DNA from: an uncultured Gammaproteobacteria bacterium
GTDB taxonomy: Bacteria; Patescibacteriota; Patescibacteriia; UBA10025; JAHIVO01
DNA length: 64,000 nt
Assembly (NCBI GenBank): GCA_964628855.1
Contig: CAZVMV010000005.1
Coordinates: forward strand, 3,228 to 67,227
Direction of reading: 5' to 3'
Shown: positions 1 to 64,000 of the stretch, one piece after another
How positions within the stretch are numbered: the stretch's first letter is position 1
How the letters are laid out: every line of letters begins with the position of its first letter
The notes under the pieces: model-generated
The model's database searches: none
Seen by the model: the letters and a program-made list of their open reading frames with translations, nothing else
Told to the model about the DNA's origin: nothing
Program-made: the position numbers and the translations under genes

Positions 1-2
1 TG

Positions 3-413
3 GAGCTGATAGAATCTATTTTGAGCATTGTCACCAATATGCTGGCTGGGATTGCCGCCATTTCATTGCTAGTCGGCGGCATCGGAGTGATGAATATCAT
101 GCTTGTTTCCGTCACAGAACGCACTCGTGAAGTCGGGTTACGCAAAGCAGTGGGTGCTTCAAATGTGGACATTTTGGTGCAGTTCCTGGTTGAGGCGGTA
201 TTTCTTTCGTCCTTTGGCGGAGCACTGGGTATCGGCTTGGCCTTTATTGGCAGTGCCATATTGAAGACGCAGATTGGCCTAGCGCCCAGCCTGACCATCA
301 GCTCCATATTAATGGCTTTCTGCTTTACTGCTGTCGTAGGGATATTTTTTGGTGTCGCCCCGGCTATCCGGGCGGCTCGACTAAATCCGATTGATGCGTT
401 AAAATACGAATAG
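3..413 (+). CDS. ABC transporter permease, C-terminal part (MacB/FtsX-type); 5' end outside window
   Basis: The frame is open from the window edge. The motif LVSVTERTREVGLRKAVGA followed by TM helices is typical of MacB/FtsX-type permease C-termini. Confidence 0.8.
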   Translation, partial: ELIESILSIVTNMLAGIAAISLLVGGIGVMNIMLVSVTERTREVGLRKAVGASNVDILVQFLVEAVFLSSFGGALGIGLAFIGSAILKTQIGLAPSLTISSILMAFCFTAVVGIFFGVAPAIRAARLNPIDALKYE

Positions 414-454
414 GAGCCCAAGGCCACACGCTATTATTAAAAATGTAGGAGGGG

Positions 455-1141
455 TTGCCCATGATTAGGTTCAAAAACGTAACAAAAGTATATCCGCCTG
501 ACACTAATGCGCTGAAAAACGTCACGCTGTATATACGTGCCGGCGAATTTGTTTCAATCGTCGGCCAGTCTGGTACCGGCAAAACTACGCTTATTAAACT
601 GATAATCGCCGAAGAAAGGCCCACGCGCGGTGAAGTTATTATTGGTGATTGGAATATTACTGACATCAGGCCTTCCGAAGTTCCGATTTTACGTCGGCAG
701 ATCGGGGTTGTGTTCCAGGATTTCAAATTACTGCCCCGCAAAACAATTTTTGAAAACGTCGCGTTTGGCATGGAAGTGGCCGGCATCAGCCAGAAGAGGA
801 TAAAAGATATAGTCCCGCAGGTATTGAAGATAGTCGGACTGGAGAAAAAAATGGACCGTTTCCCCAGACAAGTTTCCGGTGGCGAACAGCAGCGTGCGGT
901 TATTGCCAGGGCATTAGTGCACCGCCCTAAGATTCTAGTCGCTGACGAGCCGACCGGCAATCTGGATTCAATTAATTCCCAAGAAATTATTAACCTGCTT
1001 CTGAAAATAAACGAGTTCGGCACGACTGTCGTCTTGGTGACACATAATCGTGAGATCGTGAATAGCCTCCGTAAGAGAGTTATTACGATTGACCAGGGGA
1101 CCGTGATATCAGATCAAGCCAGCGGAAAATATATTTTATAA
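455..1141 (+). CDS. ftsE: Cell-division ABC ATPase FtsE
   Basis: Walker A GQSGTGKT, signature VSGGEQQR and Walker B ILVADEPTGNLD are present. The gene sits directly upstream of an FtsX-like permease. Confidence 0.9.
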   Translation: MPMIRFKNVTKVYPPDTNALKNVTLYIRAGEFVSIVGQSGTGKTTLIKLIIAEERPTRGEVIIGDWNITDIRPSEVPILRRQIGVVFQDFKLLPRKTIFENVAFGMEVAGISQKRIKDIVPQVLKIVGLEKKMDRFPRQVSGGEQQRAVIARALVHRPKILVADEPTGNLDSINSQEIINLLLKINEFGTTVVLVTHNREIVNSLRKRVITIDQGTVISDQASGKYIL

Positions 1142-1142
1142 T

Positions 1143-2057
1143 ATGTGGCTTTTTTTCACTAGAACAATTAAATTTGCGATGCAGGGTTTTGCCAGAAATA
1201 TCTGGCTGTCCATCGTGACTATCATAATTCTAGTGCTGACGTTGTTGTCTGTTACCACGGCAGCGGGCGTAAATGTACTGGCTGACCAGGCAATTTCTTC
1301 CGTACAGGAAAAAGTGGATGTATCCGTATATTTCAAGCCTGATGTCCAGGAGAAGGATGTATTGAATGTCCAGAACCGTTTGGAATCCATGGGCCAAGTA
1401 AAAGACGTTAATTACACTTCAGCGGCGCAGGCGCTGGAGAATTTCAAGACAAAACATGCCAATGATCCGATCATCCTGGATTCCATCAACCAGCTTGATA
1501 CCAACCCTCTGGGTGCTACCTTGGTGGTAAAAGCCCAATCAATTACGGATTACCCGGCCATCATGTCAATTTTAGACAGCCAGGAATACAGCGCCCTTAT
1601 TCAGGACAAGAATTATGATGATAACCAGATCGTCATCGAGAGGCTGGATAATTTATCCAGCCGCGTCCAGCGGATCGGTTACATAATCAGCGGCGTTTTC
1701 ATAATTATTGCGATCTTGATAATCTTCAACACCATCAGGATAAATATTTACACCCACCGGGAGGAGATTGGCATCATGAAGCTGGTAGGTGCATCAAACT
1801 GGTTTGTCCGCGCGCCTTTCCTGGTGGAAAGTTTGATGTACGGGCTGTTGGCGGTGGTTGTCAGCCTGGCTATCCTTTATCCATTGTTGTCAGTCATCGG
1901 CCCTCAGGTCAACAATTTTTTTGAAGGGTATAACCTGAATTTTTCACAATATTTTTCCACGCAATTTTGGCAAATCGTCGGCTGGCAGGTCCTTTTCGCT
2001 ACAGCACTCAGCGTAGTAAGTTCCTTGATAGCGATTGGCCGTTATTTACGAGTTTAG
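1143..2057 (+). CDS. ftsX: Cell-division permease FtsX
   Basis: It starts 1 nt after the ftsE stop. It has an N-terminal TM helix, a large extracytoplasmic loop and three C-terminal TM helices (MKLVGASNWFVRAPF). Confidence 0.85.
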   Translation: MWLFFTRTIKFAMQGFARNIWLSIVTIIILVLTLLSVTTAAGVNVLADQAISSVQEKVDVSVYFKPDVQEKDVLNVQNRLESMGQVKDVNYTSAAQALENFKTKHANDPIILDSINQLDTNPLGATLVVKAQSITDYPAIMSILDSQEYSALIQDKNYDDNQIVIERLDNLSSRVQRIGYIISGVFIIIAILIIFNTIRINIYTHREEIGIMKLVGASNWFVRAPFLVESLMYGLLAVVVSLAILYPLLSVIGPQVNNFFEGYNLNFSQYFSTQFWQIVGWQVLFATALSVVSSLIAIGRYLRV

Positions 2058-2090
2058 GCTTGACGTTTCGGCGGTGAATATATATGATTC

Positions 2091-2118
2091 TGGAGCGGTT
2101 CACTGGCTCCATTTTTTT
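2091..2118 (+). terminator. Rho-independent terminator after ftsX
   Basis: Stem TGGAGC/GCTCCA (2091-2096 / 2106-2111) is followed by a T7 run at 2112-2118. Confidence 0.6.
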
Positions 2119-2150
2119 AAAAATTTTTTAGAACAATTCACTTCTACCGC

Positions 2151-2221
2151 TGCGGGATCGTCTAATGGCAGGACTCCGCCCTTTGAAGGCGGCTATCCTG
2201 GTTCGAATCCAGGTCCCGCAG
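2151..2221 (+). tRNA. tRNA-Gln (anticodon UUG)
   Basis: A 71-nt cloverleaf was folded by hand. Acceptor is TGCGGGA/TCCCGCA with a U1-A72 pair, the anticodon stem is CCGCC/GGCGG with loop CTTTGAA, and the T arm is CCTGG-TTCGAAT-CCAGG. CCA is not encoded. Confidence 0.9.
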
Positions 2222-2256
2222 CAGTGGAAGGCGACTGATAGGTTAAGTAAAAAAGT

Positions 2257-2613
2257 ATGGTAAAAAAGTTATTAATCGCAATTGTATGTTTGTTAGTGGT
2301 TGCAGTCCCATTGATTTCATCAGCAGTCACAATAAATCCTAACCTAGGATCGACCCTCACCCTCGGAACGGCAGACTTAGAATCAACAGTGATAAAAATA
2401 ATCCAGTGGGCATTAGGTTTTTTGGGATTAATTGCGGTAATAATGATAATATATGGCGGGTTCATGCTACTGACCGTCGGGCAGGGGAACGCTGACCGGG
2501 CGGCATCTTCAAAAACCATCATTATCGCTGCCTCAGTGGGCTTGGTGATTATTCTGATTGCTTGGTCAATTGTCACCTTTGTGGTTAAAACTACAACCAC
2601 TGTTACCCAATAA
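2257..2613 (+). CDS. Small secreted two-TM protein, TrbC/VirB2-type (T4SS-pilin-like)
   Basis: It has a signal-like N-terminus. The segment IIQWALGFLGLIAVIMIIYGGFMLLTVGQGN...SKTIIIAASVGLVIILIAWSIVTFV matches the remembered pattern of the CPR T4SS_pilin family. Confidence 0.5.
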   Translation: MVKKLLIAIVCLLVVAVPLISSAVTINPNLGSTLTLGTADLESTVIKIIQWALGFLGLIAVIMIIYGGFMLLTVGQGNADRAASSKTIIIAASVGLVIILIAWSIVTFVVKTTTTVTQ

Positions 2614-2622
2614 TAAAAAAAT

Positions 2623-3048
2623 ATGGCTGGTTCATGGATTATTCTTGCCATTTTGTCGGCTTTGTTTGCCGCTTTGGTCGCCATTTTCGGAAAAGTAGGC
2701 ATAACAAATCTTGATACCACGCTTGCTACCACGGTCCGCTCCGTGGTAATGGCCGTTTTTTTGGTGCTGACATCGTTAATCCTTGGTAAGGCAAAGCTAT
2801 TGTCCGACATTCATCCGAGGGCAATGCTTTACATTGTTTTGGCAGGAGTCGCCGGGGCCCTGTCCTGGCTGTTTTATTTTTTCGCTTTAAAAAGTGGGCC
2901 GGCGCCAGCAGTCGCTGCACTCGACCGACTAAGCGTTGTTTTTGTCCTGATTCTGGCACTGATTTTTTTAGGCGAACACCTTACTTGGAAAACAGGTCTT
3001 GGAGCATTACTTATCACAGCTGGCGCAGTGTTTATGGTGATGAAATAG
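2623..3048 (+). CDS. EamA/DMT-like small membrane transporter (single EamA domain)
   Basis: It is 141 aa with about 5 TM helices, and the pattern WIILAILSALFAALVAIFGKVG is EamA-like. Confidence 0.6.
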   Translation: MAGSWIILAILSALFAALVAIFGKVGITNLDTTLATTVRSVVMAVFLVLTSLILGKAKLLSDIHPRAMLYIVLAGVAGALSWLFYFFALKSGPAPAVAALDRLSVVFVLILALIFLGEHLTWKTGLGALLITAGAVFMVMK

Positions 3049-3133
3049 TAGAAGTCCAAGAGTATTGACTTTTTGACTTTTTTTTGGTATGATGTAATCA
3101 GGTAGGTTTGTATTGTTTATTACATACAACCGC

Positions 3134-5956
3134 ATGAGGGGGAAAAAAAGTAAAAAAACATTTTTAATCATTTTTAACGCCTGTATTATTGTTGTGGCGG
3201 GTATTTTGTGTTTTTTTGCATTTAATAAATTAGTGAAAGCCCAAACAAATAATGAGTGCTATTTAAACCGTAACGGATGTGAAGTGGTGTTGCTTTCCCC
3301 AGCATCAGGCGCTAACATGGGCGGACAGACCCAGGTACATGTTGGCATTTTGGGTTTGACGCCTAGCAACGTCGCGTCAATCGCTCTTCAGCTTTACCGC
3401 AGTTCTGATACCGATCCATTTAGCACAATGCTATGTAATTCATGGAACAGTGTTTCGCCGAATTATTGGTCTGCGTATTGCGATACAATGGCTATCACGG
3501 AAACCCAACCAATATTTATACAGGTGCACGCATTGGACACGGACGGTAGTGAGATACCCCTCAAGCTTTCAACCAGTACATCAAATACAAATCCGGTGAA
3601 TAATCCGAAATTCGGTTCTTTTTACGTCATGAATATGTTCGGAGGCATGATACCGAGTAGCGTTACAACATTATCCGGATTCCAAAATTTCAGAGCTTAT
3701 TCAACCGGTGATTTGGCCGTCGGACAGCTGGAGTTCGTGCCCTACACTAATCCGGGTTCTGTCGGTCATATTATAGAGCTTGTACGTGATTCGAACACAG
3801 CGGATCCAAACCATAACCGGGAATGGTTTTTTGACGATTATAATACAGCGGATATTCCAAATGGGAATTATTCCGTATTTTTTAGGTATAGACCATTATT
3901 ATCAAGTACGTTTATAAGATCACGAGGATTAGTATTTGGTCCATTGACCGTGTCCAACAGTTGCCCATATCCAGACGGCGAACAAAGGTATGATTGTGGA
4001 CCATGGGAGTCTTGTTTAAATAACATCAGTAGAAGAACATGTAATCTAAAGATCGGCTGCCCATCATCCAGCCAGCCAGTAGCAACCAGCCAATCGTGTG
4101 GTAGCTTGCCAAATTGTACGGGCACAAACCAATGGACTTGCACCGCATGGGATCCGCCAACCTGTACTTCTGGGACAACCCAGACCAGAACTTGCCGGGC
4201 ACCCGAAACTTGCATCCCGACAGAAGTTCAGCCAGCTTATTCACAAACATGTCCTAATAATACTTTACCAACCTGCTCCGGTGACTCGAGCACCTGGTGG
4301 ACTTGTGATAATTGGTCTCCGGTAACATGTACGGTCGGGAACCAGACCAGAACATGCAGGGTGGCGCGCACTGATTGTATGCCTCCTGACACTTCACGCC
4401 CGACTGAAATCAGGGCCTGCTCAAATACCGCTTTGCCGACTTGCCCGTCTACACCTTCGCCATGGAGCTGTACCGCCTGGACACCCGTCGTGTGTTCCAG
4501 CGGCAGTAACCAGACAAGATCATGTACCGTTAACAGGACTGACTGCCTCCCGGCAGCTGGGACGCGTCCTGTTGAATCTCAGCCTTGCACTGGCACGGGA
4601 GAAACGACCATTCCGGCGCCGTCAATTACCGACCCTGTTTCAGGAAGCGTACATAAAAACACCTTATTTGCCGTAAAGGGCAAGACCTTGCCAGGCTACA
4701 GTGTCAGGGTAACAATCAAAAAAACAATTGACGTTGTCGACGGCTCCGTCAATGCCGGTACGGATGGAAATTATTATTACTTACTGAAAACACCCCTCAG
4801 TCCCGGATCTTATCCTGTTTATGTACAGGCTATCTCTCCGGATGGCAAAGCCAGCGCCCCATCTAATATTGTCACAGTCCAATTGGTAAAACCGACAGTT
4901 GGAATTATTGAACCAATTTCAAAGCAGATAGTATTTGGTGATTCGCAAAGGATCTTGGCTAGCGTCGAATATGACGATCCGGAGATGACAGTCGAATTCT
5001 ACCTGCGGCCGACTGATTCGACGGCGAATGAAACTTTATTATGCTCAGGTACAAGGAATGACCAAACCCAGCCAAAATCATGGAATTGCACCTGGAAGAC
5101 TACTCAATATACCGATGGGAATTATTATCTTATGTCGCGCGTGAAAATCCGTACCGGACTAGTTTACGCAAGTCCTATTGTGCCTGTAACAGTACAACAG
5201 ACAGTGAATGCGACATCACAACAGCCGACAAATAGTAATATTTCAGAAACGGACACTGCGGCAGCCGAACAGGCGGTAGATTCGGATGGTGATGGGCTGC
5301 CTGATTCTTTGGAGTCAACGCTAGGCACTGATCCAAATAATATAGATTCGGATGGTGATGGCGTATCCGACGGCATAGAGGCGAACAGCCTGAAAACAAA
5401 TCCACTGGAGGCCAATCCAACGGCAAAATTGCCCACACAGTCCTCCGCAGTTACTGACCAGCTGGAAAAAATTTCTTTTGATGAGCCGATCAAAAGCGGT
5501 ACGCTTGTACCGGATAAACTGAAAGTGAAGACAGTGGAAAATTATTCACCGAAAACCGGCCAGAATAATCTGGTTATCAGCGGTGTCGGTCCGCCGAACA
5601 CCACGGTGTATATTTATATTTATTCAACCCCAGTAGTGGTAACGACCAAAACTGATGAGAGCGGAAATTTCACCTATACTTTGGACAAGAATTTGGCTGA
5701 CGGCCGCCATGAAGTGTATGTGACGGTAAATGACCAGACGGGCAAAGTCCAGGAAAAGAGCTCCCCATTGGCCTTTTTTGTCCGCAAAGCGGTCGCTGTC
5801 TCGGAGACGGATTATTTACGTGGTGATGTAAACGTTTCCTCCTCAGGCGACACTTCTATGAGTCGGTATCTGGTGATCGCCTTGAGTGCCATTGCCGCGG
5901 TAGTAGTCGTACTGCTTGGCGCACGTTATCTAACCAAGAAACAAAAAATTCAATAA
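3134..5956 (+). CDS. Large surface protein: N-terminal TM/signal, TSP1-like Cys repeats, Ig-like regions, TSP3-like Ca-binding motifs, C-terminal TM anchor
   Basis: The long ORF has an ATG at 3134, preferred over the TTG at 3113. The N-terminus reads MRGKKSKKTFLIIFNACIIVVAG and the C-terminus reads YLVIALSAIAAVVVVLLGARYLTKKQK. See the repeat feature for the internal repeats. Confidence 0.8.
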   Translation: MRGKKSKKTFLIIFNACIIVVAGILCFFAFNKLVKAQTNNECYLNRNGCEVVLLSPASGANMGGQTQVHVGILGLTPSNVASIALQLYRSSDTDPFSTMLCNSWNSVSPNYWSAYCDTMAITETQPIFIQVHALDTDGSEIPLKLSTSTSNTNPVNNPKFGSFYVMNMFGGMIPSSVTTLSGFQNFRAYSTGDLAVGQLEFVPYTNPGSVGHIIELVRDSNTADPNHNREWFFDDYNTADIPNGNYSVFFRYRPLLSSTFIRSRGLVFGPLTVSNSCPYPDGEQRYDCGPWESCLNNISRRTCNLKIGCPSSSQPVATSQSCGSLPNCTGTNQWTCTAWDPPTCTSGTTQTRTCRAPETCIPTEVQPAYSQTCPNNTLPTCSGDSSTWWTCDNWSPVTCTVGNQTRTCRVARTDCMPPDTSRPTEIRACSNTALPTCPSTPSPWSCTAWTPVVCSSGSNQTRSCTVNRTDCLPAAGTRPVESQPCTGTGETTIPAPSITDPVSGSVHKNTLFAVKGKTLPGYSVRVTIKKTIDVVDGSVNAGTDGNYYYLLKTPLSPGSYPVYVQAISPDGKASAPSNIVTVQLVKPTVGIIEPISKQIVFGDSQRILASVEYDDPEMTVEFYLRPTDSTANETLLCSGTRNDQTQPKSWNCTWKTTQYTDGNYYLMSRVKIRTGLVYASPIVPVTVQQTVNATSQQPTNSNISETDTAAAEQAVDSDGDGLPDSLESTLGTDPNNIDSDGDGVSDGIEANSLKTNPLEANPTAKLPTQSSAVTDQLEKISFDEPIKSGTLVPDKLKVKTVENYSPKTGQNNLVISGVGPPNTTVYIYIYSTPVVVTTKTDESGNFTYTLDKNLADGRHEVYVTVNDQTGKVQEKSSPLAFFVRKAVAVSETDYLRGDVNVSSSGDTSMSRYLVIALSAIAAVVVVLLGARYLTKKQKIQ
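3962..4590 (+). repeat. Four tandem ~50-56-aa six-cysteine repeats (thrombospondin type-1-like) inside the surface protein
   Basis: The repeats contain W-x-C-x-x-W-x(4)-C-x-x-G-x-x-Q-T-R-x-C, for example QWTCTAWDPPTCTSGTTQTRTC, WWTCDNWSPVTCTVGNQTRTC and PWSCTAWTPVVCSSGSNQTRSC. Confidence 0.75.
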
Positions 5957-7348
5957 ATGAAAATATTTTCCAGGCAATACTTAACATTCCTGAAAAATAA
6001 TATTCAGGTAGTGTATGGGGTGGTGCTGTTGATTGTAATACCCGGCGCTTTGGTCCTGAACACGCTGCTTTTTTTTGGCCGTGCCCGGGATGTCATGGAT
6101 ACGGAACTTTTGCGAAAGGCTGAACTTGCTGACAGTATTTTTTCGACGGAGGTGCCGGCTTTACTCGCTGACCAGACATCCTTGCAGGCAAAGGTGACTG
6201 CCGTCGCCAAATCTACAGATGAGCTGCAAAGTCTGGATGTCCTGGTGCCTGACGGTACGAATTTCAAAATTCTCGCCAGCCTTGATCCGAGCGTGATTGG
6301 CCAGTCCACTGACAAAATTTACAATACTCTCGCCTGGCAGACCAGGGAGAGTAAGGCTTTTTACACGTCATCAAACGCTCTGTCGACAAAGGATGAATCC
6401 ATTATGAGCAGTGAGCGTTTCTGGGTGGTGGTCAAGCCGGTTTTGGACGATTCTGGGAAACCAGTCGCCTTGGCATCTATTAAGTTGTCATCAAAAGTAG
6501 TCGACGACTTGAGTCAGCAGATGTTCAATAGGTCGCTTTATGTCCTGATTGGTTCGATAATAATTATCATTTTATTACTTTTGAACAATACCCGTTTGTT
6601 CCAATATGCTGTCCTGGCAAATAAACTGCGAGAAGTTGATCAGATGAAGGACGAATTCATTTCTATGACATCGCATGAACTTCGGGCGCCAATTACGGGT
6701 ATCCGCGGTTATCTCATGATGATTGAGGACGGGTCTTTTGGCCAATTGCCGGATTTAGCGCATGAAAAGGTCAAGCTCGTATTGGGCGAAACAAATCGTC
6801 TGCATGATTTGGTGGAGGATTTGTTGGATGTTTCACGAATTGAGCAAGGTCGTATGAAATTGGACATCAAGCCGGTATCAGTCCTTGAGGCGGTTGATGG
6901 CGTGCTGATGACTTTCACCCACCAGGCTGAGTCGAAAAAGCTGAAAATCCAGACGGACATCCCTGACAACAGTTTAAGGGCTTTGGCGGACGAAAATAAA
7001 CTAAAGCAGTTATTGGTAAATTTGGTCTCCAATGCCATAAAATATACGCAGAAAGGATCTGTCACCGTTTCTGCCCATACCGTGACTGAAAAAGTGCAGA
7101 TGGTAAAAATTATCGTCGCTGATACCGGTTTGGGTATGTCCGCCAAAAGCCGGGAGAATTTGTTCCAGAAATTTTACAGGGTTAGGACAGAGCAGACCGC
7201 CAATATCACCGGGACCGGGTTGGGCCTGTGGATTACCAAGGCTATCGTTATAATGATGAAAGGCGAAATCTACTGCGACAGTATCGAGGGTGTCGGAACC
7301 CAGATGACGGTGTTGCTGCCTGCTGCCCCTGAAAATAGAAAGAGTTAA
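5957..7348 (+). CDS. Sensor histidine kinase (2 TM, HisKA + HATPase_c)
   Basis: H-box MTSHELRAPITGIRGY, N-box LVSNAIKYT, G1 DTGLGM and G2 GTGLGLWI are present. The ATG directly follows the stop of the upstream gene. Confidence 0.85.
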   Translation: MKIFSRQYLTFLKNNIQVVYGVVLLIVIPGALVLNTLLFFGRARDVMDTELLRKAELADSIFSTEVPALLADQTSLQAKVTAVAKSTDELQSLDVLVPDGTNFKILASLDPSVIGQSTDKIYNTLAWQTRESKAFYTSSNALSTKDESIMSSERFWVVVKPVLDDSGKPVALASIKLSSKVVDDLSQQMFNRSLYVLIGSIIIIILLLLNNTRLFQYAVLANKLREVDQMKDEFISMTSHELRAPITGIRGYLMMIEDGSFGQLPDLAHEKVKLVLGETNRLHDLVEDLLDVSRIEQGRMKLDIKPVSVLEAVDGVLMTFTHQAESKKLKIQTDIPDNSLRALADENKLKQLLVNLVSNAIKYTQKGSVTVSAHTVTEKVQMVKIIVADTGLGMSAKSRENLFQKFYRVRTEQTANITGTGLGLWITKAIVIMMKGEIYCDSIEGVGTQMTVLLPAAPENRKS

Positions 7349-7353
7349 AAAAA

Positions 7354-7899
7354 GTGATGGAATTTGCCAAGCCATCGCTAGTTTTGCATATCTGCTGTGC
7401 CACATGCGCCGCTTATGTATTGGAGGAACTAAAGCAGAGATATGATGTTACGGCTTTATATTACAATCCAAACATTTATCCGGCGGAAGAGTACCAGCGC
7501 CGATTTATTGAATCCAGGGATTATTGCCTTAGACACCAAATCACGTTTATTGAATTAATGCCCGATCAGGACAATTGGTTCGCCGTTACCAAAGGCCACG
7601 AGCACGATCCTGAGAGAGGGAATCGTTGCACAATCTGTTACCAGATGAGGATGGAAAAGACGGCAAAATATGCCAGGGAATATGACTTCGATTGGTTTGG
7701 CACTGATTTGTCGATCAGCCCGCATAAAGATGCCAAACGACTCAACGAAATTGGTTTGGCGCTGGAGAAATTTTACGGGGTGCGGTATTTAGTAGCGGAT
7801 TTCAAGAAACATGACGGGTTCAAGAAGGCGATGGATTTAAGCCGAAAAGAGTGTTTTTACCGTCAAAATTATTGCGGTTGCATGTATAGCATGCGATAA
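7354..7899 (+). CDS. queH: Epoxyqueuosine reductase QueH (DUF208)
   Basis: The motif LHICCATCAAYVLEEL...YYNPNIYPAEEY and C-terminal Cys residues (CTICY, YCGC) are typical of QueH. Confidence 0.8.
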   Translation: MMEFAKPSLVLHICCATCAAYVLEELKQRYDVTALYYNPNIYPAEEYQRRFIESRDYCLRHQITFIELMPDQDNWFAVTKGHEHDPERGNRCTICYQMRMEKTAKYAREYDFDWFGTDLSISPHKDAKRLNEIGLALEKFYGVRYLVADFKKHDGFKKAMDLSRKECFYRQNYCGCMYSMR

Positions 7900-7966
7900 T
7901 TTTTAACGGTGCGAAACGGATTAATTTATGTTATAATTGGGCTATTATTCAAGCCCACTTTTTATT

Positions 7967-8335
7967 ATGCCCTCTGTTGCCATAATTGGTGCTTCCAACA
8001 ATCCTGATAAGTTCGGTTGTAAGGCAGTACATGCGTACCTTAAACAGGGCTGGACAGTTTATCCGATAAATCCCAAGGAGGCCTTAATTAACGATTTACG
8101 GGCTTATAAAAGCGTTTTAGAGGCTCCACAGCCGATCGATAGGGTCAGTCTCTATGTGCCGTCCGATGTTGGCCTGAGCTTGCTACCGGAAATCTCCGCA
8201 GCCAAGCCAAGAGAGTTTTTTATCAATCCAGGGGCAGAAAGCGAAGAGCTGATCCATGAAGCGAAAAAAATCGGACTTGTACCGATATTAGCTTGTTCCA
8301 TAAGGGATATCGGAGAAGACCCGGCGGAATATTAA
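7967..8335 (+). CDS. CoA-binding domain protein (YccU-like)
   Basis: The motif VAIIGASNNPDKFGCKAVHAYLKQGWTVYPINPK is present. The ATG at 7967 is preferred over the TTG at 7937. Confidence 0.75.
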   Translation: MPSVAIIGASNNPDKFGCKAVHAYLKQGWTVYPINPKEALINDLRAYKSVLEAPQPIDRVSLYVPSDVGLSLLPEISAAKPREFFINPGAESEELIHEAKKIGLVPILACSIRDIGEDPAEY

Positions 8336-8345
8336 TAAAAAATAT

Positions 8346-8786
8346 ATGATTTATATCGCTTCCGATTATGCGGGGTATAAGCTAAAGGAAAAGGTAAAAA
8401 TAATTTTATTGTCAAAGAAAATCCGGTTTGAAGATTTGGGCTGCGACTCCGATAAGGTTAAGAACGATTTTCCCGAATTTGCCAAGGCAGTCGCACTGAA
8501 AGTCAGGAAATCGAAAAAAGATCTGGGCATATTGGTGTGCGGGGCAGGTTATGGCATGTGTATCGCCGCCAATCGCCTCAGAGGTATCAGGGCCGTGTCA
8601 GTGTTTAATAGCAAGCAGGCCATGTTCAGCAAGACTCACGACAATGCCAATATCTTGTGTTTGTCCAAATGGATGACCGATCCAGCGGCAGTCAAAGGAA
8701 TTATAAATACTTGGCTGGCGACCAGATTCCGGCCATTGGCCAGGCGAGTACGGAGATTTAAAACTATAGACCGATGGCCACAATAG
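8346..8786 (+). CDS. rpiB: Ribose-5-phosphate isomerase B
   Basis: The RpiB/LacAB pattern is present: IYIASDYAGYKLKE...GILVCGAGYGMCIAANRLRGIRA. Confidence 0.85.
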   Translation: MIYIASDYAGYKLKEKVKIILLSKKIRFEDLGCDSDKVKNDFPEFAKAVALKVRKSKKDLGILVCGAGYGMCIAANRLRGIRAVSVFNSKQAMFSKTHDNANILCLSKWMTDPAAVKGIINTWLATRFRPLARRVRRFKTIDRWPQ

Positions 8787-9406
8787 TCCCGACAATTTTA
8801 ACGGATGATATTAATGATTTGAACCGCAAGCTTCAGGACCTGGCCGGTTTAGTGGAGTGGGTTCAGATTGATATCATGGATGGGGTGTTTGTGGAAACGA
8901 CATCAATTAAACCAGAGGAGCTTGAAAGAATAAAAACCGATCTGCGTCTTGAAGTCCACCTGATGGTCCAGGATCCCAGGGTTTGGATGCCGTATTTACC
9001 GAAACAGAAATTCGAGAGGATTATCATCCATTATGAGGCCATGCCCGACCCAGAAGGTTTTATCGAGGAACTGAAAGAGGCTGGGTACCAGGTTGGGTTG
9101 GCATTGAATCCGGAAACACCGCTTGAAGCGATTGAGCCGTTCATCGACCTGGTTGATTTGGTATTATTCCTGGCTGTTAAACCAGGCAAACAAGGCCAAC
9201 CATACCATCCGGATGTGGCTGTCAAAGCAGAAGCAATGAGGGACATGGACACGCGGACATTGATTGGGGTTGATGGCGGAATAAACGTCGGAACTATCGG
9301 TCCACTGGTCAGTGCCGGCGTTGATTGGTTTTGCGTCGGATCGGCACTTTTTAGAGAAGGGGATTTAGCGGAAAATATATCAAAATTACAAGAACAACTA
9401 ATATAA
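8774..9406 (+). CDS. rpe: Ribulose-phosphate 3-epimerase
   Basis: Motifs IVPTILT...VQIDIMDGVFV...EVHLMV...GVDGGIN are present. It overlaps rpiB by 13 nt. Confidence 0.8.
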   Translation: MATIVPTILTDDINDLNRKLQDLAGLVEWVQIDIMDGVFVETTSIKPEELERIKTDLRLEVHLMVQDPRVWMPYLPKQKFERIIIHYEAMPDPEGFIEELKEAGYQVGLALNPETPLEAIEPFIDLVDLVLFLAVKPGKQGQPYHPDVAVKAEAMRDMDTRTLIGVDGGINVGTIGPLVSAGVDWFCVGSALFREGDLAENISKLQEQLI

Positions 9407-9413
9407 AAATAGT

Positions 9414-10061
9414 ATGAAAATTTTCATCGACACGGCCATCATCAAGGAAATCGAATGGGCCATGGAGCGTGGGATTATCGACGGTGTCACGACAAACCCG
9501 ACGCTTCTTGCAAAAGCTGACCGCAAACTCGGCGAGGTGGTGCACGACATCCTTACGCTAGTGAAAGACCGGCCGGTCAGTATTGAAGCAGTTTCGCAGA
9601 CTGCCGATGAATTGGTAAATGAAGCCAGAGCGATAGCCAAATTGTCTAAGAATATAATCGTGAAAATACCGATGACTGATGAGGGATTACAGGCGGTGAC
9701 CAGGCTGGAGGAGAAGGGAATTCATACTGATGTGACGCTGGTCTTCACTCCAGCACAGGCCTTATTGGCAGCAAAGGCAGGTGCTACGATGGTTAGCCTA
9801 TTTGTTGGCAGGCTGGACGATGCCGGTAAAAAAGGTATGGAGCTGGTCAGGCAGACGGTACAGATGTACAAGAATTACAATATCCAGACAAATGTGATGG
9901 TTGCTTCTGTCAGGAGTGTGCAGCATGTCGAAGAATCGGCGCAGGCCGGCGCAGACATCGTGACAGTGCCGCCAAAAGTTCTCGTACAGATGTACCGCCA
10001 CGAGTTAACAGACAAAGGCATGAAGAAGTTTTTCCAGGATTGGGAGGATATACCAAAATAA
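9414..10061 (+). CDS. tal: Transaldolase / fructose-6-phosphate aldolase family (short type)
   Basis: Motifs MKIFIDTA...GVTTNPTLL...VKIPMTDEGL are typical of the 215-aa Tal/Fsa class. Confidence 0.85.
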   Translation: MKIFIDTAIIKEIEWAMERGIIDGVTTNPTLLAKADRKLGEVVHDILTLVKDRPVSIEAVSQTADELVNEARAIAKLSKNIIVKIPMTDEGLQAVTRLEEKGIHTDVTLVFTPAQALLAAKAGATMVSLFVGRLDDAGKKGMELVRQTVQMYKNYNIQTNVMVASVRSVQHVEESAQAGADIVTVPPKVLVQMYRHELTDKGMKKFFQDWEDIPK

Positions 10062-10079
10062 TAAAATGACATGTAAAAA

Positions 10080-11900
10080 ATGGAATTGAAGCCAGTTCTA
10101 ACTTTAATCCGCTACTGGATCCTGAAATCCACCACCCAAGCCGGGTCAGGCCATCCGTCGTCCTCGCTGTCAGCCGTAGAGCTGATGGCCGGTTTGATGT
10201 TTGGCGGCACATTCCGGTTCGATATAAAGAATCCCGGTAATCCGAATAACGACCGGCTGATTTTTTCCAAAGGCCACGCTTCGCCGTTATTTTACGCTTT
10301 GTGGGCAGCGGCTGGCGCCGTAACTGAACAGGAATTGATGACACTCCGACAATTTAATAGCCGTTTGGAGGGGCATCCGACCATGGCCTTCCCATTTACC
10401 GAGGCGGCCACTGGATCGCTTGGACAGGGGCTTTCTGTGGGCCTAGGGATGGCCCTAAACGCCAAATACCTGGATAAATTGCCATACAAGACCTATGTTC
10501 TCCTTGGTGACAGTGAAATGGCTGAGGGGCAGGTATGGGAAGCAATACAATTGGCCAGCTATTACAAACTGGATAACCTTATCGCCATATTAGACGTGAA
10601 CAGGCTGGGACAGCGCGGCGAAACGATGTTTGGACTTAAGGTACTGGAATATGAAAAAAGGGTAAAAGCCTTCGGCTGGCAGACGATTGTAATCGACGGA
10701 CACTCCTTGCCGAAAGTGCTGGCCGCATTTAAGAAAGCCGCATCAGCAAAAGGCAAACCGGTGATGATTATTGCTAAGACGTTGAAAGGAAAAGGCGTGA
10801 AGTTCATGGAGAATAAAGACGGTTGGCACGGCAAAGCCTTAAAGCCGGAAGAATTGATTATCGTATTAAAAGGCTTAGGTAAAGTTGATACGACAATTCG
10901 AGGTATTATCGAACCGCCGAAAGATGTTAAGGCGACTGCGCTGCCAGTAGGAAAAGCAGAACCCATGCCCCTGGACAAACCCATTGCTACTCGCAAGGCT
11001 TTTGGCTATGCACTGACGAGTTTAGCTAACCAGTTACCGATCGTTTCACTGGATGCGGAAACGTCAAATTCGACCTACGCTGATATTTTCCAAAAAGCTT
11101 ATCCTAAGCGTTTTTTCGAGATGTATATCGCCGAACAGAACATGGTCAGTGCGGCCGTTGGGTTGGCGAGACGGGGGAAGATCCCGTTTGTCTCCACCTT
11201 TGCCGCGTTTTTGACGCGGACGTTTGACCAGCTGCGCATGGCCAGTTATTCGGAAGCGAACATTAAGATGGTCGGTTCGCATTCTGGCGTATCCATCGGC
11301 CAGGACGGTGTGTCACAAATGGGGTTAGAAGATATCGCTATGTTCCGCGCACTGATCAACAGTACGGTCCTGTATCCCTGCGATGCGGTGTCGTGCGATA
11401 AGCTGGTTGAACAGGCGGCAAAGCACAAAGGTTTGGTGTATATTCGTACTACACGTGCAGAGACGCCGATTATTTACAAACAGGACGAGCAGTTTCCAAT
11501 CGGTGGAAGTAAGGTGTTGCGTCGAAGCAATAATGACGTGGCCACCGTCGTTACGGCTGGCATTACGATTTTCGAAGCATTGAAAGCGCACGATGAGCTG
11601 AAAAAGCAGGGGATAAATATACGCGTCATTGACCTGTACGGCATCAAGCCGGTGGACGTGAAAACTCTTGAACAGGCAGCCAAAGAGACTAAGGCGATAA
11701 TTACTGTTGAGGACCATTATCCGCAGGGAGGACTAGGAGAGGCTGTGTTAAGCGCTCTTCGCCATGCCAAGGCGCATTTGGTAAAACTGGCGGTTACCAA
11801 AATGCCGAGAAGCGGGAAGCCGGAGGAATTGCTGGAGTATGAAGGAATTTCAAAAAATGGTATCATTAAAGCAGTAACTCAAATTTTAAAACAAATATGA
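10080..11900 (+). CDS. tkt: Transketolase (fused N- and C-terminal modules)
   Basis: Motifs GSGHPSSSLSAVELM, GSLGQGLSVGLGMA, GDSEMAEGQVWEA and the C-terminal pyrimidine-binding/transketolase_C part are present. Confidence 0.9.
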   Translation: MELKPVLTLIRYWILKSTTQAGSGHPSSSLSAVELMAGLMFGGTFRFDIKNPGNPNNDRLIFSKGHASPLFYALWAAAGAVTEQELMTLRQFNSRLEGHPTMAFPFTEAATGSLGQGLSVGLGMALNAKYLDKLPYKTYVLLGDSEMAEGQVWEAIQLASYYKLDNLIAILDVNRLGQRGETMFGLKVLEYEKRVKAFGWQTIVIDGHSLPKVLAAFKKAASAKGKPVMIIAKTLKGKGVKFMENKDGWHGKALKPEELIIVLKGLGKVDTTIRGIIEPPKDVKATALPVGKAEPMPLDKPIATRKAFGYALTSLANQLPIVSLDAETSNSTYADIFQKAYPKRFFEMYIAEQNMVSAAVGLARRGKIPFVSTFAAFLTRTFDQLRMASYSEANIKMVGSHSGVSIGQDGVSQMGLEDIAMFRALINSTVLYPCDAVSCDKLVEQAAKHKGLVYIRTTRAETPIIYKQDEQFPIGGSKVLRRSNNDVATVVTAGITIFEALKAHDELKKQGINIRVIDLYGIKPVDVKTLEQAAKETKAIITVEDHYPQGGLGEAVLSALRHAKAHLVKLAVTKMPRSGKPEELLEYEGISKNGIIKAVTQILKQI

Positions 11901-12883
11901 AATTTGACGTCATTACAATCGGTTCGGCATTCAAGGATGTTTACCTATTCAGCAAGAAATTCAAAGTACTGAAGAACGCGAAAATGGTCACGGGCGAGAT
12001 GGAGTGCTTTGCTTTCGGCACGAAGATCGAGTTGGATGACATACATTTCGAGATCGGTGGCGGGGCCGTAAATACATCGGCCACATTCAAGAAGCAGGGT
12101 TTTAAGGTCGGCTGTCTGGCCAGGATCGGCATGGACAGTGCCGGAGAAGATGTGAAGCGGTATTTAAAAAAACAGGGCATCACCGACCTGCTGGTAGTGG
12201 ATAAAAAAAACCGCACAGCGCAGTCAGTTGTCTTCCTGGCGCCAAACGGTGAGAGGACAATCTTGGTGTACCGCGGAGCAGCGCACGATTTCGGGATTTC
12301 AGACATCAGCCCAAGAATAACAAATACCAAATGGCTGTATGTGACTTCGCTTGCCGGCAAAATTGATGTTTTGAATAAAATATTAAGAATGGCCAAAGTA
12401 AAAGGAGTTAAGGTAGCCCTGAACCCTGGCAAACTTGATATTGAAAAAGGGTTGCGTATGCACCAGGATCTTCTTCGGCAAGTGGACGTCTTAATATTGA
12501 ATAATGAGGAAGCGTCAATTCTAACGGGCCGTCCTGCACATGATGATATTGGATTAGCCAAAGAAATCCGCAAGTTTTGCCATGGCATTGTGATAATTAC
12601 CAAAGGTGCTGTCGGATCATTAATCACTTTGAAAAACGCATTATATCGTGTTATAATCAAACCGGTAAAAGCTGTTGATACGACCGGTGCGGGGGATGCT
12701 TTCGGCTCCGGATTTGTGGCGGGATTTATGAGATATAATGGGGATATTGAAAAGACAATTAGATTGGCCAATAATAATGCCGCTGGCGAAGTGTCACAGT
12801 TAGGGGCAAAGAATGGTTTGATCGGCTTGGGTGGCCCGTGGAAAAGGGTTAAGTATACAATTGTAAAAAACAACTTATCATAA
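11897..12883 (+). CDS. PfkB-family carbohydrate kinase (ribokinase-like)
   Basis: The C-terminal signature is DTTGAGDAFGSGFVAG. It overlaps tkt by 4 nt. Confidence 0.8.
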   Translation: MKFDVITIGSAFKDVYLFSKKFKVLKNAKMVTGEMECFAFGTKIELDDIHFEIGGGAVNTSATFKKQGFKVGCLARIGMDSAGEDVKRYLKKQGITDLLVVDKKNRTAQSVVFLAPNGERTILVYRGAAHDFGISDISPRITNTKWLYVTSLAGKIDVLNKILRMAKVKGVKVALNPGKLDIEKGLRMHQDLLRQVDVLILNNEEASILTGRPAHDDIGLAKEIRKFCHGIVIITKGAVGSLITLKNALYRVIIKPVKAVDTTGAGDAFGSGFVAGFMRYNGDIEKTIRLANNNAAGEVSQLGAKNGLIGLGGPWKRVKYTIVKNNLS

Positions 12884-12900
12884 TTAAATAAATTAAGCTT

Positions 12901-13320
12901 ATGACCAAGAACACAACAATTATCGTCGTTATCGTCCTAGTTGTTGTTGTGGCCGGCCTTTTGGGTTGGTATTTCTTACGAGAAAAGCCGATTAACGAAA
13001 ACCTGACCCAGACTTTGAATAGTAGCAATTCCGTAACGGTAGTTCGCCCTCCGGCTAAAACAGTCTGGATCATGGATGGAAGTTTTAACCCGTCAGTTGT
13101 TACGATTGCAGTAGGCGAAACAGTGACCTGGATTAATAAGGACACTATCAAGCGTAAAGTGGCCGCTGATCCGCATCCGTCAGGGAGTTCATTGCCCGCA
13201 CTCCTTTCCGAAGAGCTCGGCCAAAATGAGTCGTATACTTTTACTTTTTCTACCGCAGGAACCTGGGGATACCATGATTACTTGAACCCTATAAAAAGCG
13301 GTCAAATTATTGTAAGGTAA
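12901..13320 (+). CDS. Membrane-anchored cupredoxin-fold protein lacking the copper ligands
   Basis: It has an N-terminal TM helix. The segment SFNPSVVTIAVGETVTWINKD...GTWGYHDYLNPIKSGQIIVR is collinear with the paralog at 37575..38000, with C/H/M replaced by D/N/K. Confidence 0.55.
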   Translation: MTKNTTIIVVIVLVVVVAGLLGWYFLREKPINENLTQTLNSSNSVTVVRPPAKTVWIMDGSFNPSVVTIAVGETVTWINKDTIKRKVAADPHPSGSSLPALLSEELGQNESYTFTFSTAGTWGYHDYLNPIKSGQIIVR

Positions 13321-13350
13321 CTATATACATTTATTGAAAAAGGCGGATGG

Positions 13351-14883
13351 GTGATCCGTCTTTTTCATAGACTTCGACCTATGTTAAAGAGATTTCTGAG
13401 CCGTTTTTCTGATTATACTCTGTATCGTATCCTGGAGATCCTGCCTGGAGCCTCAGTCTGGACGACCTTGGCATTGGCTGTCATTTTATCATTTGTCAGG
13501 CCTATCTGGGCGATATTCTTCATAATAATTTTTGATTTTTATTGGCTGTTCCGGATCGTGTACATGCTTTTCTACATGATCCATTCATTTCGCCGCTACC
13601 GCCAAACCATTCGCACAGATTGGCGCCAAAAGCTGGAATCAAAACCTGGCTGGCATGAATACTATCACGCCGTTTTCTACCCTACCTACAAGGAACCAAT
13701 CGAGGTTTTGCGGGGGAGCATAACTGCACTGGTAAAAAGTAATTTTCCGATGGACCGGATTATCGTAATTTTAGCCGGTGAGGAAAAGGATGGGGAAAAT
13801 TTTTCAAAAATCGCTAACTGTCTGGAAGAAGAATTTAAAGGAGCCTTTTTTAAATTCCTCGTCACCACCCATCCGCACGGGATCGAAGGAGAGATGCCCG
13901 GCAAGGGCTCCAATATCGCGTGGGCTGGCCACCGCGTTAAAGAATTTATAGATGGACTAGCCATTCCATATGAAAAGGTAATCGTCTCGGCTTTTGACGC
14001 TGATACATGCGTCCATCCCCAGTATTTTTCTTATCTGACTTTTACTTATTTATCCCATCCAAACCCAACACATGCCAGTTACCAGCCATTGGCCGTGTTC
14101 AACAACAATGTTTGGGAATCGCCGGCTTTGACGCGCGTGATCTCCTACAGTACGACGTTTTGGCTCATGACCGAGCAGGCAAGACCGGAACGGCTGTTTA
14201 CTTTTTCTTCACACAGCATGAGTTTCAAGGCGCTGGTCGATGTCGGTTTCTGGCAGGCGGATATCGTCACGGAAGATTCACGTATCTGTTTGCAATGCAT
14301 CATGGAGTATGACGGTGATTATGAAGTTGTGCCGCTGCACCTGCCGGTTTCGATGGATGTTGTGGTAGGGCATACATTTTGGGAGTCTTTAAAAAGCCAA
14401 TATGTCCAGCAGCGGCGCTGGGCTTATGGCGTGGAAAATTTCCCATATATGGTTTGGAATTTCGGCCGTAATAAAGCCATGCCTTTTGTACAGAAATTTC
14501 GCTATATGTTTAACCAGGCTGAAGGGGTGTATTCATGGGCAACCGCGCCAATCCTGATTTTTATCCTTGGACACCTGCCGATCTGGTTGGCAAATTATCA
14601 GGGATCTACATCTGTAGTAACCCAAAATGCCCCGCATATCCTGAATTGGTTGATGAATGCGGCGATGATCGGCTTGCTTGCCCAGGCCATCCTTTCGACC
14701 CAATTGCTTCCACCGAGACCGGCGCATTATCCTAAATGGAAGCTCGTAGTCATGGTCCTGCAGTGGGTTTTGATTCCGTTTACATTAATTTTGTTCGGCT
14801 CTGTACCGGCTACTGACGCTCAGACCCGCCTGATGCTCGGCAAGTATCTCGGTTTCCAGGTAACAAAAAAAGTCCGGAAATAA
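13351..14883 (+). CDS. Integral-membrane family-2 glycosyltransferase (processive type)
   Basis: FDADT and the Q-x-x-R-W motif (YVQQRRWAYG) are flanked by multiple TM helices. The start is GTG at 13351 or ATG at 13381. Confidence 0.75.
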   Translation: MIRLFHRLRPMLKRFLSRFSDYTLYRILEILPGASVWTTLALAVILSFVRPIWAIFFIIIFDFYWLFRIVYMLFYMIHSFRRYRQTIRTDWRQKLESKPGWHEYYHAVFYPTYKEPIEVLRGSITALVKSNFPMDRIIVILAGEEKDGENFSKIANCLEEEFKGAFFKFLVTTHPHGIEGEMPGKGSNIAWAGHRVKEFIDGLAIPYEKVIVSAFDADTCVHPQYFSYLTFTYLSHPNPTHASYQPLAVFNNNVWESPALTRVISYSTTFWLMTEQARPERLFTFSSHSMSFKALVDVGFWQADIVTEDSRICLQCIMEYDGDYEVVPLHLPVSMDVVVGHTFWESLKSQYVQQRRWAYGVENFPYMVWNFGRNKAMPFVQKFRYMFNQAEGVYSWATAPILIFILGHLPIWLANYQGSTSVVTQNAPHILNWLMNAAMIGLLAQAILSTQLLPPRPAHYPKWKLVVMVLQWVLIPFTLILFGSVPATDAQTRLMLGKYLGFQVTKKVRK

Positions 14884-14900
14884 GAAAACGTTATAAGACG

Positions 14901-15527
14901 TTATTTATTCAAAAGAAGTGAATAAAGGTCAAATGTCCTGATCGGTTTTTTTTCGTACACCGTTTCTACATTTTTCATGAATTCTCCGTGCCTGATGTTA
15001 GGTAACGCAATGTTTATAGCGTTTTGCATCTGAACTTTGCCAAAACCGTAAAAAAGCGTTCTATTTGCAAAAGTTATGTAATTGTCTTGTGGCGAAAAAA
15101 TATTTATCAGCTGGATATGTTTGGGCAATAAAATTATCGGAGGTTGGTGCGGCGTTGCCACGTACATTATTTTCCTAATTTTTTGGTTGTTTACTAAGCT
15201 TGGGATGGCTAAGTTGGCCACGTTTCCACCAAGGCTTTTGCCGAACAGGTAAATAGGTATGTCATCCGGCAAATCATTGATCATTTTGGCGAGTCGCTTG
15301 GCGGCCAATAGCATAGATGTGCCGGAAATCCCGCCGGACCAGTCGAAAATTGACACATCAAAGTTCGTGTGCTGTTCCAAGTAATTCTTGAATGGGATAA
15401 CCCAGGCTCGTCCCTGTTCGCCAGTTTCAATCCCGAAATATTTGTAATAAGACTTTTCCAAAAATTTATCCAGCCATTTAGGATGTTTAGTTTTCGCACC
15501 GGCAATGATGATAACGATTGGTTTCAT
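14901..15527 (-). CDS. Alpha/beta-hydrolase-like protein (GxSxG = GKSLG)
   Basis: The ATG at 15527 (MKPIVIIIAGAK) lies 1 nt after the fmt stop. A nucleophile-elbow motif LFGKSLGGNVA is present. Confidence 0.55.
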   Translation of the reverse strand: MKPIVIIIAGAKTKHPKWLDKFLEKSYYKYFGIETGEQGRAWVIPFKNYLEQHTNFDVSIFDWSGGISGTSMLLAAKRLAKMINDLPDDIPIYLFGKSLGGNVANLAIPSLVNNQKIRKIMYVATPHQPPIILLPKHIQLINIFSPQDNYITFANRTLFYGFGKVQMQNAINIALPNIRHGEFMKNVETVYEKKPIRTFDLYSLLLNK

Positions 15528-15528
15528 G

Positions 15529-16494
15529 TCAGGACAGTTTTGTATGCTTAATTTCGGCACATCCCAGGATAAACTCACTTGCTTGTAACGGACGTTTGCC
15601 CTCTTGCTGCAATTTGTTCAAAGACAAACAGCCTTGCCCGCAACCGACAAGTAAAGTTTTATTAGCATAAAGTGTTTGTCCTGGTAGGAGCTGGTGTTCA
15701 TGCTCGACAAGGCTGGCAGAGATTATTTTCAGCCGTGTTCCGGTCCCGTTTGTTTTTTGGGATGTCCAGAAACAGTAAGCGCCAGGCCATGGGGTAAAAG
15801 CACGAATCTGACGGTCAATTTCGTCGGCCGATTTATTCCAGTCAATTCTACCGTCCTCCTTGGTGATAATTTTAGTGAGAGTTGCCAGGGCGTCATTCTG
15901 TATTTTTGGCTGTAGTTGGCCGGTCAAATATGGGAGTAGCGAATTTTTTACAATAACAGATCCTAATCTGGCAAGTCTGTCATGCAAGGTCTTGAAGTTT
16001 TCAAGTGAATCGATTCTTATTTTTGTCTGTTCAATGATTGGACCGGTATCCAGGCCAGCATCGATTTTCATGAGGGTGACGCCAGTATCCTCTTCGCCGT
16101 TCAAGATGGCCGCCTGGATTGGTGAAGCGCCCCGGTGTTTTGGCAGAAGTGAGGCATGGACATTTAACCAGCTATGTGTCGGAATTCCCAAAAAATTGGC
16201 CGGTATAATTTTCCCATAAGCCACGACGATGCACAGTTCAGGATTAGCCGATCTAAATTGGTCCAGGAATTCTTTATTTTTTAATGATTCCGGTTGCCAA
16301 ACAGCCAGGTTGTGCTTAGTCGCCCATGCTTTGACAGGAGGGGAAACCGGTTCCTTTGACCGGCCAACGGGCTTGTCAGGCTGAGTAACTACAGCTTTCA
16401 GTTCGATGAATGGTAAAGAAACCAGGGTTTGCAGTACCGGCAATGCGAAATCCGGGGTACCGAAGAAAATAGTTTTATAAGTTTTTTGGTTCAT
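15529..16494 (-). CDS. fmt: Methionyl-tRNA formyltransferase
   Basis: Motifs IFFGTPDFALPVLQTL and HASLLPKHRGASPIQAAILNGEEDTGVTLMKIDAGLDTGPII are present. The start at 16494 overlaps def by 20 nt. Confidence 0.9.
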   Translation of the reverse strand: MNQKTYKTIFFGTPDFALPVLQTLVSLPFIELKAVVTQPDKPVGRSKEPVSPPVKAWATKHNLAVWQPESLKNKEFLDQFRSANPELCIVVAYGKIIPANFLGIPTHSWLNVHASLLPKHRGASPIQAAILNGEEDTGVTLMKIDAGLDTGPIIEQTKIRIDSLENFKTLHDRLARLGSVIVKNSLLPYLTGQLQPKIQNDALATLTKIITKEDGRIDWNKSADEIDRQIRAFTPWPGAYCFWTSQKTNGTGTRLKIISASLVEHEHQLLPGQTLYANKTLLVGCGQGCLSLNKLQQEGKRPLQASEFILGCAEIKHTKLS

Positions 16495-16954
16495 GTGGTA
16501 GCGACCCTTTCGTGATTTTTTTTGAACGGTCGATAAAAAGGATGCCATCCAGATGGTCAACTTCATGTTGGGCGACGCGGGCGAACATGCCCGACGCTTT
16601 CAGGCTGATCGGATTGCCCTTCCTGTCCAGCGCATTGATTACCAGTGAGCGGTGCCGTCTGACGATGCCATATACACCCGGGACGGAAAGGCAGCCTTCC
16701 TCACCATCTTCTTTACGGAAAGATTTTCGTGTAAGAACCGGATTGATCAACGGAAGGGGGCCATCTTTTGTGCTGATAATTATGATACGTTTCAGGACAT
16801 CGACTTGGTTGGCCGCCAGGCCGATCCCGTCCTTTTTTTGCATAGTCTCAGCCATTTCATTGATAAATTTTTGCATGCCCCCGATCTCGTCCAGGGTTAT
16901 TTCCTCTGCACGTTTTTTGAGATGAGGATGAGGATGCGTGATTACTTTAAGCAT
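16475..16954 (-). CDS. def: Peptide deformylase
   Basis: All three motifs are present: GLAANQV, EGCLSVPG and QHEVDHLDG. Confidence 0.9.
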   Translation of the reverse strand: MLKVITHPHPHLKKRAEEITLDEIGGMQKFINEMAETMQKKDGIGLAANQVDVLKRIIIISTKDGPLPLINPVLTRKSFRKEDGEEGCLSVPGVYGIVRRHRSLVINALDRKGNPISLKASGMFARVAQHEVDHLDGILFIDRSKKITKGSLPHEPKNL

Positions 16955-17047
16955 ATATAATTGCAATTTTCGTTAATATAAAATAAAATATACCTATCGA
17001 AGGTGACTCCAATATAGCCGATATTGGCATAATTAGCAATATCAAAT

Positions 17048-17680
17048 ATGTCGATGTATAAACAAAAAAATCAAATTTTCTTCATCCACGGAGGTGATAC
17101 ATTTCCGACACATAAGTCATATGTGCGAATGCTAAAAACCAGGTCAATCGACATCAATAAGAAAATCGGATGGAATGGCCCGTATTTGGACAGGATGCTG
17201 GGCAAGAAATTCCATATCATCAGACCACGGATGCCTTTGCAGGATAACGCAAAATACAACGAATGGAAAATCCATTTTGAAAGGTATATCCCTAAGCTGA
17301 AAAACGGAGTTATTCTTATCGGTCAGTCGCTCGGTGGCGCTTTTTTGGCCAAGTATTTGTCAGAAAATAAGTTTCTGAAAAAAATTCTGGCCACGTATCT
17401 TGTTTGCCCGCCGTTTGATGATACGTTACCACATGAACGTCTTGTCGGCGGTTTTGGACTGAAATCCGACTTGTTGATGCTGCAGAAAAACTCGCCACGA
17501 TTGAATCTGTTATTTTCCAGGAATGATGATGTAGTGCCGCTTTCACAAGCAAAGAAATTCGCCAAAGCGTTGCCATGGGCGAAAACGGTTATTTATCCAC
17601 ACATACCGGGCCATTTTCGTATCACAAAATTTCCAGAAATCGTGAGGATGATCATGAAGGACGCGAAAACGCTAAAGTAA
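17048..17680 (+). CDS. Serine hydrolase of the YdeN/RBBP9-like alpha/beta family
   Basis: Motifs IFFIHGGDTF and GQSLGGAFLAKYL are present, with a C-terminal HIPGHF. Confidence 0.6.
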   Translation: MSMYKQKNQIFFIHGGDTFPTHKSYVRMLKTRSIDINKKIGWNGPYLDRMLGKKFHIIRPRMPLQDNAKYNEWKIHFERYIPKLKNGVILIGQSLGGAFLAKYLSENKFLKKILATYLVCPPFDDTLPHERLVGGFGLKSDLLMLQKNSPRLNLLFSRNDDVVPLSQAKKFAKALPWAKTVIYPHIPGHFRITKFPEIVRMIMKDAKTLK

Positions 17681-19558
17681 ATCCTGTGGATCGCGGTCAA
17701 TGACCCAAGTATCTGGTATTTGGCTAATAATTTTCGGCAGCAGTCTTTCCTGTTCTGCTGTTTTGATTTTCAAGATGATGTGCATCTTCCACTTTCGTCC
17801 GTCAAATGGATGTAGGGGAGTGATCAAGGAGATGTCCAAAGGCGAAGCCTGGAGCATACGGTAAACCCGTTGCACTTCATTTAAACATTTTTTCTTGTCA
17901 GAGCTGGCGTAAGTGCATTTTACTAATACGGCATAAGGCGGGTATTTTCCGCTCGCGTGATTACGCAAATCATTGTCATAAAATAATTCCGGTTTTTGTT
18001 GGGCAATGGCCAATAAGGCGGGGTGTTCCGGAGTCCGGGTTTGAATTACTTTGGCGCAATTAGCTGCGTAATTGAAAAAAGAAAGAATTTGGTATGTTTT
18101 TTCGCCTGACCGGAAGTCGGGGATATATAGCGCCTGATCAGCATTGAGTACGCCAATGACATTTATTCCCTCCCAATTTAGTAGTGGTAAAGCCTTTTCC
18201 GTCCCGATGATAATGTCGCCAGTCAGTCTAATTTTTGTTTTTTCAGCATCTTTATCGTAGCGGGTTATTTGAGCACGGGGCCAGCGTGTTTTCGCCTCAT
18301 TTTCAGCTTCTTGTGTGCCAGATCCCAGGAATTTAAGGAAGACTCCATGACACTTTGGACAAAATGGAGGTAGTTCGTACCTTTTATTGCATTGGTGGCA
18401 AAAAAGTATTTTATCCCTGCCATGATAAATTAGCGGTACGCGGCAGTCGTCGCATTTATGGACAAATCCGCAGTCTTTGCAGACGACCGAAGTGGATGTG
18501 CCACGCCGGTTGAGGAATAAGAAAGCTTGCTTTTTTTGTTTTAGAGCCCGTTCGACCTCATCAATCAGTTTTTCCGAAAAAAGGTAAGAATTTCGTTTCT
18601 TTACTTCTTCACGCATATCGATTATTGAAGTTTCGTGTGAATCTTCTGGCAAATCCGAGAGTTGGTAGAGAGCATGGTTTTTAATTTGAGCGTACTGTTC
18701 AACTGTAGGAGCGTGAGTAATGGAGACTATCTTTGCCCCTGTTTTTTCGCTCAACCATTTGGCTACTGTTTTGACGTCATAACGCGGGTTTTGGTCGGAC
18801 TGCTTATGGTTGCGGTTTTCGGCCTGAGTGATGATAATTGCCTCCAGTTTCGTGAATGGCAGGAACAGAGCTAATTTGGTACCGACAATGATTTTTACCT
18901 CCTTATGCAGGACACGCTGGTATACTGAATAATTTTCGTTTTTATTCAATTGGCCGTGCAGGGCAACTGTTGTTTTGATTAGTGTAGGCGGTATAAGCTT
19001 CATAATTTCGTTGCAGTCCTGGACTGTCGGGACAATGATCAAAGTGGGCAAGGCTGTATGTACGAGCATTTTCTTCATAAAAAATCGTTCGTAATCCCGT
19101 GACGATGTCCAATAAAGGCAATGGCGTGGTTGTGAGGCAGCCCATTGGTCGTATGCGGCTGAAAGTTTATCTGCGGGCATTGCGTTCAACAATTCCGGCT
19201 GAACCATTTTTTTACCAGAGCTTCCTCTTTTAGGTATTGGCGGAAGGATCATTTTTAGCACAGTGCCGCGCGATACGAAATAATAATTGCTGATCTGTTC
19301 AGCTAGAAAAAGTTGCGGTGCGGTTAAGAGGGGATGTGAGTCCCTGATGTCGTTTATTGCTTTTATTTGTTTACCGCCGATGGCCTGGTTTTTGATTTTT
19401 ATCACTACGCCTTCGCGAAGACTTTTACGGAAGGGGATTGTCACCAGTTGCCCGACAGTAATTGTTTTTTGCAACTCCGCTGGAACGGCGTAATCGAAAA
19501 CGCCCAGGTGTTTCGGAAACCGCTGTGAGAGGATTATTTCACAAAATGACTTATTCAT
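17672..19558 (-). CDS. priA: Primosomal protein N' (PriA) with degenerate ATPase motifs
   Basis: An N-terminal 3'-DNA-binding-like region and a Cys-rich Zn module (CKDCGFVHKCDDCRVPLIYH...FCHQCNKRYELPPFCPKCHG) are present. The Walker A and B positions read YWTSSRDYERF and IIITQAENRNHKQ. Confidence 0.8.
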   Translation of the reverse strand: MNKSFCEIILSQRFPKHLGVFDYAVPAELQKTITVGQLVTIPFRKSLREGVVIKIKNQAIGGKQIKAINDIRDSHPLLTAPQLFLAEQISNYYFVSRGTVLKMILPPIPKRGSSGKKMVQPELLNAMPADKLSAAYDQWAASQPRHCLYWTSSRDYERFFMKKMLVHTALPTLIIVPTVQDCNEIMKLIPPTLIKTTVALHGQLNKNENYSVYQRVLHKEVKIIVGTKLALFLPFTKLEAIIITQAENRNHKQSDQNPRYDVKTVAKWLSEKTGAKIVSITHAPTVEQYAQIKNHALYQLSDLPEDSHETSIIDMREEVKKRNSYLFSEKLIDEVERALKQKKQAFLFLNRRGTSTSVVCKDCGFVHKCDDCRVPLIYHGRDKILFCHQCNKRYELPPFCPKCHGVFLKFLGSGTQEAENEAKTRWPRAQITRYDKDAEKTKIRLTGDIIIGTEKALPLLNWEGINVIGVLNADQALYIPDFRSGEKTYQILSFFNYAANCAKVIQTRTPEHPALLAIAQQKPELFYDNDLRNHASGKYPPYAVLVKCTYASSDKKKCLNEVQRVYRMLQASPLDISLITPLHPFDGRKWKMHIILKIKTAEQERLLPKIISQIPDTWVIDRDPQDLL

Positions 19559-20069
19559 GTCGTTGGACTGTAAAACGGAATAAATTTAACTGGTCCCTGT
19601 CACGGCTGATGCCCCCTTTTTCGCAGCAGATGTCAATTTGTTCTTCTGCCGAATCAACGCCAATATTTGGCAGCAGCAGGCCCCTCCGCCCGTCCTGATT
19701 TGCCACAATCAGACCGAATTTTTTTGGGTCCAGCATTTTGATGTCAATAACTTTTTCTGGTTCAGACAGTATATCGACGCTGACTTTCAGGTTATTTGTC
19801 TCTTCTTTGCTGACCGGCGGGAAACGCGGGTCATCAAATGCTGCGGAAAGTGCATTGTTGACAATCTCTTCGGCAATGCATTTTTTTGTCGGCTCAAATG
19901 TCCCGATGCAGCCCCGTAACCTGTTATTTTTTTGCAAATGGATAGAAACAAAAACGCCCGCCCTGTTGCTCAGCATTTCCCTGGGAAGTTCGTCGGGCAA
20001 GGCAATTTTTTTACCGGTTTCCAAAAAACCGATGATACTTGTATAGGCCAGTTTTGTATATGCGTCCAT
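19551..20069 (-). CDS. AMMECR1-domain protein (AmmeMemoRadiSam system protein A-like)
   Basis: The motif RLRGCIGTFEP...AAFDDPRFPPV is present. The ATG at 20069 is preferred (the ORF is open to 20111). The stop overlaps the priA start by 8 nt. Confidence 0.8.
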   Translation of the reverse strand: MDAYTKLAYTSIIGFLETGKKIALPDELPREMLSNRAGVFVSIHLQKNNRLRGCIGTFEPTKKCIAEEIVNNALSAAFDDPRFPPVSKEETNNLKVSVDILSEPEKVIDIKMLDPKKFGLIVANQDGRRGLLLPNIGVDSAEEQIDICCEKGGISRDRDQLNLFRFTVQRHE

Positions 20070-20147
20070 GCCAATATTGTACCACGGTTGGGGAATACCA
20101 AAAACTCCCATGCCGGTAGGCAGGGGAGCTGGTTTGGTGATATTTTA

Positions 20148-20831
20148 TTACAAGTAGGACAGAATTTTTCGCGAGGCAACAAATTCCGGCTGGATCAGTC
20201 TGTAAAGGAAGGGCATACGGAATCGAACGGCGAGGAAATTTACTAATGAATTCATCGTAACATAGCTGAGTGCAATACCGGCCGTAAACAACATTCTTTC
20301 TAAAAATACGACGGGAATTAATGCGATCCAGGTTTCCGCCGGCAGATTGAAGGCATACAGGAATGTTACGCCTCCGATTGCGTGGGCTGTAAATGTAGCG
20401 CCTAAGCTGTTCATGACTAAGCTTTTTTTCGTGAATGAAGCAGCGACGGGTATCAACCAATACAGGGAATAGTACCAAGCCTGCCTACCTTCTGGATGCC
20501 CGATAAATAAGGCCATGCAGACAAGCGGGATAAAGCTGACAATGGTTTTGTATTTACGGGTGCCGAAATACAAAGCGGCGAATGCGAGGGGGAAAAGCCT
20601 GATTGTGGTCGTCAGGTCAAATGACTGGTGGTGTAGAATGACATTAAACGTTTTTACCGCAATAACAGTGATCGCTCCCCAGCCGGAAGCCAAAAAGGCT
20701 CCAATAGTAGGAGCAAAAAAGTCAAACAGAGAAAATTTTTGGCTTGAACCGATGACATTCGTAAAGGGAATTTGGAGTAAGATCAGGCCTAATGCCGTGA
20801 AAGTGACTATAAATAGAATGCGTTTTTTCAT
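20148..20831 (-). CDS. Polytopic membrane protein, unknown function
   Basis: It is 227 aa with about 6-7 hydrophobic helices. No motif was recognised. Confidence 0.55.
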   Translation of the reverse strand: MKKRILFIVTFTALGLILLQIPFTNVIGSSQKFSLFDFFAPTIGAFLASGWGAITVIAVKTFNVILHHQSFDLTTTIRLFPLAFAALYFGTRKYKTIVSFIPLVCMALFIGHPEGRQAWYYSLYWLIPVAASFTKKSLVMNSLGATFTAHAIGGVTFLYAFNLPAETWIALIPVVFLERMLFTAGIALSYVTMNSLVNFLAVRFRMPFLYRLIQPEFVASRKILSYL

Positions 20832-20846
20832 ATTAATATTAGATGC

Positions 20847-21644
20847 TTAGTTTTTTAGTTTAAAATTTGCCACCATATAGCCAACGCCAAAAGGGCCTTC
20901 GTACGAATAAATTTCCGGTTCATAAGTGATGGTGTTCAGCATGCCGAGCATCATTATGATCGAGCGCAGTCCGCATTCTCCGGCCTCCTCGACAAAATCA
21001 GCGTCAAATTTAAGGATTCCTGGTGTGTCTTTTTCTGAAATTTTCTTGATTAACGTCTCGTCGAATTTTTTCGCCCAGTGGGAAAATCCTGCAGGCGCAT
21101 CTTCTGTCAGCCGGTGGGACAGGTCGCCAGAAGCAATAATAGCGATCCTTTTCGTGTCATTGAGCATGTCCTGTTGCAGGGCAATCCCGAATTTATAGTG
21201 ATTTTCATAATCAAGCAATGAATACGAGACGGGGATAATGCGGATTTTCTTCCGGTCCAGGGCTTTGGTCAGGAAATATAATGGCACTCCGGCGCCATGA
21301 TCTAAGTCCCGAGAATTACTAAGCACCACGCGATGTTTGCTTTCAAGAATTTCCTTGTAATGGTGGATAAGCCGGATGTCGCCCTTCAAACTGAATTTTG
21401 TGTGTAAGTCACCGAATTCTTTAAACTGTACTTCGAATTCATTAGACATGTTTAGGGAAAAGGCGTCAGTATGCATCTGACCATGGGGGGAAATTACCAC
21501 AATGGCATCCGGTTTCGTGGCATACAATTCCTGAGCTAGCCGTTCCATGGACGCGGTTGTTTTTTTTACAAAACGGACATTGTCCTTACCGATGTCAGGG
21601 ATAAGTATTGGGGGGTGTGGGGTGATGGCAGAAAAGACAATCAT
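20847..21644 (-). CDS. Class-III extradiol dioxygenase (LigB)/Memo-superfamily protein
   Basis: Motifs AITPHPPILIPDIG, VVISPHG, DLDHGAGVPLYFL, GDLSHRL and AGECG are present. Confidence 0.65.
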   Translation of the reverse strand: MIVFSAITPHPPILIPDIGKDNVRFVKKTTASMERLAQELYATKPDAIVVISPHGQMHTDAFSLNMSNEFEVQFKEFGDLHTKFSLKGDIRLIHHYKEILESKHRVVLSNSRDLDHGAGVPLYFLTKALDRKKIRIIPVSYSLLDYENHYKFGIALQQDMLNDTKRIAIIASGDLSHRLTEDAPAGFSHWAKKFDETLIKKISEKDTPGILKFDADFVEEAGECGLRSIIMMLGMLNTITYEPEIYSYEGPFGVGYMVANFKLKN

Positions 21645-21661
21645 GAGGATATTATATCATA

Positions 21662-23020
21662 TTAGTTTGTTACCGAGATTGGATCTCCTTCCGGATGTAC
21701 GGTTAATAGTGCATTGTCGTTGGTCTTTACGATATTTGTCCATTTGTAACCTAATGCGTCAAACGCTTGTTTCGAGGTGATGCCGCGCCGCATGCCGTTG
21801 GAGATGACCCAGATGCCATTTGCGCCAGGCGACGTCACGAGCGTCCCATCCTTGAATTTTATCGGTTCACCACGTGGATATGCGTCGATGGATGTCTGTT
21901 CGACCAGGACCGGAACGCGGTTTGGGAACCTGTTCTGGAGTATTTCTCTGGACATGATCGGGTGACGGGTGCCGTCCTGGACGTAGGCTATGCCTCCGTT
22001 CAGCTTTGATTTCAGTAAGACGCCAGTCGGGTATTCGCTCTGCTGGGTCAAGTCTAACCCAACCGTGTATGAGTTCAGGTCAGACTCCTCGACAACAATG
22101 ACTTCTTCGGGATTGAACCCAATGTCGATAAATACTTGAGGTGAGGTGATGTAGCGTTTGTCGTTTCCGTCAATCAGGTAGATGCGGCCGGTCTGTTTTG
22201 ATCGAAGCAGGGAATAATTCGGATATTTTATCGGCTGGCCGTCTGGATAGGCGTCAACATCCGTCCGCGAAACTAAAATGATGTTTTTCGGGTCAAACCT
22301 CGAAATTAATGCGGTCTTACTGAAAAATGGGCGCTTAAGTCCGTTTTGGATCAGGTACACGCCGGCAGTACCCTGTACTTGCAAGAGGGAACCGTCGGGG
22401 TACTGTTTGGTAAACCATTTTGTCCAAAGTGTCCAAAAATTTTCATTGCCATGGAGATGGGGGGTATATGTATACAGATTTACTGTTGCTTGATTTTGCA
22501 TGGTTACTGATTGACCGTCAATAATATAAGTCCCGCCGACTTTGAAATTCCATTGTCCGGCGGTGTCAATATAATACCGATTGCGTTTCGCAGCCCAATT
22601 TACCTGGTTATAGAATCCTTTGTATTGCTTGACCTGGGGGTCACTGACAGAACAGCTGTCACAGACACCGTAACCGGTTGCCCAATCGTATTGGTATTGG
22701 GTTGGCGTCGTGTCAGTGATCAGGCTTTGTTCTTTTTGGATAGTGACGATCAGGTATTTTGGGCTGATGGTATAATATTGGGCGGCATTATAGATTATCT
22801 CTGCGGCTGACCTGGTGGTGCCCCATGGGTCGGCTTGTTTGTATCCCGCCACTGCCCCGCCGCGGTTATTTAAAAATTTTTGGATCTGCGCGACGGTCAG
22901 GGCGTTTTTTTCGACTAGGTCATTGTCGGAAATAATGTAATTTGGGTTAAAGCTAGCCGCCAATGCGATTTGCGGGCTGATTAACGTGATAAGTGAAAAA
23001 ACCGCTATTATTTTTTTCAT
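21662..23020 (-). CDS. Secreted protein: putative cell-wall glycosidase-like N-domain plus four ~60-aa C-terminal repeats
   Basis: The signal peptide is MKKIIAVFSLITLISPQIALA. The motif LIVTIQKEQSLITD is present, followed by four repeats of the form G.IY.I..G.KR.I.S...F...G.......V......YP.G.PI. Confidence 0.7.
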   Translation of the reverse strand: MKKIIAVFSLITLISPQIALAASFNPNYIISDNDLVEKNALTVAQIQKFLNNRGGAVAGYKQADPWGTTRSAAEIIYNAAQYYTISPKYLIVTIQKEQSLITDTTPTQYQYDWATGYGVCDSCSVSDPQVKQYKGFYNQVNWAAKRNRYYIDTAGQWNFKVGGTYIIDGQSVTMQNQATVNLYTYTPHLHGNENFWTLWTKWFTKQYPDGSLLQVQGTAGVYLIQNGLKRPFFSKTALISRFDPKNIILVSRTDVDAYPDGQPIKYPNYSLLRSKQTGRIYLIDGNDKRYITSPQVFIDIGFNPEEVIVVEESDLNSYTVGLDLTQQSEYPTGVLLKSKLNGGIAYVQDGTRHPIMSREILQNRFPNRVPVLVEQTSIDAYPRGEPIKFKDGTLVTSPGANGIWVISNGMRRGITSKQAFDALGYKWTNIVKTNDNALLTVHPEGDPISVTN

Positions 23021-23026
23021 AGGTAT

Positions 23027-24052
23027 TTATTCAATTATTGACAGGGGATTTTGACAGTTGCGACATGTACCACTCTTATCATGCCTTCTGATCGAATAAC
23101 CAAATCGCTCAATACACATTGTACCACATTTTGGACATGAGGTATTTTCCGATTCCAGACCAGGAATATTGCCGGTATATACGTAATGTAGGCCGGCTTG
23201 CTTGCCGATATTATAAGCTAATTGGAGTGTAGATGCTGGAGTTGCGTTTAAATGCTTTAGTTTGTAGGAGATATCCGATGAGAATGCGGAAATATGCCAG
23301 GGTGTATCAGCCCCAAGTTCCGTATATATACACCCGGCCATTTCACGGAACATTTTTTCATCATCGCTCAGCGTGGGGATGGAAAGGGTAGTGATTTCCA
23401 CCCATACCTTGTTTTTTTTGAGCGTTTTGAGGTTTTTCAGAATCGGCTCAAGTTTCGCGCCGCATGTTTTCAGGTATTCTTTTTCATTAAAAAATTTCAG
23501 ATCAACGTTGATTGCATCGAGATAGGGGATGATCAGGTCTAGAGTTTCGTCCGTCATATACCCGTTTGATACCCAGACATTTTTGATTTTTTTCTCTTTG
23601 GCGAGTTTCATGCAATCTAGCGCATACTCCATCCAGATGGTCGGCTCTGTATATGTATAGGCAATGCTTTGGCAGTTGTTTGTTAGAGCGTCAGTAATAA
23701 CTTGTTCAGGAGCAAGTTTTTCGCCGGAAATTTTCAGGTCAGTGTACCCGGATTTTTTGGAGGCTTGGGAAATCTGCCAATTTTGGCAGTTGTCGCAGCG
23801 AAAATTACATCCAATTGTGGCTATGGAGAGTGATTTTGAACCGGGCAAAAAATGGAAGAAAGGTTTTTTCTCGATCGGGTCTATTGCCTCGGATATTGCT
23901 CTGCCGTAGACCAGCAAAACAAGCTCTCCGTTGATATTTTCGCGGACGCCACATATACCGCGTTTGGACGGCAAAATATTACAGTGGTGGTTGCATACAT
24001 GGCACTGTACAGTCTGATGTTGCTTTGATTCGTAGAGCAGGGCTTTTTTCAT
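23027..24052 (-). CDS. Radical SAM enzyme of the AmmeMemoRadiSam type
   Basis: The N-terminal segment is VQCHVCNHHCNILPSKRGICGVR. The CxxxCxxC cluster is CNFRCDNCQNW, resembling a PFL-activase. Confidence 0.8.
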   Translation of the reverse strand: MKKALLYESKQHQTVQCHVCNHHCNILPSKRGICGVRENINGELVLLVYGRAISEAIDPIEKKPFFHFLPGSKSLSIATIGCNFRCDNCQNWQISQASKKSGYTDLKISGEKLAPEQVITDALTNNCQSIAYTYTEPTIWMEYALDCMKLAKEKKIKNVWVSNGYMTDETLDLIIPYLDAINVDLKFFNEKEYLKTCGAKLEPILKNLKTLKKNKVWVEITTLSIPTLSDDEKMFREMAGCIYTELGADTPWHISAFSSDISYKLKHLNATPASTLQLAYNIGKQAGLHYVYTGNIPGLESENTSCPKCGTMCIERFGYSIRRHDKSGTCRNCQNPLSIIE

Positions 24053-24131
24053 CAGTGCCGATAGTATAGCAGTTTTTCATCTTTAATTAAAGCCTCTTTG
24101 TGAAAGAAATGGCCGGTGGTATAGTGATTAT

Positions 24132-24683
24132 ATGAGGCGCATTTTCATAGCCATACCATTACCCATCGCCATCCAGGAGGAAATCGGCAAGTTGATAACC
24201 AAGCTGAAAAAATTCAGCTGGACGGTAAAATGGGAGCCCCGCGAGAAAATGCATATTACATTACGTTTTCTCGGGTATCTCGGAGATGCGGAAATTAAAA
24301 AAATTGATACGTTGATAGCAAGAGTAGCCGAAAAACATAAAAAGGTTGAATTGCAAATAGATGGTTTTGTGGCTTTCCCGAATTTCAGGTTTCCCCGAAT
24401 TATTGGGTTAAAAATAAGTAATTACAAGGAATTAAATCAGCTTCAATCTTCCATTGCCAAAATAATTGATGATGAGCGGATTGGTAAAGCTGAAATTCAC
24501 AAGTTTACCGGTCATATTACGCTCGGTCGGATGGCGTCTGCGCCTGTAAATTTAAAAGCCTTGTCTACTATAAAATTTAATCGAGTATTTACAGCCAGGT
24601 CGATTGACGTAATTGAAAGCGTTTTGAGCCCTAGTGGTTCGGATTATTTTATCATTTCGAGTTATACTTTAAAAGATGATTAA
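24132..24683 (+). CDS. thpR: RNA 2',3'-cyclic phosphodiesterase (2H phosphoesterase, ThpR/LigT)
   Basis: Two HxT motifs are present: HITLRFLG and HITLGR. Confidence 0.8.
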   Translation: MRRIFIAIPLPIAIQEEIGKLITKLKKFSWTVKWEPREKMHITLRFLGYLGDAEIKKIDTLIARVAEKHKKVELQIDGFVAFPNFRFPRIIGLKISNYKELNQLQSSIAKIIDDERIGKAEIHKFTGHITLGRMASAPVNLKALSTIKFNRVFTARSIDVIESVLSPSGSDYFIISSYTLKDD

Positions 24684-25203
24684 TTATACTAAAAAACAGC
24701 GTTTCCTCGTAGAACGAACAATAATGTTTTTGGTCAATGAAGTAGAAGCTTTTTGTCGCAACAAAAAACCGGTCATTCTTCATAGTATCCGCGTCGGTAT
24801 GAGGTGTATGGTAATGGAGCGGCCAGTCGTTACGGTAATTGCCGCATTGCTGCATGACCTTCTGGAAGATACGAAGTGTACCGAGCAAAAGATTAAAAAA
24901 CATTTTGGGAAGCGGGTTGCATTATATGTCAGAGCACTTACCATGGATTACTCGTTTCCGGATTACAAGGCGCGATGGCATGATAACATTGATCGGTTGA
25001 GGCGGATCGGACCAGAGGTGATTTTAATTAAAGCGCTTGATATTCTAGATAATTCGCCTTATTATCAGTTAATCTCGCATGACAAGAAATTTTATGCTGG
25101 TATACGCTGGCGCGCAACTTTTTTCCGTTGTTCGTTTTCACGTGAATTGAAAAGTGTCTCGTTGTATAATGAATACAAGCGGATGCTGGATAGATTGAAA
25201 TGA
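24676..25203 (+). CDS. HD-domain phosphohydrolase (small RelA/SpoT-hydrolase-like)
   Basis: The motifs HSIRVG...AALLHDLLEDT are present. It overlaps thpR by 8 nt. Confidence 0.65.
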   Translation: MINYTKKQRFLVERTIMFLVNEVEAFCRNKKPVILHSIRVGMRCMVMERPVVTVIAALLHDLLEDTKCTEQKIKKHFGKRVALYVRALTMDYSFPDYKARWHDNIDRLRRIGPEVILIKALDILDNSPYYQLISHDKKFYAGIRWRATFFRCSFSRELKSVSLYNEYKRMLDRLK

Positions 25204-25952
25204 TTATTATGCATATTTTAGGCGTAAAAATCGACAATATTTCCAATTCTGATGCCCTGTACAAGGTGCGCCGCTTTTTAAGCGGGGGAGGGCAGCACTA
25301 CATCGCCACGACCGGACCTGAATTCATCATGGCAGCACAGCGTGACCAAGAGTTCAAAAATATTTTGAATAAATCAGACCTGTCTTTGACTGACGGGTTC
25401 GGCATTGCTCTGGCCGCCCGCTACCAAGGCGACAAATTAACAGCCCGCATCCCAGGAATCGATCTCATGCTTGATATCTGCTCAATAGCGGCGGAATCTA
25501 ACCAATCAATTTTCTTACTCGGCGCCAAGCCGGGCGTGGCGGAAAAAACGGCAGTTCGCCTGATAGAGAGATTCCCAAACCTGCGTATCGCCGGTGCTGA
25601 AAGCGGCTATCGTGGATGGCACAGGCATCTGGATGATGCCAAGGTGGTGGAAATAATCAATCGGCGACAGCCGGATATATTATTTGTCGCTTTTGGGCAG
25701 GTCAAACAGGAAAAGTGGATAGCCAATCATTTGGCACAGTTGCCTACAGTAAAATTAGCCATGGGTGTGGGAGGATCATTTGATTACATCTCCGGAAAAG
25801 TGGCGCGCGCTCCAGGTTGGATGAGAAAAATAGGCTTGGAGTGGTTGTTTAGGGTCATCAGGCAGCCATGGCGCGCACCAAGAATTATCACAGCGGTAAT
25901 AAAATTCAGCTGGACGGTGATTTTCTCTAAGGGCGGACTTAAACAGTCGTAA
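25200..25952 (+). CDS. WecB/TagA/CpsF-family glycosyltransferase
   Basis: Motifs ILGVKIDNIS...TTGPEFIMAAQRD...LSLTDGFGIALAAR...GAKPGVAEK are present. It forms an ATGA overlap with the HD gene; an alternative ATG lies at 25209. Confidence 0.8.
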   Translation: MIIMHILGVKIDNISNSDALYKVRRFLSGGGQHYIATTGPEFIMAAQRDQEFKNILNKSDLSLTDGFGIALAARYQGDKLTARIPGIDLMLDICSIAAESNQSIFLLGAKPGVAEKTAVRLIERFPNLRIAGAESGYRGWHRHLDDAKVVEIINRRQPDILFVAFGQVKQEKWIANHLAQLPTVKLAMGVGGSFDYISGKVARAPGWMRKIGLEWLFRVIRQPWRAPRIITAVIKFSWTVIFSKGGLKQS

Positions 25953-26101
25953 TCCTTAGATAATTTGATAAAAAGTCTCAAACTTGAACATATTTCGTGT
26001 TCATTGGGTTTTACCGTATTTGATTTGGTCGACCATAAGCACTTGACATTTCTGGGAATTGGTAAATAGTTAAGGTGAAGTTTAAATATTAACACCAGCC
26101 T

Positions 26102-26287
26102 ATGGCCACAAAGACCACGCGCGAACTCCTCGAGGACATGAAGTTCCAGCAGATGAAAAGATTCCTCGGGATCCGTCACGTCCGGAATTACTGTTCCGGA
26201 TGCGGTGAGGAGATCCACGAGCCGGTGTACTGTCAGGATTGCCAGGAAGAAGTTGAGCGCATAAAACTGCGCAACAGCTTCAAATAA
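26102..26287 (+). CDS. Hypothetical small zinc-ribbon-like protein
   Basis: It is 61 aa with CSGC...CQDC. A weak terminator follows (stem CTGCC/GGCAG, T-run at 26359-26366). No clear RBS was found. Confidence 0.35.
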   Translation: MATKTTRELLEDMKFQQMKRFLGIRHVRNYCSGCGEEIHEPVYCQDCQEEVERIKLRNSFK

Positions 26288-26418
26288 ATTTGGAGGAGGA
26301 TCGGCTCATTCTCATAACTAGTTTACAATTCGGCAGCTGCCGCATATTCTTGGGGCAGTTTTATTTATTCTCGAATTTGGCTAATTTCCTGCCATTATGC
26401 TAAACTTACATTAAATAT

Positions 26419-28146
26419 ATGCCAAAACGAGTTCTGTTAATTATTGTAATTTTTACCGCAGCCCTGGTTTTCATACCGGGTGCCGCGCATGCCCAAACTT
26501 CTGAATCAGTAAAAAATTTTTATAGTACAATCAACGTTAACCAAGACGGTTCTTTTTCCGTGCAGGAAAAAATTAAATACGATTTTGGAGATACCGATCG
26601 ACATGGAATTTACCGCTATTTACCGTATCGATATACCAGGAATGGAGCGGCGTACAACGTAAGGATGGAAATCCAGTCAGTAACTAAGGATGGCGGGTCC
26701 CAGGTGACGTATGAGAAGAGCAGGATAAACGGCAATATAATGCTGAAAATCGGCGAGCCAGAAAGTACGGTCACAGGCATACATGATTATGAGATATCCT
26801 ACCGTGTCCAACGGGCAATTAATTATTTTGATGATCACGAGGAATTATATTGGAATGTGACCGGTAATGGTTGGGATGTGCCGATCCAGAAGGCGTCGGT
26901 TAAAATTGAGAGCCCTGCTGCTTATAGCCAAGGTGATCTGGAGCCAGTATGTTATACAGGCGTCTACGGTTCAACGGATCAGTTATGTACGGTAACTATC
27001 ACAAGTACCGGGGAGGCTGACATGGAGACGACCGGCATTTTGGATTCTCAGGAAGGCCTGTCATTTGTGGTGGCCTGGGAAAAAGGCACCATTGAAAAAC
27101 CATCCTCCGGGCAGCAGTTGAGCTGGTTTTTTAGTGACAACTGGCCAATAGGGCTGCCATTCATCGTACTAATTGTCATGTTTGCCCTATGGTATACCAG
27201 AGGCAGGGATCCGAAGGGGAAAGGCACAATCATCCCGATTTATGAGCCGCCTAATGGATTACGGGCGATGGAATTGGGCACGATTGTTGATGAGAAACTT
27301 GATCCAAAGGATATTTCAGCCACCATTATACAATTAGCAGTTGGCGGTTATATAAAAATCCGTGAAATCGAGCAAAAAAAACTTCTTGGCAAGAAAACAG
27401 ATTATGAATTGATAAAATTGAAAGAACCGGACACCAACCTGCGTGATTACGAACAGATGGTGATGAAAGGGCTATTTGAAAGCGGTACGACTAGCACTGT
27501 TTCTGGGTTGAAAAACAAGTTTTATAAGCATCTAAAAGATATCAACAAACAGGTCTACCAGGCTGTCGTCACTGACGGCTATTTCCCGATGAACCCGGAC
27601 AAGATCAGGAATTCATATCGTACCGTAGGCGTAGTTTTGTTCGTTCTCCTTACGATTTTTGGCAATGGCTTTGAAAATCCATTAGCATTCATCTCCTTGA
27701 TTATAAGCGGGACGGCCATCGTACTTTTCGCTCAGGCAATGCCGAGACGGACTAAATTAGGTGTTGAAACAAATGAGGAAATCAAAGGTTTCAAATGGTT
27801 TTTATCGGTTACAGAGACAGAACGCCTAAAATTCCACAATGCCCCGGCGAAATCCCCACAACAATTCGAACAGCTTCTTCCGTATGCCATGGTATTGGGA
27901 GTAGAAAAAGAGTGGGCTAAGCAGTTCGAAGGAATGTACCTGACGCCCCCCAGCTGGTACGAGGGTCATCCGGGAAATGCTTTTGGTGCATGGTACCTGG
28001 CAACTATCCTGACATCAATGAATACCACCATGAACTCGGCAATAGTAAGTCGCCCAGGTGGCCGTGCAGGTGGTGGGGGATCGGGCTTTGGCGGTGGCGG
28101 TTTTTCAGGTGGTGGTTTCGGTGGCGGCGGTGGAGGTTCATGGTAA
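26419..28146 (+). CDS. DUF2207-family membrane protein with Gly-rich C-terminal tail
   Basis: It has a signal peptide, an extracellular domain and TM helices. The tail reads GGGGSGFGGGGFSGGGFGGGGGGSW, as is typical of DUF2207. Confidence 0.75.
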   Translation: MPKRVLLIIVIFTAALVFIPGAAHAQTSESVKNFYSTINVNQDGSFSVQEKIKYDFGDTDRHGIYRYLPYRYTRNGAAYNVRMEIQSVTKDGGSQVTYEKSRINGNIMLKIGEPESTVTGIHDYEISYRVQRAINYFDDHEELYWNVTGNGWDVPIQKASVKIESPAAYSQGDLEPVCYTGVYGSTDQLCTVTITSTGEADMETTGILDSQEGLSFVVAWEKGTIEKPSSGQQLSWFFSDNWPIGLPFIVLIVMFALWYTRGRDPKGKGTIIPIYEPPNGLRAMELGTIVDEKLDPKDISATIIQLAVGGYIKIREIEQKKLLGKKTDYELIKLKEPDTNLRDYEQMVMKGLFESGTTSTVSGLKNKFYKHLKDINKQVYQAVVTDGYFPMNPDKIRNSYRTVGVVLFVLLTIFGNGFENPLAFISLIISGTAIVLFAQAMPRRTKLGVETNEEIKGFKWFLSVTETERLKFHNAPAKSPQQFEQLLPYAMVLGVEKEWAKQFEGMYLTPPSWYEGHPGNAFGAWYLATILTSMNTTMNSAIVSRPGGRAGGGGSGFGGGGFSGGGFGGGGGGSW

Positions 28147-28194
28147 TTCAGCAAGTGATACTCAGGCATAAGTTTACTGAAAAATTTATTAGTG

Positions 28195-29070
28195 ATGGAT
28201 AAGACTGAAATTTTGGAAGAAAGGATATATTTTGAATTTGATGGAAAGACCAGTTTTGTTAATGTAAGATTTTTTGGAAAAGACCATTTTGGAAACCTTT
28301 TAGCTCTTCATGGTCTTGGTACCCAGGGGTATTGTTTTGATAATCTAGCAGTTAGGCTCAAACAAAATTTAATTGCTATTGATTGGTATGGGTATGGTAA
28401 ATCCGATAGGAGACTTGGTAAAAATGATCAGTATGGCGCACAAACGTGCGCAAATTGGTTATTGGCAGCCATATCCGCTTTGCAGAATAAGCGTATTTTA
28501 GCAACCAGGTTTAGTATTATTGCGATGTCGATGTCGGCGATTCCAGTTGCTTTGGCTTATAATAAACTGCCTGCAGAAAAGATCGTCTTAATACATCCTG
28601 CTGGTCTGGATAAAAAAATAAATAGAAAATTAGCCTTCGGCCTGACCAGTGGCATCTTGTCAGATATTGCATTACGATTCATCACTCTGCGATTGGTGTG
28701 GGAATTTATTTGGAAATTTACCACGATTGCCAGTTCTAATGAAAGAAGGCAATATATCCGAGATGACGTCATGATGCATAAGGGGGAGTTTGAGGTTTTG
28801 CGGAGGTACTCACGAAGCGGATTTACAATATTTGGCCACATGAGAAAAACTCATTATTTACCAGATTTTTTTGAAAAAATCTCATGCCCAGTATTTTTAC
28901 TTTATGGAAACGACTCAGTTTTTTATCAGAAAAAATATGTACTATTTGCAGAAAAAGCTGGTTGGAAGACAAAATACGTATCAAGTGCACCACATAATTT
29001 GATCAGGAGTCATGCCGAATGTATCGCGGACCCAATAAATGATTTTTTATGCTCAAGTACCGTCCACTGA
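28195..29070 (+). CDS. Alpha/beta hydrolase-fold protein
   Basis: Motifs LALHGLGTQG and the nucleophile region IAMSMSAIP are present. The gene is markedly AT-rich. Confidence 0.6.
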   Translation: MDKTEILEERIYFEFDGKTSFVNVRFFGKDHFGNLLALHGLGTQGYCFDNLAVRLKQNLIAIDWYGYGKSDRRLGKNDQYGAQTCANWLLAAISALQNKRILATRFSIIAMSMSAIPVALAYNKLPAEKIVLIHPAGLDKKINRKLAFGLTSGILSDIALRFITLRLVWEFIWKFTTIASSNERRQYIRDDVMMHKGEFEVLRRYSRSGFTIFGHMRKTHYLPDFFEKISCPVFLLYGNDSVFYQKKYVLFAEKAGWKTKYVSSAPHNLIRSHAECIADPINDFLCSSTVH

Positions 29071-29102
29071 AATAATTTTATTAATAAGTTTTTAATAACA
29101 TT

Positions 29103-29582
29103 ATGATGAACAATGCGTATGTTTTTCCGGGGATATTGCCAGAAGATCGTATTAACAACAAAAAGGTCATCATCACAACTGAAAAGGGTGATATTGAATT
29201 TCAACTATTGGCAGATGATGCGCCGAAAACAGTCAGTAATTTTGTTTACTTAACGGAGGAAGGGTATTATAACGGCCTGACTTTTCATCGGGTTGTACCG
29301 GGTTTTGTCGTACAAGGCGGCGATCCAAATGGCAATGGGACTGGAGGTCCTGGCTATCGCTTTGAGGATGAGCCGGTCAAAAGGGAATATGACCAAGGAA
29401 TCGTAGCAATGGCTAATGCGGGCCCCAACACCAATGGTTCCCAGTTTTTCATAATGCTGGATAATAATACGACTTTACCGAAAAGTTATACAATCTTCGG
29501 CAAGGTGACAAAAGGAATGGACGTCGTACTCCGCATCTCGGTTGGAGATGTTATGGAATCCGTAAAAATTGAAGATATTTAG
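29103..29582 (+). CDS. ppiB: Peptidyl-prolyl cis-trans isomerase, cyclophilin type
   Basis: Motifs FHRVVPGFVVQGGDPNGNGTGGPGY and MANAGPNTNGSQFFI are present. Confidence 0.9.
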   Translation: MMNNAYVFPGILPEDRINNKKVIITTEKGDIEFQLLADDAPKTVSNFVYLTEEGYYNGLTFHRVVPGFVVQGGDPNGNGTGGPGYRFEDEPVKREYDQGIVAMANAGPNTNGSQFFIMLDNNTTLPKSYTIFGKVTKGMDVVLRISVGDVMESVKIEDI

Positions 29583-29754
29583 GCAAATCCTGATCAAATA
29601 ATCTAAATGCCCACTACGAAATAGGGGAGGGGTTGACTTTTAATATAAAATTGGTAGGGTAAATACAGGAGGGATGGTCCTTTGAAAACCGGCCTATACA
29701 TACGACGGAGTCTTGCTCCAATCTGATTAATCATTAATTAGAAAGGGGGCTAGT

Positions 29755-29940
29755 ATGATAGACCAAACGCTAGTCCTTTTTGGTGGTTTCCTTATTCTGC
29801 TGTCACTCAAACGATCCAAGGGCAGATCATCAAAAAGGGCCAAAGGCTATCTTAGGATCTTCGCTCTCATAATTGAGACGATTGTGCTGTTATTCGGCAT
29901 TGCTACGTTCATGATAGGTTTCATGAAGCTTCTAAGATAA
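29755..29940 (+). CDS. Hypothetical small membrane protein
   Basis: It has the RBS AAAGGGGG, two hydrophobic helices and a strong terminator downstream. Confidence 0.45.
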   Translation: MIDQTLVLFGGFLILLSLKRSKGRSSKRAKGYLRIFALIIETIVLLFGIATFMIGFMKLLR

Positions 29941-29948
29941 AATACAAA

Positions 29949-29979
29949 AGTCTCTTCTTCGGAGGAGACTTTTCTTTTT
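29949..29979 (+). terminator. Rho-independent terminator
   Basis: A 9-bp stem AGTCTCTTC/GAGGAGACT (one G-U pair) with a TTCG loop is followed by TTTCTTTTT. Confidence 0.7.
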
Positions 29980-29986
29980 GGGCAGC

Positions 29987-30015
29987 TTGACAAATAATGT
30001 TATGAGGTATATAAT
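29987..30015 (+). promoter_or_regulatory. Consensus sigma70-type promoter
   Basis: TTGACA (29987-29992), an exact 17-nt spacer, then TATAAT (30010-30015). Confidence 0.6.
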
Positions 30016-30025
30016 GATTATATAA

Positions 30026-30039
30026 GTAGTATATACTAC
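30026..30039. promoter_or_regulatory. Perfect 14-bp palindrome just downstream of the -10 box (candidate operator)
   Basis: GTAGTATATACTAC equals its own reverse complement. It lies between the promoter and the AbrB-like ORF. Confidence 0.4.
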
Positions 30040-30065
30040 GACTATAATAAGTAATCATTAAAGAT

Positions 30066-30236
30066 ATGTTCGCTCACAAGCTAACCAGAAAAATATTCCA
30101 AACCGGCAAATATAGTTATATTATCAGCGTTCCCAAGGAACTCATCAAGCATCTGGGATGGCAGCGAGGCGAGTTAGTGGAGGTTGATCTGGACAAAACA
30201 GGCAAACGTTTGATGGTGCAAAAGTTTAAATTTTAA
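30066..30236 (+). CDS. AbrB/MazE/SpoVT-type DNA-binding miniprotein (56 aa; absent from the supplied ORF track)
   Basis: Hand translation gives MFAHKLTRKIFQTGKYSYIISVPKELIKHLGWQRGELVEVDLDKTGKRLMVQKFKF. This matches the swapped-hairpin pattern (..G.s..v.iPke....lg...Ge.vev...). Confidence 0.65.
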   Translation: MFAHKLTRKIFQTGKYSYIISVPKELIKHLGWQRGELVEVDLDKTGKRLMVQKFKF

Positions 30237-30254
30237 AAAAACGTATTAATAATT

Positions 30255-30725
30255 ATGTTGGACCTGGCAATAATCTCAGTCGGCAAAATCAAGGAGCTTT
30301 ATTGGCAGGAAGCCCTGGCTGAATATTTGAAGCGCCTAAAGCCGTTTTGCAAAATATCCTTCCTGGAAGTCCCGGAAGAAAAAATCACCTCCGTTACTGA
30401 CCGCAAACGTATTTTGGAGGCGGAGGGGGATCGAATCGACAAACAGCTATCAAATGATACCTATATCGTAGTTCTGGACAAAGTAGGCATAAATGTTTCG
30501 TCCGAAGAATTCGCCAAAAAATTGGAAGGCTGGTCTTATTTCGGCAAGCGGATTACTTTTATTATCGGCGGACCGTTGGGACTGTCGCCGAAAATCATGA
30601 CCAGGGCAAAGGTCTCGATTTCTCTATCGCATATGACTTTCACCCATCAGATGACCCGGGTGATACTGATGGAACAGATTTACCGCGCGGTCAGCATCTT
30701 GCAGGGCAAAGCTTACCATTATTGA
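30255..30725 (+). CDS. rlmH: 23S rRNA (pseudouridine1915-N3)-methyltransferase RlmH
   Basis: The SPOUT pattern is present: ISVGKIKE...FIIGGPLGLS...LSLSHMTFTHQMTRVILMEQIYRA. Confidence 0.85.
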   Translation: MLDLAIISVGKIKELYWQEALAEYLKRLKPFCKISFLEVPEEKITSVTDRKRILEAEGDRIDKQLSNDTYIVVLDKVGINVSSEEFAKKLEGWSYFGKRITFIIGGPLGLSPKIMTRAKVSISLSHMTFTHQMTRVILMEQIYRAVSILQGKAYHY

Positions 30726-30801
30726 CATTAAGTATCATAAACTATAGGATGTACAAATCGAATGTACATTGTTTTTATGTCAATTCAATTTGGAGGTGAC
30801 G

Positions 30802-31032
30802 ATGGGACTTTATAAGCTTGCAGCATTCAGGGGAGTTGGCCTAACAGCGTTTCTCATGATCTATGCAGCTGTGCTCAGTAGCCAAGTGTTTGAAAGTGGT
30901 TGGGCGATAACTGGCTGGGTCTGTATCGGTGCCATTACTGGCATTTATGTCAGTATCCTCAGTTGGAATGATTGGGTTGATGACTACTGGTACAGGACTC
31001 ATAGTGATTATTACACCATCAGCGACATCTGA
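30802..31032 (+). CDS. Hypothetical small membrane protein
   Basis: The RBS GGAGGT lies 4 nt upstream of the ATG at 30802. Two TM helices are present. Confidence 0.45.
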   Translation: MGLYKLAAFRGVGLTAFLMIYAAVLSSQVFESGWAITGWVCIGAITGIYVSILSWNDWVDDYWYRTHSDYYTISDI

Positions 31033-31209
31033 CACAATGCGTAGTCTGACTTACGTATTCACCTTCGCCGGATACCCTGGCGAAGTTTTTTTATTTGAGT
31101 TCTTTCGAACGCTTTCGTCGGTTTCAGGACGAAAGTCCAGGCTTCGTTTTTGCTCAGCCTTGACTTTCGGTTTTTCTTCGGTTATACTGTAAATTGAAGG
31201 AAAGCTATT

Positions 31210-31464
31210 ATGTATGTGGAAAAGCCCCATGAACCGATCCGTGTGGTGGCGGACTTTTCAGGAAATAAAGTCCGGCCATTGGCATTTGTCCGCGATACCG
31301 GCCGGCGGTATGAAATCGCCAGCGTTAATTTAGTTTACCGGCGACGGGTGGGCGACCGGCCGGTGTGGTGTTTTGCCGTGTCCGATGCGGCTAACACGTT
31401 TGTCCTGGTGTATGACCCAGAATCCCTGCAGTGGACATTGGAGGAGGTGCAGATGGACGGATAG
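31210..31464 (+). CDS. Hypothetical protein (84 aa), GC-rich
   Basis: This is an ORF only. It lies in the GC-rich block with dinB. Confidence 0.4.
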   Translation: MYVEKPHEPIRVVADFSGNKVRPLAFVRDTGRRYEIASVNLVYRRRVGDRPVWCFAVSDAANTFVLVYDPESLQWTLEEVQMDG

Positions 31465-31475
31465 CCCTTATCCAT

Positions 31476-31504
31476 AAAAAAGACTCCCGTCATATAGGGA
31501 GTCT
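31476..31504 (-). terminator. Terminator of the minus-strand membrane-protein gene
   Basis: Stem AGACTCCC/GGGAGTCT has a T5 run on the minus strand (plus-strand A-run at 31476-31480). Confidence 0.55.
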
Positions 31505-31531
31505 CGTGGCTGTCAGTGGAACAATGGTCGG

Positions 31532-31933
31532 TCAGGGGCGCTGCGGCAATATGTCGTGATGTGCCGGCGCCGGTTCATCGTCGCCCTGGATTCTCAGGTA
31601 GTAGATGAACAGTGCGAGCGCCATCCCCTCAATGAAGCAGGTAAGCACCACACCGCCATGGACAGGCATGGTAGCCTTTGACTGTCCTGTGTAGATCAGG
31701 ACGTGGATAAAGAGCGCGGCGAATCCCGCCCAGAACACGACCGCTGATCCGATTTTGCGCTGTTTCTCGCTGTCATTGATGACGGCTGAAACTATTAGCG
31801 CGACTACCAGTACGGCGCCTGTGTAGTATGGCTGTTCAGGCCAGCAGTAGCCGATGATGCAGGCGAGGACGATGATCGTCAAACCCATCATGAGTACTGC
31901 TAGGCATCTTGCGCATTTACATCCTATGTGCAC
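31532..31933 (-). CDS. Hypothetical four-TM membrane protein, GC-rich
   Basis: It is a 133-aa hydrophobic ORF with a GTG start and a terminator downstream. Confidence 0.5.
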   Translation of the reverse strand: MHIGCKCARCLAVLMMGLTIIVLACIIGYCWPEQPYYTGAVLVVALIVSAVINDSEKQRKIGSAVVFWAGFAALFIHVLIYTGQSKATMPVHGGVVLTCFIEGMALALFIYYLRIQGDDEPAPAHHDILPQRP

Positions 31934-32015
31934 GTTTGCCTCCTCTTATGTGCCTTTTTCGATTCTTTTGGGTGATGGTACGGCAATAAGTTTAATTTGT
32001 CAATGATGAAAATAT

Positions 32016-33263
32016 ATGGAACGCATTATTTTGCATTTCGATATGAACTCATACTTCGCCTCCGTTGAACAACAGGCGAACCCGTTTTTGCGCGGGAAGC
32101 CGGTCGGGGTGTGTTCGACCATGTCGCGCCGCGGCTGCATCATTGCCTCGTCAAAAGAGGCGAAGGCTTTTGGCATCAAGACCGGCTGCCGGGTGGATGA
32201 AGCGCTTCAGTTGTATCCAGGCATTAATCTGGTTGAAGTGGACCCGTCCAAGTACCGTTCCACCACGCAGGCGATTTTTTCTTTATGTGCGGAGTATACG
32301 GAGGATATCGAGGCATATTCCATTGACGAAGCTTTCATGAACCTGACCGGAGTGGCGCAGACGTTCGACCAGGCGCAACGTATCGGCGCGGAAATCCAGC
32401 ATCGCATTAAAGATGAGGTGGGAGAATGGCTGGGATCGTCCATGGGCATCAGCCACACCCGCTGGTTGGCCAAGTTTGGCAGTGACACTGCGCCGAAAGG
32501 CGGCATTGTTATATTAACTAAGGATAATTTAAATGATTATTTGGTCGGTCGCGACCTTAAGGAAGCATGGGGCATTGCCGATGCGATATCCGGTCGGCTG
32601 AACATGCTGGGTATCACGACGCTGGACGAGCTTGCGCGGTATCCGGTGCAAAACCTCATGACCGCATTCGGCAAGACGGGGTATTATCTGTGGGCAAACG
32701 TGAACGGTATTGAGCTAACTGGCATAGAGGCTAAGCGACCGCCGAAGACGATCGGGCATTCGCACGTGCTGAAGAAGCGCGATCTCGACCGACGGTTCCA
32801 TATGGCCGTGCTGATGCGGCTGGCCGAGCGCACCGGCCGGCGCCTGCGGGAGCAGGGGTATGAGGGTCATGGTTTTTATTATTATGTGCAGTTTGACCGC
32901 CGGCCGTCGATCGGCGGCAGCCATCGCGTCCACCGTCCGATAGTCTCTTCGGCACAGATTTTCCGCATGGTATGGGAGCGGATTTGTCCGGTGGTAACCA
33001 AAGAACCACCGGCCATGTTCGCGCTGGGGTTGTTCGGTTTGCGGCCTAGGGTGGATCAGTTGGAATTTTTCAGCGATAAAAAGTTGTCACCGGAGTTGTC
33101 GAAAGCACTGGATGACATCAATGGCCGGTACGGCGAGGAGACGATCGTACAGGGGCCACTCCTAAAATTTGACCATAAGCACGCTCCTGACCGTGTCGGT
33201 TTCCGCAAGACGGTGGAGGCGGAGTTTCGGGGAGCGGGGAATTACAGTAGTTTCGAGGAATAA
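32016..33263 (+). CDS. dinB: DNA polymerase IV (Y-family)
   Basis: Motifs ILHFDMNSYFASVEQ, GKPVGV and SIDEAFMNLTG are present, with little-finger-like C-terminal part. Confidence 0.9.
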   Translation: MERIILHFDMNSYFASVEQQANPFLRGKPVGVCSTMSRRGCIIASSKEAKAFGIKTGCRVDEALQLYPGINLVEVDPSKYRSTTQAIFSLCAEYTEDIEAYSIDEAFMNLTGVAQTFDQAQRIGAEIQHRIKDEVGEWLGSSMGISHTRWLAKFGSDTAPKGGIVILTKDNLNDYLVGRDLKEAWGIADAISGRLNMLGITTLDELARYPVQNLMTAFGKTGYYLWANVNGIELTGIEAKRPPKTIGHSHVLKKRDLDRRFHMAVLMRLAERTGRRLREQGYEGHGFYYYVQFDRRPSIGGSHRVHRPIVSSAQIFRMVWERICPVVTKEPPAMFALGLFGLRPRVDQLEFFSDKKLSPELSKALDDINGRYGEETIVQGPLLKFDHKHAPDRVGFRKTVEAEFRGAGNYSSFEE

Positions 33264-33795
33264 AAAAAGCCTCCCATAGTTACATGTTCACTAGAGGGGA
33301 GGCGCCACTTCATGCCTGCTATTCCGGAGCGATTCGCACGTTCCATGCGTACTGGATGGGTCGCCCTGAGGGCATTGAGTTTGTCCAGCCATGGGCGGCT
33401 ATTTCTTTTCGGTTTTTACTCTCCGTACTGCTGATCAGTCAGTACTCTGCAGGACAAAATGAAGTGGAATAGTGCAGGATAGCATGTAGGCGAAATTTGT
33501 CAAGGTTGCCGCCAATCCATAGATGTTTGACGGCCTGATTTTATTTGCTACATTATATATGCGGAACGATGGCTTGGACTCGGAGCCAATACTGTCGGAT
33601 TCGCTGAGCTTTATTGAACATAATAAGAAATCACATTACTCTGACCGGTGATGTAAATAGAAGGAGAACTGGTTGCAATTAATCTGCAGATTGACTAGCG
33701 AAAGCGCGTGCTCGCGTACTGCAATTGCACAGCAGTATGCTGGGTGGATGTGAGGTAATTGCAGATTGCTTTGCTCTATCAAATCCGCAATACGA

Positions 33796-33830
33796 AACAG
33801 GGTAGTCCGAGATGCCCTGTTATTTTTATT
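33796..33830 (+). terminator. Rho-independent terminator (plus strand)
   Basis: A 7-bp stem AACAGGG/CCCTGTT with a 12-nt loop is followed by ATTTTTATT. Confidence 0.6.
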
Positions 33831-33835
33831 AATTA

Positions 33836-33872
33836 AATAATAAAAGAACCTCGGCCGTATGGCGCGAGGTCC
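33836..33872 (-). terminator. Rho-independent terminator (minus strand), facing the previous one
   Basis: On the minus strand the stem GGACCTCG/CGAGGTTC has 8 bp including one G-U pair, followed by a T-rich run TTCTTTTATTATTT. On the plus strand the same stem has an A-C mismatch. Confidence 0.55.
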
Positions 33873-33879
33873 GAAATTG

Positions 33880-34180
33880 TGTGCAGCGAGTGCCAGCTAA
33901 CCCCGGGAGAAGGGTTCACCCTGGGAAATGCCGGAGCACATACCCATTCGAGCGCCTACCAGGGAGGTAGGAAGGAGCATAGCTCATCCGAGCCGAGCCG
34001 TCTCTTAGTCGCTGTACGGACGAGTGCCGGTGAGTAGTCTGAGATATACCACCGTGAGCTGGGCCAGATTTGTGACAATTCACAGTAACTGGCAAATGAA
34101 ATGGCGAACTACAAAAGTCAACAGCCAAGAAGAATTGAATGAAACCACTCGGTCTCCTGTATTGTGTCACTCGCTGCATA
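33880..34180 (+). ncRNA. Structured ~300-nt RNA, candidate RNase P RNA (identity and strand uncertain)
   Basis: An 11-bp perfect terminal helix pairs 33882-33892 with 34168-34178. Collinear blocks resemble remembered RNase P conserved regions: GGGAAATGCCGGAGC, GAGTGCCGGTGAGTAG, CCACCGTGAGCTGGGCCAGAT and TTGAATGAAACCACTCGGTCT. The hairpin at 33902-33925 has a G-U pair on the plus strand only. Confidence 0.4.
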
Positions 34181-34198
34181 AAAAAAGTTCTGATGTAT

Positions 34199-34227
34199 AA
34201 GATAGCGTAATATTAATATTATGTCAA
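34199..34227 (-). promoter_or_regulatory. Sigma70-like promoter on the minus strand, reading into the structured RNA region
   Basis: On the minus strand: TTGACA (34227-34222), a 17-nt spacer, then TATCTT (34204-34199). Confidence 0.4.
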
Positions 34228-34432
34228 GACCGCTTGCCATATTGGATTATGGTGCGTGGTGAAAGGATCATGATTTAAATTACGTATTATTGTTGAAAAG
34301 GGAGAATTGCTCCCTGTTTCACCCCCTAAAAATGTTTGCTCTTTGCAATGTATTATTAACTGACTTAGCCAAAATCTCCGCCCATATAAAAACGGAGGTT
34401 TTGGTGTACTAGTTCCTTTCGGGCATGTGAAA

Positions 34433-34460
34433 TTGCCGTGAAAGGCTAACATGCTATACT
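34433..34460 (+). promoter_or_regulatory. Candidate promoter of the ECF sigma operon
   Basis: TTGCCG (34433-34438), a 16-nt spacer, then TATACT (34455-34460). Confidence 0.4.
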
Positions 34461-34488
34461 TCGATCATAAACAGGTATCCTCTTGCCC

Positions 34489-35085
34489 ATGCTTACTCCC
34501 GAAGAATACCAGTCAAAAAGCGATGAGGAATTAGTGTCTTTGACACTTGCTGACCAGGAAGTATTTTTGTATTTGATGCAGAGATACGAAAGTAAGCTTT
34601 TGAGGTATGTGAATCGGACATTCAGTACCAGGAAGGAGGATGCTGAGGATATCGTTCAGGAAAGTTTTATCAATGCTTATAGGTATTTGAACAGCTTTGA
34701 CCAGCACTTGAAATTCTCGTCTTGGCTTTATCGCATCGCCCATAATGCGGCAGTCAGTTATTTCCGAAAAGCAAAGGCCCGGCCTCAATTGGTGGATTCT
34801 GAGGACAGCGAACTCATGTTGGAGCGGATCGCGTCTGATTATGATTTGCAGGATGAGGTGCATTCAAAACTGACAGGTGAGAAAGTTCGAGCAGTGCTAG
34901 AGCATCTTGATCCTAAATACCGGGAAGTGCTGATCCTGAGATATCTAGAAAATAAGGAATACCAGGAAATTTCGGATATATTGAGAAAACCGATCGGGAC
35001 GATCGGGACTTTGCTCAACCGGGCAAAAAAACAGTTTGTCACGACTATCCAGCTTCATTCGTCACATTTGGCAGAATCATTATGA
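34489..35085 (+). CDS. ECF-type RNA polymerase sigma-70 family factor
   Basis: Region 2 reads DIVQESFINAYRYLNSF...WLYRIAHN. Region 4 reads REVLILRYLENKEYQEISDILRKPIGTIGTLLNRAKK. The start is ATG at 34489 or TTG at 34483. Confidence 0.85.
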   Translation: MLTPEEYQSKSDEELVSLTLADQEVFLYLMQRYESKLLRYVNRTFSTRKEDAEDIVQESFINAYRYLNSFDQHLKFSSWLYRIAHNAAVSYFRKAKARPQLVDSEDSELMLERIASDYDLQDEVHSKLTGEKVRAVLEHLDPKYREVLILRYLENKEYQEISDILRKPIGTIGTLLNRAKKQFVTTIQLHSSHLAESL

Positions 35086-35870
35086 ATTCAATCAGCAGCC
35101 AGACATTAGAAAAACTAAAAGCACAACACGTGACCCCAATCCCACGTTGGGAATTTTTGCTGAAGGATTCTGTGGTTTGGGTTGGTTTTGTAATTGCAGT
35201 TTTGATTGGCAGCGTCGCTTATTGTGTGGCCTTCTTCATGCTTAGCACGCAAGATTGGAAACTCCATGATTATGTAGGGGGGAGTGCATTAGCTGACGCC
35301 TTGTCTGGTTTGCCGTATTTATGGTTTATCGTCCTGATTTTATTCATGGCGCTGGCAATGTATAATTTCCGTCATACTCAATCCGGTTACCGATATCGTG
35401 TCTGGGGGGTGGTTATGGCCAGCATTGGTGCGAGTATTCTGATCGGCAGCGCACTGCATTATACCGGCTTTGGAAATTTTCTGGACCGGGTCATGGCAGA
35501 GAATATGCCGGTCTACCGCCAATTAACACCTGACCGCCAATCAGTCTGGACCCAACCGGAAAAGGGTTTGTTATCCGGGAAAATTCTACAACCAGACCAA
35601 GCCATGCCAAATACCCTGGTTATAAAAGATTTTAAAGGAAAAAAGTGGCTGATCAGCATAAATTCGGCTGTAATTGACCCGCATTTAAATTTTTCAGTCG
35701 GACAATATATTAAAATCGTCGGCCAAAAAACCGATTCAAACCAATTCCAGGCCAGCCATATCATGCCATGGAATATGCAGCGCTGGATCGATGATTATAA
35801 TGAAATACAGGATGAAAGCATTTTGTTTTTCACTAATCCTAGGCAATCGTTAATTATTCTACACACCTGA
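35082..35870 (+). CDS. Membrane protein, putative cognate anti-sigma factor
   Basis: It forms an ATGA overlap with the sigma gene. It has a short cytoplasmic N-terminus, 4 TM helices and an extracytoplasmic C-terminal domain. Confidence 0.5.
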   Translation: MNSISSQTLEKLKAQHVTPIPRWEFLLKDSVVWVGFVIAVLIGSVAYCVAFFMLSTQDWKLHDYVGGSALADALSGLPYLWFIVLILFMALAMYNFRHTQSGYRYRVWGVVMASIGASILIGSALHYTGFGNFLDRVMAENMPVYRQLTPDRQSVWTQPEKGLLSGKILQPDQAMPNTLVIKDFKGKKWLISINSAVIDPHLNFSVGQYIKIVGQKTDSNQFQASHIMPWNMQRWIDDYNEIQDESILFFTNPRQSLIILHT

Positions 35871-36254
35871 TGAAATAATTTTTAGGTTATCCTGCGTATA
35901 AGGGTTGAAAGGTCGAAAAAATCATTAGCATCTTGATAAGCGGTACCGATAATTTGCGAATATTTCACCTGCTGTTTGTTAGCCACCGGTATCCAAATTG
36001 CCGGCATATGACAGCGGCTACTATGTTAGAGAAAATTGAATCCAGCAGGCTAGGAATATGAGAATCGTTTATGGGGACTGATGAGCCGGTCCCATACAAC
36101 ACTTGAGAATTGCGGAATGCGAAAGGTTTCACCCCCACCACATTTCCACGAAAACTTAGGTGTCAAAAAAACTTACCAACTTGTTCAAAAGATGCTATTG
36201 GTGATGACAGGCAAAGTAATACGCAGGGCAGCCCCCAATAAGGGCTGTTCTTTG

Positions 36255-36914
36255 TTAAATTCTTTTCGGGTCGATAATTTCGGCAAAATCGTTTCTCACG
36301 GCATTGACACGGGGAGAGACGGGATACATATTCATCTGGTTTGCCGGTAAGGGTTTAAGCACGGACAATGCCGCTTCCAGTTCGGCCGACGTGTCAGTCC
36401 ACAAGGATTCATATTCAGGCCGGAGAATTACCGGCATGCGGTCATGGAGCCGACTAACCAGATCGTTTGCTGGTACAGTAATTATGGAAAACGTTGGGAT
36501 GGCATTACCAGTAGGAGGGGAATACGTAGTCCAGATACCGGCAAAGGAAAAAGGCTGTTCATTTTTCAGGAAAATGCGGTAAGGTATTTTTTGCCCGTTT
36601 TTTCTGTCCCATTCAAAAAAACTATCAGCCAGGACCAGGCAACGATTTCTTTTGGCGGCATTTTTAAATGACGGTTTTAGGCTGATCGTTTCTGCTCGCG
36701 CATTTATCAGTGGATGGGAGGGTTTATTTTTCATCCAAACCGGTATCAGACCCCACTGGCCCAAGGTGATGGCTTGAGGTTCGGTATTCAAAATCACCGG
36801 AAGCCGTTGGGTCGGAGCCGCATTGAAATGGCGGGTTAAGGGCATTTTTATTTGCGCATGCCAACGTTCTTCGATAATATCGTCTTTTGAAAAAAATGAA
36901 TATCGCCCGCACAT
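36255..36914 (-). CDS. SOS-response-associated peptidase (SRAP/YedK-type abasic-site processing protein)
   Basis: It has the N-terminal MCGRY with catalytic Cys2, plus INARAET and FFEW motifs. Confidence 0.85.
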   Translation of the reverse strand: MCGRYSFFSKDDIIEERWHAQIKMPLTRHFNAAPTQRLPVILNTEPQAITLGQWGLIPVWMKNKPSHPLINARAETISLKPSFKNAAKRNRCLVLADSFFEWDRKNGQKIPYRIFLKNEQPFSFAGIWTTYSPPTGNAIPTFSIITVPANDLVSRLHDRMPVILRPEYESLWTDTSAELEAALSVLKPLPANQMNMYPVSPRVNAVRNDFAEIIDPKRI

Positions 36915-37029
36915 ATGAATTTAGTATACATTAAAAAAAATTTTTAGGAAGCGGGCATTTCAATGTCTTTGACCGATAACTGAAATTCAATTAAACTTAA
37001 GGTACTTTTATTGATAATTATCTTTCATA

Positions 37030-37578
37030 ATGACCGCAATTGAGCGAATAATAACTGCCGGAGCAATATTGGGATTGGCTATACTGGTATTATTTATAGC
37101 GGTCCTGATATTGTCTAAGCGCCGTCCCGACCATTCGGTGACACAATTGATGAATCGCGTAAGTTTACCATTAGCTGTATTGATAGTTTCTGTGGCAGTG
37201 CTCGGGAGCTTGTATTTTTCCCAAATAGCCCTGTATGAACCGTGCAATTTATGCTGGTGGCAACGCGTGTGCATGTTCCCGTTATTGATTATTTTAATAC
37301 TGGCTTGGCGTAAACGTGATGCCGGTGCAAAAAAATACGTTTATGTTTTGGCTGGCATCGGCGCTGTGTTGGCGGCTTATAATTCGTATCTCCAGATTTG
37401 GCCGCCGTCGAGCCAACACTGTGTTTTGGGAGGTTTGGTGGACTGCTCGACCAGATACGTGTTTACCTTGGGATTCATCACCATCCCATTCATTTCGTTA
37501 GTTTCATTTCTACTCATTATAACATGCATGCTTTTCTGGCATCCTACACAAAAAAGTTTGCAAATTGAAAAAGTATGA
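37030..37578 (+). CDS. Disulfide bond formation protein (DsbB/BdbC family)
   Basis: It has 4 TM helices. The first loop carries CNLCWWQR and the second loop carries a Cys pair (HCVLGGLVDC). Confidence 0.75.
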   Translation: MTAIERIITAGAILGLAILVLFIAVLILSKRRPDHSVTQLMNRVSLPLAVLIVSVAVLGSLYFSQIALYEPCNLCWWQRVCMFPLLIILILAWRKRDAGAKKYVYVLAGIGAVLAAYNSYLQIWPPSSQHCVLGGLVDCSTRYVFTLGFITIPFISLVSFLLIITCMLFWHPTQKSLQIEKV

Positions 37579-38000
37579 GAAAAATATTTATAATTTTATT
37601 ATTAGCCATTTTGTCATTGTCGGCTAGTGGTTGTTCCAAAAACGCTCCAATAACGCAACCGTCAGAAAATTTGAATTCCTTAAACAAAAATAATTTATCG
37701 GCTAGCGCTATAAATACTAATACATCAAAATCAAGTAGCACTGATTTTTCCCCGGCAACGACCCAGGCTATTGTCATTGGAGACGATAATTTCAGTCCCT
37801 CAGTAGTCCAGGTAAAAGTCGGCGATACCGTTACCTGGAAAAATTCATCCGCAATCCAGCACAGCATTAGGTCGGACTCGTTCAGCTCCGGGAATCTCCG
37901 TACCAACGATACTTTTTCTTACCAGTTTCCAACTGCAGGTACATTTGATTATACCTGCGGGATCCATCCAGAGATGACTGGCCAGGTTATCGTGCGTTAG
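37575..38000 (+). CDS. Cupredoxin (plastocyanin-like type-1 copper) lipoprotein
   Basis: The lipobox is LSASGC. The copper ligands are H (IQHSI) and C-x2-H-x2-M (YTCGIHPEM). It overlaps the dsbB-like gene by 4 nt. Confidence 0.75.
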   Translation: MRKIFIILLLAILSLSASGCSKNAPITQPSENLNSLNKNNLSASAINTNTSKSSSTDFSPATTQAIVIGDDNFSPSVVQVKVGDTVTWKNSSAIQHSIRSDSFSSGNLRTNDTFSYQFPTAGTFDYTCGIHPEMTGQVIVR

Positions 38001-38032
38001 TTTTTTACTTATATTTGATTGACTCAGTAGGT

Positions 38033-39148
38033 ATGATAAAAAAGATATTAATTATTAGCGGTCTCACAGTACTTTTTTTGTTGTTTGTTAGCCTGGGCTT
38101 GTTAGGCTGGTTCCAGGGGAAAAATATGCCCATACTGGATAGGGTGGTCACAGTCCCTATTCTGGAAAAAAACGCAGCCGATGTCATGGGAGCCGTACAA
38201 CAGAACATGTCCAGTTTGCAGACGGCAAAATATGACCTGGAAATTATTGTGAAGCCAGTTAAATCACAGAGCATCAGAAATGTAAAGTTCAGCGCTTTAT
38301 TTGACGGCAAGGTTGGGCAGGCGCTACTCGGGCAGTTGCATCTTGGCGCTTCGATTGAAATAAACAATCTGACTTATTTGAGTTCTGCCGAATTCCGTTT
38401 TGCTGAAAATCAAAGTTATTTCCGCCTGACGGATGTCCCGGCGCTGAATTTTATCAACATGTCAGCAATTGAGAACCGCTGGTATACTTTTAAGTCAAGT
38501 GATATTGCCGGCCCTAACGGCGGTGAGTGGACTAACGTAGGCCAATCGATCAAAACCTCAACTCTGATTACTGGTTATGAAAGAAAGCCGGACGAGCAAA
38601 TCAACGGTCAGACAGCCTATCGTTTTGATGTTAAACTTAGCCCGTCAGCTCTCTCTCAGCTAGTTGATCTAACTGCCCATGCAGCTTGGCCTGGGCCATC
38701 TACAGAATTGCTGAAAAAATTAATGTCTGGCCAACAGTGTGACATGGCAACAATTTGGATCGGTAAGGAAAATTTATTGCTATATCAGATCGCATTCCGT
38801 TCGCACGGGACAGATTCGGAGCTGGACGCAAAACTGTTTGTTGACGGCTTTAACCAAGAAGTGGCAATTGAACAGCCGGGTGATGCAGAACCGATCTCGT
38901 CGCTTCCCCGGTTATTTTTCGGTGAAACAAATTTTCTGGATTGGCCTCTGTTCGGTTATCAGCTTGGTTTGGATTTATCTAAATCGACGGTTGATGCTGA
39001 TAAGGATGGTTTATATGAGATATGGGAAGACATATTCGGTACAGACCCAAATATTAGTGACAGCGATCATGATGGTTTTGTTGATGGCGTGGAGGTGCGT
39101 GGCGGTTATAATCCTATGGGTTCTGGAAAATTCATGGCCAACTGGTAA
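38033..39148 (+). CDS. Membrane-anchored extracytoplasmic protein with C-terminal TSP3-like Ca-binding motifs
   Basis: It has an N-terminal TM helix. The C-terminus reads DADKDGLYEIWEDIFGTDPNISDSDHDGFVDGVE. Confidence 0.65.
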   Translation: MIKKILIISGLTVLFLLFVSLGLLGWFQGKNMPILDRVVTVPILEKNAADVMGAVQQNMSSLQTAKYDLEIIVKPVKSQSIRNVKFSALFDGKVGQALLGQLHLGASIEINNLTYLSSAEFRFAENQSYFRLTDVPALNFINMSAIENRWYTFKSSDIAGPNGGEWTNVGQSIKTSTLITGYERKPDEQINGQTAYRFDVKLSPSALSQLVDLTAHAAWPGPSTELLKKLMSGQQCDMATIWIGKENLLLYQIAFRSHGTDSELDAKLFVDGFNQEVAIEQPGDAEPISSLPRLFFGETNFLDWPLFGYQLGLDLSKSTVDADKDGLYEIWEDIFGTDPNISDSDHDGFVDGVEVRGGYNPMGSGKFMANW

Positions 39149-39249
39149 ACTTGCAGGCATCTTGACATATTTCCTCGCCTGAGCTATAGTGATCCATTAT
39201 CAAAAAGTGATAGTAGGTCAATATTTGCGTAAATATTCAGTTTTTTATT

Positions 39250-39810
39250 ATGCCAGTACCGGTGTTTGAACAATTGAACGCGCAAGAAAACAAAGCCGAA
39301 GTATTAGTGGCAAAAAAGCCGGGATATACTGCGGGAGCCATTTTTTTTACAATATTAATGGTGGCAGCGCTGGTTGTCCTCGGCGAATTCGCATTTCGTG
39401 ATTCCAACAGGTTATTCAACCCATATTATCAGAATTGTCAGCCAAAAACCAAAAACGCCACAATTTTTTCCGGAAAAACTGTAAAACTCCCCGCAAATTG
39501 CCAGGTGGAAAAATATGAGCGCACCCGTTTAATTTTGCATGCTGATTTCGTTGTGCCCGTCATCCTGGTCATGTTAGTAGTATTCGCCGCAACGCGCCGA
39601 CGTCTTGAGTCTGCCCAGTTAAAACTAATTTTATTGTCATTCTACATTTTCACCGGTTGGATTACTGTCAGGGTATTGGGGGAGACTGAATATTACTTAT
39701 TGAAACACCATACTCTGGTTGGCCGCTATACGGTTATTCTGACTGTCGTGGCATTGCTGGCTATCATGATCATAATTGTCCAACGCCGCGCCAACAAGAA
39801 GGTGGCATAA
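39250..39810 (+). CDS. Hypothetical membrane protein (4 TM)
   Basis: It is a hydrophobic ORF with no recognised motif. Confidence 0.5.
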   Translation: MPVPVFEQLNAQENKAEVLVAKKPGYTAGAIFFTILMVAALVVLGEFAFRDSNRLFNPYYQNCQPKTKNATIFSGKTVKLPANCQVEKYERTRLILHADFVVPVILVMLVVFAATRRRLESAQLKLILLSFYIFTGWITVRVLGETEYYLLKHHTLVGRYTVILTVVALLAIMIIIVQRRANKKVA

Positions 39811-39915
39811 TATTGACGTTATGTGTCTGGTAAACGCTGAAAAAGCGTTTTTTTATTATATATAATATGGTATACTTAGAACCAGTTTGAAAGCATAAGT
39901 TGAAATAATATTTTC

Positions 39916-41043
39916 ATGCCAGCAAAGACAAAATCAATATACGCCCTGGCCATGTTTGTCGGGACCGTTATCGGTGTCGGAATTTTTGGCTTGCCATATG
40001 TGGCTTCCAAGGTTGGTTTTGCCATTATGGCATTATTTTTGCTATTAATGAGCGGGCTGGCGATAGTCATTCATTTATTTTTTGCGGAATTGGCCGCGAA
40101 GACAAAAGGCCTCCATAGACTGCCCGGTTATGCTGAGATCTATTTTGGGGCCGGGGCGAAACGTGCCACCCTGATAGTACAGCTGCTGGACCTGTTTGGG
40201 GCGCTGCTGGCATATTTGATAATTGGCGGACAGTTTTTGGCATACCTTTTTGATGGCTCTGTTATACTTTACACTTTCATTTTTTTGCTTCTGGGCGCTC
40301 TTTTGATTTGGCGTGACCAAAAATCAATCGGCACAGTAGAACTAATTCTCCTGATAATTTTTTTGGCAGTAGTTCTATTCTTTTCATTCGTAGGATTCGG
40401 GCATATCGAGCCAAGGCACCTCAGCACCGTCGATTGGCGGTATCTGTTTGTCCCTTATGGAGTAGTGGTGTTTTCACTTTGGGGCACATCAATAATTCCT
40501 GAAGTCAAGGAAATGCTCGATGGCAATATGGTAAAACTCCGGAACGTGCTGATCGGAGGTATCCTCATTTGCACTCTCGTTTATTTGTTATTCACCCTGG
40601 TTGTCCTGGGCATTTCCGGTTCACGCACAACTGCTGATGCGATTTCAGGTTTGAAGGGGGAGCTTGGCGACTGGGTTTTGAAAATAGGATACTTATTCGG
40701 CATCTTGACTACGTTTACGTCTTTCATCACCCTCGGCTTAACGGTTAAAAAATTGTTCTGGTACGATTATGGGGTGCCAAAACGCATTGCCTGGTTTGTG
40801 GCCGTCACGGTGCCAGTCTTGATGTTCGTTTCCGGTCTGAAGGATTTTATTACCGTCATCGGCCTGACCGGTGCCGTCATGCTTGGGCTAGAGGGCGTGT
40901 TAATTACCCTAATTTATTTAAAAATAAAGAAAAAGGAAGCAATAAAGAATTATACCTTGTTGAAAATCGGCAGCATTGCTGTCATTACTTTGTTGAGTAT
41001 AGGGGTTGTTCTGGAGGTTTTCTTTACTACCACTGGATTTTAA
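39916..41043 (+). CDS. Amino-acid permease (Aa_trans/Trp-Tyr permease-like, ~11 TM)
   Basis: The N-terminal motif is FVGTVIGVGIFGLPYVASKVG. It is polytopic. Confidence 0.7.
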   Translation: MPAKTKSIYALAMFVGTVIGVGIFGLPYVASKVGFAIMALFLLLMSGLAIVIHLFFAELAAKTKGLHRLPGYAEIYFGAGAKRATLIVQLLDLFGALLAYLIIGGQFLAYLFDGSVILYTFIFLLLGALLIWRDQKSIGTVELILLIIFLAVVLFFSFVGFGHIEPRHLSTVDWRYLFVPYGVVVFSLWGTSIIPEVKEMLDGNMVKLRNVLIGGILICTLVYLLFTLVVLGISGSRTTADAISGLKGELGDWVLKIGYLFGILTTFTSFITLGLTVKKLFWYDYGVPKRIAWFVAVTVPVLMFVSGLKDFITVIGLTGAVMLGLEGVLITLIYLKIKKKEAIKNYTLLKIGSIAVITLLSIGVVLEVFFTTTGF

Positions 41044-41046
41044 AAT

Positions 41047-42465
41047 ATGAATAACGTTCGAGTCAGATTTGCCCCATCACCGACTGGATATTTGCATATT
41101 GGCGGTTTACGTACGGCTTTATTTAATTGGTTATGGGCCAGAAAAAATAACGGCAAGTTTATCCTCAGGATAGAGGATACGGATCAGAGCCGTTATGTAG
41201 AGGGTGCCGTAGAGAATATCCTGGAAGCATTGAAATGGTACGGTTTAGATATCGATGAAGGCCCGATTTTCCAATCAGAACGCCTGCCGATCTATCGCCA
41301 GCATGCACAAGAGTTGGTCGATAAAGGACGGGCGTATTATTGTTTCTGTACAGAGGAGCGCCTAGATCAGATCAGAAAAGTCCAAGAAGTTAATCGCCAA
41401 CCGACTAGGTATGACGGCTTGTGTCGTGCCTTGGCACCCGAAGAGGCTCAGCGGCGTCTATCCGCAGGAGAATCTCATGTCGTGAGGCTAAAAGCTCCGG
41501 TCGAGGGCAAAACTTCATTCCAAGATTTGGTCAGGGGTCAAGTAGAGGTCGCGAATGAAACTTTAGACGACACGGTTCTTTTGAAATCAGATGGGTATCC
41601 GACATACCATCTTGCCAATGTGATCGATGACCACGACGAGGCCATAACACATGTCATCCGGGCGGAAGAGTGGCTGCCATCGACGCCGCGCCATTTATTG
41701 CTTTATAAGGCATTTGGATGGACTCCACCGTTATATGCCCATCCGGCCATGGTCTTGGGCACTGACCGCTCAAAGCTCTCCAAGCGCCATGGCGCTACGT
41801 CCGCTCTGGAATACCGCGAACTCGGTTATTTGCCCGAGGCTGTTTTAAATTTTATCGCTTTGCTTGGGTGGAATCCTAAAGATGACCGAGAAGTTTTTTC
41901 TCGAGATGAATTGATTAAAGAATTTGATTTAATCAAACTTAACAAGGCTGGCGCAATTTTTAATATCGAAAAATTAGACTGGCTCAACAGCCAATACATC
42001 AAGAAACTTCCTGTGGACGTTTTGACTGAAAAGGTACAGCCCTGGCTTCCGGAAATTCCGGATCAGGTAAGCCCGACTAAGGTCGTGGCATTGTTCCAAG
42101 ACCGAATGAAAAAGCTCTCTGACATCAGGGAACTGTCCGGTTTTCTTTTCTCCACTGAACTGGATTATCCGGCGGATATCCTCGTACCGAAGAATACTGA
42201 ACGCGCAGAGGTCGGAAAGACACTTGCATTGTCCTACAAGTTGCTTGAATCGATCGACGGTGGGGAGTATAATTCTGAATCTCTAAAAAAATCTTTTGAA
42301 CAATTTATCGCCAAAAACGCCCTTACCAATAAAGGTGTGTTGTGGCCGCTGCGGGTAGCGGTGACCGGTCTGGAAAAGAGCCCCGGCGTGTTTGAAGTCA
42401 TGGAGGTGCTGGGAAAAGCGGAAACATTGAAACGTGTTGAAAATGCTATAGCCCGGTTGAAATAA
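41047..42465 (+). CDS. gltX: Glutamate--tRNA ligase
   Basis: A HIGH-type motif (PSPTGYLHIGG) and a KMSKS-type motif (KLSKRHG) are present. Confidence 0.9.
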   Translation: MNNVRVRFAPSPTGYLHIGGLRTALFNWLWARKNNGKFILRIEDTDQSRYVEGAVENILEALKWYGLDIDEGPIFQSERLPIYRQHAQELVDKGRAYYCFCTEERLDQIRKVQEVNRQPTRYDGLCRALAPEEAQRRLSAGESHVVRLKAPVEGKTSFQDLVRGQVEVANETLDDTVLLKSDGYPTYHLANVIDDHDEAITHVIRAEEWLPSTPRHLLLYKAFGWTPPLYAHPAMVLGTDRSKLSKRHGATSALEYRELGYLPEAVLNFIALLGWNPKDDREVFSRDELIKEFDLIKLNKAGAIFNIEKLDWLNSQYIKKLPVDVLTEKVQPWLPEIPDQVSPTKVVALFQDRMKKLSDIRELSGFLFSTELDYPADILVPKNTERAEVGKTLALSYKLLESIDGGEYNSESLKKSFEQFIAKNALTNKGVLWPLRVAVTGLEKSPGVFEVMEVLGKAETLKRVENAIARLK

Positions 42466-42483
42466 AAACGCCTTTGTGCTATA

Positions 42484-43869
42484 ATGCTTTTGCTTAAACA
42501 TAAGCACAAACAGCACATGACGAGCTTAAACAAAAATAAAAAAACCAACCTGATAGCAAATGTAAGCCTGGCTGTACTAGTGGCCAGTTTTTTGATTTTG
42601 CCGGTATGGAATTTGACAGTCCAAGCGCAAACCGCGAATACCAACGCTACTACAAATGCCAATACCAATACGGAATTAAATGCCAACACATCAGTTAACG
42701 CCAATACCAACAACGCCACGACAAACGTGAATCTGGACGATCTGGCCATGTCCGAATTGAATCGGGCTTTAGATGAGAAGCGCAAAGCGATAGATGAACT
42801 GAAAAAACGCACAGAAACTTACCAGTCCAATATTGAGGTCAAGCAGCAGGAGGCAGTCACCCTACAAAACCAGTTGTCCCTGATCGACCTGCAGGTCCAG
42901 CAGGCGGAAAATGATATTGAAACTGTAAAGGCAGAAATTGAAGCGGTTAACCTGGAGATAAACGAATTGGACAAACAAATTTCCACAAAAACTGACGAGC
43001 TGGCTTATAACAAGAAAATTTTGGCAGAGTATCTCCGGGTTATAAATAAAAATGACCAGAAGACGTATCTGGAAATTTTGATGTCCAATGGTTCATTCTC
43101 GGAGTTTTTTGACCAGATGCAATATACCCAGGACCTCCAGGGCCAAGCCCAAGCCACGCTTAAATCCATCCATGAGGCGAAGCTGGCTCTCGATGATCAG
43201 AAATCAGTAAAAAACGACAAGAAAAATGAACTGACGAGCTTATCAGACAAGTTGTCACTCTCAATAACAAATTTGGCCAGCCAAAAGGATTATAAATCGA
43301 ATCTTCTTACGGAAACGAAAAATTCTGAATCGAAGTTCACGGATTTGCTGGAAGTGGCGAAACAGGAACAGCTGGCGGCAGAAGCCGAAATGAATACGCT
43401 GGAATCGAAAGCCAGGGAAAAACTGCAGGACGAAGGTGTGGACCTGAATATCGAATCGACTTTCATCTGGCCGGCCAGTCCAACCAAAGGCATCAGTGCA
43501 TATTTCCATGACCCAACATATATTTTTAAAAAATATTTCCAACACCCGGCCATTGACATACCAATTGCACAGGGTACTGCCATCAGGGCGGCAGACAACG
43601 GTTATGTGGTTCGGGCGAAGAATGCAGGCATGGGATACAGCTATGTCATGCTGGTCCACAACAACCAGCTTTCAACAGTTTATGGCCACATGAGCCGTAT
43701 AGATGTGTCGGAGGATAGTTACGTAGTGAGGGGTCAGCAAATCGGCCTTTCTGGAGGTACGCCAGGTACGGCTGGGGCAGGAAGCTTCACTACAGGCCCA
43801 CATTTGCATTTTGAGGTACGTTCCAATGGCATCCCAGTAAATCCTTTGGATTACCTGCCAGCCCGGTAA
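42484..43869 (+). CDS. M23 peptidase with N/T-rich linker and long coiled coil (EnvC-like)
   Basis: Motifs HPAIDIPIAQGTAIRAADNGYVV and GPHLHFEVRSNGIPVNP are present. A heptad-rich central region is present, with low-complexity ANTNATTNANTNTELNANTSVNANTNNATTN. Confidence 0.8.
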   Translation: MLLLKHKHKQHMTSLNKNKKTNLIANVSLAVLVASFLILPVWNLTVQAQTANTNATTNANTNTELNANTSVNANTNNATTNVNLDDLAMSELNRALDEKRKAIDELKKRTETYQSNIEVKQQEAVTLQNQLSLIDLQVQQAENDIETVKAEIEAVNLEINELDKQISTKTDELAYNKKILAEYLRVINKNDQKTYLEILMSNGSFSEFFDQMQYTQDLQGQAQATLKSIHEAKLALDDQKSVKNDKKNELTSLSDKLSLSITNLASQKDYKSNLLTETKNSESKFTDLLEVAKQEQLAAEAEMNTLESKAREKLQDEGVDLNIESTFIWPASPTKGISAYFHDPTYIFKKYFQHPAIDIPIAQGTAIRAADNGYVVRAKNAGMGYSYVMLVHNNQLSTVYGHMSRIDVSEDSYVVRGQQIGLSGGTPGTAGAGSFTTGPHLHFEVRSNGIPVNPLDYLPAR

Positions 43870-44013
43870 TTTGGGCAATATAGAGCGTTTAAGGTACTGA
43901 ATTTATAAATTTGGCTAATTTTAGCTAATTTAATTTATTTGACAATAATCCAATACGGATGTAAAAAGGCGATAGTGGACATATTATCGAAGTACCTTTT
44001 CAAGGAGGCAATT

Positions 44014-44343
44014 ATGCGAACGGCTACCTTCGCTGCACAAGCTCTCGACGTAGATACTTTAGTCAGAGTAATGTCGTCACCGACGCAGGATCCAGGATGC
44101 CGACCTGACCTCGATCAAATAAGCATCACTGTTAAGTTGTCTAATGGCAACACAGTCCTTGGCCAGTGGTATGACGGCGAAGAACAATTGGACCTGGTGT
44201 CCAATGATACGTTTTTTTCGAACGAGGCTGAAGTTAGGACGCAGGCGGAGCGACTGCTCGAGAACCTCGGTGAGGCTTCTGTCCTGATCGGCTTCCGTTA
44301 CCGGGGCGAATTGGTTAAAATTATTTTCGCCAAGGGTATCTGA
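44014..44343 (+). CDS. Hypothetical protein (109 aa)
   Basis: The RBS AAGGAGG lies 6 nt before the ATG at 44014. An upstream TTGACA lies at 43939-43944 and a terminator follows. Confidence 0.5.
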   Translation: MRTATFAAQALDVDTLVRVMSSPTQDPGCRPDLDQISITVKLSNGNTVLGQWYDGEEQLDLVSNDTFFSNEAEVRTQAERLLENLGEASVLIGFRYRGELVKIIFAKGI

Positions 44344-44368
44344 GCGGTTCGTGGATTCGGTCACAAAT

Positions 44369-44396
44369 ACCGTCCTATCAATAGGACGGTTTTATA
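44369..44396 (+). terminator. Rho-independent terminator
   Basis: Stem ACCGTCC/GGACGGT is followed by TTTATATTT. Confidence 0.6.
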
Positions 44397-44441
44397 TTTG
44401 ATTTTAATTTACTAAATACTGATAATTTTGCTGATGGCCGG

Positions 44442-45968
44442 TTAATCGTAAAGATTTACCGTAGGCTGGTTCTCATATATTGAATAGTCCGGGACAACTA
44501 CTTCACGGACTGAGGTACGCCTGTTGCCCGCTTGAGTTGAAATTGATAGGTTGCGGTTCCCGGCGGCAATGTCGTATCCGCCTCGCCACCATGGCTCAAA
44601 TGCGGAGTATGTTTCAAGCGGTTCCCCTGACAGATCAAAACTTCTTATCTGCGGCCCTCCATGGCCTGCCGGCACGGCCAATATTTCTTTTCCATTATTT
44701 CCTGGATTAATTTCCCCGACGGAGACATGCACGCCACCGCGAAAATTTTTGTCATAGGCAAAAAATTGTGATTTGAGATCTCCGGCGGCACTGAAAACTT
44801 TAATTTGCGGGCCGGCTCCTATACCGGTACTGACTATTATTGACGCTTGGTAAAAATCATCGCCAGACATTGCCGCTACGTCTGTGCCCTTATTAAAAGA
44901 GTTACCAAAAGGAAAAAATTCATTAATTAGATCTCCCCAGCGGTTAAAAATCCTGATAGGCCGGAGTCCGGCCATTGATGGACTAGTGACTATTTCTGCA
45001 ACGCCGTCGCCTGTTAAATCAGCTGAAGTCACTCTGATGCCGCCGCGGAAATTTGGGGCATATGCCATGAATTGGTTCAGGCGCCTGCCATTTATGTCTG
45101 AAACGACAACTTGTGGGCCGCCACCTGGGCCGGCGCCGGTAATAATTTCATCAACACCATCTCCATTTACATCGCCCGTTGACGTATCAATTCCGCCGCG
45201 GAAAGTTTGTGGATAGGGGAAAAAAGACCTAAGTAAAAGACGGTCTTCGCTATAAACCCTGACATCAGGGCCGCCACCTGGGCCGGCGCTAATGATGATT
45301 TCTTCTCCGGAATATTCCGTACTTACGTCGCCGCGCGCCACAGAGGCACCGCCTTGAAAACGCTGATACGGCAGTATCTCGCCGGGCAGGGGAGGCGCGA
45401 AGATTGGCGCGCTAGAGTGTGAGGCGTTTTTTAAGCTCAGATAAGGATTTATAACATTTTCGTCAGGACGGTGAATTTCGAAATGCAGGTGTGGAGGAGT
45501 TTTTTCCGCATTGCCGGAATCTCCCATATACCCGATCAGTTGGCCTTTAGTCACTGGCAGTCCGGTCATCGTATCGATAGCATAGGCATTTATACCTCCG
45601 CCTAGACCATCGTCTGTACCTGGCGTATCATTATTGAGATGCAGGTACCAGTATTCATATCCGTCGTCACCGCGCAAAAAAATCCCGTAGCCGTATGACG
45701 GCTCAGGGAACGGTACGTAACTCAGGCGGCCGTTGGTCACCGCGACCAGTTGCTGCATTTTTTTTCCGAACACGTCGATACCCTGGTGAGTGTGTCCGAC
45801 ACGCGGTGCCCCAAAACTGTCGCTGAAATTAGTCTGGCCGATGACCGGGAAGATCATGTCACGGATATCGTCAGCCAAGGCAACCTGAGAATTGGAGGCT
45901 AGTAAAAAAATACCGGTAACTATGCTAACGGTATGGAAAAGTATTCGTTGGCGTTTTTTTATTTGCAT
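44442..45968 (-). CDS. Secreted M23 peptidase fused to FG-GAP/VCBS-type repeats
   Basis: It has a signal/TM segment and the motifs HTHQGIDVFG and PPHLHFEIH. About six repeats follow of the form F..Y...FRGG......GD..GDG..EI.TG.G.GGGP.V.V. Confidence 0.8.
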   Translation of the reverse strand: MQIKKRQRILFHTVSIVTGIFLLASNSQVALADDIRDMIFPVIGQTNFSDSFGAPRVGHTHQGIDVFGKKMQQLVAVTNGRLSYVPFPEPSYGYGIFLRGDDGYEYWYLHLNNDTPGTDDGLGGGINAYAIDTMTGLPVTKGQLIGYMGDSGNAEKTPPHLHFEIHRPDENVINPYLSLKNASHSSAPIFAPPLPGEILPYQRFQGGASVARGDVSTEYSGEEIIISAGPGGGPDVRVYSEDRLLLRSFFPYPQTFRGGIDTSTGDVNGDGVDEIITGAGPGGGPQVVVSDINGRRLNQFMAYAPNFRGGIRVTSADLTGDGVAEIVTSPSMAGLRPIRIFNRWGDLINEFFPFGNSFNKGTDVAAMSGDDFYQASIIVSTGIGAGPQIKVFSAAGDLKSQFFAYDKNFRGGVHVSVGEINPGNNGKEILAVPAGHGGPQIRSFDLSGEPLETYSAFEPWWRGGYDIAAGNRNLSISTQAGNRRTSVREVVVPDYSIYENQPTVNLYD

Positions 45969-46030
45969 TTTTATTTTGTATCATCATTGTAGCATATTTT
46001 TAGGAAAAAATCAACCCCGCGGGTAATAAT

Positions 46031-46058
46031 AAAAATGGCCGCGCAAATTGCGTGGCCA
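46031..46058 (-). terminator. Terminator downstream of the minus-strand orphan gene
   Basis: A 9-bp stem (TGGCCGCGC/GCGTGGCCA on the plus strand) has a T5 run on the minus strand (plus-strand A-run at 46031-46035). Confidence 0.5.
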
Positions 46059-46065
46059 AAGTTAG

Positions 46066-46302
46066 TCATGTCCAGAATTCGTGCGATTCCTCCTCAAGCG
46101 GTTCGATGGTCAGGCTGGACTCGCCGACTCGCTGGAGTCCGATCATCCGTCTGGTCAGGAAATTCTGCGTAGTAATCCACTCCTGTGATAATTGCAGAAT
46201 CTCAACCCTGTCTACATCGGCCGTCCATTCGAACACGAGCCTGTCAATTAGGGAGTCGTTGACGATCAGGTCGTCCATGGTCAGTACAAAAGACACGAGC
46301 AT
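46066..46302 (-). CDS. Hypothetical acidic miniprotein (78 aa)
   Basis: It has its own promoter (see 46398-46426) and terminator. The overlapping plus-strand ORF 46052..46351 lacks such signals. Confidence 0.5.
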   Translation of the reverse strand: MLVSFVLTMDDLIVNDSLIDRLVFEWTADVDRVEILQLSQEWITTQNFLTRRMIGLQRVGESSLTIEPLEEESHEFWT

Positions 46303-46397
46303 GGTTTACCCTCTCTTTACGAAAGGGCGTCCTATGCGTCTGTTTGGCTAAGTAATTCCTATCACTCAACCGTAGTTAAAGAAATGAACTTTGAACA

Positions 46398-46426
46398 ATC
46401 ATATAACCAGTAAATGGTCATGTCAA
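46398..46426 (-). promoter_or_regulatory. Minus-strand promoter of the divergent pair
   Basis: On the minus strand: TTGACA (46426-46421), a 17-nt spacer, then TATGAT (46403-46398). Confidence 0.5.
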
Positions 46427-46431
46427 GGGTC

Positions 46432-46460
46432 TTGACATTTTACTAATAAAAGTATATTAT
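46432..46460 (+). promoter_or_regulatory. Plus-strand promoter of the divergent pair
   Basis: TTGACA (46432-46437), a 17-nt spacer, then TATTAT (46455-46460). The two -35 boxes form the palindrome ATGTCAAG-GGT-CTTGACAT at 46420-46438. Confidence 0.5.
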
Positions 46461-46503
46461 TTCCTGAAACAAACAGAGCTCACATATACTACATGGAGGT
46501 ATC

Positions 46504-46803
46504 ATGACAGAGGTCAGAGAATTCATTTTTACTGAGATTCTGGAAATGGTCGTTGACCCAAACACCCTCGTGGGTGGGAATGTAGGGGACGAGCATGAAA
46601 TGAATCTCCAGCATGGGACGATCATCGTTCGTCGACGTATCGAGAACGACCGTCAGGCCGACATCGCCAGTTCTGGCACAACTCTCAAGAACGTCGCGCA
46701 GGCTATCTCATGCCTGACCAATTTGGTCAACAATTCCGTCTCGTTCACCACATCGGTGGTCCGTGATGGGAAAACGTTCACATTTGAGTGGATGGTACGA
46801 TAA
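46504..46803 (+). CDS. Hypothetical protein (99 aa)
   Basis: The RBS GGAGGT lies 5 nt before the ATG. A terminator follows with stem ACCGCCGC/GCGGCGGT and a T-run near 46819-46860. Confidence 0.55.
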   Translation: MTEVREFIFTEILEMVVDPNTLVGGNVGDEHEMNLQHGTIIVRRRIENDRQADIASSGTTLKNVAQAISCLTNLVNNSVSFTTSVVRDGKTFTFEWMVR

Positions 46804-46850
46804 ATCCACCAGCCGACCCGACCGCCGCAAAGTCCAACTGGACGCGGCGG

Positions 46851-47279
46851 TCATTTATTTTTCTGGTAAAAATCGTACAATTGTTCGCGGGATTTTTTCT
46901 CTGGGCTGGTATCGTTGCAAACACAGTATTTTTGGTTAGGGTTGTATGCCTCCAAAACGTTTTTTTTGCCGGTGATGACGTATTTAAATTGTTCGGCTCG
47001 GTCGGTGATTATAGGGGATTCGCTGACAACGCAAGTAGGCTGCCAGTCATAAAGACAGTAGTTTTTACACATGTTATCGCTCCAGCATATCCTTTCGTCC
47101 GGATATCGAGAGAAGTAGGATTTAAGAAAAAGTACTGTCTGGATCAGAATGAATAGCAGAATTAGAATTAAAACAATTTTCACTGTAAGAGCGATAAAAC
47201 GAAATTTGTTTTTTGGCACTTGAAAATCTTTTTGGTTTGCTTGTGATGGCAGCGATTGCGACGATTGGATTTGGGCCAT
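46851..47279 (-). CDS. Single-pass membrane protein with Cys-rich ectodomain
   Basis: The TM helix is FIALTVKIVLILILLFILIQTVLF. It is followed by 6 Cys residues in about 70 aa. Confidence 0.5.
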   Translation of the reverse strand: MAQIQSSQSLPSQANQKDFQVPKNKFRFIALTVKIVLILILLFILIQTVLFLKSYFSRYPDERICWSDNMCKNYCLYDWQPTCVVSESPIITDRAEQFKYVITGKKNVLEAYNPNQKYCVCNDTSPEKKSREQLYDFYQKNK

Positions 47280-47283
47280 AATA

Positions 47284-48027
47284 TTATTTTTTCCTGGCCA
47301 TAATCAACTTAGTCTTGATCGGGATGGTAATGGGATTGGGAAATTTTTCAGTACCTCGCCACAGGTCCTCCAATGCCATCTTTTTTCTATTTGATGACAA
47401 ATTTAAATACCAGGAATAGGATGTTTGCATCGTTACATATTCCTGGTGTGTCATGCGGATGTTCCGGAAGTAGGTTTTAATTTTTACGTCAGTGAAATGC
47501 CGGTCGGCTTTCAGGTCATCAATTATGGCATTGGCTTTGCCGCCTTTTGATCTGGAGTATTTTTTATGAAGCGCCATCGCCATTTTTCCGATCCATTTGT
47601 TATAATAATTGAAATTCCAAAAAACTGCCAAGGTGCCACCGGGCCGCAGCAGGCGCCGGGTCTTCGTAAAACGGACGCTGGGCATCACCCAGTGCAATGC
47701 CTGGGCGCAAAAAATCAGTCCGAAACGGTTGTCTGCCAGTTTTATGTCCTCAAATGGTTGGGCGATATATCTGACGTTTTTATATTTCTTCAAGTGGCGT
47801 TTGGCGATACTCAACAGAGCCTTACTCAGGTCATTGGCAATGAGCGGGTGTTTTGTTTTCGCGAAAGGCTCCGTCGCTTTGCCTGTGCCGGTGCCGATTT
47901 CCAGAATCGCATCGTTTTTTTTCAGTTTTGAATAAGATAAAATATCGCGAAACATCTGGGCCGGATAGTCTAGCCGCGCCTTGTCGTATTGTTCAGGTAT
48001 GGTGCTGAATGTCTCTTTTAATTTCAT
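47284..48027 (-). CDS. Class I SAM-dependent methyltransferase
   Basis: Motif I reads ILEIGTGTGKAT. Confidence 0.8.
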   Translation of the reverse strand: MKLKETFSTIPEQYDKARLDYPAQMFRDILSYSKLKKNDAILEIGTGTGKATEPFAKTKHPLIANDLSKALLSIAKRHLKKYKNVRYIAQPFEDIKLADNRFGLIFCAQALHWVMPSVRFTKTRRLLRPGGTLAVFWNFNYYNKWIGKMAMALHKKYSRSKGGKANAIIDDLKADRHFTDVKIKTYFRNIRMTHQEYVTMQTSYSWYLNLSSNRKKMALEDLWRGTEKFPNPITIPIKTKLIMARKK

Positions 48028-48034
48028 TAAATTG

Positions 48035-48541
48035 TTATTTACTTGAATGTTTTAAAAATTCCAAATCCCTCAGTCGGATGAAATGCCCGTCATAATCAAT
48101 GGGTTTGTCGTGCTCCATTAGTTCTATCGCATGGGAGAGGGGAGTCCAGATTACCGAAAAATTACCTTCACGTTCGAAATGAGTGAATTCAGGATGTCCC
48201 TTTGCGCCGACGATGCGGGCCTTGAAGCAATGTGAACGCCTTTGTTCACGTCGCTGATCTTTGAATTCATCGATATGTCCGAGTTCAGTTAGAATTTCGA
48301 CATCACATCCCAGCTCTTCCCTACATTCCCGCAGGCAAGCGTCCTTTATGGATTCATTGTCATTTACAGTGCCGCCGGGTAATTTATGGATGGCATAAAC
48401 GCCGGTGTGCAGAATCGCGACATTATTCTCTGCATCGAAAACTACCGCCCGACTGGATTCCTTGTAAGAATAACCTTCGTGCGATGTTTGTGGTGTGCCG
48501 GGAAAAAAGTCTTTATCGGTTATTGTTTTGAGAAGTGCCAT
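48035..48541 (-). CDS. NUDIX hydrolase
   Basis: The Nudix box GTVNDNESIKDACLRECREELG fits G-x5-E-x7-REUxEExGU. Confidence 0.8.
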   Translation of the reverse strand: MALLKTITDKDFFPGTPQTSHEGYSYKESSRAVVFDAENNVAILHTGVYAIHKLPGGTVNDNESIKDACLRECREELGCDVEILTELGHIDEFKDQRREQRRSHCFKARIVGAKGHPEFTHFEREGNFSVIWTPLSHAIELMEHDKPIDYDGHFIRLRDLEFLKHSSK

Positions 48542-48932
48542 TTTTTTTATCCGGCAGGGTAATTTGCATCTGCATGGTGATGATATACAGGACCAGAGTC
48601 AGCAATCCCATATAGAGGCTCAATGGCAGGTTGCCCATCTTGTCCAGGAAGTTGCCGGATACGTTTGACGGCAGGTAAAGGATTGAAAGGATGATGCCGA
48701 AAGTTGCCATGGCAATCAATGGCCCATAGCCCCACTTCTTCAGCTTCCACACGCCGACTAGGGCGACGATACTTATAGTGAGGTCGATGGATACAAATAT
48801 GAAAGATTTCCATTCGCTAGGGTTGGTCAGGTATCCTGAGAGGATTTCATCCATCAGGCTGATGAAATTGACGAAGGCAAAAAACAGAAGCAGGACAATG
48901 ATTAGGTACTTCAGGACTGATTTCTTGTTCAT
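48513..48932 (-). CDS. Hypothetical four-TM membrane protein
   Basis: It is a hydrophobic ORF. Its 3' end overlaps the Nudix gene start by 29 nt. Confidence 0.5.
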   Translation of the reverse strand: MNKKSVLKYLIIVLLLFFAFVNFISLMDEILSGYLTNPSEWKSFIFVSIDLTISIVALVGVWKLKKWGYGPLIAMATFGIILSILYLPSNVSGNFLDKMGNLPLSLYMGLLTLVLYIITMQMQITLPDKKNGTSQNNNR

Positions 48933-48942
48933 ATTATTTATA

Positions 48943-49410
48943 TTAGTTTATCTTTTTTTCGTAAGCCTTGGCATAATGCCTGAAGCCGGCTTTGGCGTAG
49001 AATCCGTGCGCCCGTGCCAGTTCGTTGCCGGATTCCAGCCGTATATGAGTAATTGTATGCTCTTTGGCCCATTTTTCAACTGCCCTGACTAGTTCAATGG
49101 CTACACCCTTTCCCTGATACTCAGGATATACAAATAATTCCTCAATCTCGGCGATCTGGCGTCCATAACGAAATTGCGGTACGGCATTCACTGTAGCTAT
49201 CCCGAGGTAATGTTCGTTGTCCTCAGCGAGAAAAATTGCAGAGTTGGCGGATTCTGCTAATTTCTCAAAAAAGGGACCACCATTATCCTTAGCTGTTGTG
49301 GAGATGTAATTTTTTTCGGGGGTGATTATTTTATAGCATTCCGTCCGGAAATCATCGAGGAGTTTCAGGACAATGTTTTTATGGCTTTTTGTTGCTTTAA
49401 TAATGTTCAT
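48943..49410 (-). CDS. GNAT-family N-acetyltransferase
   Basis: The acetyl-CoA motif region reads VYPEYQGKGVAIELVRAVEKWAKE. Confidence 0.8.
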   Translation of the reverse strand: MNIIKATKSHKNIVLKLLDDFRTECYKIITPEKNYISTTAKDNGGPFFEKLAESANSAIFLAEDNEHYLGIATVNAVPQFRYGRQIAEIEELFVYPEYQGKGVAIELVRAVEKWAKEHTITHIRLESGNELARAHGFYAKAGFRHYAKAYEKKIN

Positions 49411-50177
49411 AAGAAATTTTTAACGATATTTAGCAGTTTATCATGTAATTTGCCGTTAGAAGCTATTATACCGCCGATCCGTTTGTCATAGCGTTGATTT
49501 TTGCCATGCAGGTCGGTGACGATTCCGCCGGCCTCTTCTACAATAATTTTTTGGGCAGCCACATCCCACGGCTTATTGCCAGGAAATATATTCGCTGACA
49601 TTTCACCGCTGGCGACGAGCATACCGTAATATGTAGTGCAAATCGTATTTACAGTCATGGCGCCCACATCAATCATCTTATGGGTAAGATTAATGAATTC
49701 CTTGGTTTGTTTTGACCAATAACAGAGACAGATCATGGCGTGGTTTAAATTATTCTGGCTAGATACTTGAATTTTTTTGCCATTCAATGTCGTACCTTTG
49801 TTTTTTTCGGCAAAATACAGGCGGTCAGTAAAAGGGTCAAGAAGTAATCCGAGAATTGGCTCGCCATTCTTCACCAGCGCCAATGAGAAAGCGGCAGTGG
49901 CGATGCCATGGGAATAGGGGATGGTGCCGTCTACGGGATCGCATACCCAATTATATTCAGATTCAGGCCGGTCAAAACCGCTTTCTTCCGCGATAATACC
50001 GTAATTAGGATAATTTTTTTTCACCGACTTCACTACCAAATTATTGATTTGCGTATCAGCCATGGTCAAGGGAGTGTTGTCCTTTTTCCAGGTACGCGTG
50101 ATTTCATACGAAAAATATTTCCGCATGATGATCCCGGCTTGTTTCGCTAATGAGATGGCGAAGGATTTGTGGTTCAT
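49407..50177 (-). CDS. Inositol monophosphatase-family phosphatase (SuhB-like)
   Basis: Motifs WVCDPVDGT and EEAGGIVTD are present. Confidence 0.8.
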   Translation of the reverse strand: MNHKSFAISLAKQAGIIMRKYFSYEITRTWKKDNTPLTMADTQINNLVVKSVKKNYPNYGIIAEESGFDRPESEYNWVCDPVDGTIPYSHGIATAAFSLALVKNGEPILGLLLDPFTDRLYFAEKNKGTTLNGKKIQVSSQNNLNHAMICLCYWSKQTKEFINLTHKMIDVGAMTVNTICTTYYGMLVASGEMSANIFPGNKPWDVAAQKIIVEEAGGIVTDLHGKNQRYDKRIGGIIASNGKLHDKLLNIVKNFL

Positions 50178-51223
50178 TTATTTTGATATTTTTGGTAAAT
50201 TTGGTTGCGAAGCTCTTTGGCCTTGAATGGGTCAAAATTAGGATCTTGTTTTTTTACGTATGTATCAATCAGACTAAAATCTTCTGGTGATTCTTTTTGG
50301 AGTATGTCCGGAAATGAAAAATAATACTCACAGAGGTGCGCGAAATATTCTTCTGCCTGGTAAAAGGCGAGTTGTTCCGGGTTTGTCTTATCGCGGTCGA
50401 TGTAATCCCATCCAATGCCCTTGAAGTCATCACCAGACTGAACCCTTTTTGTAATATTCACTAGCAGTTCGGCCCGGTCATTGAAAGGCAGTCCAGTTTT
50501 TTTGAATGCACCATTCAGGTGGCTAATTTCGTGGCTAAAAGTCCAGTCTACCGTAGGAAGCAGGTCTTTGCTGTTTTCAAGCTCGGGTACGGATAACCTG
50601 ATTTTACCCAGGCTGGTCTGGTCGTTTTCTTGAGCCGTACCCGCATATTCCAAATTATCCTTACCTTGACGTAGTTTTTCTATTTCACCCAACCTGACCA
50701 GCTCGACTGAATCTGCCTCATTCTGTATCCAGCCTTTCGGGTAGGTTACGCCGTCCTGCCATATCTCTTTTAGTGCTTCTGGAGGTATGTTGAATTGTTC
50801 GTTTCCGACCACCACGAGTTCGGACGGCGTGGTGGGTAATTCACGACTGTTCACTGAACTCTTAAATTCAAGGTATTGCATCACGTTTGGGCCCATCTTT
50901 TGCTCGATATAAGCCCTGTCGTTCCGTAATTTTTCGGCTTGCGCTGAATCAATTGGTTTTTCGCGTTCTGTGGTGGGGGTCAGGATGGGGCCTGCATCCT
51001 TATTATCGGTGAATTTTTTGATTTCTGCGGCCAATGCGAATGTACCCGCCGTCGCCGCTAAAATGATGCCCTTCCTGCCGGTTTTGAAGAATTTGGAATC
51101 CTTCAGCCAGTCCCAGGCAGACGGCTTACCCGGTTCCGCATCAATAGTATCCGGCACAGCGCTGGTATCCGGCGCTTTCCAGTCAGCCATTTCTTCCGGA
51201 TTGTTGCCAGTTTCAGGGTTCAT
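50174..51223 (-). CDS. Membrane-anchored protein with HExxH motif (putative zinc metallopeptidase)
   Basis: It has one TM helix (GIILAATAGTFALAAEI) and the motif WTFSHEISHLNG, with EEYFAHLCEYYF downstream. Confidence 0.55.
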   Translation of the reverse strand: MNPETGNNPEEMADWKAPDTSAVPDTIDAEPGKPSAWDWLKDSKFFKTGRKGIILAATAGTFALAAEIKKFTDNKDAGPILTPTTEREKPIDSAQAEKLRNDRAYIEQKMGPNVMQYLEFKSSVNSRELPTTPSELVVVGNEQFNIPPEALKEIWQDGVTYPKGWIQNEADSVELVRLGEIEKLRQGKDNLEYAGTAQENDQTSLGKIRLSVPELENSKDLLPTVDWTFSHEISHLNGAFKKTGLPFNDRAELLVNITKRVQSGDDFKGIGWDYIDRDKTNPEQLAFYQAEEYFAHLCEYYFSFPDILQKESPEDFSLIDTYVKKQDPNFDPFKAKELRNQIYQKYQNK

Positions 51224-51663
51224 TTGGTTATAAGTTTATTTTCTAATAATTTCAGGATTTTCCTGCGTTTGTAGAAGAAAAATTCGGAAATTACGAAGAC
51301 TATGCCAAAAATAATCCAGACGACTGTTTGCGAAATGTCCCTCTGGAAAAATGCGATAAACATGTATGCAGCGAACAGGAATTTCCCCAGTCCCCACCAT
51401 GGTTTTTTCATCAGATGCTGTTCCAGTAGGCTGGAGATCTTTTTTTGCAATGGTTCGCCGGTATACCACCCCCAGCTGAGAAGCCCGAGTCCAACGACGA
51501 AACTAATCAACAACAGGATATAAAACGGCCTATTGCTCTCGTCGGTAACGCCACGGACTATGATCATAGTAAAAAATATATACAGTATCCGGATGCCGAA
51601 GTCTTCGAACTGTTCTGCCCGGCGTAATTTGTTTATCATTTCATTCAATTGTGTTTGTTCCAT
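51220..51663 (-). CDS. Hypothetical four-TM membrane protein
   Basis: It is a hydrophobic ORF and overlaps the HExxH gene by 4 nt. Confidence 0.5.
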   Translation of the reverse strand: MEQTQLNEMINKLRRAEQFEDFGIRILYIFFTMIIVRGVTDESNRPFYILLLISFVVGLGLLSWGWYTGEPLQKKISSLLEQHLMKKPWWGLGKFLFAAYMFIAFFQRDISQTVVWIIFGIVFVISEFFFYKRRKILKLLENKLITK

Positions 51664-51735
51664 GGGAAGTGTTTGGTTATTTGGTTGGTCATTTGTTGAA
51701 ATGACATTTCTTTTACTCAGAGGATGGTGAAAATT

Positions 51736-52674
51736 CTAATCCTGTTTCAAAGGATGGAATTTTCGATGTGTATCCTCAGCATATCTATCCGAGGCGTTGA
51801 CATAACGTGTAGTGGTGTCCAGCGATTCGTGGCCAAGCAGGATTTGGATGGCGGCTGGGTTAGCGCCAGATTCTGCTAAATACGTAGCGAAGCCGTGGCG
51901 GAGGCTGTGGGCTGACGTGGGAACATTAATTCGTAAACGTTCCCTGTACTGTTTTATTTTCCGTTGGAACTGGCTTGGTGAAATTCTTGCATTGATCGAT
52001 GCTGCTTTGGACCCGCGGTAGGGGATGAAGAGCGCCGGATGGTTGTCGCGGCGTGTGCGGAGGTATTCCTCTATATGAACTTTAGCACGCTGGGTCAGAT
52101 AGACAAACCGTTGCTTGCGGCCTTTGCCGGTGATGAAGATTTTGCCGGTCGGATCAATCTGGTTTTTATTCAGGTTAATCAGCTCCGATATACGCATGCC
52201 CGTGGCAAAGAGCGTCTCCAGCATGGCCCGATTGCGGAGAGCGACGTATTTGTTATTTTTTTCGAATTCAGAAGGGGATTCGATTAGACGGACGATATCA
52301 TTCAATTCAGCCACCTGAGGGTGCTTTTTTATCGTTTTAGTGAGCCGTATCACCTGCGGATTCACCGGACAGTCGTAATCGTTGTCTATGAGGTATTTGA
52401 GGTATGACCTGAGGGCTGACAGCATCCGGTTGATGGAATACGGGTTCAGGCGCTTCAGACCCTTCTGCGCCTCGGCTGTTTCCCTGTCCCGGGACACCAA
52501 GTAGGCCTTGTAGAGCTCCAGATCACGCCTCTGGAGCTTCTGGAAGGGGACGGAGGACTCGGTATCCAGGTAGTGCTCGAAAACCTTCAGGTCGCGTTCG
52601 TAGTTGTAGACCGTCTTCTCCGAATAATTATTCGTCTGAAGATTCAGTAGGAAGTCGTCTAAATGAGGTAACAT
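51736..52674 (-). CDS. Tyrosine recombinase, XerC/XerD-like
   Basis: An N-terminal SAM-like core-binding domain is present. The catalytic region reads ATGMRISEL...HSLRHGFATYL...LLGHESLDTTTRYV. Confidence 0.85.
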   Translation of the reverse strand: MLPHLDDFLLNLQTNNYSEKTVYNYERDLKVFEHYLDTESSVPFQKLQRRDLELYKAYLVSRDRETAEAQKGLKRLNPYSINRMLSALRSYLKYLIDNDYDCPVNPQVIRLTKTIKKHPQVAELNDIVRLIESPSEFEKNNKYVALRNRAMLETLFATGMRISELINLNKNQIDPTGKIFITGKGRKQRFVYLTQRAKVHIEEYLRTRRDNHPALFIPYRGSKAASINARISPSQFQRKIKQYRERLRINVPTSAHSLRHGFATYLAESGANPAAIQILLGHESLDTTTRYVNASDRYAEDTHRKFHPLKQD

Positions 52675-52850
52675 ATGTTTATTATAGGGGATTTCACCCC
52701 ATTTGATAACACAGTGTAAGAGATATTATACTGAGATACCTTTATAGTATAGAATAGGGCTATTTCGCTGTAAAGACCCTTTTGAGGATAAAAAAAGGGA
52801 TGGACCTTTCGTAGACCCATACCCTGTTCATTTGGTATTGCGTTCGTACA

Positions 52851-52991
52851 TCATAGAACAAATCTGGGAAACAATTTCTTTGCTCCCCTGGCAATCTGCC
52901 CAAAGACATATGAGCACGTGAACGGAAACGTACATACGAACGCCGCCCAGATCAATACAATTGCCAGCCTCTGCCAGTCGGAAAATGACAT
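52851..52991 (-). CDS. Hypothetical 46-aa membrane peptide (not in ORF track)
   Basis: The RBS GAGGAG lies before the ATG at 52991. Hand translation gives MSFSDWQRLAIVLIWAAFVCTFPFTCSYVFGQIARGAKKLFPRFVL. Confidence 0.35.
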   Translation of the reverse strand: MSFSDWQRLAIVLIWAAFVCTFPFTCSYVFGQIARGAKKLFPRFVL

Positions 52992-53012
52992 CTACTCCTC
53001 TCTTCCTGTTAA

Positions 53013-53228
53013 TTAGACTCCTCCAAGCCTGAAGTATGTCCCACAGATCATGACACAGATCACGCCGATGGCGGCATATAGCTTACCAATCTTGTCCTGC
53101 AAGACAGATTCATCGATCCTGGAATTGAGTTTCAGTCGCCAGGACCGGTCAAAATGTGTGAAGCAATCAATGATCAGGATCAGCCCGATCAGTCCGACCG
53201 ATAATATTACGTTTCCAAGAATCGACAT
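53013..53228 (-). CDS. Hypothetical small two-TM protein
   Basis: The RBS GGAGGG is upstream. Hydrophobic helices are present. Confidence 0.5.
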   Translation of the reverse strand: MSILGNVILSVGLIGLILIIDCFTHFDRSWRLKLNSRIDESVLQDKIGKLYAAIGVICVMICGTYFRLGGV

Positions 53229-53310
53229 ATACCCTCCGACAGTTATGGAAATGTTCTCTTTGCCTCTACCCTATCACCCATATTTAAAAAAAGCAATATA
53301 AAAAAGCCGG

Positions 53311-53574
53311 TCAGATGACCGACTTCGTGGTTTCAGCCTGAGATTTGTTCAGGTTGTGCTTGAGATTGTCCCAGCGCGGGACAACGGCAGCTGCCAGGGT
53401 GGCGACCAGGAATATGAGTATCAACAACAGGAATACTCTCTTCCTTTTGTCCCAGCGGTTGTAGTACGCTTCATCGGGTTTCCTCTCTCGCCAAATAAAC
53501 GAGACCAGGGCACCGAAGGCGCTTAAACCAACTAGGGCCAGACCGACCATCCAGAGCTGATCTATGGAAAACAT
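53311..53574 (-). CDS. Hypothetical small two-TM protein
   Basis: The RBS GGAGGTG is upstream. Confidence 0.5.
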   Translation of the reverse strand: MFSIDQLWMVGLALVGLSAFGALVSFIWRERKPDEAYYNRWDKRKRVFLLLILIFLVATLAAAVVPRWDNLKHNLNKSQAETTKSVI

Positions 53575-53745
53575 ATATTCACCTCCTCGTGAACAATTTG
53601 GGAAAGAATATTACACTATACTCTCATATAAAATTATGTCAATATTAAAAACGATGTATTATGCCGCCCCCTTGAATGCCTATTAAAATTTAATAATAAA
53701 AACAGGCCAGTTGCCTAGCCTGTCGAATCCTCCATAAGGAACGTA

Positions 53746-53976
53746 TTATTTGTTTTTCATCATTCTTAACAGTGACTGCCGCAAAAAAGCAGCTGCGGCT
53801 TCCTCACTTGCAAATGTGCTGTGAGTCTGGTAATAAGAACGATACGTATGCCCGGTACCTGAGGTAGCCCAGGCCATATATTTCCCCTGTTCGTCGGGGC
53901 CCTCCGTAGTGATGTCTATCCCGCTTAAATTCTGCGGAAGTTCGCCAGCAGACTTGCACTCGATTAGTTTGACCAA
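53746..53976 (-). CDS. Hypothetical soluble miniprotein (76 aa)
   Basis: It has a TTG start with the RBS AAGGAGG 6 nt upstream. The downstream terminator has stem ACAGGC/GCCTGT at 53702-53723 with a T-run on the minus strand. Confidence 0.5.
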   Translation of the reverse strand: MVKLIECKSAGELPQNLSGIDITTEGPDEQGKYMAWATSGTGHTYRSYYQTHSTFASEEAAAAFLRQSLLRMMKNK

Positions 53977-54094
53977 TGCGGTCCTCCTTGAACTATTAAA
54001 TGTTCAATCCTTTTCGGATAAATTGTAGCGTAGTTGCATCTAGGAATCAAATAAAAAAGCCCCTGAAATAGGAGCCCTTTTGTCTCATCTGATA

Positions 54095-54379
54095 CTAGGC
54101 TAGAATCGCCACGATGATCATTATCAGACCAATGATACCCAGCCATACCGCATAGGTGGCATTACGCATGAAACCCTGTTGCGAGTCGGTATAATGGTTA
54201 AACCAGGTTTGGTTTTTCCATCTAGCATTTGCCACGCGTGTGCAGTATGTCCAAATAGCCTTGAATCTTTTCTGGCGTTTATTTTCCAGTATAAATGATC
54301 TATGCGCAACAATAATCTGGCGAACTGAACAGATGAGGAGCAGAAAACCGATAAAGATCAGTGCGGTTTTGAAATTCAT
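54095..54379 (-). CDS. Hypothetical small two-TM protein
   Basis: The RBS GAGGTG is upstream. Confidence 0.5.
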   Translation of the reverse strand: MNFKTALIFIGFLLLICSVRQIIVAHRSFILENKRQKRFKAIWTYCTRVANARWKNQTWFNHYTDSQQGFMRNATYAVWLGIIGLIMIIVAILA

Positions 54380-54455
54380 GCATCACCTCATGAGGGTAGG
54401 TTTCAGTAATTTGGAAGCGTATCAAAATATATTTAAACAGTCAAGGTTAATGTCG

Positions 54456-54704
54456 CTATTTCACCTTTTCAACCTCGATAGTACAATTCGTTACAAGTGC
54501 TGCAACAGCGCCAAGGGCAGCCAGTACAGGCAATAAAATCACGCCAACGGCAGTGGCAGTCATGGGCAATTCGAACAGGATCTCCCCTTTTTCGTTTTTT
54601 ATAGTGATCTTTCGGATGTTGGCCTCATGGACCAGTTTTTTCACAGTCTCAACGAGCTGTTGGCCAGAAACCTTAATCTCCTCTTTGAATGTTTGGTCAG
54701 TCAT
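54456..54704 (-). CDS. DUF4342-like small protein
   Basis: The pattern VSGQQLVETVKKLVHEANIRKITIKNEKGEILFELPMTATAVGVILLPVLAALGAVAALVTNCTIEV matches the remembered DUF4342 layout. Confidence 0.5.
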   Translation of the reverse strand: MTDQTFKEEIKVSGQQLVETVKKLVHEANIRKITIKNEKGEILFELPMTATAVGVILLPVLAALGAVAALVTNCTIEVEKVK

Positions 54705-54800
54705 ACGTTTAAGTTAATGATAGTAATATGATTATAAGCTATTTTATAAATATAAAAAAGCCGTGTGAACGGCTTTTGATACTACGCTGCTATTCCCTGA

Positions 54801-54989
54801 TCAGATAGCTCGACAGTTGATGCATAGCATCCCATTATTGCCTCTGCATTTTTTACATGCTTTTGAGTTGGGTATGTTGTCACATTTGCTCGGCCTGCCG
54901 GGGAATTTTTGATGATGGCCTTTGCGGTGCGGGATGTTGAAAGAGCTAATCGGATTCGAAGATTTATCAGAATTACGCCCGTTACTCAT
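54801..54989 (-). CDS. Hypothetical basic zinc-ribbon-like miniprotein (62 aa)
   Basis: The RBS GGAGG lies 5 nt before the ATG. It contains CKKC...CINC. The downstream terminator has stem AAGCCGT/ACGGCTT near 54755-54780 with T6 on the minus strand. Confidence 0.5.
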   Translation of the reverse strand: MSNGRNSDKSSNPISSFNIPHRKGHHQKFPGRPSKCDNIPNSKACKKCRGNNGMLCINCRAI

Positions 54990-55149
54990 GAAATCCTCCG
55001 ATTTTTATATATTTTATTTTGGCTAATGTTAGCAAAATTAATTAATATATCTTGAAAAATGGCCGTAAATACTAGCTTATTTTAACCTATTTGCTATACT
55101 AGTACCAGGTAGATCTAAATAATAAGCTAATTAACAAAGGAATACTACC

Positions 55150-55431
55150 ATGGCAAAGATGAGCAAAGCTCAGTTGATCAGCAATCTCGCCGAGAAGTCC
55201 GGCCATCCGAAAAAGGATATCGCCGGTTTACTCGACCTCCTCACCGAAATGGCCTATAAGGAGGTTAAGTCCAGCGGTGAATTCACCCTGCCGGGATTCG
55301 GCAAGTTGGTGAAGAAGCAGCGGGCAGCCCGCCAGGGCCGCAACCCAGCCACGGGTGCCACCATCCAGATCCCTGCTAAGACGGTGGTCAAATTCCGTGT
55401 CGCGAAAGCCGCTAAGGAAGCGATTCTCTAA
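55150..55431 (+). CDS. hup: HU/IHF-family DNA-binding protein
   Basis: Motifs SKAQLISNLAEK and GFGKLVKKQRAARQGRNPATGATIQIPAKTVVKFR are present. Confidence 0.9.
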   Translation: MAKMSKAQLISNLAEKSGHPKKDIAGLLDLLTEMAYKEVKSSGEFTLPGFGKLVKKQRAARQGRNPATGATIQIPAKTVVKFRVAKAAKEAIL

Positions 55432-55451
55432 ATTAGCTTCATTACACAAAA

Positions 55452-55480
55452 AGCCCCGTTTCACTTCGGGGTTTTTTGTT
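55452..55480 (+). terminator. Rho-independent terminator after hup
   Basis: Stem AGCCCCG/CGGGGTT is followed by a T6 run. Confidence 0.75.
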
Positions 55481-55549
55481 TTGACGTGTAATAATAGATA
55501 GTTTATACTTTAACTGAAAATAAAAAATGCTCACTTAAGGAGGTGTCGA

Positions 55550-55702
55550 ATGTCCTGTGAGCGCGCTTTTGAGATTTTGCGGAGTCCCCTTTCACTTGAT
55601 ACGGACAAACAAGAAGCCATGGATCATCTAAGAATCTGCCGTGATGACAAATGCAGAACCGCCTATGACTGGATTTCCCGAGGCTATACAGATGAACCGT
55701 GA
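55550..55702 (+). CDS. Hypothetical 50-aa Cys/His miniprotein (not in ORF track)
   Basis: The RBS AAGGAGG lies 6 nt before the ATG at 55550. Hand translation gives MSCERAFEILRSPLSLDTDKQEAMDHLRICRDDKCRTAYDWISRGYTDEP. A terminator follows. Confidence 0.5.
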   Translation: MSCERAFEILRSPLSLDTDKQEAMDHLRICRDDKCRTAYDWISRGYTDEP

Positions 55703-55723
55703 GGATCACGTTAAATGACCCCT

Positions 55724-55756
55724 ATGCCCGCGAAGTTATCAAGCGGGCATTTTTTT
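55724..55756 (+). terminator. Rho-independent terminator
   Basis: Stem ATGCCCGC/GCGGGCAT is followed by T6. It overlaps the stop of the convergent nuclease gene. Confidence 0.7.
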
Positions 55757-56429
55757 ATCCACGTTTTACATATTTTTTCATTTCCCTGTGCCAGCCGCAG
55801 AAAGGACAGCCTTTTGAGGCGGGCGGCATTTTGCCTTCCAATATTTTGATGGCTTTCAAGAATTCAGTTAAGGCGTTTTGTGGATTGGTTTTTAACGTCT
55901 TAACGGTAATTTCCATGGGAAAACCCTGGTGCAGCTCTCTCCCCATGGCTGGATAAAAATATATCAGATGCCCGATACCGGATGATTTGCGACGGTTTTT
56001 TTCCAATAAAAGCGCATATGTGTCTAATTGTACCTGATAGGCCGGTATCATTTCGTGCTGATTTGGGTCGGAGCTGGAAGTCTTGTGGTCAACCGGCGTG
56101 TAGGTGCCTTGCGGGGTGATTATGCATTCATCCAATTTGCCCATCAAGCCGTAATTCTCGTTGTAATGGTAGAAATACGCTTCAGTAAAAGGATTTTGGA
56201 GTTTACCGTTCACTTGGCCTGAAATCATGGGCGGCAGTTCCCCCGTCGTCCGGTACAGGTCAAAATATTGCTTTATAACCCCGTCAAACCTGTTGGCCAG
56301 TCGTGAGACGATGCCTTCGGGCTGGCGCAGGCCTTTATTGTACTGCAGCCAAAAACAGCGGGGACATCGTTTGGAATTCTCAATGGCCGTCGGCGACATC
56401 CATTTTTTCTTTTTTACGATTTTTTCCAT
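55755..56429 (-). CDS. PD-(D/E)XK nuclease-family protein with four Cys (Cas4/RecB-like fold)
   Basis: The N-terminal motif is CPRC and the core is GKLDECI...PVDHKTS...YQVQLDTYALLL. The C-terminal motif is CPFCGW. Confidence 0.65.
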   Translation of the reverse strand: MEKIVKKKKWMSPTAIENSKRCPRCFWLQYNKGLRQPEGIVSRLANRFDGVIKQYFDLYRTTGELPPMISGQVNGKLQNPFTEAYFYHYNENYGLMGKLDECIITPQGTYTPVDHKTSSSDPNQHEMIPAYQVQLDTYALLLEKNRRKSSGIGHLIYFYPAMGRELHQGFPMEITVKTLKTNPQNALTEFLKAIKILEGKMPPASKGCPFCGWHREMKKYVKRG

Positions 56430-56432
56430 AGG

Positions 56433-57350
56433 TTAACGATAGTATACCATTTCAAAGTAACTCGTGACAGGTACTGACATGTTGTTGGCAAGAAGTCCAG
56501 AATTGGTATTGGCCAGAATCACAGATTTAACGGAACCGAAATTTTTCATCAATTCAAAAAGAAGCGAGATTGATGCGGGCGAATCGACATAGTCATTGAA
56601 CGCCGTACCAAACGACATGATGCCAGAACTGTCCAGGCCAGTAAGCAGCTTGGCGGTAATTTTGTCGTGTGCGGCCGCTTCCTCGGCGGAAAGATAATGC
56701 GAGAAATCAACCGATGCAATTACTGCAGAATTTTGCGGTAAAATTTCCCCAAGTCCCAAAGCAAGACTGGAGATTTGAGCGGTCGACGTTTCGGCCTTGA
56801 GGATTAGAGGAATTATTCTGGCATTTGGCATGAATTGTGCGATGACAGGCATAATGCCCGTGACTGAATGGTCGCCCTGTATGACAGTCGGGTCGGATTG
56901 GACGCCGTATTTATCCAGCAGTGATCTGATTATTGAACTGTTTTGTTTGATAAGCCCCTTCGGCGTTGACCATGCTATATCTGCCGTAAGGATATTTACA
57001 GCTCCGCGTTCGTAGTGGTTTGGTCCAATGATCACTATCGTTGAGACATTTTGCCTTGCCAGGTGCTGGATAACGTCAAAGGCATATTCCAGATGCTGGA
57101 TGTCATGAGGGACTATGCTGCCGTAAATTTTTTCTGTCGGCCATGACGCGGTCGCGGCCTGACTGGCCAGTCTCTGGCCGTTTAGCCAATTTGATTGGTC
57201 ATAATAGATGACTGGGAGCTTTTCTGGCGGTTGGATCTGCTTATTTCCGGATTTTTCCTGGCCAGCCAGGCGTGCCGCTACCGCGGCACCGGCGCCGATC
57301 AGGGCGCCGGCTACCGCAAACGTAATGATTACTTTGCCGAGAGTGTTCAT
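56433..57350 (-). CDS. Memo-family (AmmeMemoRadiSam protein B-like) protein with N-terminal TM anchor
   Basis: The TM helix is VIITFAVAGALIGAGAAVAA. Motifs GSIVPHD, VIIGPNHYERG and SVDFSHYLS are present. It forms an ATGA overlap with the upstream giant gene. Confidence 0.6.
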   Translation of the reverse strand: MNTLGKVIITFAVAGALIGAGAAVAARLAGQEKSGNKQIQPPEKLPVIYYDQSNWLNGQRLASQAATASWPTEKIYGSIVPHDIQHLEYAFDVIQHLARQNVSTIVIIGPNHYERGAVNILTADIAWSTPKGLIKQNSSIIRSLLDKYGVQSDPTVIQGDHSVTGIMPVIAQFMPNARIIPLILKAETSTAQISSLALGLGEILPQNSAVIASVDFSHYLSAEEAAAHDKITAKLLTGLDSSGIMSFGTAFNDYVDSPASISLLFELMKNFGSVKSVILANTNSGLLANNMSVPVTSYFEMVYYR

Positions 57351-60300
57351 TTAATAGTAACTGACTCTGATTGGCCAAAAGCCTTGCTTGTAGGCACTTT
57401 GAAACCCCTGATCAGTGTCGGCTCTGCAGTGAAGGAGCCTTTGCTGATAACTGTGGCATAATAATGCATTTCTCTGGCCGGTTTGCCGCTCCAGAATTTT
57501 ATGGCCTGACCGTTGATTTCATATGGATATGCCAAGTTTGGGTCGTAATTGATAAGCCGGTTGTAAGCGTAGGACAGGACTTTCAATCCAGCTGGCAGGT
57601 AATCAACAATCTGGTACTCATTGTCGATGGCTTTTGAGTTTATGGATGGTTCAAGAACGATTTTAACCAAATCGTTTTCTTTCAATGTGCTAGTCGCTTT
57701 GCCGTCAACGTAGAACGTACGTTTGATAGAGAGGCTGCTGTCTGTTTTTTCCGCCTTTATGTCCAGCGGCACGTCGTTTGTTTGGATCACGCCAACATTA
57801 CCCGTGATATTGGAGAATGTCAGGCCTGATAACTGACTTGGCGTCACTGACAATGATTCTGTCTCATCACCTGATAGTGAAACATTTTTTGCCTGCCCAT
57901 CCAATGTGTAAGTGAATTTAACTGCTTCCCCAGAGAGTAATGGCAAAACCTTCTGTAGGTAGCCGATCTGTTCAAGGCTATTCAGTTGGTCCACAGCCGG
58001 ATGGTCCACCGCATAGGCGAACATTTTCGTCGCTTCTGGAGCAGAGACGTTGGCGGCAATTATTGCGGCTTGGTAGGTGTTTTCGGTGTAATCGTCATTT
58101 GTCTCACCTAGTTTGAGCCGGAAATAAGGTTCCTGGACTTCTCCGTATTTTTTTACGACATCGGCCAGCAATGATCGGGCATACTCCCCTGCTCCGAGGT
58201 TGGCCAGACCATTAGCCAGGTAAAGTTTCAGGTTATCCGGGACATCATTATTATCCATCAGGCTGAGGATATCGTTAAGAACTGGCTCGCCCATATTGGC
58301 TTCACCGTACAATGCATAAACAATCTCATCTAGATTGCTGTTCTTATTTTTCAGTGTTGTTTCAAAATACCCCCTGGCATCATTTTTATCGAAGATATCT
58401 GGAGCGACTGCCATCGTTTTGGCGGTCAGGAGTAATTCTGCAGACGAATATGGCAGGATACTGAGCCCGCCCTCAGGTGTCTGGTAGTCAGTAAAACTTA
58501 TTTCCTCTCCCATTCCTTTTTGGCCAAAGTAAGTGTTGAGTAGTTTTTGGGATATGACCCGAGCCAGCTTCTGGTCAATCCGGTCCCCGTACGCATATTT
58601 CAACTGCGACAAGTCATTCAGGTATTGCCCACGTTCTTTATTTGTGAACAAAAGTGAAGTACGGCTGGCGCCATCTGCCGTCAGTTTCAGATCATTTGTC
58701 ACGGCCAGGTATTTTATGTCTTGCTTGGTCAAATGCGTGGGCGTGATAGTGATTGTTTTCGTCAGCGTATCTGTATGTCCTGCCGCCGAAGCCTTGACCG
58801 TGATTTTGTGCTGTCCGGCTTCAAATTTCGGCAGCGCTACGTCAGCGGCAACGAAAGCTTTGGCGGTATACTTTTCTGTTTTATTTATGTCGGGGTATGT
58901 TACTTCAAACGAAACCGTGTCTGTGGCGGACAAAGCCTGGCCAAAACCCCGTAACTTAATAATGGGCTGGTCAGTGGTTAAATATTCGCTAGCAACCGCC
59001 ACGTCAGCGAAGAATGGGAGCGTTGCCACTACCGCTGTCCTTGTGCCGCCAGCTGAGAGATCCTCAGTAATTGCCTGGACAGTAGTTTGCCAGCTGGTGA
59101 CATTGTCCGGGAGTTTGAATGATATACTGGCTTTGCCGTCGCGGCCGGTTTCTGTACTGCCGAAATACGCCACGTCCTGGAAATTTTGCCTTCCACCACC
59201 TTTTTCGTTATGCACATAGAGTCCAGAAGCGATAAACGTATGGGCTGGATCAGTGGTTAGGTTATATACGTCAGTATATCGGTGATGCCTGACAATGGAA
59301 GTGATTAGCACGGATTGCCCGTTGGCATCAGTAAGGAAATCGCCGACGTGGGCATTACCGGCAATTTCCCATTTACCGTTAATGAGGATGACATGTACCG
59401 GAGTCACATTTAAACGTTCGTTTATAGACAAATATTCAGCCACTGTGTGCTTGATCGTATTAGTGACTTTTGCCGTGGTCATGTTCAGGTTATTTTCATT
59501 TTCAAAAGTCCTGATCTGATCTCCGATTTCCACACTGTCGATTCGTTTTTCTGTTCCATCCGCTAGACTAATCATTGTTTCTCCAGTGAAACAACCGCCA
59601 CGTTCGGCCATCGGTGAAACATTTTCCTTATGGGAACTATATGACATGGTTACTGATGACGGCAATTGCTGGTACAGGGCACCCAGAGTGTTCAAGCTGG
59701 TTTCCCATTGGATAGCTGCCAGAGCCTGGTCTATCAGGGATACGTTGACTGCGGCTTTGACCGGTTTGCTGTCAGGGTCAGTTACCGATAAATCCAGCTT
59801 AACTTTATCGCCAGGCGCATAGGCAGCTTTATCTTGGGTTACGTCGACAGTAAGTTTTTTTGGATCTGTTTTCATGACAATATTAGCGGTAGCTTGGCGA
59901 TATGATCGGCCATTGAAATATATTGCGTAAACGTAAACATTCGGTGCGTATGCTTCCTTGAATGGGAAAGATATTTCTGGATTAGCCCCGGCATTAATGT
60001 CGCTGATGCCGTTATGTTCCTTGAAAAACAGGAAGTCGTTGTTGCCTGTAGACGTGACGGTGACGTCATCTTTTTTTAGGGTTGCAACCACGTTTTCGCC
60101 CGGCGCATACACGTTTTGCACAGTTTCATTCTCGTGGTTCGTAGACAGGTAGTAGTAATCATAGGAGCTTCCCGGTATGCCATAGCTTGAGCCATAAGAG
60201 GATGATTCTACCGCATGCCCATTTGAGTCAGTCGTTGAGGCAATGACTTTGTACCATTTTTTTGGCTGGGTTGTGTAATTGTACGAAAAACTTCCGTCCG

Positions 60301-62626
60301 AACCGGAGTTGACGTCCGTTTCGGCAATTGATTTCTCACGGTACTCGTAACGGTAAGAAGTGATTGTTTTTTTGTTTATAAAATCGTAGGTCGTACCATT
60401 TTCGATTTTGTCGTAATACTGCTCATAAACATTCAGGTGGACTTTTGCGTTTGCTACTGGTTTGCCCAGGTAGTCCCATTTTATGTCATTTCCCGGCGCA
60501 TTCAGGTTAGTTAAGTCGACGGCATTTACTTTTCCGTTGACTTTACCTGGCTCGTTCTGCTCAAGGGTAATCGCTGAACGTGAATTAAACTGATAAATAT
60601 TGGCCGTACTTTCGATATATGTAAGTTCGGCCTGGACAGGATGGACAGTGATATAGGACGAAGAATATTGCTGTGTTTGGTACTGTTCATAGGGCCGATC
60701 AAATGATAGTCGTGCCGCACCGGTGGAATCGGTGGTTACGGTCCCCTCCCCGAATTGCCCCGTATACTGCAATTGGAGGTTGCTAACCGGCGTTCCGTCA
60801 AAGAATTTGGCCGTAACATCAAAAACAGCTTTTTCGCCTGAGAAGATGGCTTTTTTCGGCATGGAAATATCGATGCCGTAGGAAGGTTTGGTATAGGTCT
60901 GGATATCGACATACCCGACAGAAATTTGCTGGTCACCTGCCATCACCCGGACCTGGTAAGATCCTGGGTTGAGGTTTTGGTATTTAATAGTCCCCTCAAA
61001 AGTACCGTAGTCGCTGATAGCGGCTTTTGAAGTTCCGACCACATTTTCTTGCGATGTTTCGTTGCTATAGGTGAATGAAATTAAGTTTACTGTGACCTCT
61101 GGCAGTTTTTGGCCAGCCCTGGATTTTGCGATTCCCCAAAATTTTATGCTATCAGTGGGCAGGTATAAGGAACGGTTGGTGTATAGGTATGACCAGTAGT
61201 CCGGATTTGTAGCAGCTGGGCCGCTTGGATAGGCCATGTATTCATAATTGTTCATTTGGGCTGGCACAAGCAGCTTGTCATTACCGCTGGATATTATGAA
61301 ATGGTAGGTGCGGTCTGACTGATCGGAGTATTGACTTGTCGTAAGAGCATGGAGTTCTTCCGGAGTTTCCCAGGCGCCCACTCCCTGATCATTGGTGGAA
61401 GCGACTTTACTGTCATCTTTTGAATATGTGATTGTCGCATTTTTTTCCGGAAGTTTCGTGGTCAGTCGGTGAACCCATATCAGTGAGTTGGTTTTACTTA
61501 TTTGCAAAGTACTGACCAAATCACTGACTTGAACGAACGCCTGGGTTTTACCGTTGGCATAGGATATTTCTACCAGGTATTGACCGGCTCGGAGATTGTC
61601 CGGGAATTCGATATACCGGAAATAATCGCCAGACTTCAGGTCAGCGCTAAAGCTCACCTCCTTTGTTAATGAATTTGTTGGGTACGTATAGGAATTACCA
61701 AAATCATAAGCCCATAAAGGGACGCTTACTTCGCGAGTTTTGACTGCATCATTGAATGTATTGAAGTTAGGGAATGACCATACGTCAACTGTTACTTTTG
61801 ACAAATTAGTATTGTATTCGTACATGGTCATGACCGGGTTCTCCTCCGGTGAGAATTCGAAAAATTTACTGTCAAATGACATGTATCCCTGGTTGCTAGC
61901 CGCGTTTACCGTGGCAAATTGGAATGAATAATCGTCCGCCAGAACATCGGTACTGTCCTTAACCCCTAATCCTTTTTTTATAGTAACAGTATAAACCGTG
62001 TTTTCTGTCAGGCTTTTCGGGACGTATACCAGTGTTTTTCTGTGTCGCTCAAAGGTGCCATCAGTACGCGGTGAAATGGAAAAAAATTGTTCCGGGCTAT
62101 CGTAATTTTCAGTTGAAAACGTGACCTCAATGCCAGTATTGGTAGGGATTGATGTGGTTTTGTCGCGAGGCAAGGTGCCAGTAATTTTGAAACTGTCCTT
62201 GATCTGGTAGGCCCATTGGTATTCGCGTTTATTGCTAGTCGCAGTACTAGCGGCTGTTAACGAAAAAGCATAGACCTCGTTTGCCTCTAGCGGCTGGGCT
62301 GGGCTGATAGTAAAAGTATTGTTATCTGATGATTCGATTTTGTACGCAATTTCGGGAGAAACGCTCAGAGCCGCTTCTACGGTTTTTGTTTCAACCGGCC
62401 TGGTGCTGGACAATATAAATGAGGTGTCTGGTAAAGTTCCTAACGAATCCTGTTTGGTCGCTTTCAGTGTAAATTGGTTATCTTCGGTACCTAGGATCAC
62501 TTCAGTTTTTTTAGCGTTTGTGTTTGATGTTTGGCCTTGGTCATGGGAAATAAAATACCAGGTTACACCCCCGGCCGCCAGCAGTGCGACGATTAGGCCG
62601 CTTATAAGCCAGACATTTTTTTTCAT
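57347..62626 (-). CDS. Giant membrane-anchored alpha-2-macroglobulin-like protein (thioester-less) with internal Hint domain
   Basis: It is 1759 aa with an N-terminal TM helix and beta-rich MG-like repeats. The A2M signature is RQNFQDVAYFGSTETGRDGKASISFKLPDNVTSWQTTVQAI. The thioester-site equivalent reads LPYSSAEL. Confidence 0.8.
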   Translation of the reverse strand: MKKNVWLISGLIVALLAAGGVTWYFISHDQGQTSNTNAKKTEVILGTEDNQFTLKATKQDSLGTLPDTSFILSSTRPVETKTVEAALSVSPEIAYKIESSDNNTFTISPAQPLEANEVYAFSLTAASTATSNKREYQWAYQIKDSFKITGTLPRDKTTSIPTNTGIEVTFSTENYDSPEQFFSISPRTDGTFERHRKTLVYVPKSLTENTVYTVTIKKGLGVKDSTDVLADDYSFQFATVNAASNQGYMSFDSKFFEFSPEENPVMTMYEYNTNLSKVTVDVWSFPNFNTFNDAVKTREVSVPLWAYDFGNSYTYPTNSLTKEVSFSADLKSGDYFRYIEFPDNLRAGQYLVEISYANGKTQAFVQVSDLVSTLQISKTNSLIWVHRLTTKLPEKNATITYSKDDSKVASTNDQGVGAWETPEELHALTTSQYSDQSDRTYHFIISSGNDKLLVPAQMNNYEYMAYPSGPAATNPDYWSYLYTNRSLYLPTDSIKFWGIAKSRAGQKLPEVTVNLISFTYSNETSQENVVGTSKAAISDYGTFEGTIKYQNLNPGSYQVRVMAGDQQISVGYVDIQTYTKPSYGIDISMPKKAIFSGEKAVFDVTAKFFDGTPVSNLQLQYTGQFGEGTVTTDSTGAARLSFDRPYEQYQTQQYSSSYITVHPVQAELTYIESTANIYQFNSRSAITLEQNEPGKVNGKVNAVDLTNLNAPGNDIKWDYLGKPVANAKVHLNVYEQYYDKIENGTTYDFINKKTITSYRYEYREKSIAETDVNSGSDGSFSYNYTTQPKKWYKVIASTTDSNGHAVESSSYGSSYGIPGSSYDYYYLSTNHENETVQNVYAPGENVVATLKKDDVTVTSTGNNDFLFFKEHNGISDINAGANPEISFPFKEAYAPNVYVYAIYFNGRSYRQATANIVMKTDPKKLTVDVTQDKAAYAPGDKVKLDLSVTDPDSKPVKAAVNVSLIDQALAAIQWETSLNTLGALYQQLPSSVTMSYSSHKENVSPMAERGGCFTGETMISLADGTEKRIDSVEIGDQIRTFENENNLNMTTAKVTNTIKHTVAEYLSINERLNVTPVHVILINGKWEIAGNAHVGDFLTDANGQSVLITSIVRHHRYTDVYNLTTDPAHTFIASGLYVHNEKGGGRQNFQDVAYFGSTETGRDGKASISFKLPDNVTSWQTTVQAITEDLSAGGTRTAVVATLPFFADVAVASEYLTTDQPIIKLRGFGQALSATDTVSFEVTYPDINKTEKYTAKAFVAADVALPKFEAGQHKITVKASAAGHTDTLTKTITITPTHLTKQDIKYLAVTNDLKLTADGASRTSLLFTNKERGQYLNDLSQLKYAYGDRIDQKLARVISQKLLNTYFGQKGMGEEISFTDYQTPEGGLSILPYSSAELLLTAKTMAVAPDIFDKNDARGYFETTLKNKNSNLDEIVYALYGEANMGEPVLNDILSLMDNNDVPDNLKLYLANGLANLGAGEYARSLLADVVKKYGEVQEPYFRLKLGETNDDYTENTYQAAIIAANVSAPEATKMFAYAVDHPAVDQLNSLEQIGYLQKVLPLLSGEAVKFTYTLDGQAKNVSLSGDETESLSVTPSQLSGLTFSNITGNVGVIQTNDVPLDIKAEKTDSSLSIKRTFYVDGKATSTLKENDLVKIVLEPSINSKAIDNEYQIVDYLPAGLKVLSYAYNRLINYDPNLAYPYEINGQAIKFWSGKPAREMHYYATVISKGSFTAEPTLIRGFKVPTSKAFGQSESVTIK
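59207..59593 (-). mobile_element. Hint (mini-intein / bacterial intein-like) domain inserted in the A2M-like ORF
   Basis: It spans residues 1012-1140. Block A is CFTGETMISLADG, block B is NVTPVHV and blocks F/G are DVYNLTTDPAHTFIASGLYVHN. No endonuclease module is present, and the +1 residue is Glu. Confidence 0.7.
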
Positions 62627-62636
62627 AGTCGTAAGT

Positions 62637-63074
62637 TTAATTGATATTTATTAAAATGACTATAATCAGGCTGATATAAACGATTTGTGTCAATAAGCCC
62701 AGGATTCGTTCGTCGTGCACCTGCAAGCGGCCGTGCCAGTCGTTGAATTTCGAGAATATGGCTTTCAGACCTGGGACATAATTTGCCAGAGTGAGAGCAT
62801 CAGGCAATGAGGCAAAAAAAGCCCCTAGCACGATATTCAGCCATTGGTCAGGATAACCGTACAGGAAGACGATAAAAATGACAGCCGCAGCAGCGAGGTC
62901 AGGCATGATTCGCAAAAATTCGCGGGGATCGAATCGTTTGGGTATTTCATAGCTCCAATGAGGTATCCAATCAAGAATAAAATGCGACCCAAAAGCCAAA
63001 ATGCATACTAGCCATGGGTTGGCGATTTTTTCGCCCAATATCGCACCAGTAGTGACATGAGCCAATAAAAGCAT
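62637..63074 (-). CDS. Membrane-bound metal-dependent hydrolase-like protein (DUF457/YdjM-like)
   Basis: Motifs MLLLAHVTTGAILG and HFILDWIPHW are present, with 4 TM helices. Confidence 0.55.
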   Translation of the reverse strand: MLLLAHVTTGAILGEKIANPWLVCILAFGSHFILDWIPHWSYEIPKRFDPREFLRIMPDLAAAAVIFIVFLYGYPDQWLNIVLGAFFASLPDALTLANYVPGLKAIFSKFNDWHGRLQVHDERILGLLTQIVYISLIIVILININ

Positions 63075-63083
63075 AGAGTTATG

Positions 63084-63929
63084 TTATTTCATGTAGACGC
63101 GGTCGCCGATTCTGAGATCGACGTATTCTTTTGGTTTAGTATCCTTAATTTTTGTATTGAGGACGCCGCGAAGTTTTTCCATCTGAGTGTCGAGGCTGAT
63201 TGACGAGTCAAAATATATTACATATCCGGCTTCAGTTTTTGCATTTACCTGCGTGCTGAGTCTATGCGGTACGGAATAAGACTGGATGGAAATTCCAGTC
63301 AACTGTGATAGCTGGGAAGTTAATGAGGTTATGAAGGTAATTTTGTCAGGTGTTATTATTGCTCCATTTTGTGGCGGCGCCTCGTTTGAATCGTCAAATA
63401 TTCGCGGCAAAGATGCCGTGGCCTCCGGATTACTGACTTGCGTGGAAAGTGAGCCGGTCTCATCCACATAATAATAGGCATCACTTGTGACCCAGACCAG
63501 GACTGGCGCTTTCATGTGGATGGTGACTTCTAGGGTGTGTAATAATTTTTTCTTTATGGAAACGTCAGAGAGACTATATTTTGATTCTAGGTTATCATTT
63601 AGCCATGACTTGCTGAATAGCAGAAGATTGTTTTGTCTGAATATAAACCATTTCCTTTGAGACATCTGCCAGGATATGAATTGTTCGCCGATGATTTTTG
63701 CCGTGGTAGGATTGGTGCCGTCAATTTTAATTGTGTAAATACTGAAAAGTGGCGAATAAAAAATTACATATAAAATCAGCAATAGGGTTAAAAGTGACAA
63801 CCAGCCGATTGAACCTAAGTGGGATATGACATACGATTGCCAGTTTGCTTTCGCATAAAGCGGGTTTTTGTAGGTTGGTTCGGTATCCGGGCTTCGGTCT
63901 ATTTTATTGCGGCGAAAATTCCAGCGCAT
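63084..63929 (-). CDS. ftsQ: FtsQ/DivIB-like cell-division protein (TM + POTRA)
   Basis: It has a single TM helix (WLSLLTLLLILYVIFY). This is followed by IYTIKIDGTNPTTAKIIGEQF and the beta-rich domain typical of FtsQ. Confidence 0.6.
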   Translation of the reverse strand: MRWNFRRNKIDRSPDTEPTYKNPLYAKANWQSYVISHLGSIGWLSLLTLLLILYVIFYSPLFSIYTIKIDGTNPTTAKIIGEQFISWQMSQRKWFIFRQNNLLLFSKSWLNDNLESKYSLSDVSIKKKLLHTLEVTIHMKAPVLVWVTSDAYYYVDETGSLSTQVSNPEATASLPRIFDDSNEAPPQNGAIITPDKITFITSLTSQLSQLTGISIQSYSVPHRLSTQVNAKTEAGYVIYFDSSISLDTQMEKLRGVLNTKIKDTKPKEYVDLRIGDRVYMK

Positions 63930-64000
63930 GAAATAAAATTGTTTTAGTAATATATTCTGGCAATTTGCGGGTTTATTCTTGTGACGACCTCATAGTTGAT

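Follow-up and report, generated by a model that had tools for sequence, protein, structure and literature searches.

What does the structured segment at positions 33836-34227 of the window (the whole 64,000-nt stretch of DNA analysed here) encode, and on which strand? An earlier note had offered an either/or, i.e., a divergent rnpB gene read on the plus strand or a different, possibly novel, structured RNA. dinB homologues place the window in the Patescibacteria (CPR), and its genome is related to sequences labelled Kerfeldbacteria. Bacteria of this group have tiny genomes and unusual ribosomes and introns, and we know of almost no experimentally studied noncoding RNA (ncRNA) from them. Sequence conservation, conserved signals, compensatory changes and the absence of a family match are shown directly; transcription, the RNA ends, the pseudoknots and any function are what we infer from sequence. 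Our best reading, based on two species, is that the locus would specify a new, lineage-restricted structured ncRNA.

Promoter, terminator and choice of strand

The physical observations of the earlier note hold: the terminal helix, the internal hairpins and a minus-strand promoter and terminator are all present (Table 1). We estimate at about 70% the probability that the segment is a self-contained minus-strand gene (33836-34192) for a structured ncRNA with a predicted transcript of ∼355 nt. A promoter scan located the TTGACA-17-TATCTT signal, which matches the consensus at 10 of 12 positions. TTGACA, the 17-nt spacing and TATnnT are preserved, despite a diverged spacer, in L007, the homologous locus of a second species. 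TATAAT-like boxes lie just upstream of many start codons in the window genome, and sigma-70-type −10 boxes thus appear to be in use there. The minus-strand hairpin and T-rich run at the other end were confirmed by folding as an intrinsic terminator (−18.5 kcal/mol with an 11-bp stem in the window, −16.2 in L007), even though a simple terminator scan missed it. Its stem differs between the two species by one compensatory change (U-A to C-G) and two wobble-compatible ones (G-U to A-U and C-G to U-G), all valid on the minus strand only; read on the plus strand, the stem contains A.C mismatches and is not followed by a U-run in the window. The element thus has its own promoter and terminator on one strand, kept in position in L007, as an independent sRNA/ncRNA gene does.

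Thermodynamic z-scores failed to separate the strands. Against shuffles, folding z was −3.4 (minus) and −3.8 (plus) in the window and −3.1 and −2.9 in the homologue (minus-strand range over both species, −3.1 to −3.4). The alifold energy of the conserved core was −45.05 on the minus strand versus −39.3 on the plus strand, and the isolated core did not fold significantly better than column shuffles (alifold z = −1.25). The earlier remark that G-U pairs favour the plus strand proved one-sided: RNAalifold counted 10 G-U cells on each strand, and among comparatively supported helices most G-U pairs occur on the minus strand. A few pairs favour the plus strand (the A/U-rich P1 extension and one pair in the L007 Hv2 stem). 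Thermodynamics or G-U counts alone did not decide the strand.

Table 1. Position and comparative features of the predicted RNA and its signals in the window
Feature	Position	Strand	Remarks
Predicted transcript, ∼355 nt	33836-34192	−	start probably near 34192 (±3), from the −10 box; 3′ end in U-run
−35 hexamer TTGACA	34222-34227	−	identical in L007, though spacer diverged
−10 hexamer TATCTT (TATGCT in L007)	34199-34204	−	17-nt spacing in both species
P1 5′ strand UGCAGCGAGUG	34168-34178	−	11-bp perfect helix with 33882-33892; invariant in L007
Conserved island CAGGAGA	34153-34159	−	candidate pseudoknot strand; putative pairing with H6 loop 33904-33910
Pa 5′ strand CCGAGU (UCGAGC in L007)	34147-34152	−	pairs with 33988-33993
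Hv1 variable hairpin	34063-34093	−	internal-loop hairpin in both species from largely different sequences
P2 5′ strand CCAGCU	34057-34062	−	conserved island in variable half; pairs with AGCUGG at 33893-33898
Hv2 hairpin	34028-34054	−	∼14 nt longer in L007; stem base U-A to A-U (compensatory), C-G to U-G
Pa 3′ strand GCUCGG (GCUCGA in L007)	33988-33993	−	pairs with 34147-34152
H3 hairpin GAGC-UAU-GCUC	33975-33985	−	stem preserved; loop CAC in L007
H4 hairpin CCUACC-UCCCU-GGUAGG	33955-33971	−	A-U to G-C (compensatory), C-G to U-G
H5 hairpin, UCCG (UNCG-type) tetraloop	33922-33946	−	U.U mismatch in window is C-G in L007; G-U to G-C
H6 hairpin AACCCU-UCUCCC-GGGGUU	33899-33916	−	one loop base differs in L007
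P2 3′ strand AGCUGG	33893-33898	−	adjoins P1 3′ strand
P1 3′ strand CACUCGCUGCA	33882-33892	−	pairs with 34168-34178
Intrinsic terminator	33836-33872	−	stem-loop 33846-33872, U-run to 33836

Conservation and fold in two species

The element was found in one other species, the MAG JBAYGJ01, in which it was seen in three assemblies. The retrieved loci L007, L014, L022 and L026 are one and the same sequence (contig JBAYGJ010000021.1), L025 matches it at every base of the RNA region, and L008 shows 2 base differences. The block conserved between the window and L007 spans exactly the −35 hexamer to the terminator U-run, with ∼30% identity outside both ends. Within it, identity forms a patchwork: the 75 nt of the 3′ end (33878-33952) are 93% identical, the variable 5′ part is 44% identical, and each of the two P1 strands is 100% identical; the 157-nt core is invariant in ∼85% of its columns. 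In the four flanking genes, by comparison, identity between the same genomes is only 44 to 57% at third codon positions. The 93% identity against this level, joined by compensatory pairs, is the pattern of purifying selection on a noncoding gene, as seen across two species. Protein coding is excluded by 5′-half indels that are not multiples of three and by two 1-nt indels in the core; an 87-amino-acid minus-strand open reading frame (ORF) had no Pfam match.

The 11-bp perfect terminal helix described earlier is present but, by itself, unremarkable. The window holds seven distinct 11-bp perfect inverted repeats spaced 150 to 400 nt apart (eight overlapping seed hits), versus 4.4 ± 3.2 such seed hits in mononucleotide shuffles, which is chance level. 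P1 is raised above chance because neither arm has changed in the homologue, even though neutral sites there have reached saturation. In the other supported helices, changes between the window and L007 are compensatory or wobble-compatible, and none is disruptive: Pa, H4 and the base of Hv2 carry compensatory changes, H5 gains a C-G pair, and Hv1 retains its shape. With two species-level sequences, this handful of changes has no statistical power for an R-scape-type covariation test.

The diverged 5′ half contains short conserved islands that could pair with the conserved 3′ half, and this complementarity implies two putative long-range helices that are mutually pseudoknotted. Counting the complementarities of ≥5 bp that link the 5′ half to the core and are shared by both species gives 18, versus 6.5 ± 3.6 for column shuffles (18 was reached in 5 of 500). 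Of the two helices, Pa has changed from C-G to U-A at one pair, which is compensatory, and from U-G to C-G at another, whereas P2 is invariant between the species and hence without covariation; P2 would cross Pa to form a candidate pseudoknot. A third contact may involve the loop of H6: GGAGA/UCUCC is preserved in both species, and next to it an A.C pair in the window corresponds to G.U in L007.

These elements suggest how the RNA would be built. Transcription would run on the minus strand from the near-consensus sigma-70-type promoter (34227-34199) to the intrinsic terminator (33872-33836), and P1 (11 bp) would close the RNA. Its 3′ half would contain the four conserved hairpins H3 to H6, and its diverged, length-variable 5′ half would contribute two variable hairpins and four short conserved islands pairing back to the 3′ half. 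Crossing of Pa and P2, with the third contact through the H6 loop, would yield a compact pseudoknotted fold. Rather than simple antisense regulation, the most likely mode of action would rely on the three-dimensional shape of the RNA, with the RNA serving as a protein scaffold or partner; no direct pointer to a protein partner was found.

RNase P RNA and other described families

RNase P RNA cleaves the 5′ leaders of pre-tRNAs, and its gene, rnpB, is a housekeeping gene of essentially every bacterial genome. The J3/4-P4 adenosines of this RNA are universally conserved, and its CR-I (GAGGAAAGUCC, P4 5′ strand) and CR-V (ACAGAA...CCGGCUUA, P4 3′ strand) form the long-range helix P4. The resemblance of the locus to the two bacterial types (RF00010, type A; RF00011, type B) is genuine in outline, as all are stand-alone genes for RNAs of ∼300 to 400 nt with paired ends, hairpins and crossing long-range helices. 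Moreover, on the plus strand P1 is followed by an adjacent helix, a hairpin and two crossing long-range helices, an order that loosely resembles P1-P2-P3 with the P2/P4 crossing, and Rfam detected no RNase P RNA elsewhere in the 64-kb window. Diverged CPR RNase P RNAs are also known to escape standard thresholds: in 10 of 35 circular CPR genomes, detection reportedly required a lowering of the RF00010 thresholds, and helices are missing or extended (Lui et al. 2021, PMC8172020).

The similarity ends there. The strings likened to RNase P in the earlier note are present as letters, yet they gained no covariance-model match and the most important of them has changed in the homologue: the CR-I-like plus-strand string GGGAAAUGCC is GGGACGUGCC in L007, so that the A-run equivalent to the J3/4-P4 adenosines is not conserved. 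The CR-I-like GGGAAAUGCCGGAGC of this strand is GGGACGUGCCGGAGC in L007. The string lies inside the local hairpin H5, which is supported by the U.U to C-G change, and not in a long-range P4; its proposed 3′ partner offers ∼4 to 5 pairs by hand. The canonical ACAGAA element and a clean P2/P4 pairing had already been noted as not obvious, and ACAGAA is indeed absent. The domain proportions do not fit either, with four hairpins at the place of P3 and ∼65 nt for the whole specificity domain. The conserved promoter and terminator sit on the strand opposite to the plus-strand alignment, five related lineages lack the element in the corresponding genomic islet, and blastn found no similarity to E. 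coli rnpB. No RNase P family matched either strand of the window or the homologue, whether at the gathering score or at E ≤ 10 (∼13 to 15 bits); diverged CPR forms would be expected to surface at least as the best hit below threshold. The element is not RNase P RNA; even as a highly divergent plus-strand rnpB, we regard this identity as exceedingly improbable. The novel-RNA half of the either/or, in contrast, is favoured by the minus-strand promoter, terminator and helices, kept in the second species with compensatory changes, and by the lack of an Rfam match. Such a resemblance to RNase P RNA can arise in a G+C-rich, hairpin-rich RNA, and comparison with the homologue removes it.

Searches for other families were equally negative. 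Rfam 15 at the gathering threshold, run on the whole window, reported tRNA-Gln only, and at E ≤ 10 both strands of 901 nt around the region and of the 521-nt homologue gave nothing but noise. The scan suggested in the earlier note thus returned no RNase P, tmRNA, 6S or SRP match on either strand; four related loci had no Rfam match. ARAGORN likewise found tRNA-Gln and no tmRNA in the whole window, and neither tmRNA nor tRNA, with or without introns (0 to 600 nt allowed), in the region. Blastn against E. coli genomes, phages and plasmids gave no match, and no similarity to any E. coli RNA was seen.

tmRNA (RF00023), 6S RNA (RF00013) and SRP RNA are housekeeping RNAs of 100 to 400 nt with paired ends, and tmRNA also has pseudoknots and a similar length. 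tmRNA combines a tRNA-like acceptor/T-arm domain with a tag-peptide reading frame; here, no T-arm precedes the P1 3′ strand, no tag reading frame ends in a stop codon, and neither ARAGORN nor RF00023 matched, so tmRNA was rejected. 6S RNA is a rod of ∼150 to 200 nt with a large central bubble, unlike the multi-branched, ∼355-nt fold predicted here, which also lacks an Rfam match to it. The domain IV motif of SRP RNA is missing, and the distribution of the element, in contrast to that of all three, looks accessory. A tRNA gene with a group I intron (RF00028), in which tRNA halves would flank an intron in the anticodon loop, was rejected too: ARAGORN found none, no Intron_gpI hit appeared at E ≤ 10, and P1, continuous over 10 to 11 bp, cannot be reconciled with the 7-bp acceptor stem and ensuing T-arm of a tRNA. 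Such intron-bearing tRNA genes are reported for Patescibacteria (PMC13011429). A CsrB-like sponge with GGA loops on the plus strand (∼two-fold GGA enrichment in the core by eye) was set aside, as the signals lie on the minus strand.

The nearest parallels are raiA motif RNA and the larger OLE, ROOL and GOLLD RNAs. Like them, the element is a stand-alone unit with its own promoter and terminator, multiple hairpins, a terminal helix, candidate pseudoknots and conserved stem sequences, and no obvious target or coding capacity. Those families comprise hundreds of sequences with significant covariation, mainly from Firmicutes, Actinobacteria and related groups, whereas the element is known from two CPR species only and has no sequence or covariance-model similarity to any of them, although Rfam 15 includes every one of them. 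Neither Rfam 15 nor the literature searches yielded a described CPR/Patescibacteria structured RNA that matches the element. The RNA is not a member of any described family.

Neighbourhood, remaining explanations and meaning

The gene lies between dinB and an SRAP gene, in an islet that is hypervariable. When synteny was followed from eight dinB homologues (with DNA for seven), the RNA was recovered in the L007 lineage only, and it was not found in the dinB-SRAP islet of five related lineages (L001, L003, L005, L027 and L028). Pattern scans of GTDB genomes (one per species) and JGI metagenomes yielded no further homologue beyond the L007 species, and the RNA is thus apparently either very narrowly distributed or fast-evolving. 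Specifically, the metagenome scan with CTAAGAGACGG-N33-60-CTCGAATGGG returned 11 stretches, of which the known contig was the sole real one and the others failed nhmmer (their representatives L009, L012, L013 and L018 had no match in a covariance model search either); among five stretches from the genome-contig scan with RYRYNYCCCAGGGTGAACCCYNNNNNNRRR, the known contig alone was real. Viral contigs, scanned three times with exact or degenerate motifs, yielded nothing, a covariance model (R1) built on the 157-nt core revealed nothing new over L001 to L028, and the six-frame translated core, used to seek spurious ORFs over homologues, had no match among 5.8 billion proteins. A phage or plasmid origin was rejected for lack of a blastn match in distant mode. 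Its position in a hypervariable islet, together with its absence from that islet in close relatives, makes the RNA look accessory and lineage-restricted, not housekeeping.

In L007, a same-strand gene for a pyridoxal-phosphate enzyme (PALP) ends inside the −35 hexamer, which overlaps its stop codon, and no terminator separates it from the RNA, so that PALP transcripts must run through the latter. The window lacks PALP, and the deletion ends exactly at the promoter. Both facts would suit a locus without an independent gene, i.e., a structured 3′ UTR or stability element of PALP left after the deletion, or a DNA-level element. We nevertheless consider this unlikely, since the window element is intact, with its own promoter hexamers and spacing, despite the loss of PALP, and since L001, L003 and L005 carry PALP, in either orientation, without the element. 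Likewise, the 3′ part is still 93% identical in spite of saturation at neutral sites, which argues for a PALP-independent function, and the compensatory changes point to RNA pairing rather than to a protein-binding DNA site. tblastx found no match to a PALP pseudogene remnant in 33264-34482. A base-pairing regulatory sRNA, whose C/U-rich loops (UCCCU, UCUCCC and UCCG) and linker CUCCUUCC would bind purine-rich ribosome-binding sites as in RsaE/RoxS, is suggested by 7 UCC motifs on the minus strand of the window element and 12 in L007 (versus 3 and 2 GGA motifs), and by three conserved, C/U-rich hairpin loops predicted to be unpaired. However, GGAG, GAGG or AGGA precedes only 1 of 52 long ORFs in the window genome, and in many ORFs a −10-like box immediately precedes the start codon, an arrangement suggestive of leaderless mRNAs. 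An anti-Shine-Dalgarno sRNA was rejected because the genome is essentially without Shine-Dalgarno motifs. The C/U-rich loop of H6, moreover, has a conserved internal partner (GGAGA), and the stems are conserved in sequence as well as the loops, which is unusual for a seed-type sRNA; on balance, this mode of action seems quite improbable. Chance or hitch-hiking conservation, e.g., of a young shared insertion whose structure is an artefact of G+C-rich sequence, would draw on the presence of the element in two species only, the chance-level 11-bp helix, the modest core alifold z and the ∼80% identity, between the two species, of the upstream region of the adjacent sigma-factor gene as well. It fits poorly with divergence so strongly patterned (from 100% in P1 to 44% in the 5′ variable part), with supported stems free of disruptive changes and with conserved-block ends that coincide with the promoter and terminator, and we hold it to be very improbable.

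A new, lineage-restricted structured ncRNA is therefore the reading that we carry forward. More tentatively, the element could belong to a class of compact, doubly pseudoknotted RNA that is previously undescribed and confined to one Patescibacteria lineage, with a promoter-to-terminator cassette kept intact amid gain and loss of islet genes; this is possible rather than probable. If true, the combination of such a fold with stems conserved in sequence would hint at part of a ribonucleoprotein, or even at a ribozyme, with a function new to these reduced, episymbiotic bacteria. With only two carrier species and no assignable function, the RNA is of limited practical value for the time being. A conserved RNA of ∼350 bases with a strong promoter, kept under purifying selection amid reshuffled neighbours, would be a candidate for lineage-specific RNA biology.

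Expression signals, strand and selection

The element at 33836-34227 is probably a genuine minus-strand noncoding RNA gene of an undescribed family that is not RNase P (probability about 0.7). As claimed in the earlier note, a promoter-like site (TTGACA-17-TATCTT, 34227-34199) and a terminator, formed by a stem-loop at 33872-33846 and a U-run extending to 33836 (-18.5 kcal/mol), are present on the minus strand, together with a perfect 11-bp terminal helix (P1) whose arms enclose several hairpins. A simple terminator scan overlooked the stem-loop. Homologues of the flanking dinB gene, which come from Patescibacteria/CPR MAGs (the more distant ones labelled Kerfeldbacteria), led to the element in one other species, at L007 1312-1720 (JGI contig Ga0172379_10006356, NCBI JBAYGJ010000021.1, 'Patescibacteria group bacterium SO_2016_GW1_122'). 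Two further loci, L025 and L008, are identical to L007 across the RNA region and different by 2 bases, respectively; all comparative results on the element derive from two species, those of the window and of the L007 lineage.

The -35 hexamer and the 17-nt promoter spacing are the same in the window and L007, the -10 box reads TATCTT and TATGCT, respectively, and the spacer sequence itself has diverged. In the window, this spacer holds a perfect AT palindrome (34208-34221; TAATATTAAT / ATTAATATTA), not kept in L007, which could be an operator. The terminator stems differ by U-A to C-G, G-U to A-U, and C-G to U-G changes, which all preserve pairing when read on the minus strand, whereas the plus strand acquires A.C mismatches. 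The minus strand also carries the U-run in each of the two species. The argument that G-U pairs favor the plus strand holds for the A/U-rich extension of P1, but is outweighed by the remaining helices: G-U pairs of the comparatively supported ones (Pa, H4, H5, H6, and the Hv2 base) fall mostly on the minus strand, on which H5 is also capped by a UNCG-type UCCG loop. Total G-U counts in the RNAalifold models are equal for both strands, and either strand gives a better fold than its dinucleotide-shuffled versions (z of -3.4 for minus and -3.8 for plus). For the conserved 157-nt core, the consensus energy favors the minus strand (-45.05 versus -39.3). From the conserved promoter and terminator, the stem changes, the G-U placement, and the core consensus energy, we assign the RNA to the minus strand, with a predicted extent of about 355 nt, roughly from 34192 to 33836.

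At third codon positions, the flanking genes (dinB, sigma factor, 262-aa gene, and SRAP) share only 44 to 57% identity with their L007 counterparts, so neutral sites are close to saturation. Against this background, both P1 strands are 100% identical, 33878-33952 is 93% identical, and about 85% of the core columns are invariant; the 5′ variable part shows 44% identity with several indels, and identity is about 30% just past the -35 hexamer and past the U-run. This pattern delimits a conserved unit running exactly from promoter to terminator. Protein coding is ruled out by single-base indels.

Inferred structure

P1 closes the molecule and hairpins H3 to H6 lie in the 3′ half (see table). By itself, P1 is within chance expectation, as the whole window contains seven distinct perfect 11-bp inverted repeats spaced 150 to 400 nt apart (eight overlapping seed hits), and shuffles give 4.4 ± 3.2 seed hits. 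The 5′ half is variable, yet hairpins Hv1 and Hv2 are held in place in both species, Hv1 being built from different sequences and Hv2 being longer in L007. Four short conserved islands in this half are each complementary to a conserved 3′-half element: CCGAGU to GCUCGG (helix Pa), CCAGCU to AGCUGG (helix P2), GGAGA to the H6 loop UCUCC (a candidate pseudoknot contact), and UCGC to GCGA (a weak pairing with a local alternative partner in L007). Pa and P2 would cross each other. Conserved complementarities of at least 5 bp between the 5′ half and the core number 18, versus 6.5 ± 3.6 in column shuffles, of which 5 out of 500 reached 18. Comparative support comes from base-pair changes between the window and L007 in Pa (C-G to U-A and U-G to C-G), H4 (A-U to G-C and C-G to U-G), the Hv2 base (U-A to A-U), and H5 (U.U to C-G and G-U to G-C); P1, P2, H3, and H6 are invariant and therefore uninformative on covariation. 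The stability of the core alone is not significant against shuffled alignments (z = -1.25).

Flanking genes and helices of the inferred RNA structure (window coordinates)
Feature	Position	Strand	Description
dinB	32016-33263	+	Y-family DNA polymerase, flanking gene
P1	33882-33892 / 34168-34178	-	11-bp terminal helix
H6	33916-33899	-	3′-half hairpin
H5	33946-33922	-	3′-half hairpin
H4	33971-33955	-	3′-half hairpin
H3	33985-33975	-	3′-half hairpin
ECF-type sigma factor	34483-35085	+	flanking gene
262-aa protein	35082-35870	+	flanking gene
SRAP peptidase	36255-36914	-	flanking gene

Family membership and possible action

The earlier note had proposed a plus-strand RNase P RNA as one identity of the element. 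Its best block, plus-strand GGGAAAUGCCGGAGC likened to GAGGAAAGUCCGGGC, is not conserved: it reads GGGACGUGCCGGAGC in L007, where the A-run, invariant in RNase P RNAs, is gone. Moreover, the block lies inside hairpin H5, not in a long-range P4, and the ACAGAA element, already described as not obvious, is absent. Neither the domain proportions of the element nor the strand of its promoter and terminator fit RNase P RNA, and its apparently accessory distribution at the dinB-SRAP islet would be unexpected for a housekeeping ribozyme. Diverged RNase P RNAs that require lowered RF00010 thresholds are known in CPR genomes, and these are still recovered as hits of that model (Lui et al. 2021, PMC8172020). 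A permissive Rfam search (E≤10) of 901 nt around the element listed nothing for it down to roughly 13 to 15 bits, apart from two matches to eukaryotic families that score about 15 bits and are noise; the homologue gave the same sort of noise. At gathering thresholds, Rfam 15 yielded only tRNA-Gln in the whole 64-kb window, and four related loci had no Rfam match. ARAGORN predicted no tmRNA, and no tRNA at the element even with introns of up to 600 nt. Distant-mode blastn found no match in phages, in plasmids, or in E. coli genomes, whose RNA genes include rnpB, ssrA, ssrS, ffs, and rRNA. Lack of a model match, the unconserved block, and the opposite expression signals lead us to reject the RNase P idea.

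The C/U-rich loops and linker, with 7 to 12 UCC motifs, could be read as binding Shine-Dalgarno sites. This explanation fails because such motifs are essentially missing from the genome (1 of 52 long ORFs). Many of these genes from across the window carry a TATAAT-like -10 box 6 to 10 nt before the start codon (e.g., before 20847-21644, 23027-24052, 51736-52674, and 55755-56429). The scarcity of Shine-Dalgarno motifs, together with -10-like boxes directly before ATG, suggests that leaderless mRNAs are widespread in this CPR lineage. There is a good case for a real RNA gene. With neither a match in Rfam 15 nor a description in the literature searched, we rate the element among the orphan structured bacterial ncRNAs, and its CPR setting makes it attractive. 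Our best guess, held with low confidence, is that the RNA would rely on its fold to act, serving as a partner or scaffold of a protein, in a way likened to the orphan structured RNAs raiA and OLE.

Genomic setting and neighboring features

The dinB-SRAP interval (window 33264-36254) is a hypervariable islet when compared across the related loci L001, L003, L005, L007, L027, and L028. In L027, dinB and SRAP abut and the islet is empty; other relatives carry a pyridoxal-phosphate enzyme gene (PALP), a membrane protein, a Na/Ca exchanger, or a sigma/anti-sigma pair in varied combinations and orientations. Blastn, nhmmer, and a covariance model built on the core did not find the element in the islets of the L001, L003, L005, L027, and L028 lineages, nor did Smith-Waterman alignment on the first three. 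Further homologues were recovered neither by three motif scans of viral contigs, single scans of metagenome contigs and of one genome per species, nor by a six-frame protein search. Eight contigs of one sample series (L009-L011 and L015-L019; JGI Ga03254xx and Ga0307511) share a nearly identical stretch matching both short motifs of the metagenome scan; nhmmer showed no relationship between it and the element, the covariance model was also empty on L009 and L018, and the matches are due to chance.

In L007, the element is bordered by the dinB stop codon on one side and by the minus-strand PALP gene on the other; the PALP stop codon is inside the -35 hexamer, so PALP transcripts must there also carry the element as their 3′ end. 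Compared with L007, the window has about 570 nt more between dinB and the element and lacks PALP together with the region upstream of it, about 1.5 kb in all, a loss that ends exactly at the -35 box. Retention of the RNA and its promoter without PALP argues for a role independent of that gene. About 540 nt separate the PALP start from the sigma-factor gene in L007 (2923-3464); this region, which has an annotated 97-aa ORF without a family and no Rfam match, may serve PALP as a long 5′ leader or a riboswitch-like region. Positions 3261-3455 of it match window 34283-34479 at 80% identity.

A possible second small transcript (33527-33832, plus strand) converges on the terminator of the element. 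It has a promoter-like TTGACG-16-TACATT (33527-33554), an intrinsic terminator (33796-33821), and a fold with z = -2.46. Its last 80 nt (33753-33832), comprising a hairpin and the terminator, are 86% identical in nucleotides to L001 6951-7028, downstream of PALP there, although the dinB proteins of the two loci are only 80% identical. Elsewhere in the window, the minus strand carries one very large ORF (57347-62626; 1759 aa).

Follow-up and report, generated by a model that had tools for sequence, protein, structure and literature searches.

The locus lies on the minus strand of the window, by which we mean the whole stretch of 64,000 nucleotides that was analysed. Its main gene, taken from the open reading frame list and its translation (57347..62626, minus strand, stop codon included), encodes a protein of 1759 aa that is identical to P0001 of the public protein collection and in which Pfam recognizes Big_5, MG2, A2M_BRD and A2M domains. 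A plus-strand open reading frame (58533-59219) runs antisense to it. On its downstream side, its stop codon is overlapped by a gene for a membrane-anchored Memo-like protein of the AmmeMemoRadiSam system protein B family (56433..57350, minus strand; Pfam Memo, E=4.9e-20; TIGR04336, 101 bits). A Memo-like neighbour was found at all 7 loci inspected and at most of 80 genome loci, and the Memo-like protein is a conserved partner of this subfamily, whether or not the member carries the Hint domain described below.

The product of the main gene is a membrane-anchored alpha-2-macroglobulin (A2M)-like protein without the CxEQ thioester motif. Pfam, AF2 and Foldseek revealed the features of the A2M/thioester-containing superfamily: an MG-domain ring, a bait-region domain, a helical TED and a C-terminal MG domain. 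The AF2 model of aa 560-1759 (pLDDT 85.4) matched ECAM (5a42) at E=2.7e-45 in Foldseek, as well as Salmonella A2M, A2ML1, C3/C4/C5, CD109 and TEP1, with E values of 1e-36 or lower for A2M, C3, C5, CD109 and TEP1. A hydrophobic helix read from the translation at the N-terminus (aa ~6-25, WLISGLIVALLAAGGVTWYF; 62552..62611, minus strand) is probably a signal anchor or signal peptide, and the rest of the protein would therefore be extracytoplasmic. The bait-region domain A2M_BRD (aa 835-970; 59717..60124, minus strand; Pfam E=1.3e-13) represents the MG6a/LNK side of the insertion discussed below and aligns to residues 457-629 of C5 and to ECAM. The 619 aa C-terminal of the Hint domain consist of conserved A2M, TED-like and C-terminal MG domains. 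The A2M domain (PF00207, aa 1154-1214; 58985..59167, minus strand) contains the motif LPDNVTSW (1172-1179), which aligns to VPDTITEW of human A2M, and the AF2 model shows an all-helical, thioester-domain-like region at aa ~1330-1563 (residues 771-1004 of the 1200-aa model; 57938..58639, minus strand). This region has no CxEQ; the pattern C.EQ was absent from the whole protein and, among the family members P0001-P0104, was present in P0085 only. Complement C5 is another form of the superfamily without the CxEQ motif (PMC9352918).

Between the bait-region and A2M domains lies a Hint domain of 129 aa (aa 1012-1140; 59207..59593, minus strand), which reads CFTGETMISLADG...NVTPVHV...DVYNLTTDPAHTFIASGLYVHN and is flanked by ...SPMAERGG and EKGGGRQNFQDVAYF...LPDNVTSWQ. 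The first-pass annotation of this DNA had given exactly these coordinates, sequence and flanks; the strand has to be added, since the plus-strand translation of 59207-59593 is riddled with stops and the feature is encoded on the minus strand. In Pfam searches with the whole host protein, Hint (PF01079) scored 33.3 bits (cut-off 29.7), Vint (PF14623) 32.6 bits (cut-off 27) and PT-HINT (PF07591) 29.0 bits (cut-off 27.7), the last over profile positions 2-136 of 137. The NCBIfam model intein_Cterm matched aa 1119-1140 with a score of 18.1 (cut-off 15.6). Together with A2M_BRD and A2M, all of these profiles were above their cut-offs or significant, and the match of residues 1012-1140 to Hint is far above chance. 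The key residues are Cys1012 in block A, Thr1075-x-x-His1078 in block B, Asn1122 and His1129 in block F, and His1139-Asn1140 in block G, and no homing-endonuclease insert is present within the 129 aa. Pfam, AF2, Foldseek and the profile comparison with the PDB thus agree with the earlier proposal of an endonuclease-free Hint domain with blocks A, B, F and G.

Structure and sequence comparisons place this domain near the bacterial intein-like (BIL) domains. The alignment prepared for structure prediction comprised 43 sequences. The AF2 model of aa 1001-1155 is all-beta with a mean pLDDT of 89.5, and Foldseek returned 64 Hint, intein, BIL or Hedgehog matches in the PDB at E<=1e-3 (best, 6e-12), the best structures being BIL2 (6tmm/6y75) and 2lwy. 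A profile of the family Hint domains matched the Clostridium thermocellum BIL domain 2lwy at 1.4e-17 and BIL2 at 3e-15, whereas the best intein, the RecA mini-intein, was matched at 1.4e-9. The Hint domain and 2lwy also have in common the signature VYN(F/L)...HT(F/Y)...VHN. At the Asn of VYN(F/L), class-1 inteins presumably have Asp. These comparisons indicate that the domain is closest to BIL domains, not to inteins, in line with the BIL-module reading offered earlier. The C-terminal His-Asn, as in intein block G, defines type A BILs (PMC4031507). We therefore regard the domain as a probable domesticated BIL of the type A/PT-HINT class with a complete set of catalytic residues, which suggest autocatalytic cleavage at its N-terminal end, its C-terminal end or both, with or without ligation.

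The position of the domain could be defined at the level of single residues. On its N-terminal side lies a disordered, bait-like linker (aa 995-1011, ...SYSSHKENVSPMAERGG; 59594..59644, minus strand) that corresponds to residues 436-452 of the large AF2 model and has pLDDT <50. The linker ends in AExGG, a motif kept in Hint-bearing and Hint-less homologues alike, with Gly1010-Gly1011 at positions -2/-1. On the C-terminal side, an HMM alignment to human A2M (6tav) identified aa 1141-1153 (EKGGGRQNFQDVA; 59168..59206, minus strand) as the equivalent of the alpha'NT plug, with Glu1141 at +1, the invariant Lys1142 at +2, Arg1146 and Phe1149; aa 1141-1144 again have pLDDT <50. In the 1200-aa model, the Hint domain is well folded between two disordered tethers. 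The stretch R1146-Q-N-F1149...P1173-DNVTSW aligns residue for residue to R732-K-Y-F735...PDTITEW of human A2M (729-ETVRKYFPETWIW...VPDTITEW), so that Arg1146 corresponds to Arg732 and Phe1149 to Phe735. The R and F of the plug are invariant across the A2M-like family, the human bait comprises P690-T728, and the role of R732/F735 has been described (PMC9352918). The Asn1140|Glu1141 junction thus lies 5 residues upstream of Arg1146 of the Arg1146/Phe1149 pair, and the placement of the domain in the bait position, upstream of R-x-x-F...PDxxTxW, is borne out. Alignment with Hint-less orthologues, in which AExGG-(E/G)GG..R..F.D runs uninterrupted across the site, defined the insertion point: as judged from these alignments, the domain was inserted cleanly where the bait linker ends in its Gly-rich stretch (...AERGG) and the plug (EKGGG-R1146-QN-F1149) follows. 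The near-duplicate flanks ERGG and EKGG pointed out in the first-pass annotation are real; the repeat, however, is older than the insertion, since Hint-less orthologues already read AExGG-EGG, which rules out a target-site-like duplication made by the insertion.

An exhaustive HMM search gathered 109 non-redundant homologues with a Hint domain at the same site, and their named records mostly belong to Patescibacteria (CPR) lineages; in a first homologue search, 42 of the 112 members retrieved (~40%) had carried it. Cys1, TxxH, HN and the Gly-Gly at -2/-1 are invariant in the 42 aligned family members. Cys1 and HN are likewise retained in another 44 cluster representatives and, at 31 Hint-bearing genome loci, in every full-length copy, and HN closes every complete copy examined among the 109 homologues. 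None of the full-length copies examined had a substitution at a catalytic residue; the sole incomplete copy, at locus L013, is truncated. The +1 residue, Glu in the present protein, is D in 45, E in 40, Q in 9, S in 6, N in 4, A in 2, and I, T and G in one each of the 109 homologues. A non-nucleophilic +1 residue, as claimed for this protein, is the rule: D/E/Q/N occur in 98/109, Ser/Thr in 7/109 and Cys in none. A Lys is found at +2/+3 in all 109 Hint-bearing proteins, whereas it is absent from that stretch in Hint-less orthologues.

The Hint domain is more conserved than its host (mean identity 44.8% versus 35.7%), and its divergence tracks that of the host (r=0.71). In the family tree it is present throughout large clades with a few Hint-less proteins nested among Hint-bearing ones, which suggests few losses. 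Since it is more conserved than the host and vertically inherited, the domain appears domesticated, having gone to fixation in a single lineage of these membrane-anchored, CxEQ-less surface proteins; together with the retained catalytic residues, the identities and the correlation speak against the decaying intein that had been put forward as an alternative. A recent horizontal acquisition is ruled out, as the GC content of the Hint segment (0.429) falls within the range of the gene (0.457 +/- 0.023) and the window holds a single Hint domain. The titles “Gammaproteobacteria/Pseudomonadales” borne by some Hint-bearing MAG contigs are doubtful, because 4 of the 8 proteins compared are 54-78% identical to CPR-titled ones. 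NCBI names the orthologues “polymorphic toxin-type HINT domain-containing protein”, which is a domain label only: a polymorphic-toxin reading is ruled out, as there is neither a toxin tip nor an immunity-like neighbour. The downstream gene encodes the Memo-like protein, and it also accompanies Hint-less orthologues.

We propose, with a probability of about one half, that the Hint domain serves to break the chain at the trigger point of the A2M-like protein independently of any protease, possibly followed by amine-mediated re-ligation. The trigger in A2M is a discontinuity of the bait and not its extension (PMC9352918). Because a chain break just N-terminal to alpha'NT drives the conformational change of the A2M family, the domain would act as a built-in trigger. 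After export, it would fold as a bead on two disordered tethers. Cys1012, assisted by Thr1075 and His1078, would attack the Gly1011 carbonyl (N-S acyl shift) to form a thioester, and Asn1140, assisted by His1129 and His1139, would cyclise and sever the chain 5 residues upstream of the plug Arg. The thioester would then either be hydrolysed, which leaves a two-chain protein, or be attacked by an amine that joins the chain again; the candidate amines are the invariant Lys1142 and the new alpha-amino group. Such a trigger or maturation device would be the self-catalysed counterpart of the furin plus convertase processing of C3. BILs lack a +1 nucleophile and yield mainly N- and C-cleaved products (PMC7664689), and type A BILs are also able to ligate via amine attack on the thioester (PMC4031507). 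Constitutive self-triggering would seem to defeat the trap, so that the model requires the reaction to be slow or regulated, or the mature state to be the “induced” conformation. The bait-like disordered stretch of ~17 aa kept upstream of the domain suggests that proteases still matter. Simple hydrolysis leaves the invariant Lys at +2/+3 unexplained, which points towards amine chemistry, either ligation or conjugation. A further reading, which we hold only tentatively and think improbable as a whole, is that a G1011~C1012 thioester at the bait of this CxEQ-less protein is resolved by lysine chemistry while Asn1140 cyclisation fires the conformational change. Lys1142, which is invariant, would form an isopeptide staple in cis; in trans, a Lys of an attacking protease or of a host-cell surface molecule would leave the target covalently tethered to the membrane-anchored half.

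The break might instead be fully repaired. BIL-type splicing would excise the Hint domain and re-join the flanks by an amine into ...AERGG-EKGGGR..., with a peptide bond via the Glu1141 alpha-amine or an isopeptide bond via Lys1142. The mature protein would then be a normal single-chain A2M-like trap with an ordinary bait, and the domain a tolerated or domesticated passenger, at most an aid to folding or timing. The hypothetical ligation product indeed matches the Hint-less linker AExGG-(E/D/G)GG..R. Splicing by aminolysis is open to type A BILs (PMC4031507), BIL2, the closest solved fold, joins its N-extein to a Lys epsilon-amine (PMC8616854), and both the Lys at +2/+3 and the Gly-Gly at -2/-1 would be accounted for. 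The termini of the Hint fold adjoin, so the insert lengthens the bait little, which is relevant to native folding (PMC9352918). However, BILs are reported to yield mostly cleavage products (PMC7664689), and a passenger in a non-essential protein should have lost its catalytic residues somewhere, the more so as the loop tolerates a whole domain in C3; no such loss was seen in full-length copies. The few losses suggested by the family tree, despite the lack of a homing endonuclease, also argue against a passenger, and we consider splicing rather unlikely. For a conventional selfish or decaying intein, splicing via a cryptic nucleophile or on its way to being lost, the chances are very slim. The intein_Cterm match and the nesting of Hint-less proteins in Hint-bearing clades, as expected from occasional precise loss, would suit it. 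The defining traits of a canonical class 1 intein are nevertheless missing: there is no +1 Cys and hardly any Ser/Thr, and the domain does not behave as a selfish element, which would be sporadic, often endonuclease-bearing and placed at a conserved site of a housekeeping protein. The domain has no endonuclease, its host is a surface protein and not a housekeeping enzyme, and its site is a linker that is variable and rich in Gly; moreover, its sequence is nearer to BILs, it co-diverges with a less conserved host, and the only incomplete copy is the truncated one at L013.

By analogy with other Hint proteins, the Gly1011-Cys1012 thioester might replace CxEQ as a warhead, attack by an external amine or hydroxyl covalently linking the membrane-anchored N-terminal half to a target. 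The target could be a Lys on the attacking protease, or a component of a host cell or cell wall; compare the transfer of Hedgehog to cholesterol and of the ubiquitin-like domains of BIL2 to lysines. The family lacks CxEQ, the N-extein terminates in Gly-Gly, and the reactive bond would lie at the very point of the bait that an attacking protease engages. BIL2 conjugates onto Lys of several substrates (PMC8616854), and CPR bacteria are likely symbionts or parasites whose large surface proteins have been proposed to act in host interaction (PMC9793634). On the other hand, Hint-less members equally lack CxEQ, which means that the family can do without covalent chemistry, the acceptor is hypothetical, and the invariant Lys beside the junction would compete in cis; we judge this doubtful at best. 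A purely structural role, in which the domain is a folded stopper or interaction module without self-processing, has a precedent in the complement factors, which hold a folded anaphylatoxin (ANA) domain in the same slot (PMC9352918), and the AF2 model of a well-folded bead on flexible tethers would fit it. It gives no reason, however, for the retention of Cys1, TxxH and the terminal His-Asn in all full-length copies examined, or of Gly-1 and Lys+2/+3 in >100 sequences at ~30-45% identity, and it is very unlikely.

The combination of a Hint domain and an A2M bait slot appears to be new, while both parts are of known kinds. The first-pass annotation knew of no description of this arrangement, and our search of the literature library for Hint or intein joined to alpha-2-macroglobulin likewise found only irrelevant co-occurrences. 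For all A2M/complement-family proteins, the accepted view is that an external protease throws the switch by cutting at the bait or at the ANA boundary. A self-cleaving module fixed at the bait boundary would, if confirmed, allow the switch to be fired without a protease or in response to a nucleophile, and would give the A2M field a natural test case for the plug-in-channel model of triggering. A thioester resolved by lysine would be a second, independently evolved covalent capture in the A2M/complement superfamily. For the intein field, the family provides a clear candidate for a domesticated BIL, with a fixed host site, >100 diverse sequences and an unexplained invariant Lys; this Lys and BIL2 together hint that amine-directed ligation may be a general property of that Hint subfamily. 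For the CPR/Patescibacteria, the host belongs to a small set of large, conserved surface proteins in those symbionts.

Comparison with known systems puts the domain in context. The type A BIL of C. thermocellum (2lwy; TM 0.75-0.83, and the best sequence match) resembles it in Cys1, TxxH, the block F His, the terminal His-Asn, the lack of a +1 nucleophile, a secreted or surface host and a non-conserved site. Known BILs and PT-HINTs are located in the variable parts of adhesins and polymorphic toxins, ahead of the toxin tip. In contrast, the A2M Hint occupies a fixed homologous site in a conserved multi-domain protein and has been passed on vertically across the lineages of the CPR; its Lys at +2/+3 is invariant, and no toxin domain follows it. 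BIL2 of the Tetrahymena thermophila BUBL1 polyubiquitin-like locus (6tmm/6y75) is the closest solved structure (Foldseek E=6e-12, TM 0.76). It is eukaryotic, is flanked by ubiquitin-like domains, shares 24% identity with the A2M Hint, and has His at the block F position where the latter has Asn. Its thioester is resolved by a lysine epsilon-amine, giving an isopeptide bond (PMC8616854); by analogy, the Lys beside the junction and the Gly-Gly at -2/-1 of the A2M Hint may echo this ligation. The Hedgehog Hh-C domain (1at0) has the Hint fold and matched the A2M Hint at E=3.4e-7 in Foldseek. It is not known to have a terminal His-Asn and carries a sterol-recognition region, whereas the C-terminal cleavage residues are fully conserved in the A2M Hint. 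Hh-C performs the N-S acyl shift only and passes its N-terminal fragment to an external nucleophile (PMC7664689), and is thus the model for the warhead considered above.

Among A2M proteins, ECAM/YfhM and Salmonella A2M have the MG domains, BRD, TED-like helical domain and C-terminal MG in common with the host, and, like the host, they have an N-terminal membrane anchor and a disordered bait in the MG8/MG6-equivalent domain (PMC4498604). The host family differs from them in lacking CxEQ, and its named records are from Clostridia/Bacillota, Chloroflexota and CPR; the host is paired with a Memo-like gene, whereas Pbp1C is the partner described for ECAM (PMC4498604). The ANA domain of C3/C4/C5 sits at the same topological position, inside MG6 and between LNK and alpha'NT, and is likewise a folded domain in place of a disordered bait. 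ANA is helical and unrelated to Hint, it is cut by external proteases, and C3 and C4 keep CxEQ. The furin cut on its N-side is no trigger, while the convertase cut on its C-side frees alpha'NT and leads to the conformational change (PMC9352918). The Hint domain appears to place a candidate self-cleavable bond at each of these two cut positions.

The Hint domain is encoded on the minus strand at 59207-59593, the position reported by the first-pass annotation; the plus-strand translation there is full of stops. It forms residues 1012-1140 of a 1759-aa A2M-like protein (ORF 57347-62626, minus strand), and these residues with their flanks, ...SPMAERGG and EKGGGRQNFQDVAYF...LPDNVTSWQ, exactly match those first quoted. 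An identical protein is on record in a 71-kb NCBI contig (P0001). Pfam matched Big_5 (aa 146-239), MG2 (aa 480-562), A2M_BRD (aa 835-970, E=1.3e-13) and A2M PF00207 (aa 1154-1214), and placed three Hint-family models over aa 1002-1140, each above its curated cut-off: Hint at 33.3 bits (cut-off 29.7), Vint at 32.6 (27) and PT-HINT at 29.0 (27.7), the last matched end to end. The intein C-terminal model of NCBIfam also passed its cut-off. [quoted passage not shown] Motif residues are Cys1012 in block A, Thr1075-Pro-Val-His1078 in block B, Val1120-Tyr-Asn1122 together with His1129 in block F, and His1139-Asn1140 in block G. Profiles, model and motifs together confirm the Hint domain, which at only 129 aa has no space for an endonuclease.

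The host belongs to the A2M family in predicted structure as well as in sequence. A model of aa 560-1759 (1200 residues, pLDDT 85.4) matched the E. coli protein ECAM (5a42, E=2.7e-45), and further Salmonella A2M, human A2ML1 and A2M, C3, C4, C5, CD109 and TEP1; ECAM and Salmonella A2M were also found by sequence with the family profile. The translation begins with a hydrophobic N-terminal helix, from which we infer that the protein is probably membrane-anchored, with its bulk outside the cell. The host lacks a CxEQ thioester motif, which occurs in a single case (P0085) among family members P0001-P0104.

The proposed placement of the Hint in the bait region proved right to the residue. The profile of the post-Hint region aligned to human A2M 729-ETVRKYFPETWIW...VPDTITEW, so Arg1146 corresponds to Arg732 and Phe1149 to Phe735. 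[quoted passage not shown] By this alignment, the Asn1140/Glu1141 junction falls at the last one or two human bait residues. It lies 5 residues before the plug Arg of alpha'NT (family range 3-9, mode 5). On the other side, the bait of ECAM is bracketed by those of its residues that align with A2M_BRD and the A2M domain; within this bait, Arg923-Leu942 are disordered in the crystal structure (PMC4498604). Near the Hint, the 1200-residue model has low confidence only at aa 995-1011 and 1141-1144, and the Hint as modelled is a well-folded bead between two flexible tethers.

The Hint is present in 42 of the 112 homologues retrieved by a full-length search, in each case complete (~129 aa) and at the identical site. 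In Hint-less orthologues, AE[RGK]GG-(E/G/D)GG..R..F.D runs unbroken across this site; therefore, the Hint was inserted cleanly into a Gly-rich linker that already existed. The near-duplication of the ExGG flanks is older than the insertion, as it is already present in Hint-less orthologues. Across the 42 aligned Hint-bearers, Gly-2, Gly-1, Cys1, Phe2 and Thr6 are invariant at the start, as are, inside the domain, the Thr and His of TxxH, a Gly-Asp pair, block F Val-x-Asn and the terminal Val-His-Asn, and, after it, a Lys just past the junction and the plug Arg and Phe. When 1.84 billion cluster representatives were searched exhaustively with an HMM of the Hint, 762 matched at E<=1e-30; among the best 150 of these were 44 additional A2M-like representatives with the same features. 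A further 31 Hint-bearing loci came from GTDB species genomes. In the pooled, de-duplicated set of 109 Hint-bearing proteins, the Lys is universal, at +2 in 98 and at +3 in 11, and in Hint-less proteins no Lys occurs between AExGG and the plug Arg. The +1 residue, Glu here and correctly described as non-nucleophilic, is Asp in 45, Glu in 40, Gln in 9, Ser in 6, Asn in 4, Ala in 2, and Ile, Thr and Gly in 1 each; Ser or Thr thus accounts for 7/109 and Cys for none.

The family Hint profile was closest to BIL domains among solved structures (2lwy, 1.4e-17; Tetrahymena BIL2, ~3e-15; 8w20, 6.6e-12), the best true intein being Mtu RecA at 1.4e-9. The A2M Hints share with 2lwy the signature ...VYN(F/L)xVxxxHT(F/Y)...VHN, and class-1 inteins have Asp in block F where both have Asn. 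A type A BIL is defined by its His-Asn end and by having no nucleophile at +1. Its flanks can become ligated when the freed amine attacks the N-terminal thioester, but cleavage products predominate (PMC4031507; PMC7664689). The suggestion of a BIL module holds for every type A feature examined, namely the His-Asn end, the missing nucleophile and the closest relatives. Thus, by its sequence features the A2M Hint is a type A BIL, and self-cleavage is predicted.

PT-HINT is named after polymorphic-toxin context, and NCBI orthologue names borrow that label. Such a context is ruled out here, as the 619 aa past the Hint are conserved A2M domains, and so is a toxin-immunity layout, as the downstream Memo-like gene also stands beside Hint-less orthologues. 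Among proteins P0120-P0265 of the exhaustive Hint search (for example P0124, P0136, P0138, P0141, P0149 and P0151), the closest non-A2M relatives of the Hint occur as tandem arrays of 2-14 Hints, with copies 2-5 residues apart (...VHN|KGG(G)|CF...) and almost no extein between them. Lys occupies +1 in 146/214 of these copies. Eight arrays were scanned, and in four of them the C-terminal end is made up of Tim44-like domains.

The Hint appears to be an old component of the protein. Mean pairwise identity among Hint-bearers is 44.8% in the Hint and 35.7% in the rest of the protein, and the two are correlated (Pearson r=0.71, 820 pairs). A simple distance tree (neighbour-joining) of the columns outside the Hint puts the Hint-bearers in a few large clades; the only Hint-less sequences nested among them are the isolated P0021, P0065 and P0077. 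In composition, the Hint-coding DNA does not stand out from the gene (GC 0.429 versus 0.457 +/- 0.023 in equal-sized windows of the gene), and the window holds one Hint only. Taxonomy was read from contig titles, which place Hint-bearing loci in Collier-, Falkow-, Kerfeld-, Uhr-, Moran- and Magasanikbacteria, Parcubacteria, Peri-/Peregrinibacteria, Saccharibacteria and "Patescibacteria group". Hint-less members come from Clostridia and other Bacillota, Chloroflexota and some lineages of Patescibacteria (CPR). Eight contigs carry titles of Gammaproteobacteria, Pseudomonadales or Nevskiaceae. Four of these (L016-L018, L023) encode A2M-Hint proteins with 54-78% identity to those of Collierbacteria, Kerfeldbacteria and Falkowbacteria, so their labels look wrong or the contigs mis-binned; the other four (L007, L008, L083, L084) have <=49% identity to any locus compared. 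The picture from these sequences is of a gain long ago within CPR, followed by vertical inheritance under purifying selection with a few losses, and such a history excludes the "decaying intein" offered as an option by the first-pass annotation. A second, far more divergent A2M-like group (L083, L084, L086) carries the same Hint subfamily with flanks GGG|CF...HN|[QG]KG. Its identity to the main family is ~25% (measured for L083 and L084), and the query is matched over its first ~640 residues only, which suggests that the Hint is a very ancient inheritance or else moved from one A2M-like paralogue to another.

The next gene downstream, overlapping the stop codon of the A2M-like gene, encodes a membrane-anchored Memo-like protein (56433-57350, minus strand; Pfam Memo E=4.9e-20; TIGR04336, AmmeMemoRadiSam system protein B, 101 bits). 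This pairing recurs in L001-L006 and in most of L007-L086, where the stop codon of the first gene often overlaps the start codon of the second. It accompanies both Hint-bearing and Hint-less orthologues (CPR, Clostridia, Chloroflexota) and is absent from the Peri-/Peregrinibacteria loci. We know of no description of an A2M-Memo gene pair. Beyond it lies a gene for a 224-aa PD-(D/E)XK nuclease (55755-56429, minus strand), sub-threshold for Cas4 TIGR00372 (35.7 bits, cut-off 65). The region 52675-55150 (~2.4 kb) has no ORF of at least 120 aa and no Rfam match at the gathering threshold; it is flanked by a tyrosine recombinase/integrase gene (51736-52674, minus strand) and an HU-like gene (55150-55431, plus strand). 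The sole Rfam match in the whole window is a tRNA (2151-2221).

Some orthologues are already labelled HINT-domain proteins by automatic annotation; therefore, the domain match itself is not new. A possible role of CPR A2M-like proteins in defence against host proteases has been noted, and the Hint goes unmentioned there (PMC9793634). In the literature searched, no paper combined "alpha-2-macroglobulin" with "Hint domain", and co-mentions of macroglobulin and intein were irrelevant. The presence of a conserved BIL in a fixed place, the bait/alpha'NT boundary of a CxEQ-less A2M-like protein, appears undescribed, as do the mechanistic implication of that position and the invariant flanking Lys.

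We propose that the Hint would fold once exported, Cys1012 would form a thioester with Gly1011 and Asn1140 would cyclise, and that no protease would be needed to break the chain at one or both ends of the Hint. Either water or an amine would resolve the thioester, and hydrolysis would leave a protein of two chains. Simple hydrolytic cleavage leaves the invariant Lys unexplained, the main datum of this kind, and the amine-based alternatives stay alive because of it. One of them, clean BIL-type splicing by which an ordinary bait is simply regained, is a tentative and rather unlikely reading; its predicted product, AExGG-[DE]KGG..R, resembles the Hint-less linker, and since the termini of a Hint fold are adjacent, the insert would add little effective bait length. 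Less probable is that the thioester would act by conjugating the membrane-anchored half to Lys on a protease or host material, by analogy with BIL2, a domain that makes isopeptide bonds to Lys and attaches ubiquitin-like domains to several substrates (PMC8616854). A non-catalytic stopper domain is improbable, and a conventional selfish intein is the least credible reading of all.

We favor a built-in, protease-independent trigger or maturation device, to which we give a probability of roughly 0.5, because of what sets off A2M-family proteins and of the bonds that the Hint is predicted to handle. The large conformational change of the family is triggered by a chain discontinuity just upstream of alpha'NT, and not by lengthening of the bait (PMC9352918). 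In complement factors, the slot that the Hint fills here holds the folded anaphylatoxin (ANA) domain, where the N-side furin cut is no trigger but the C-side activating cleavage, before alpha'NT, is (PMC9352918). At both positions where the ANA domain is cut, the Hint is predicted to have a self-catalysed bond.
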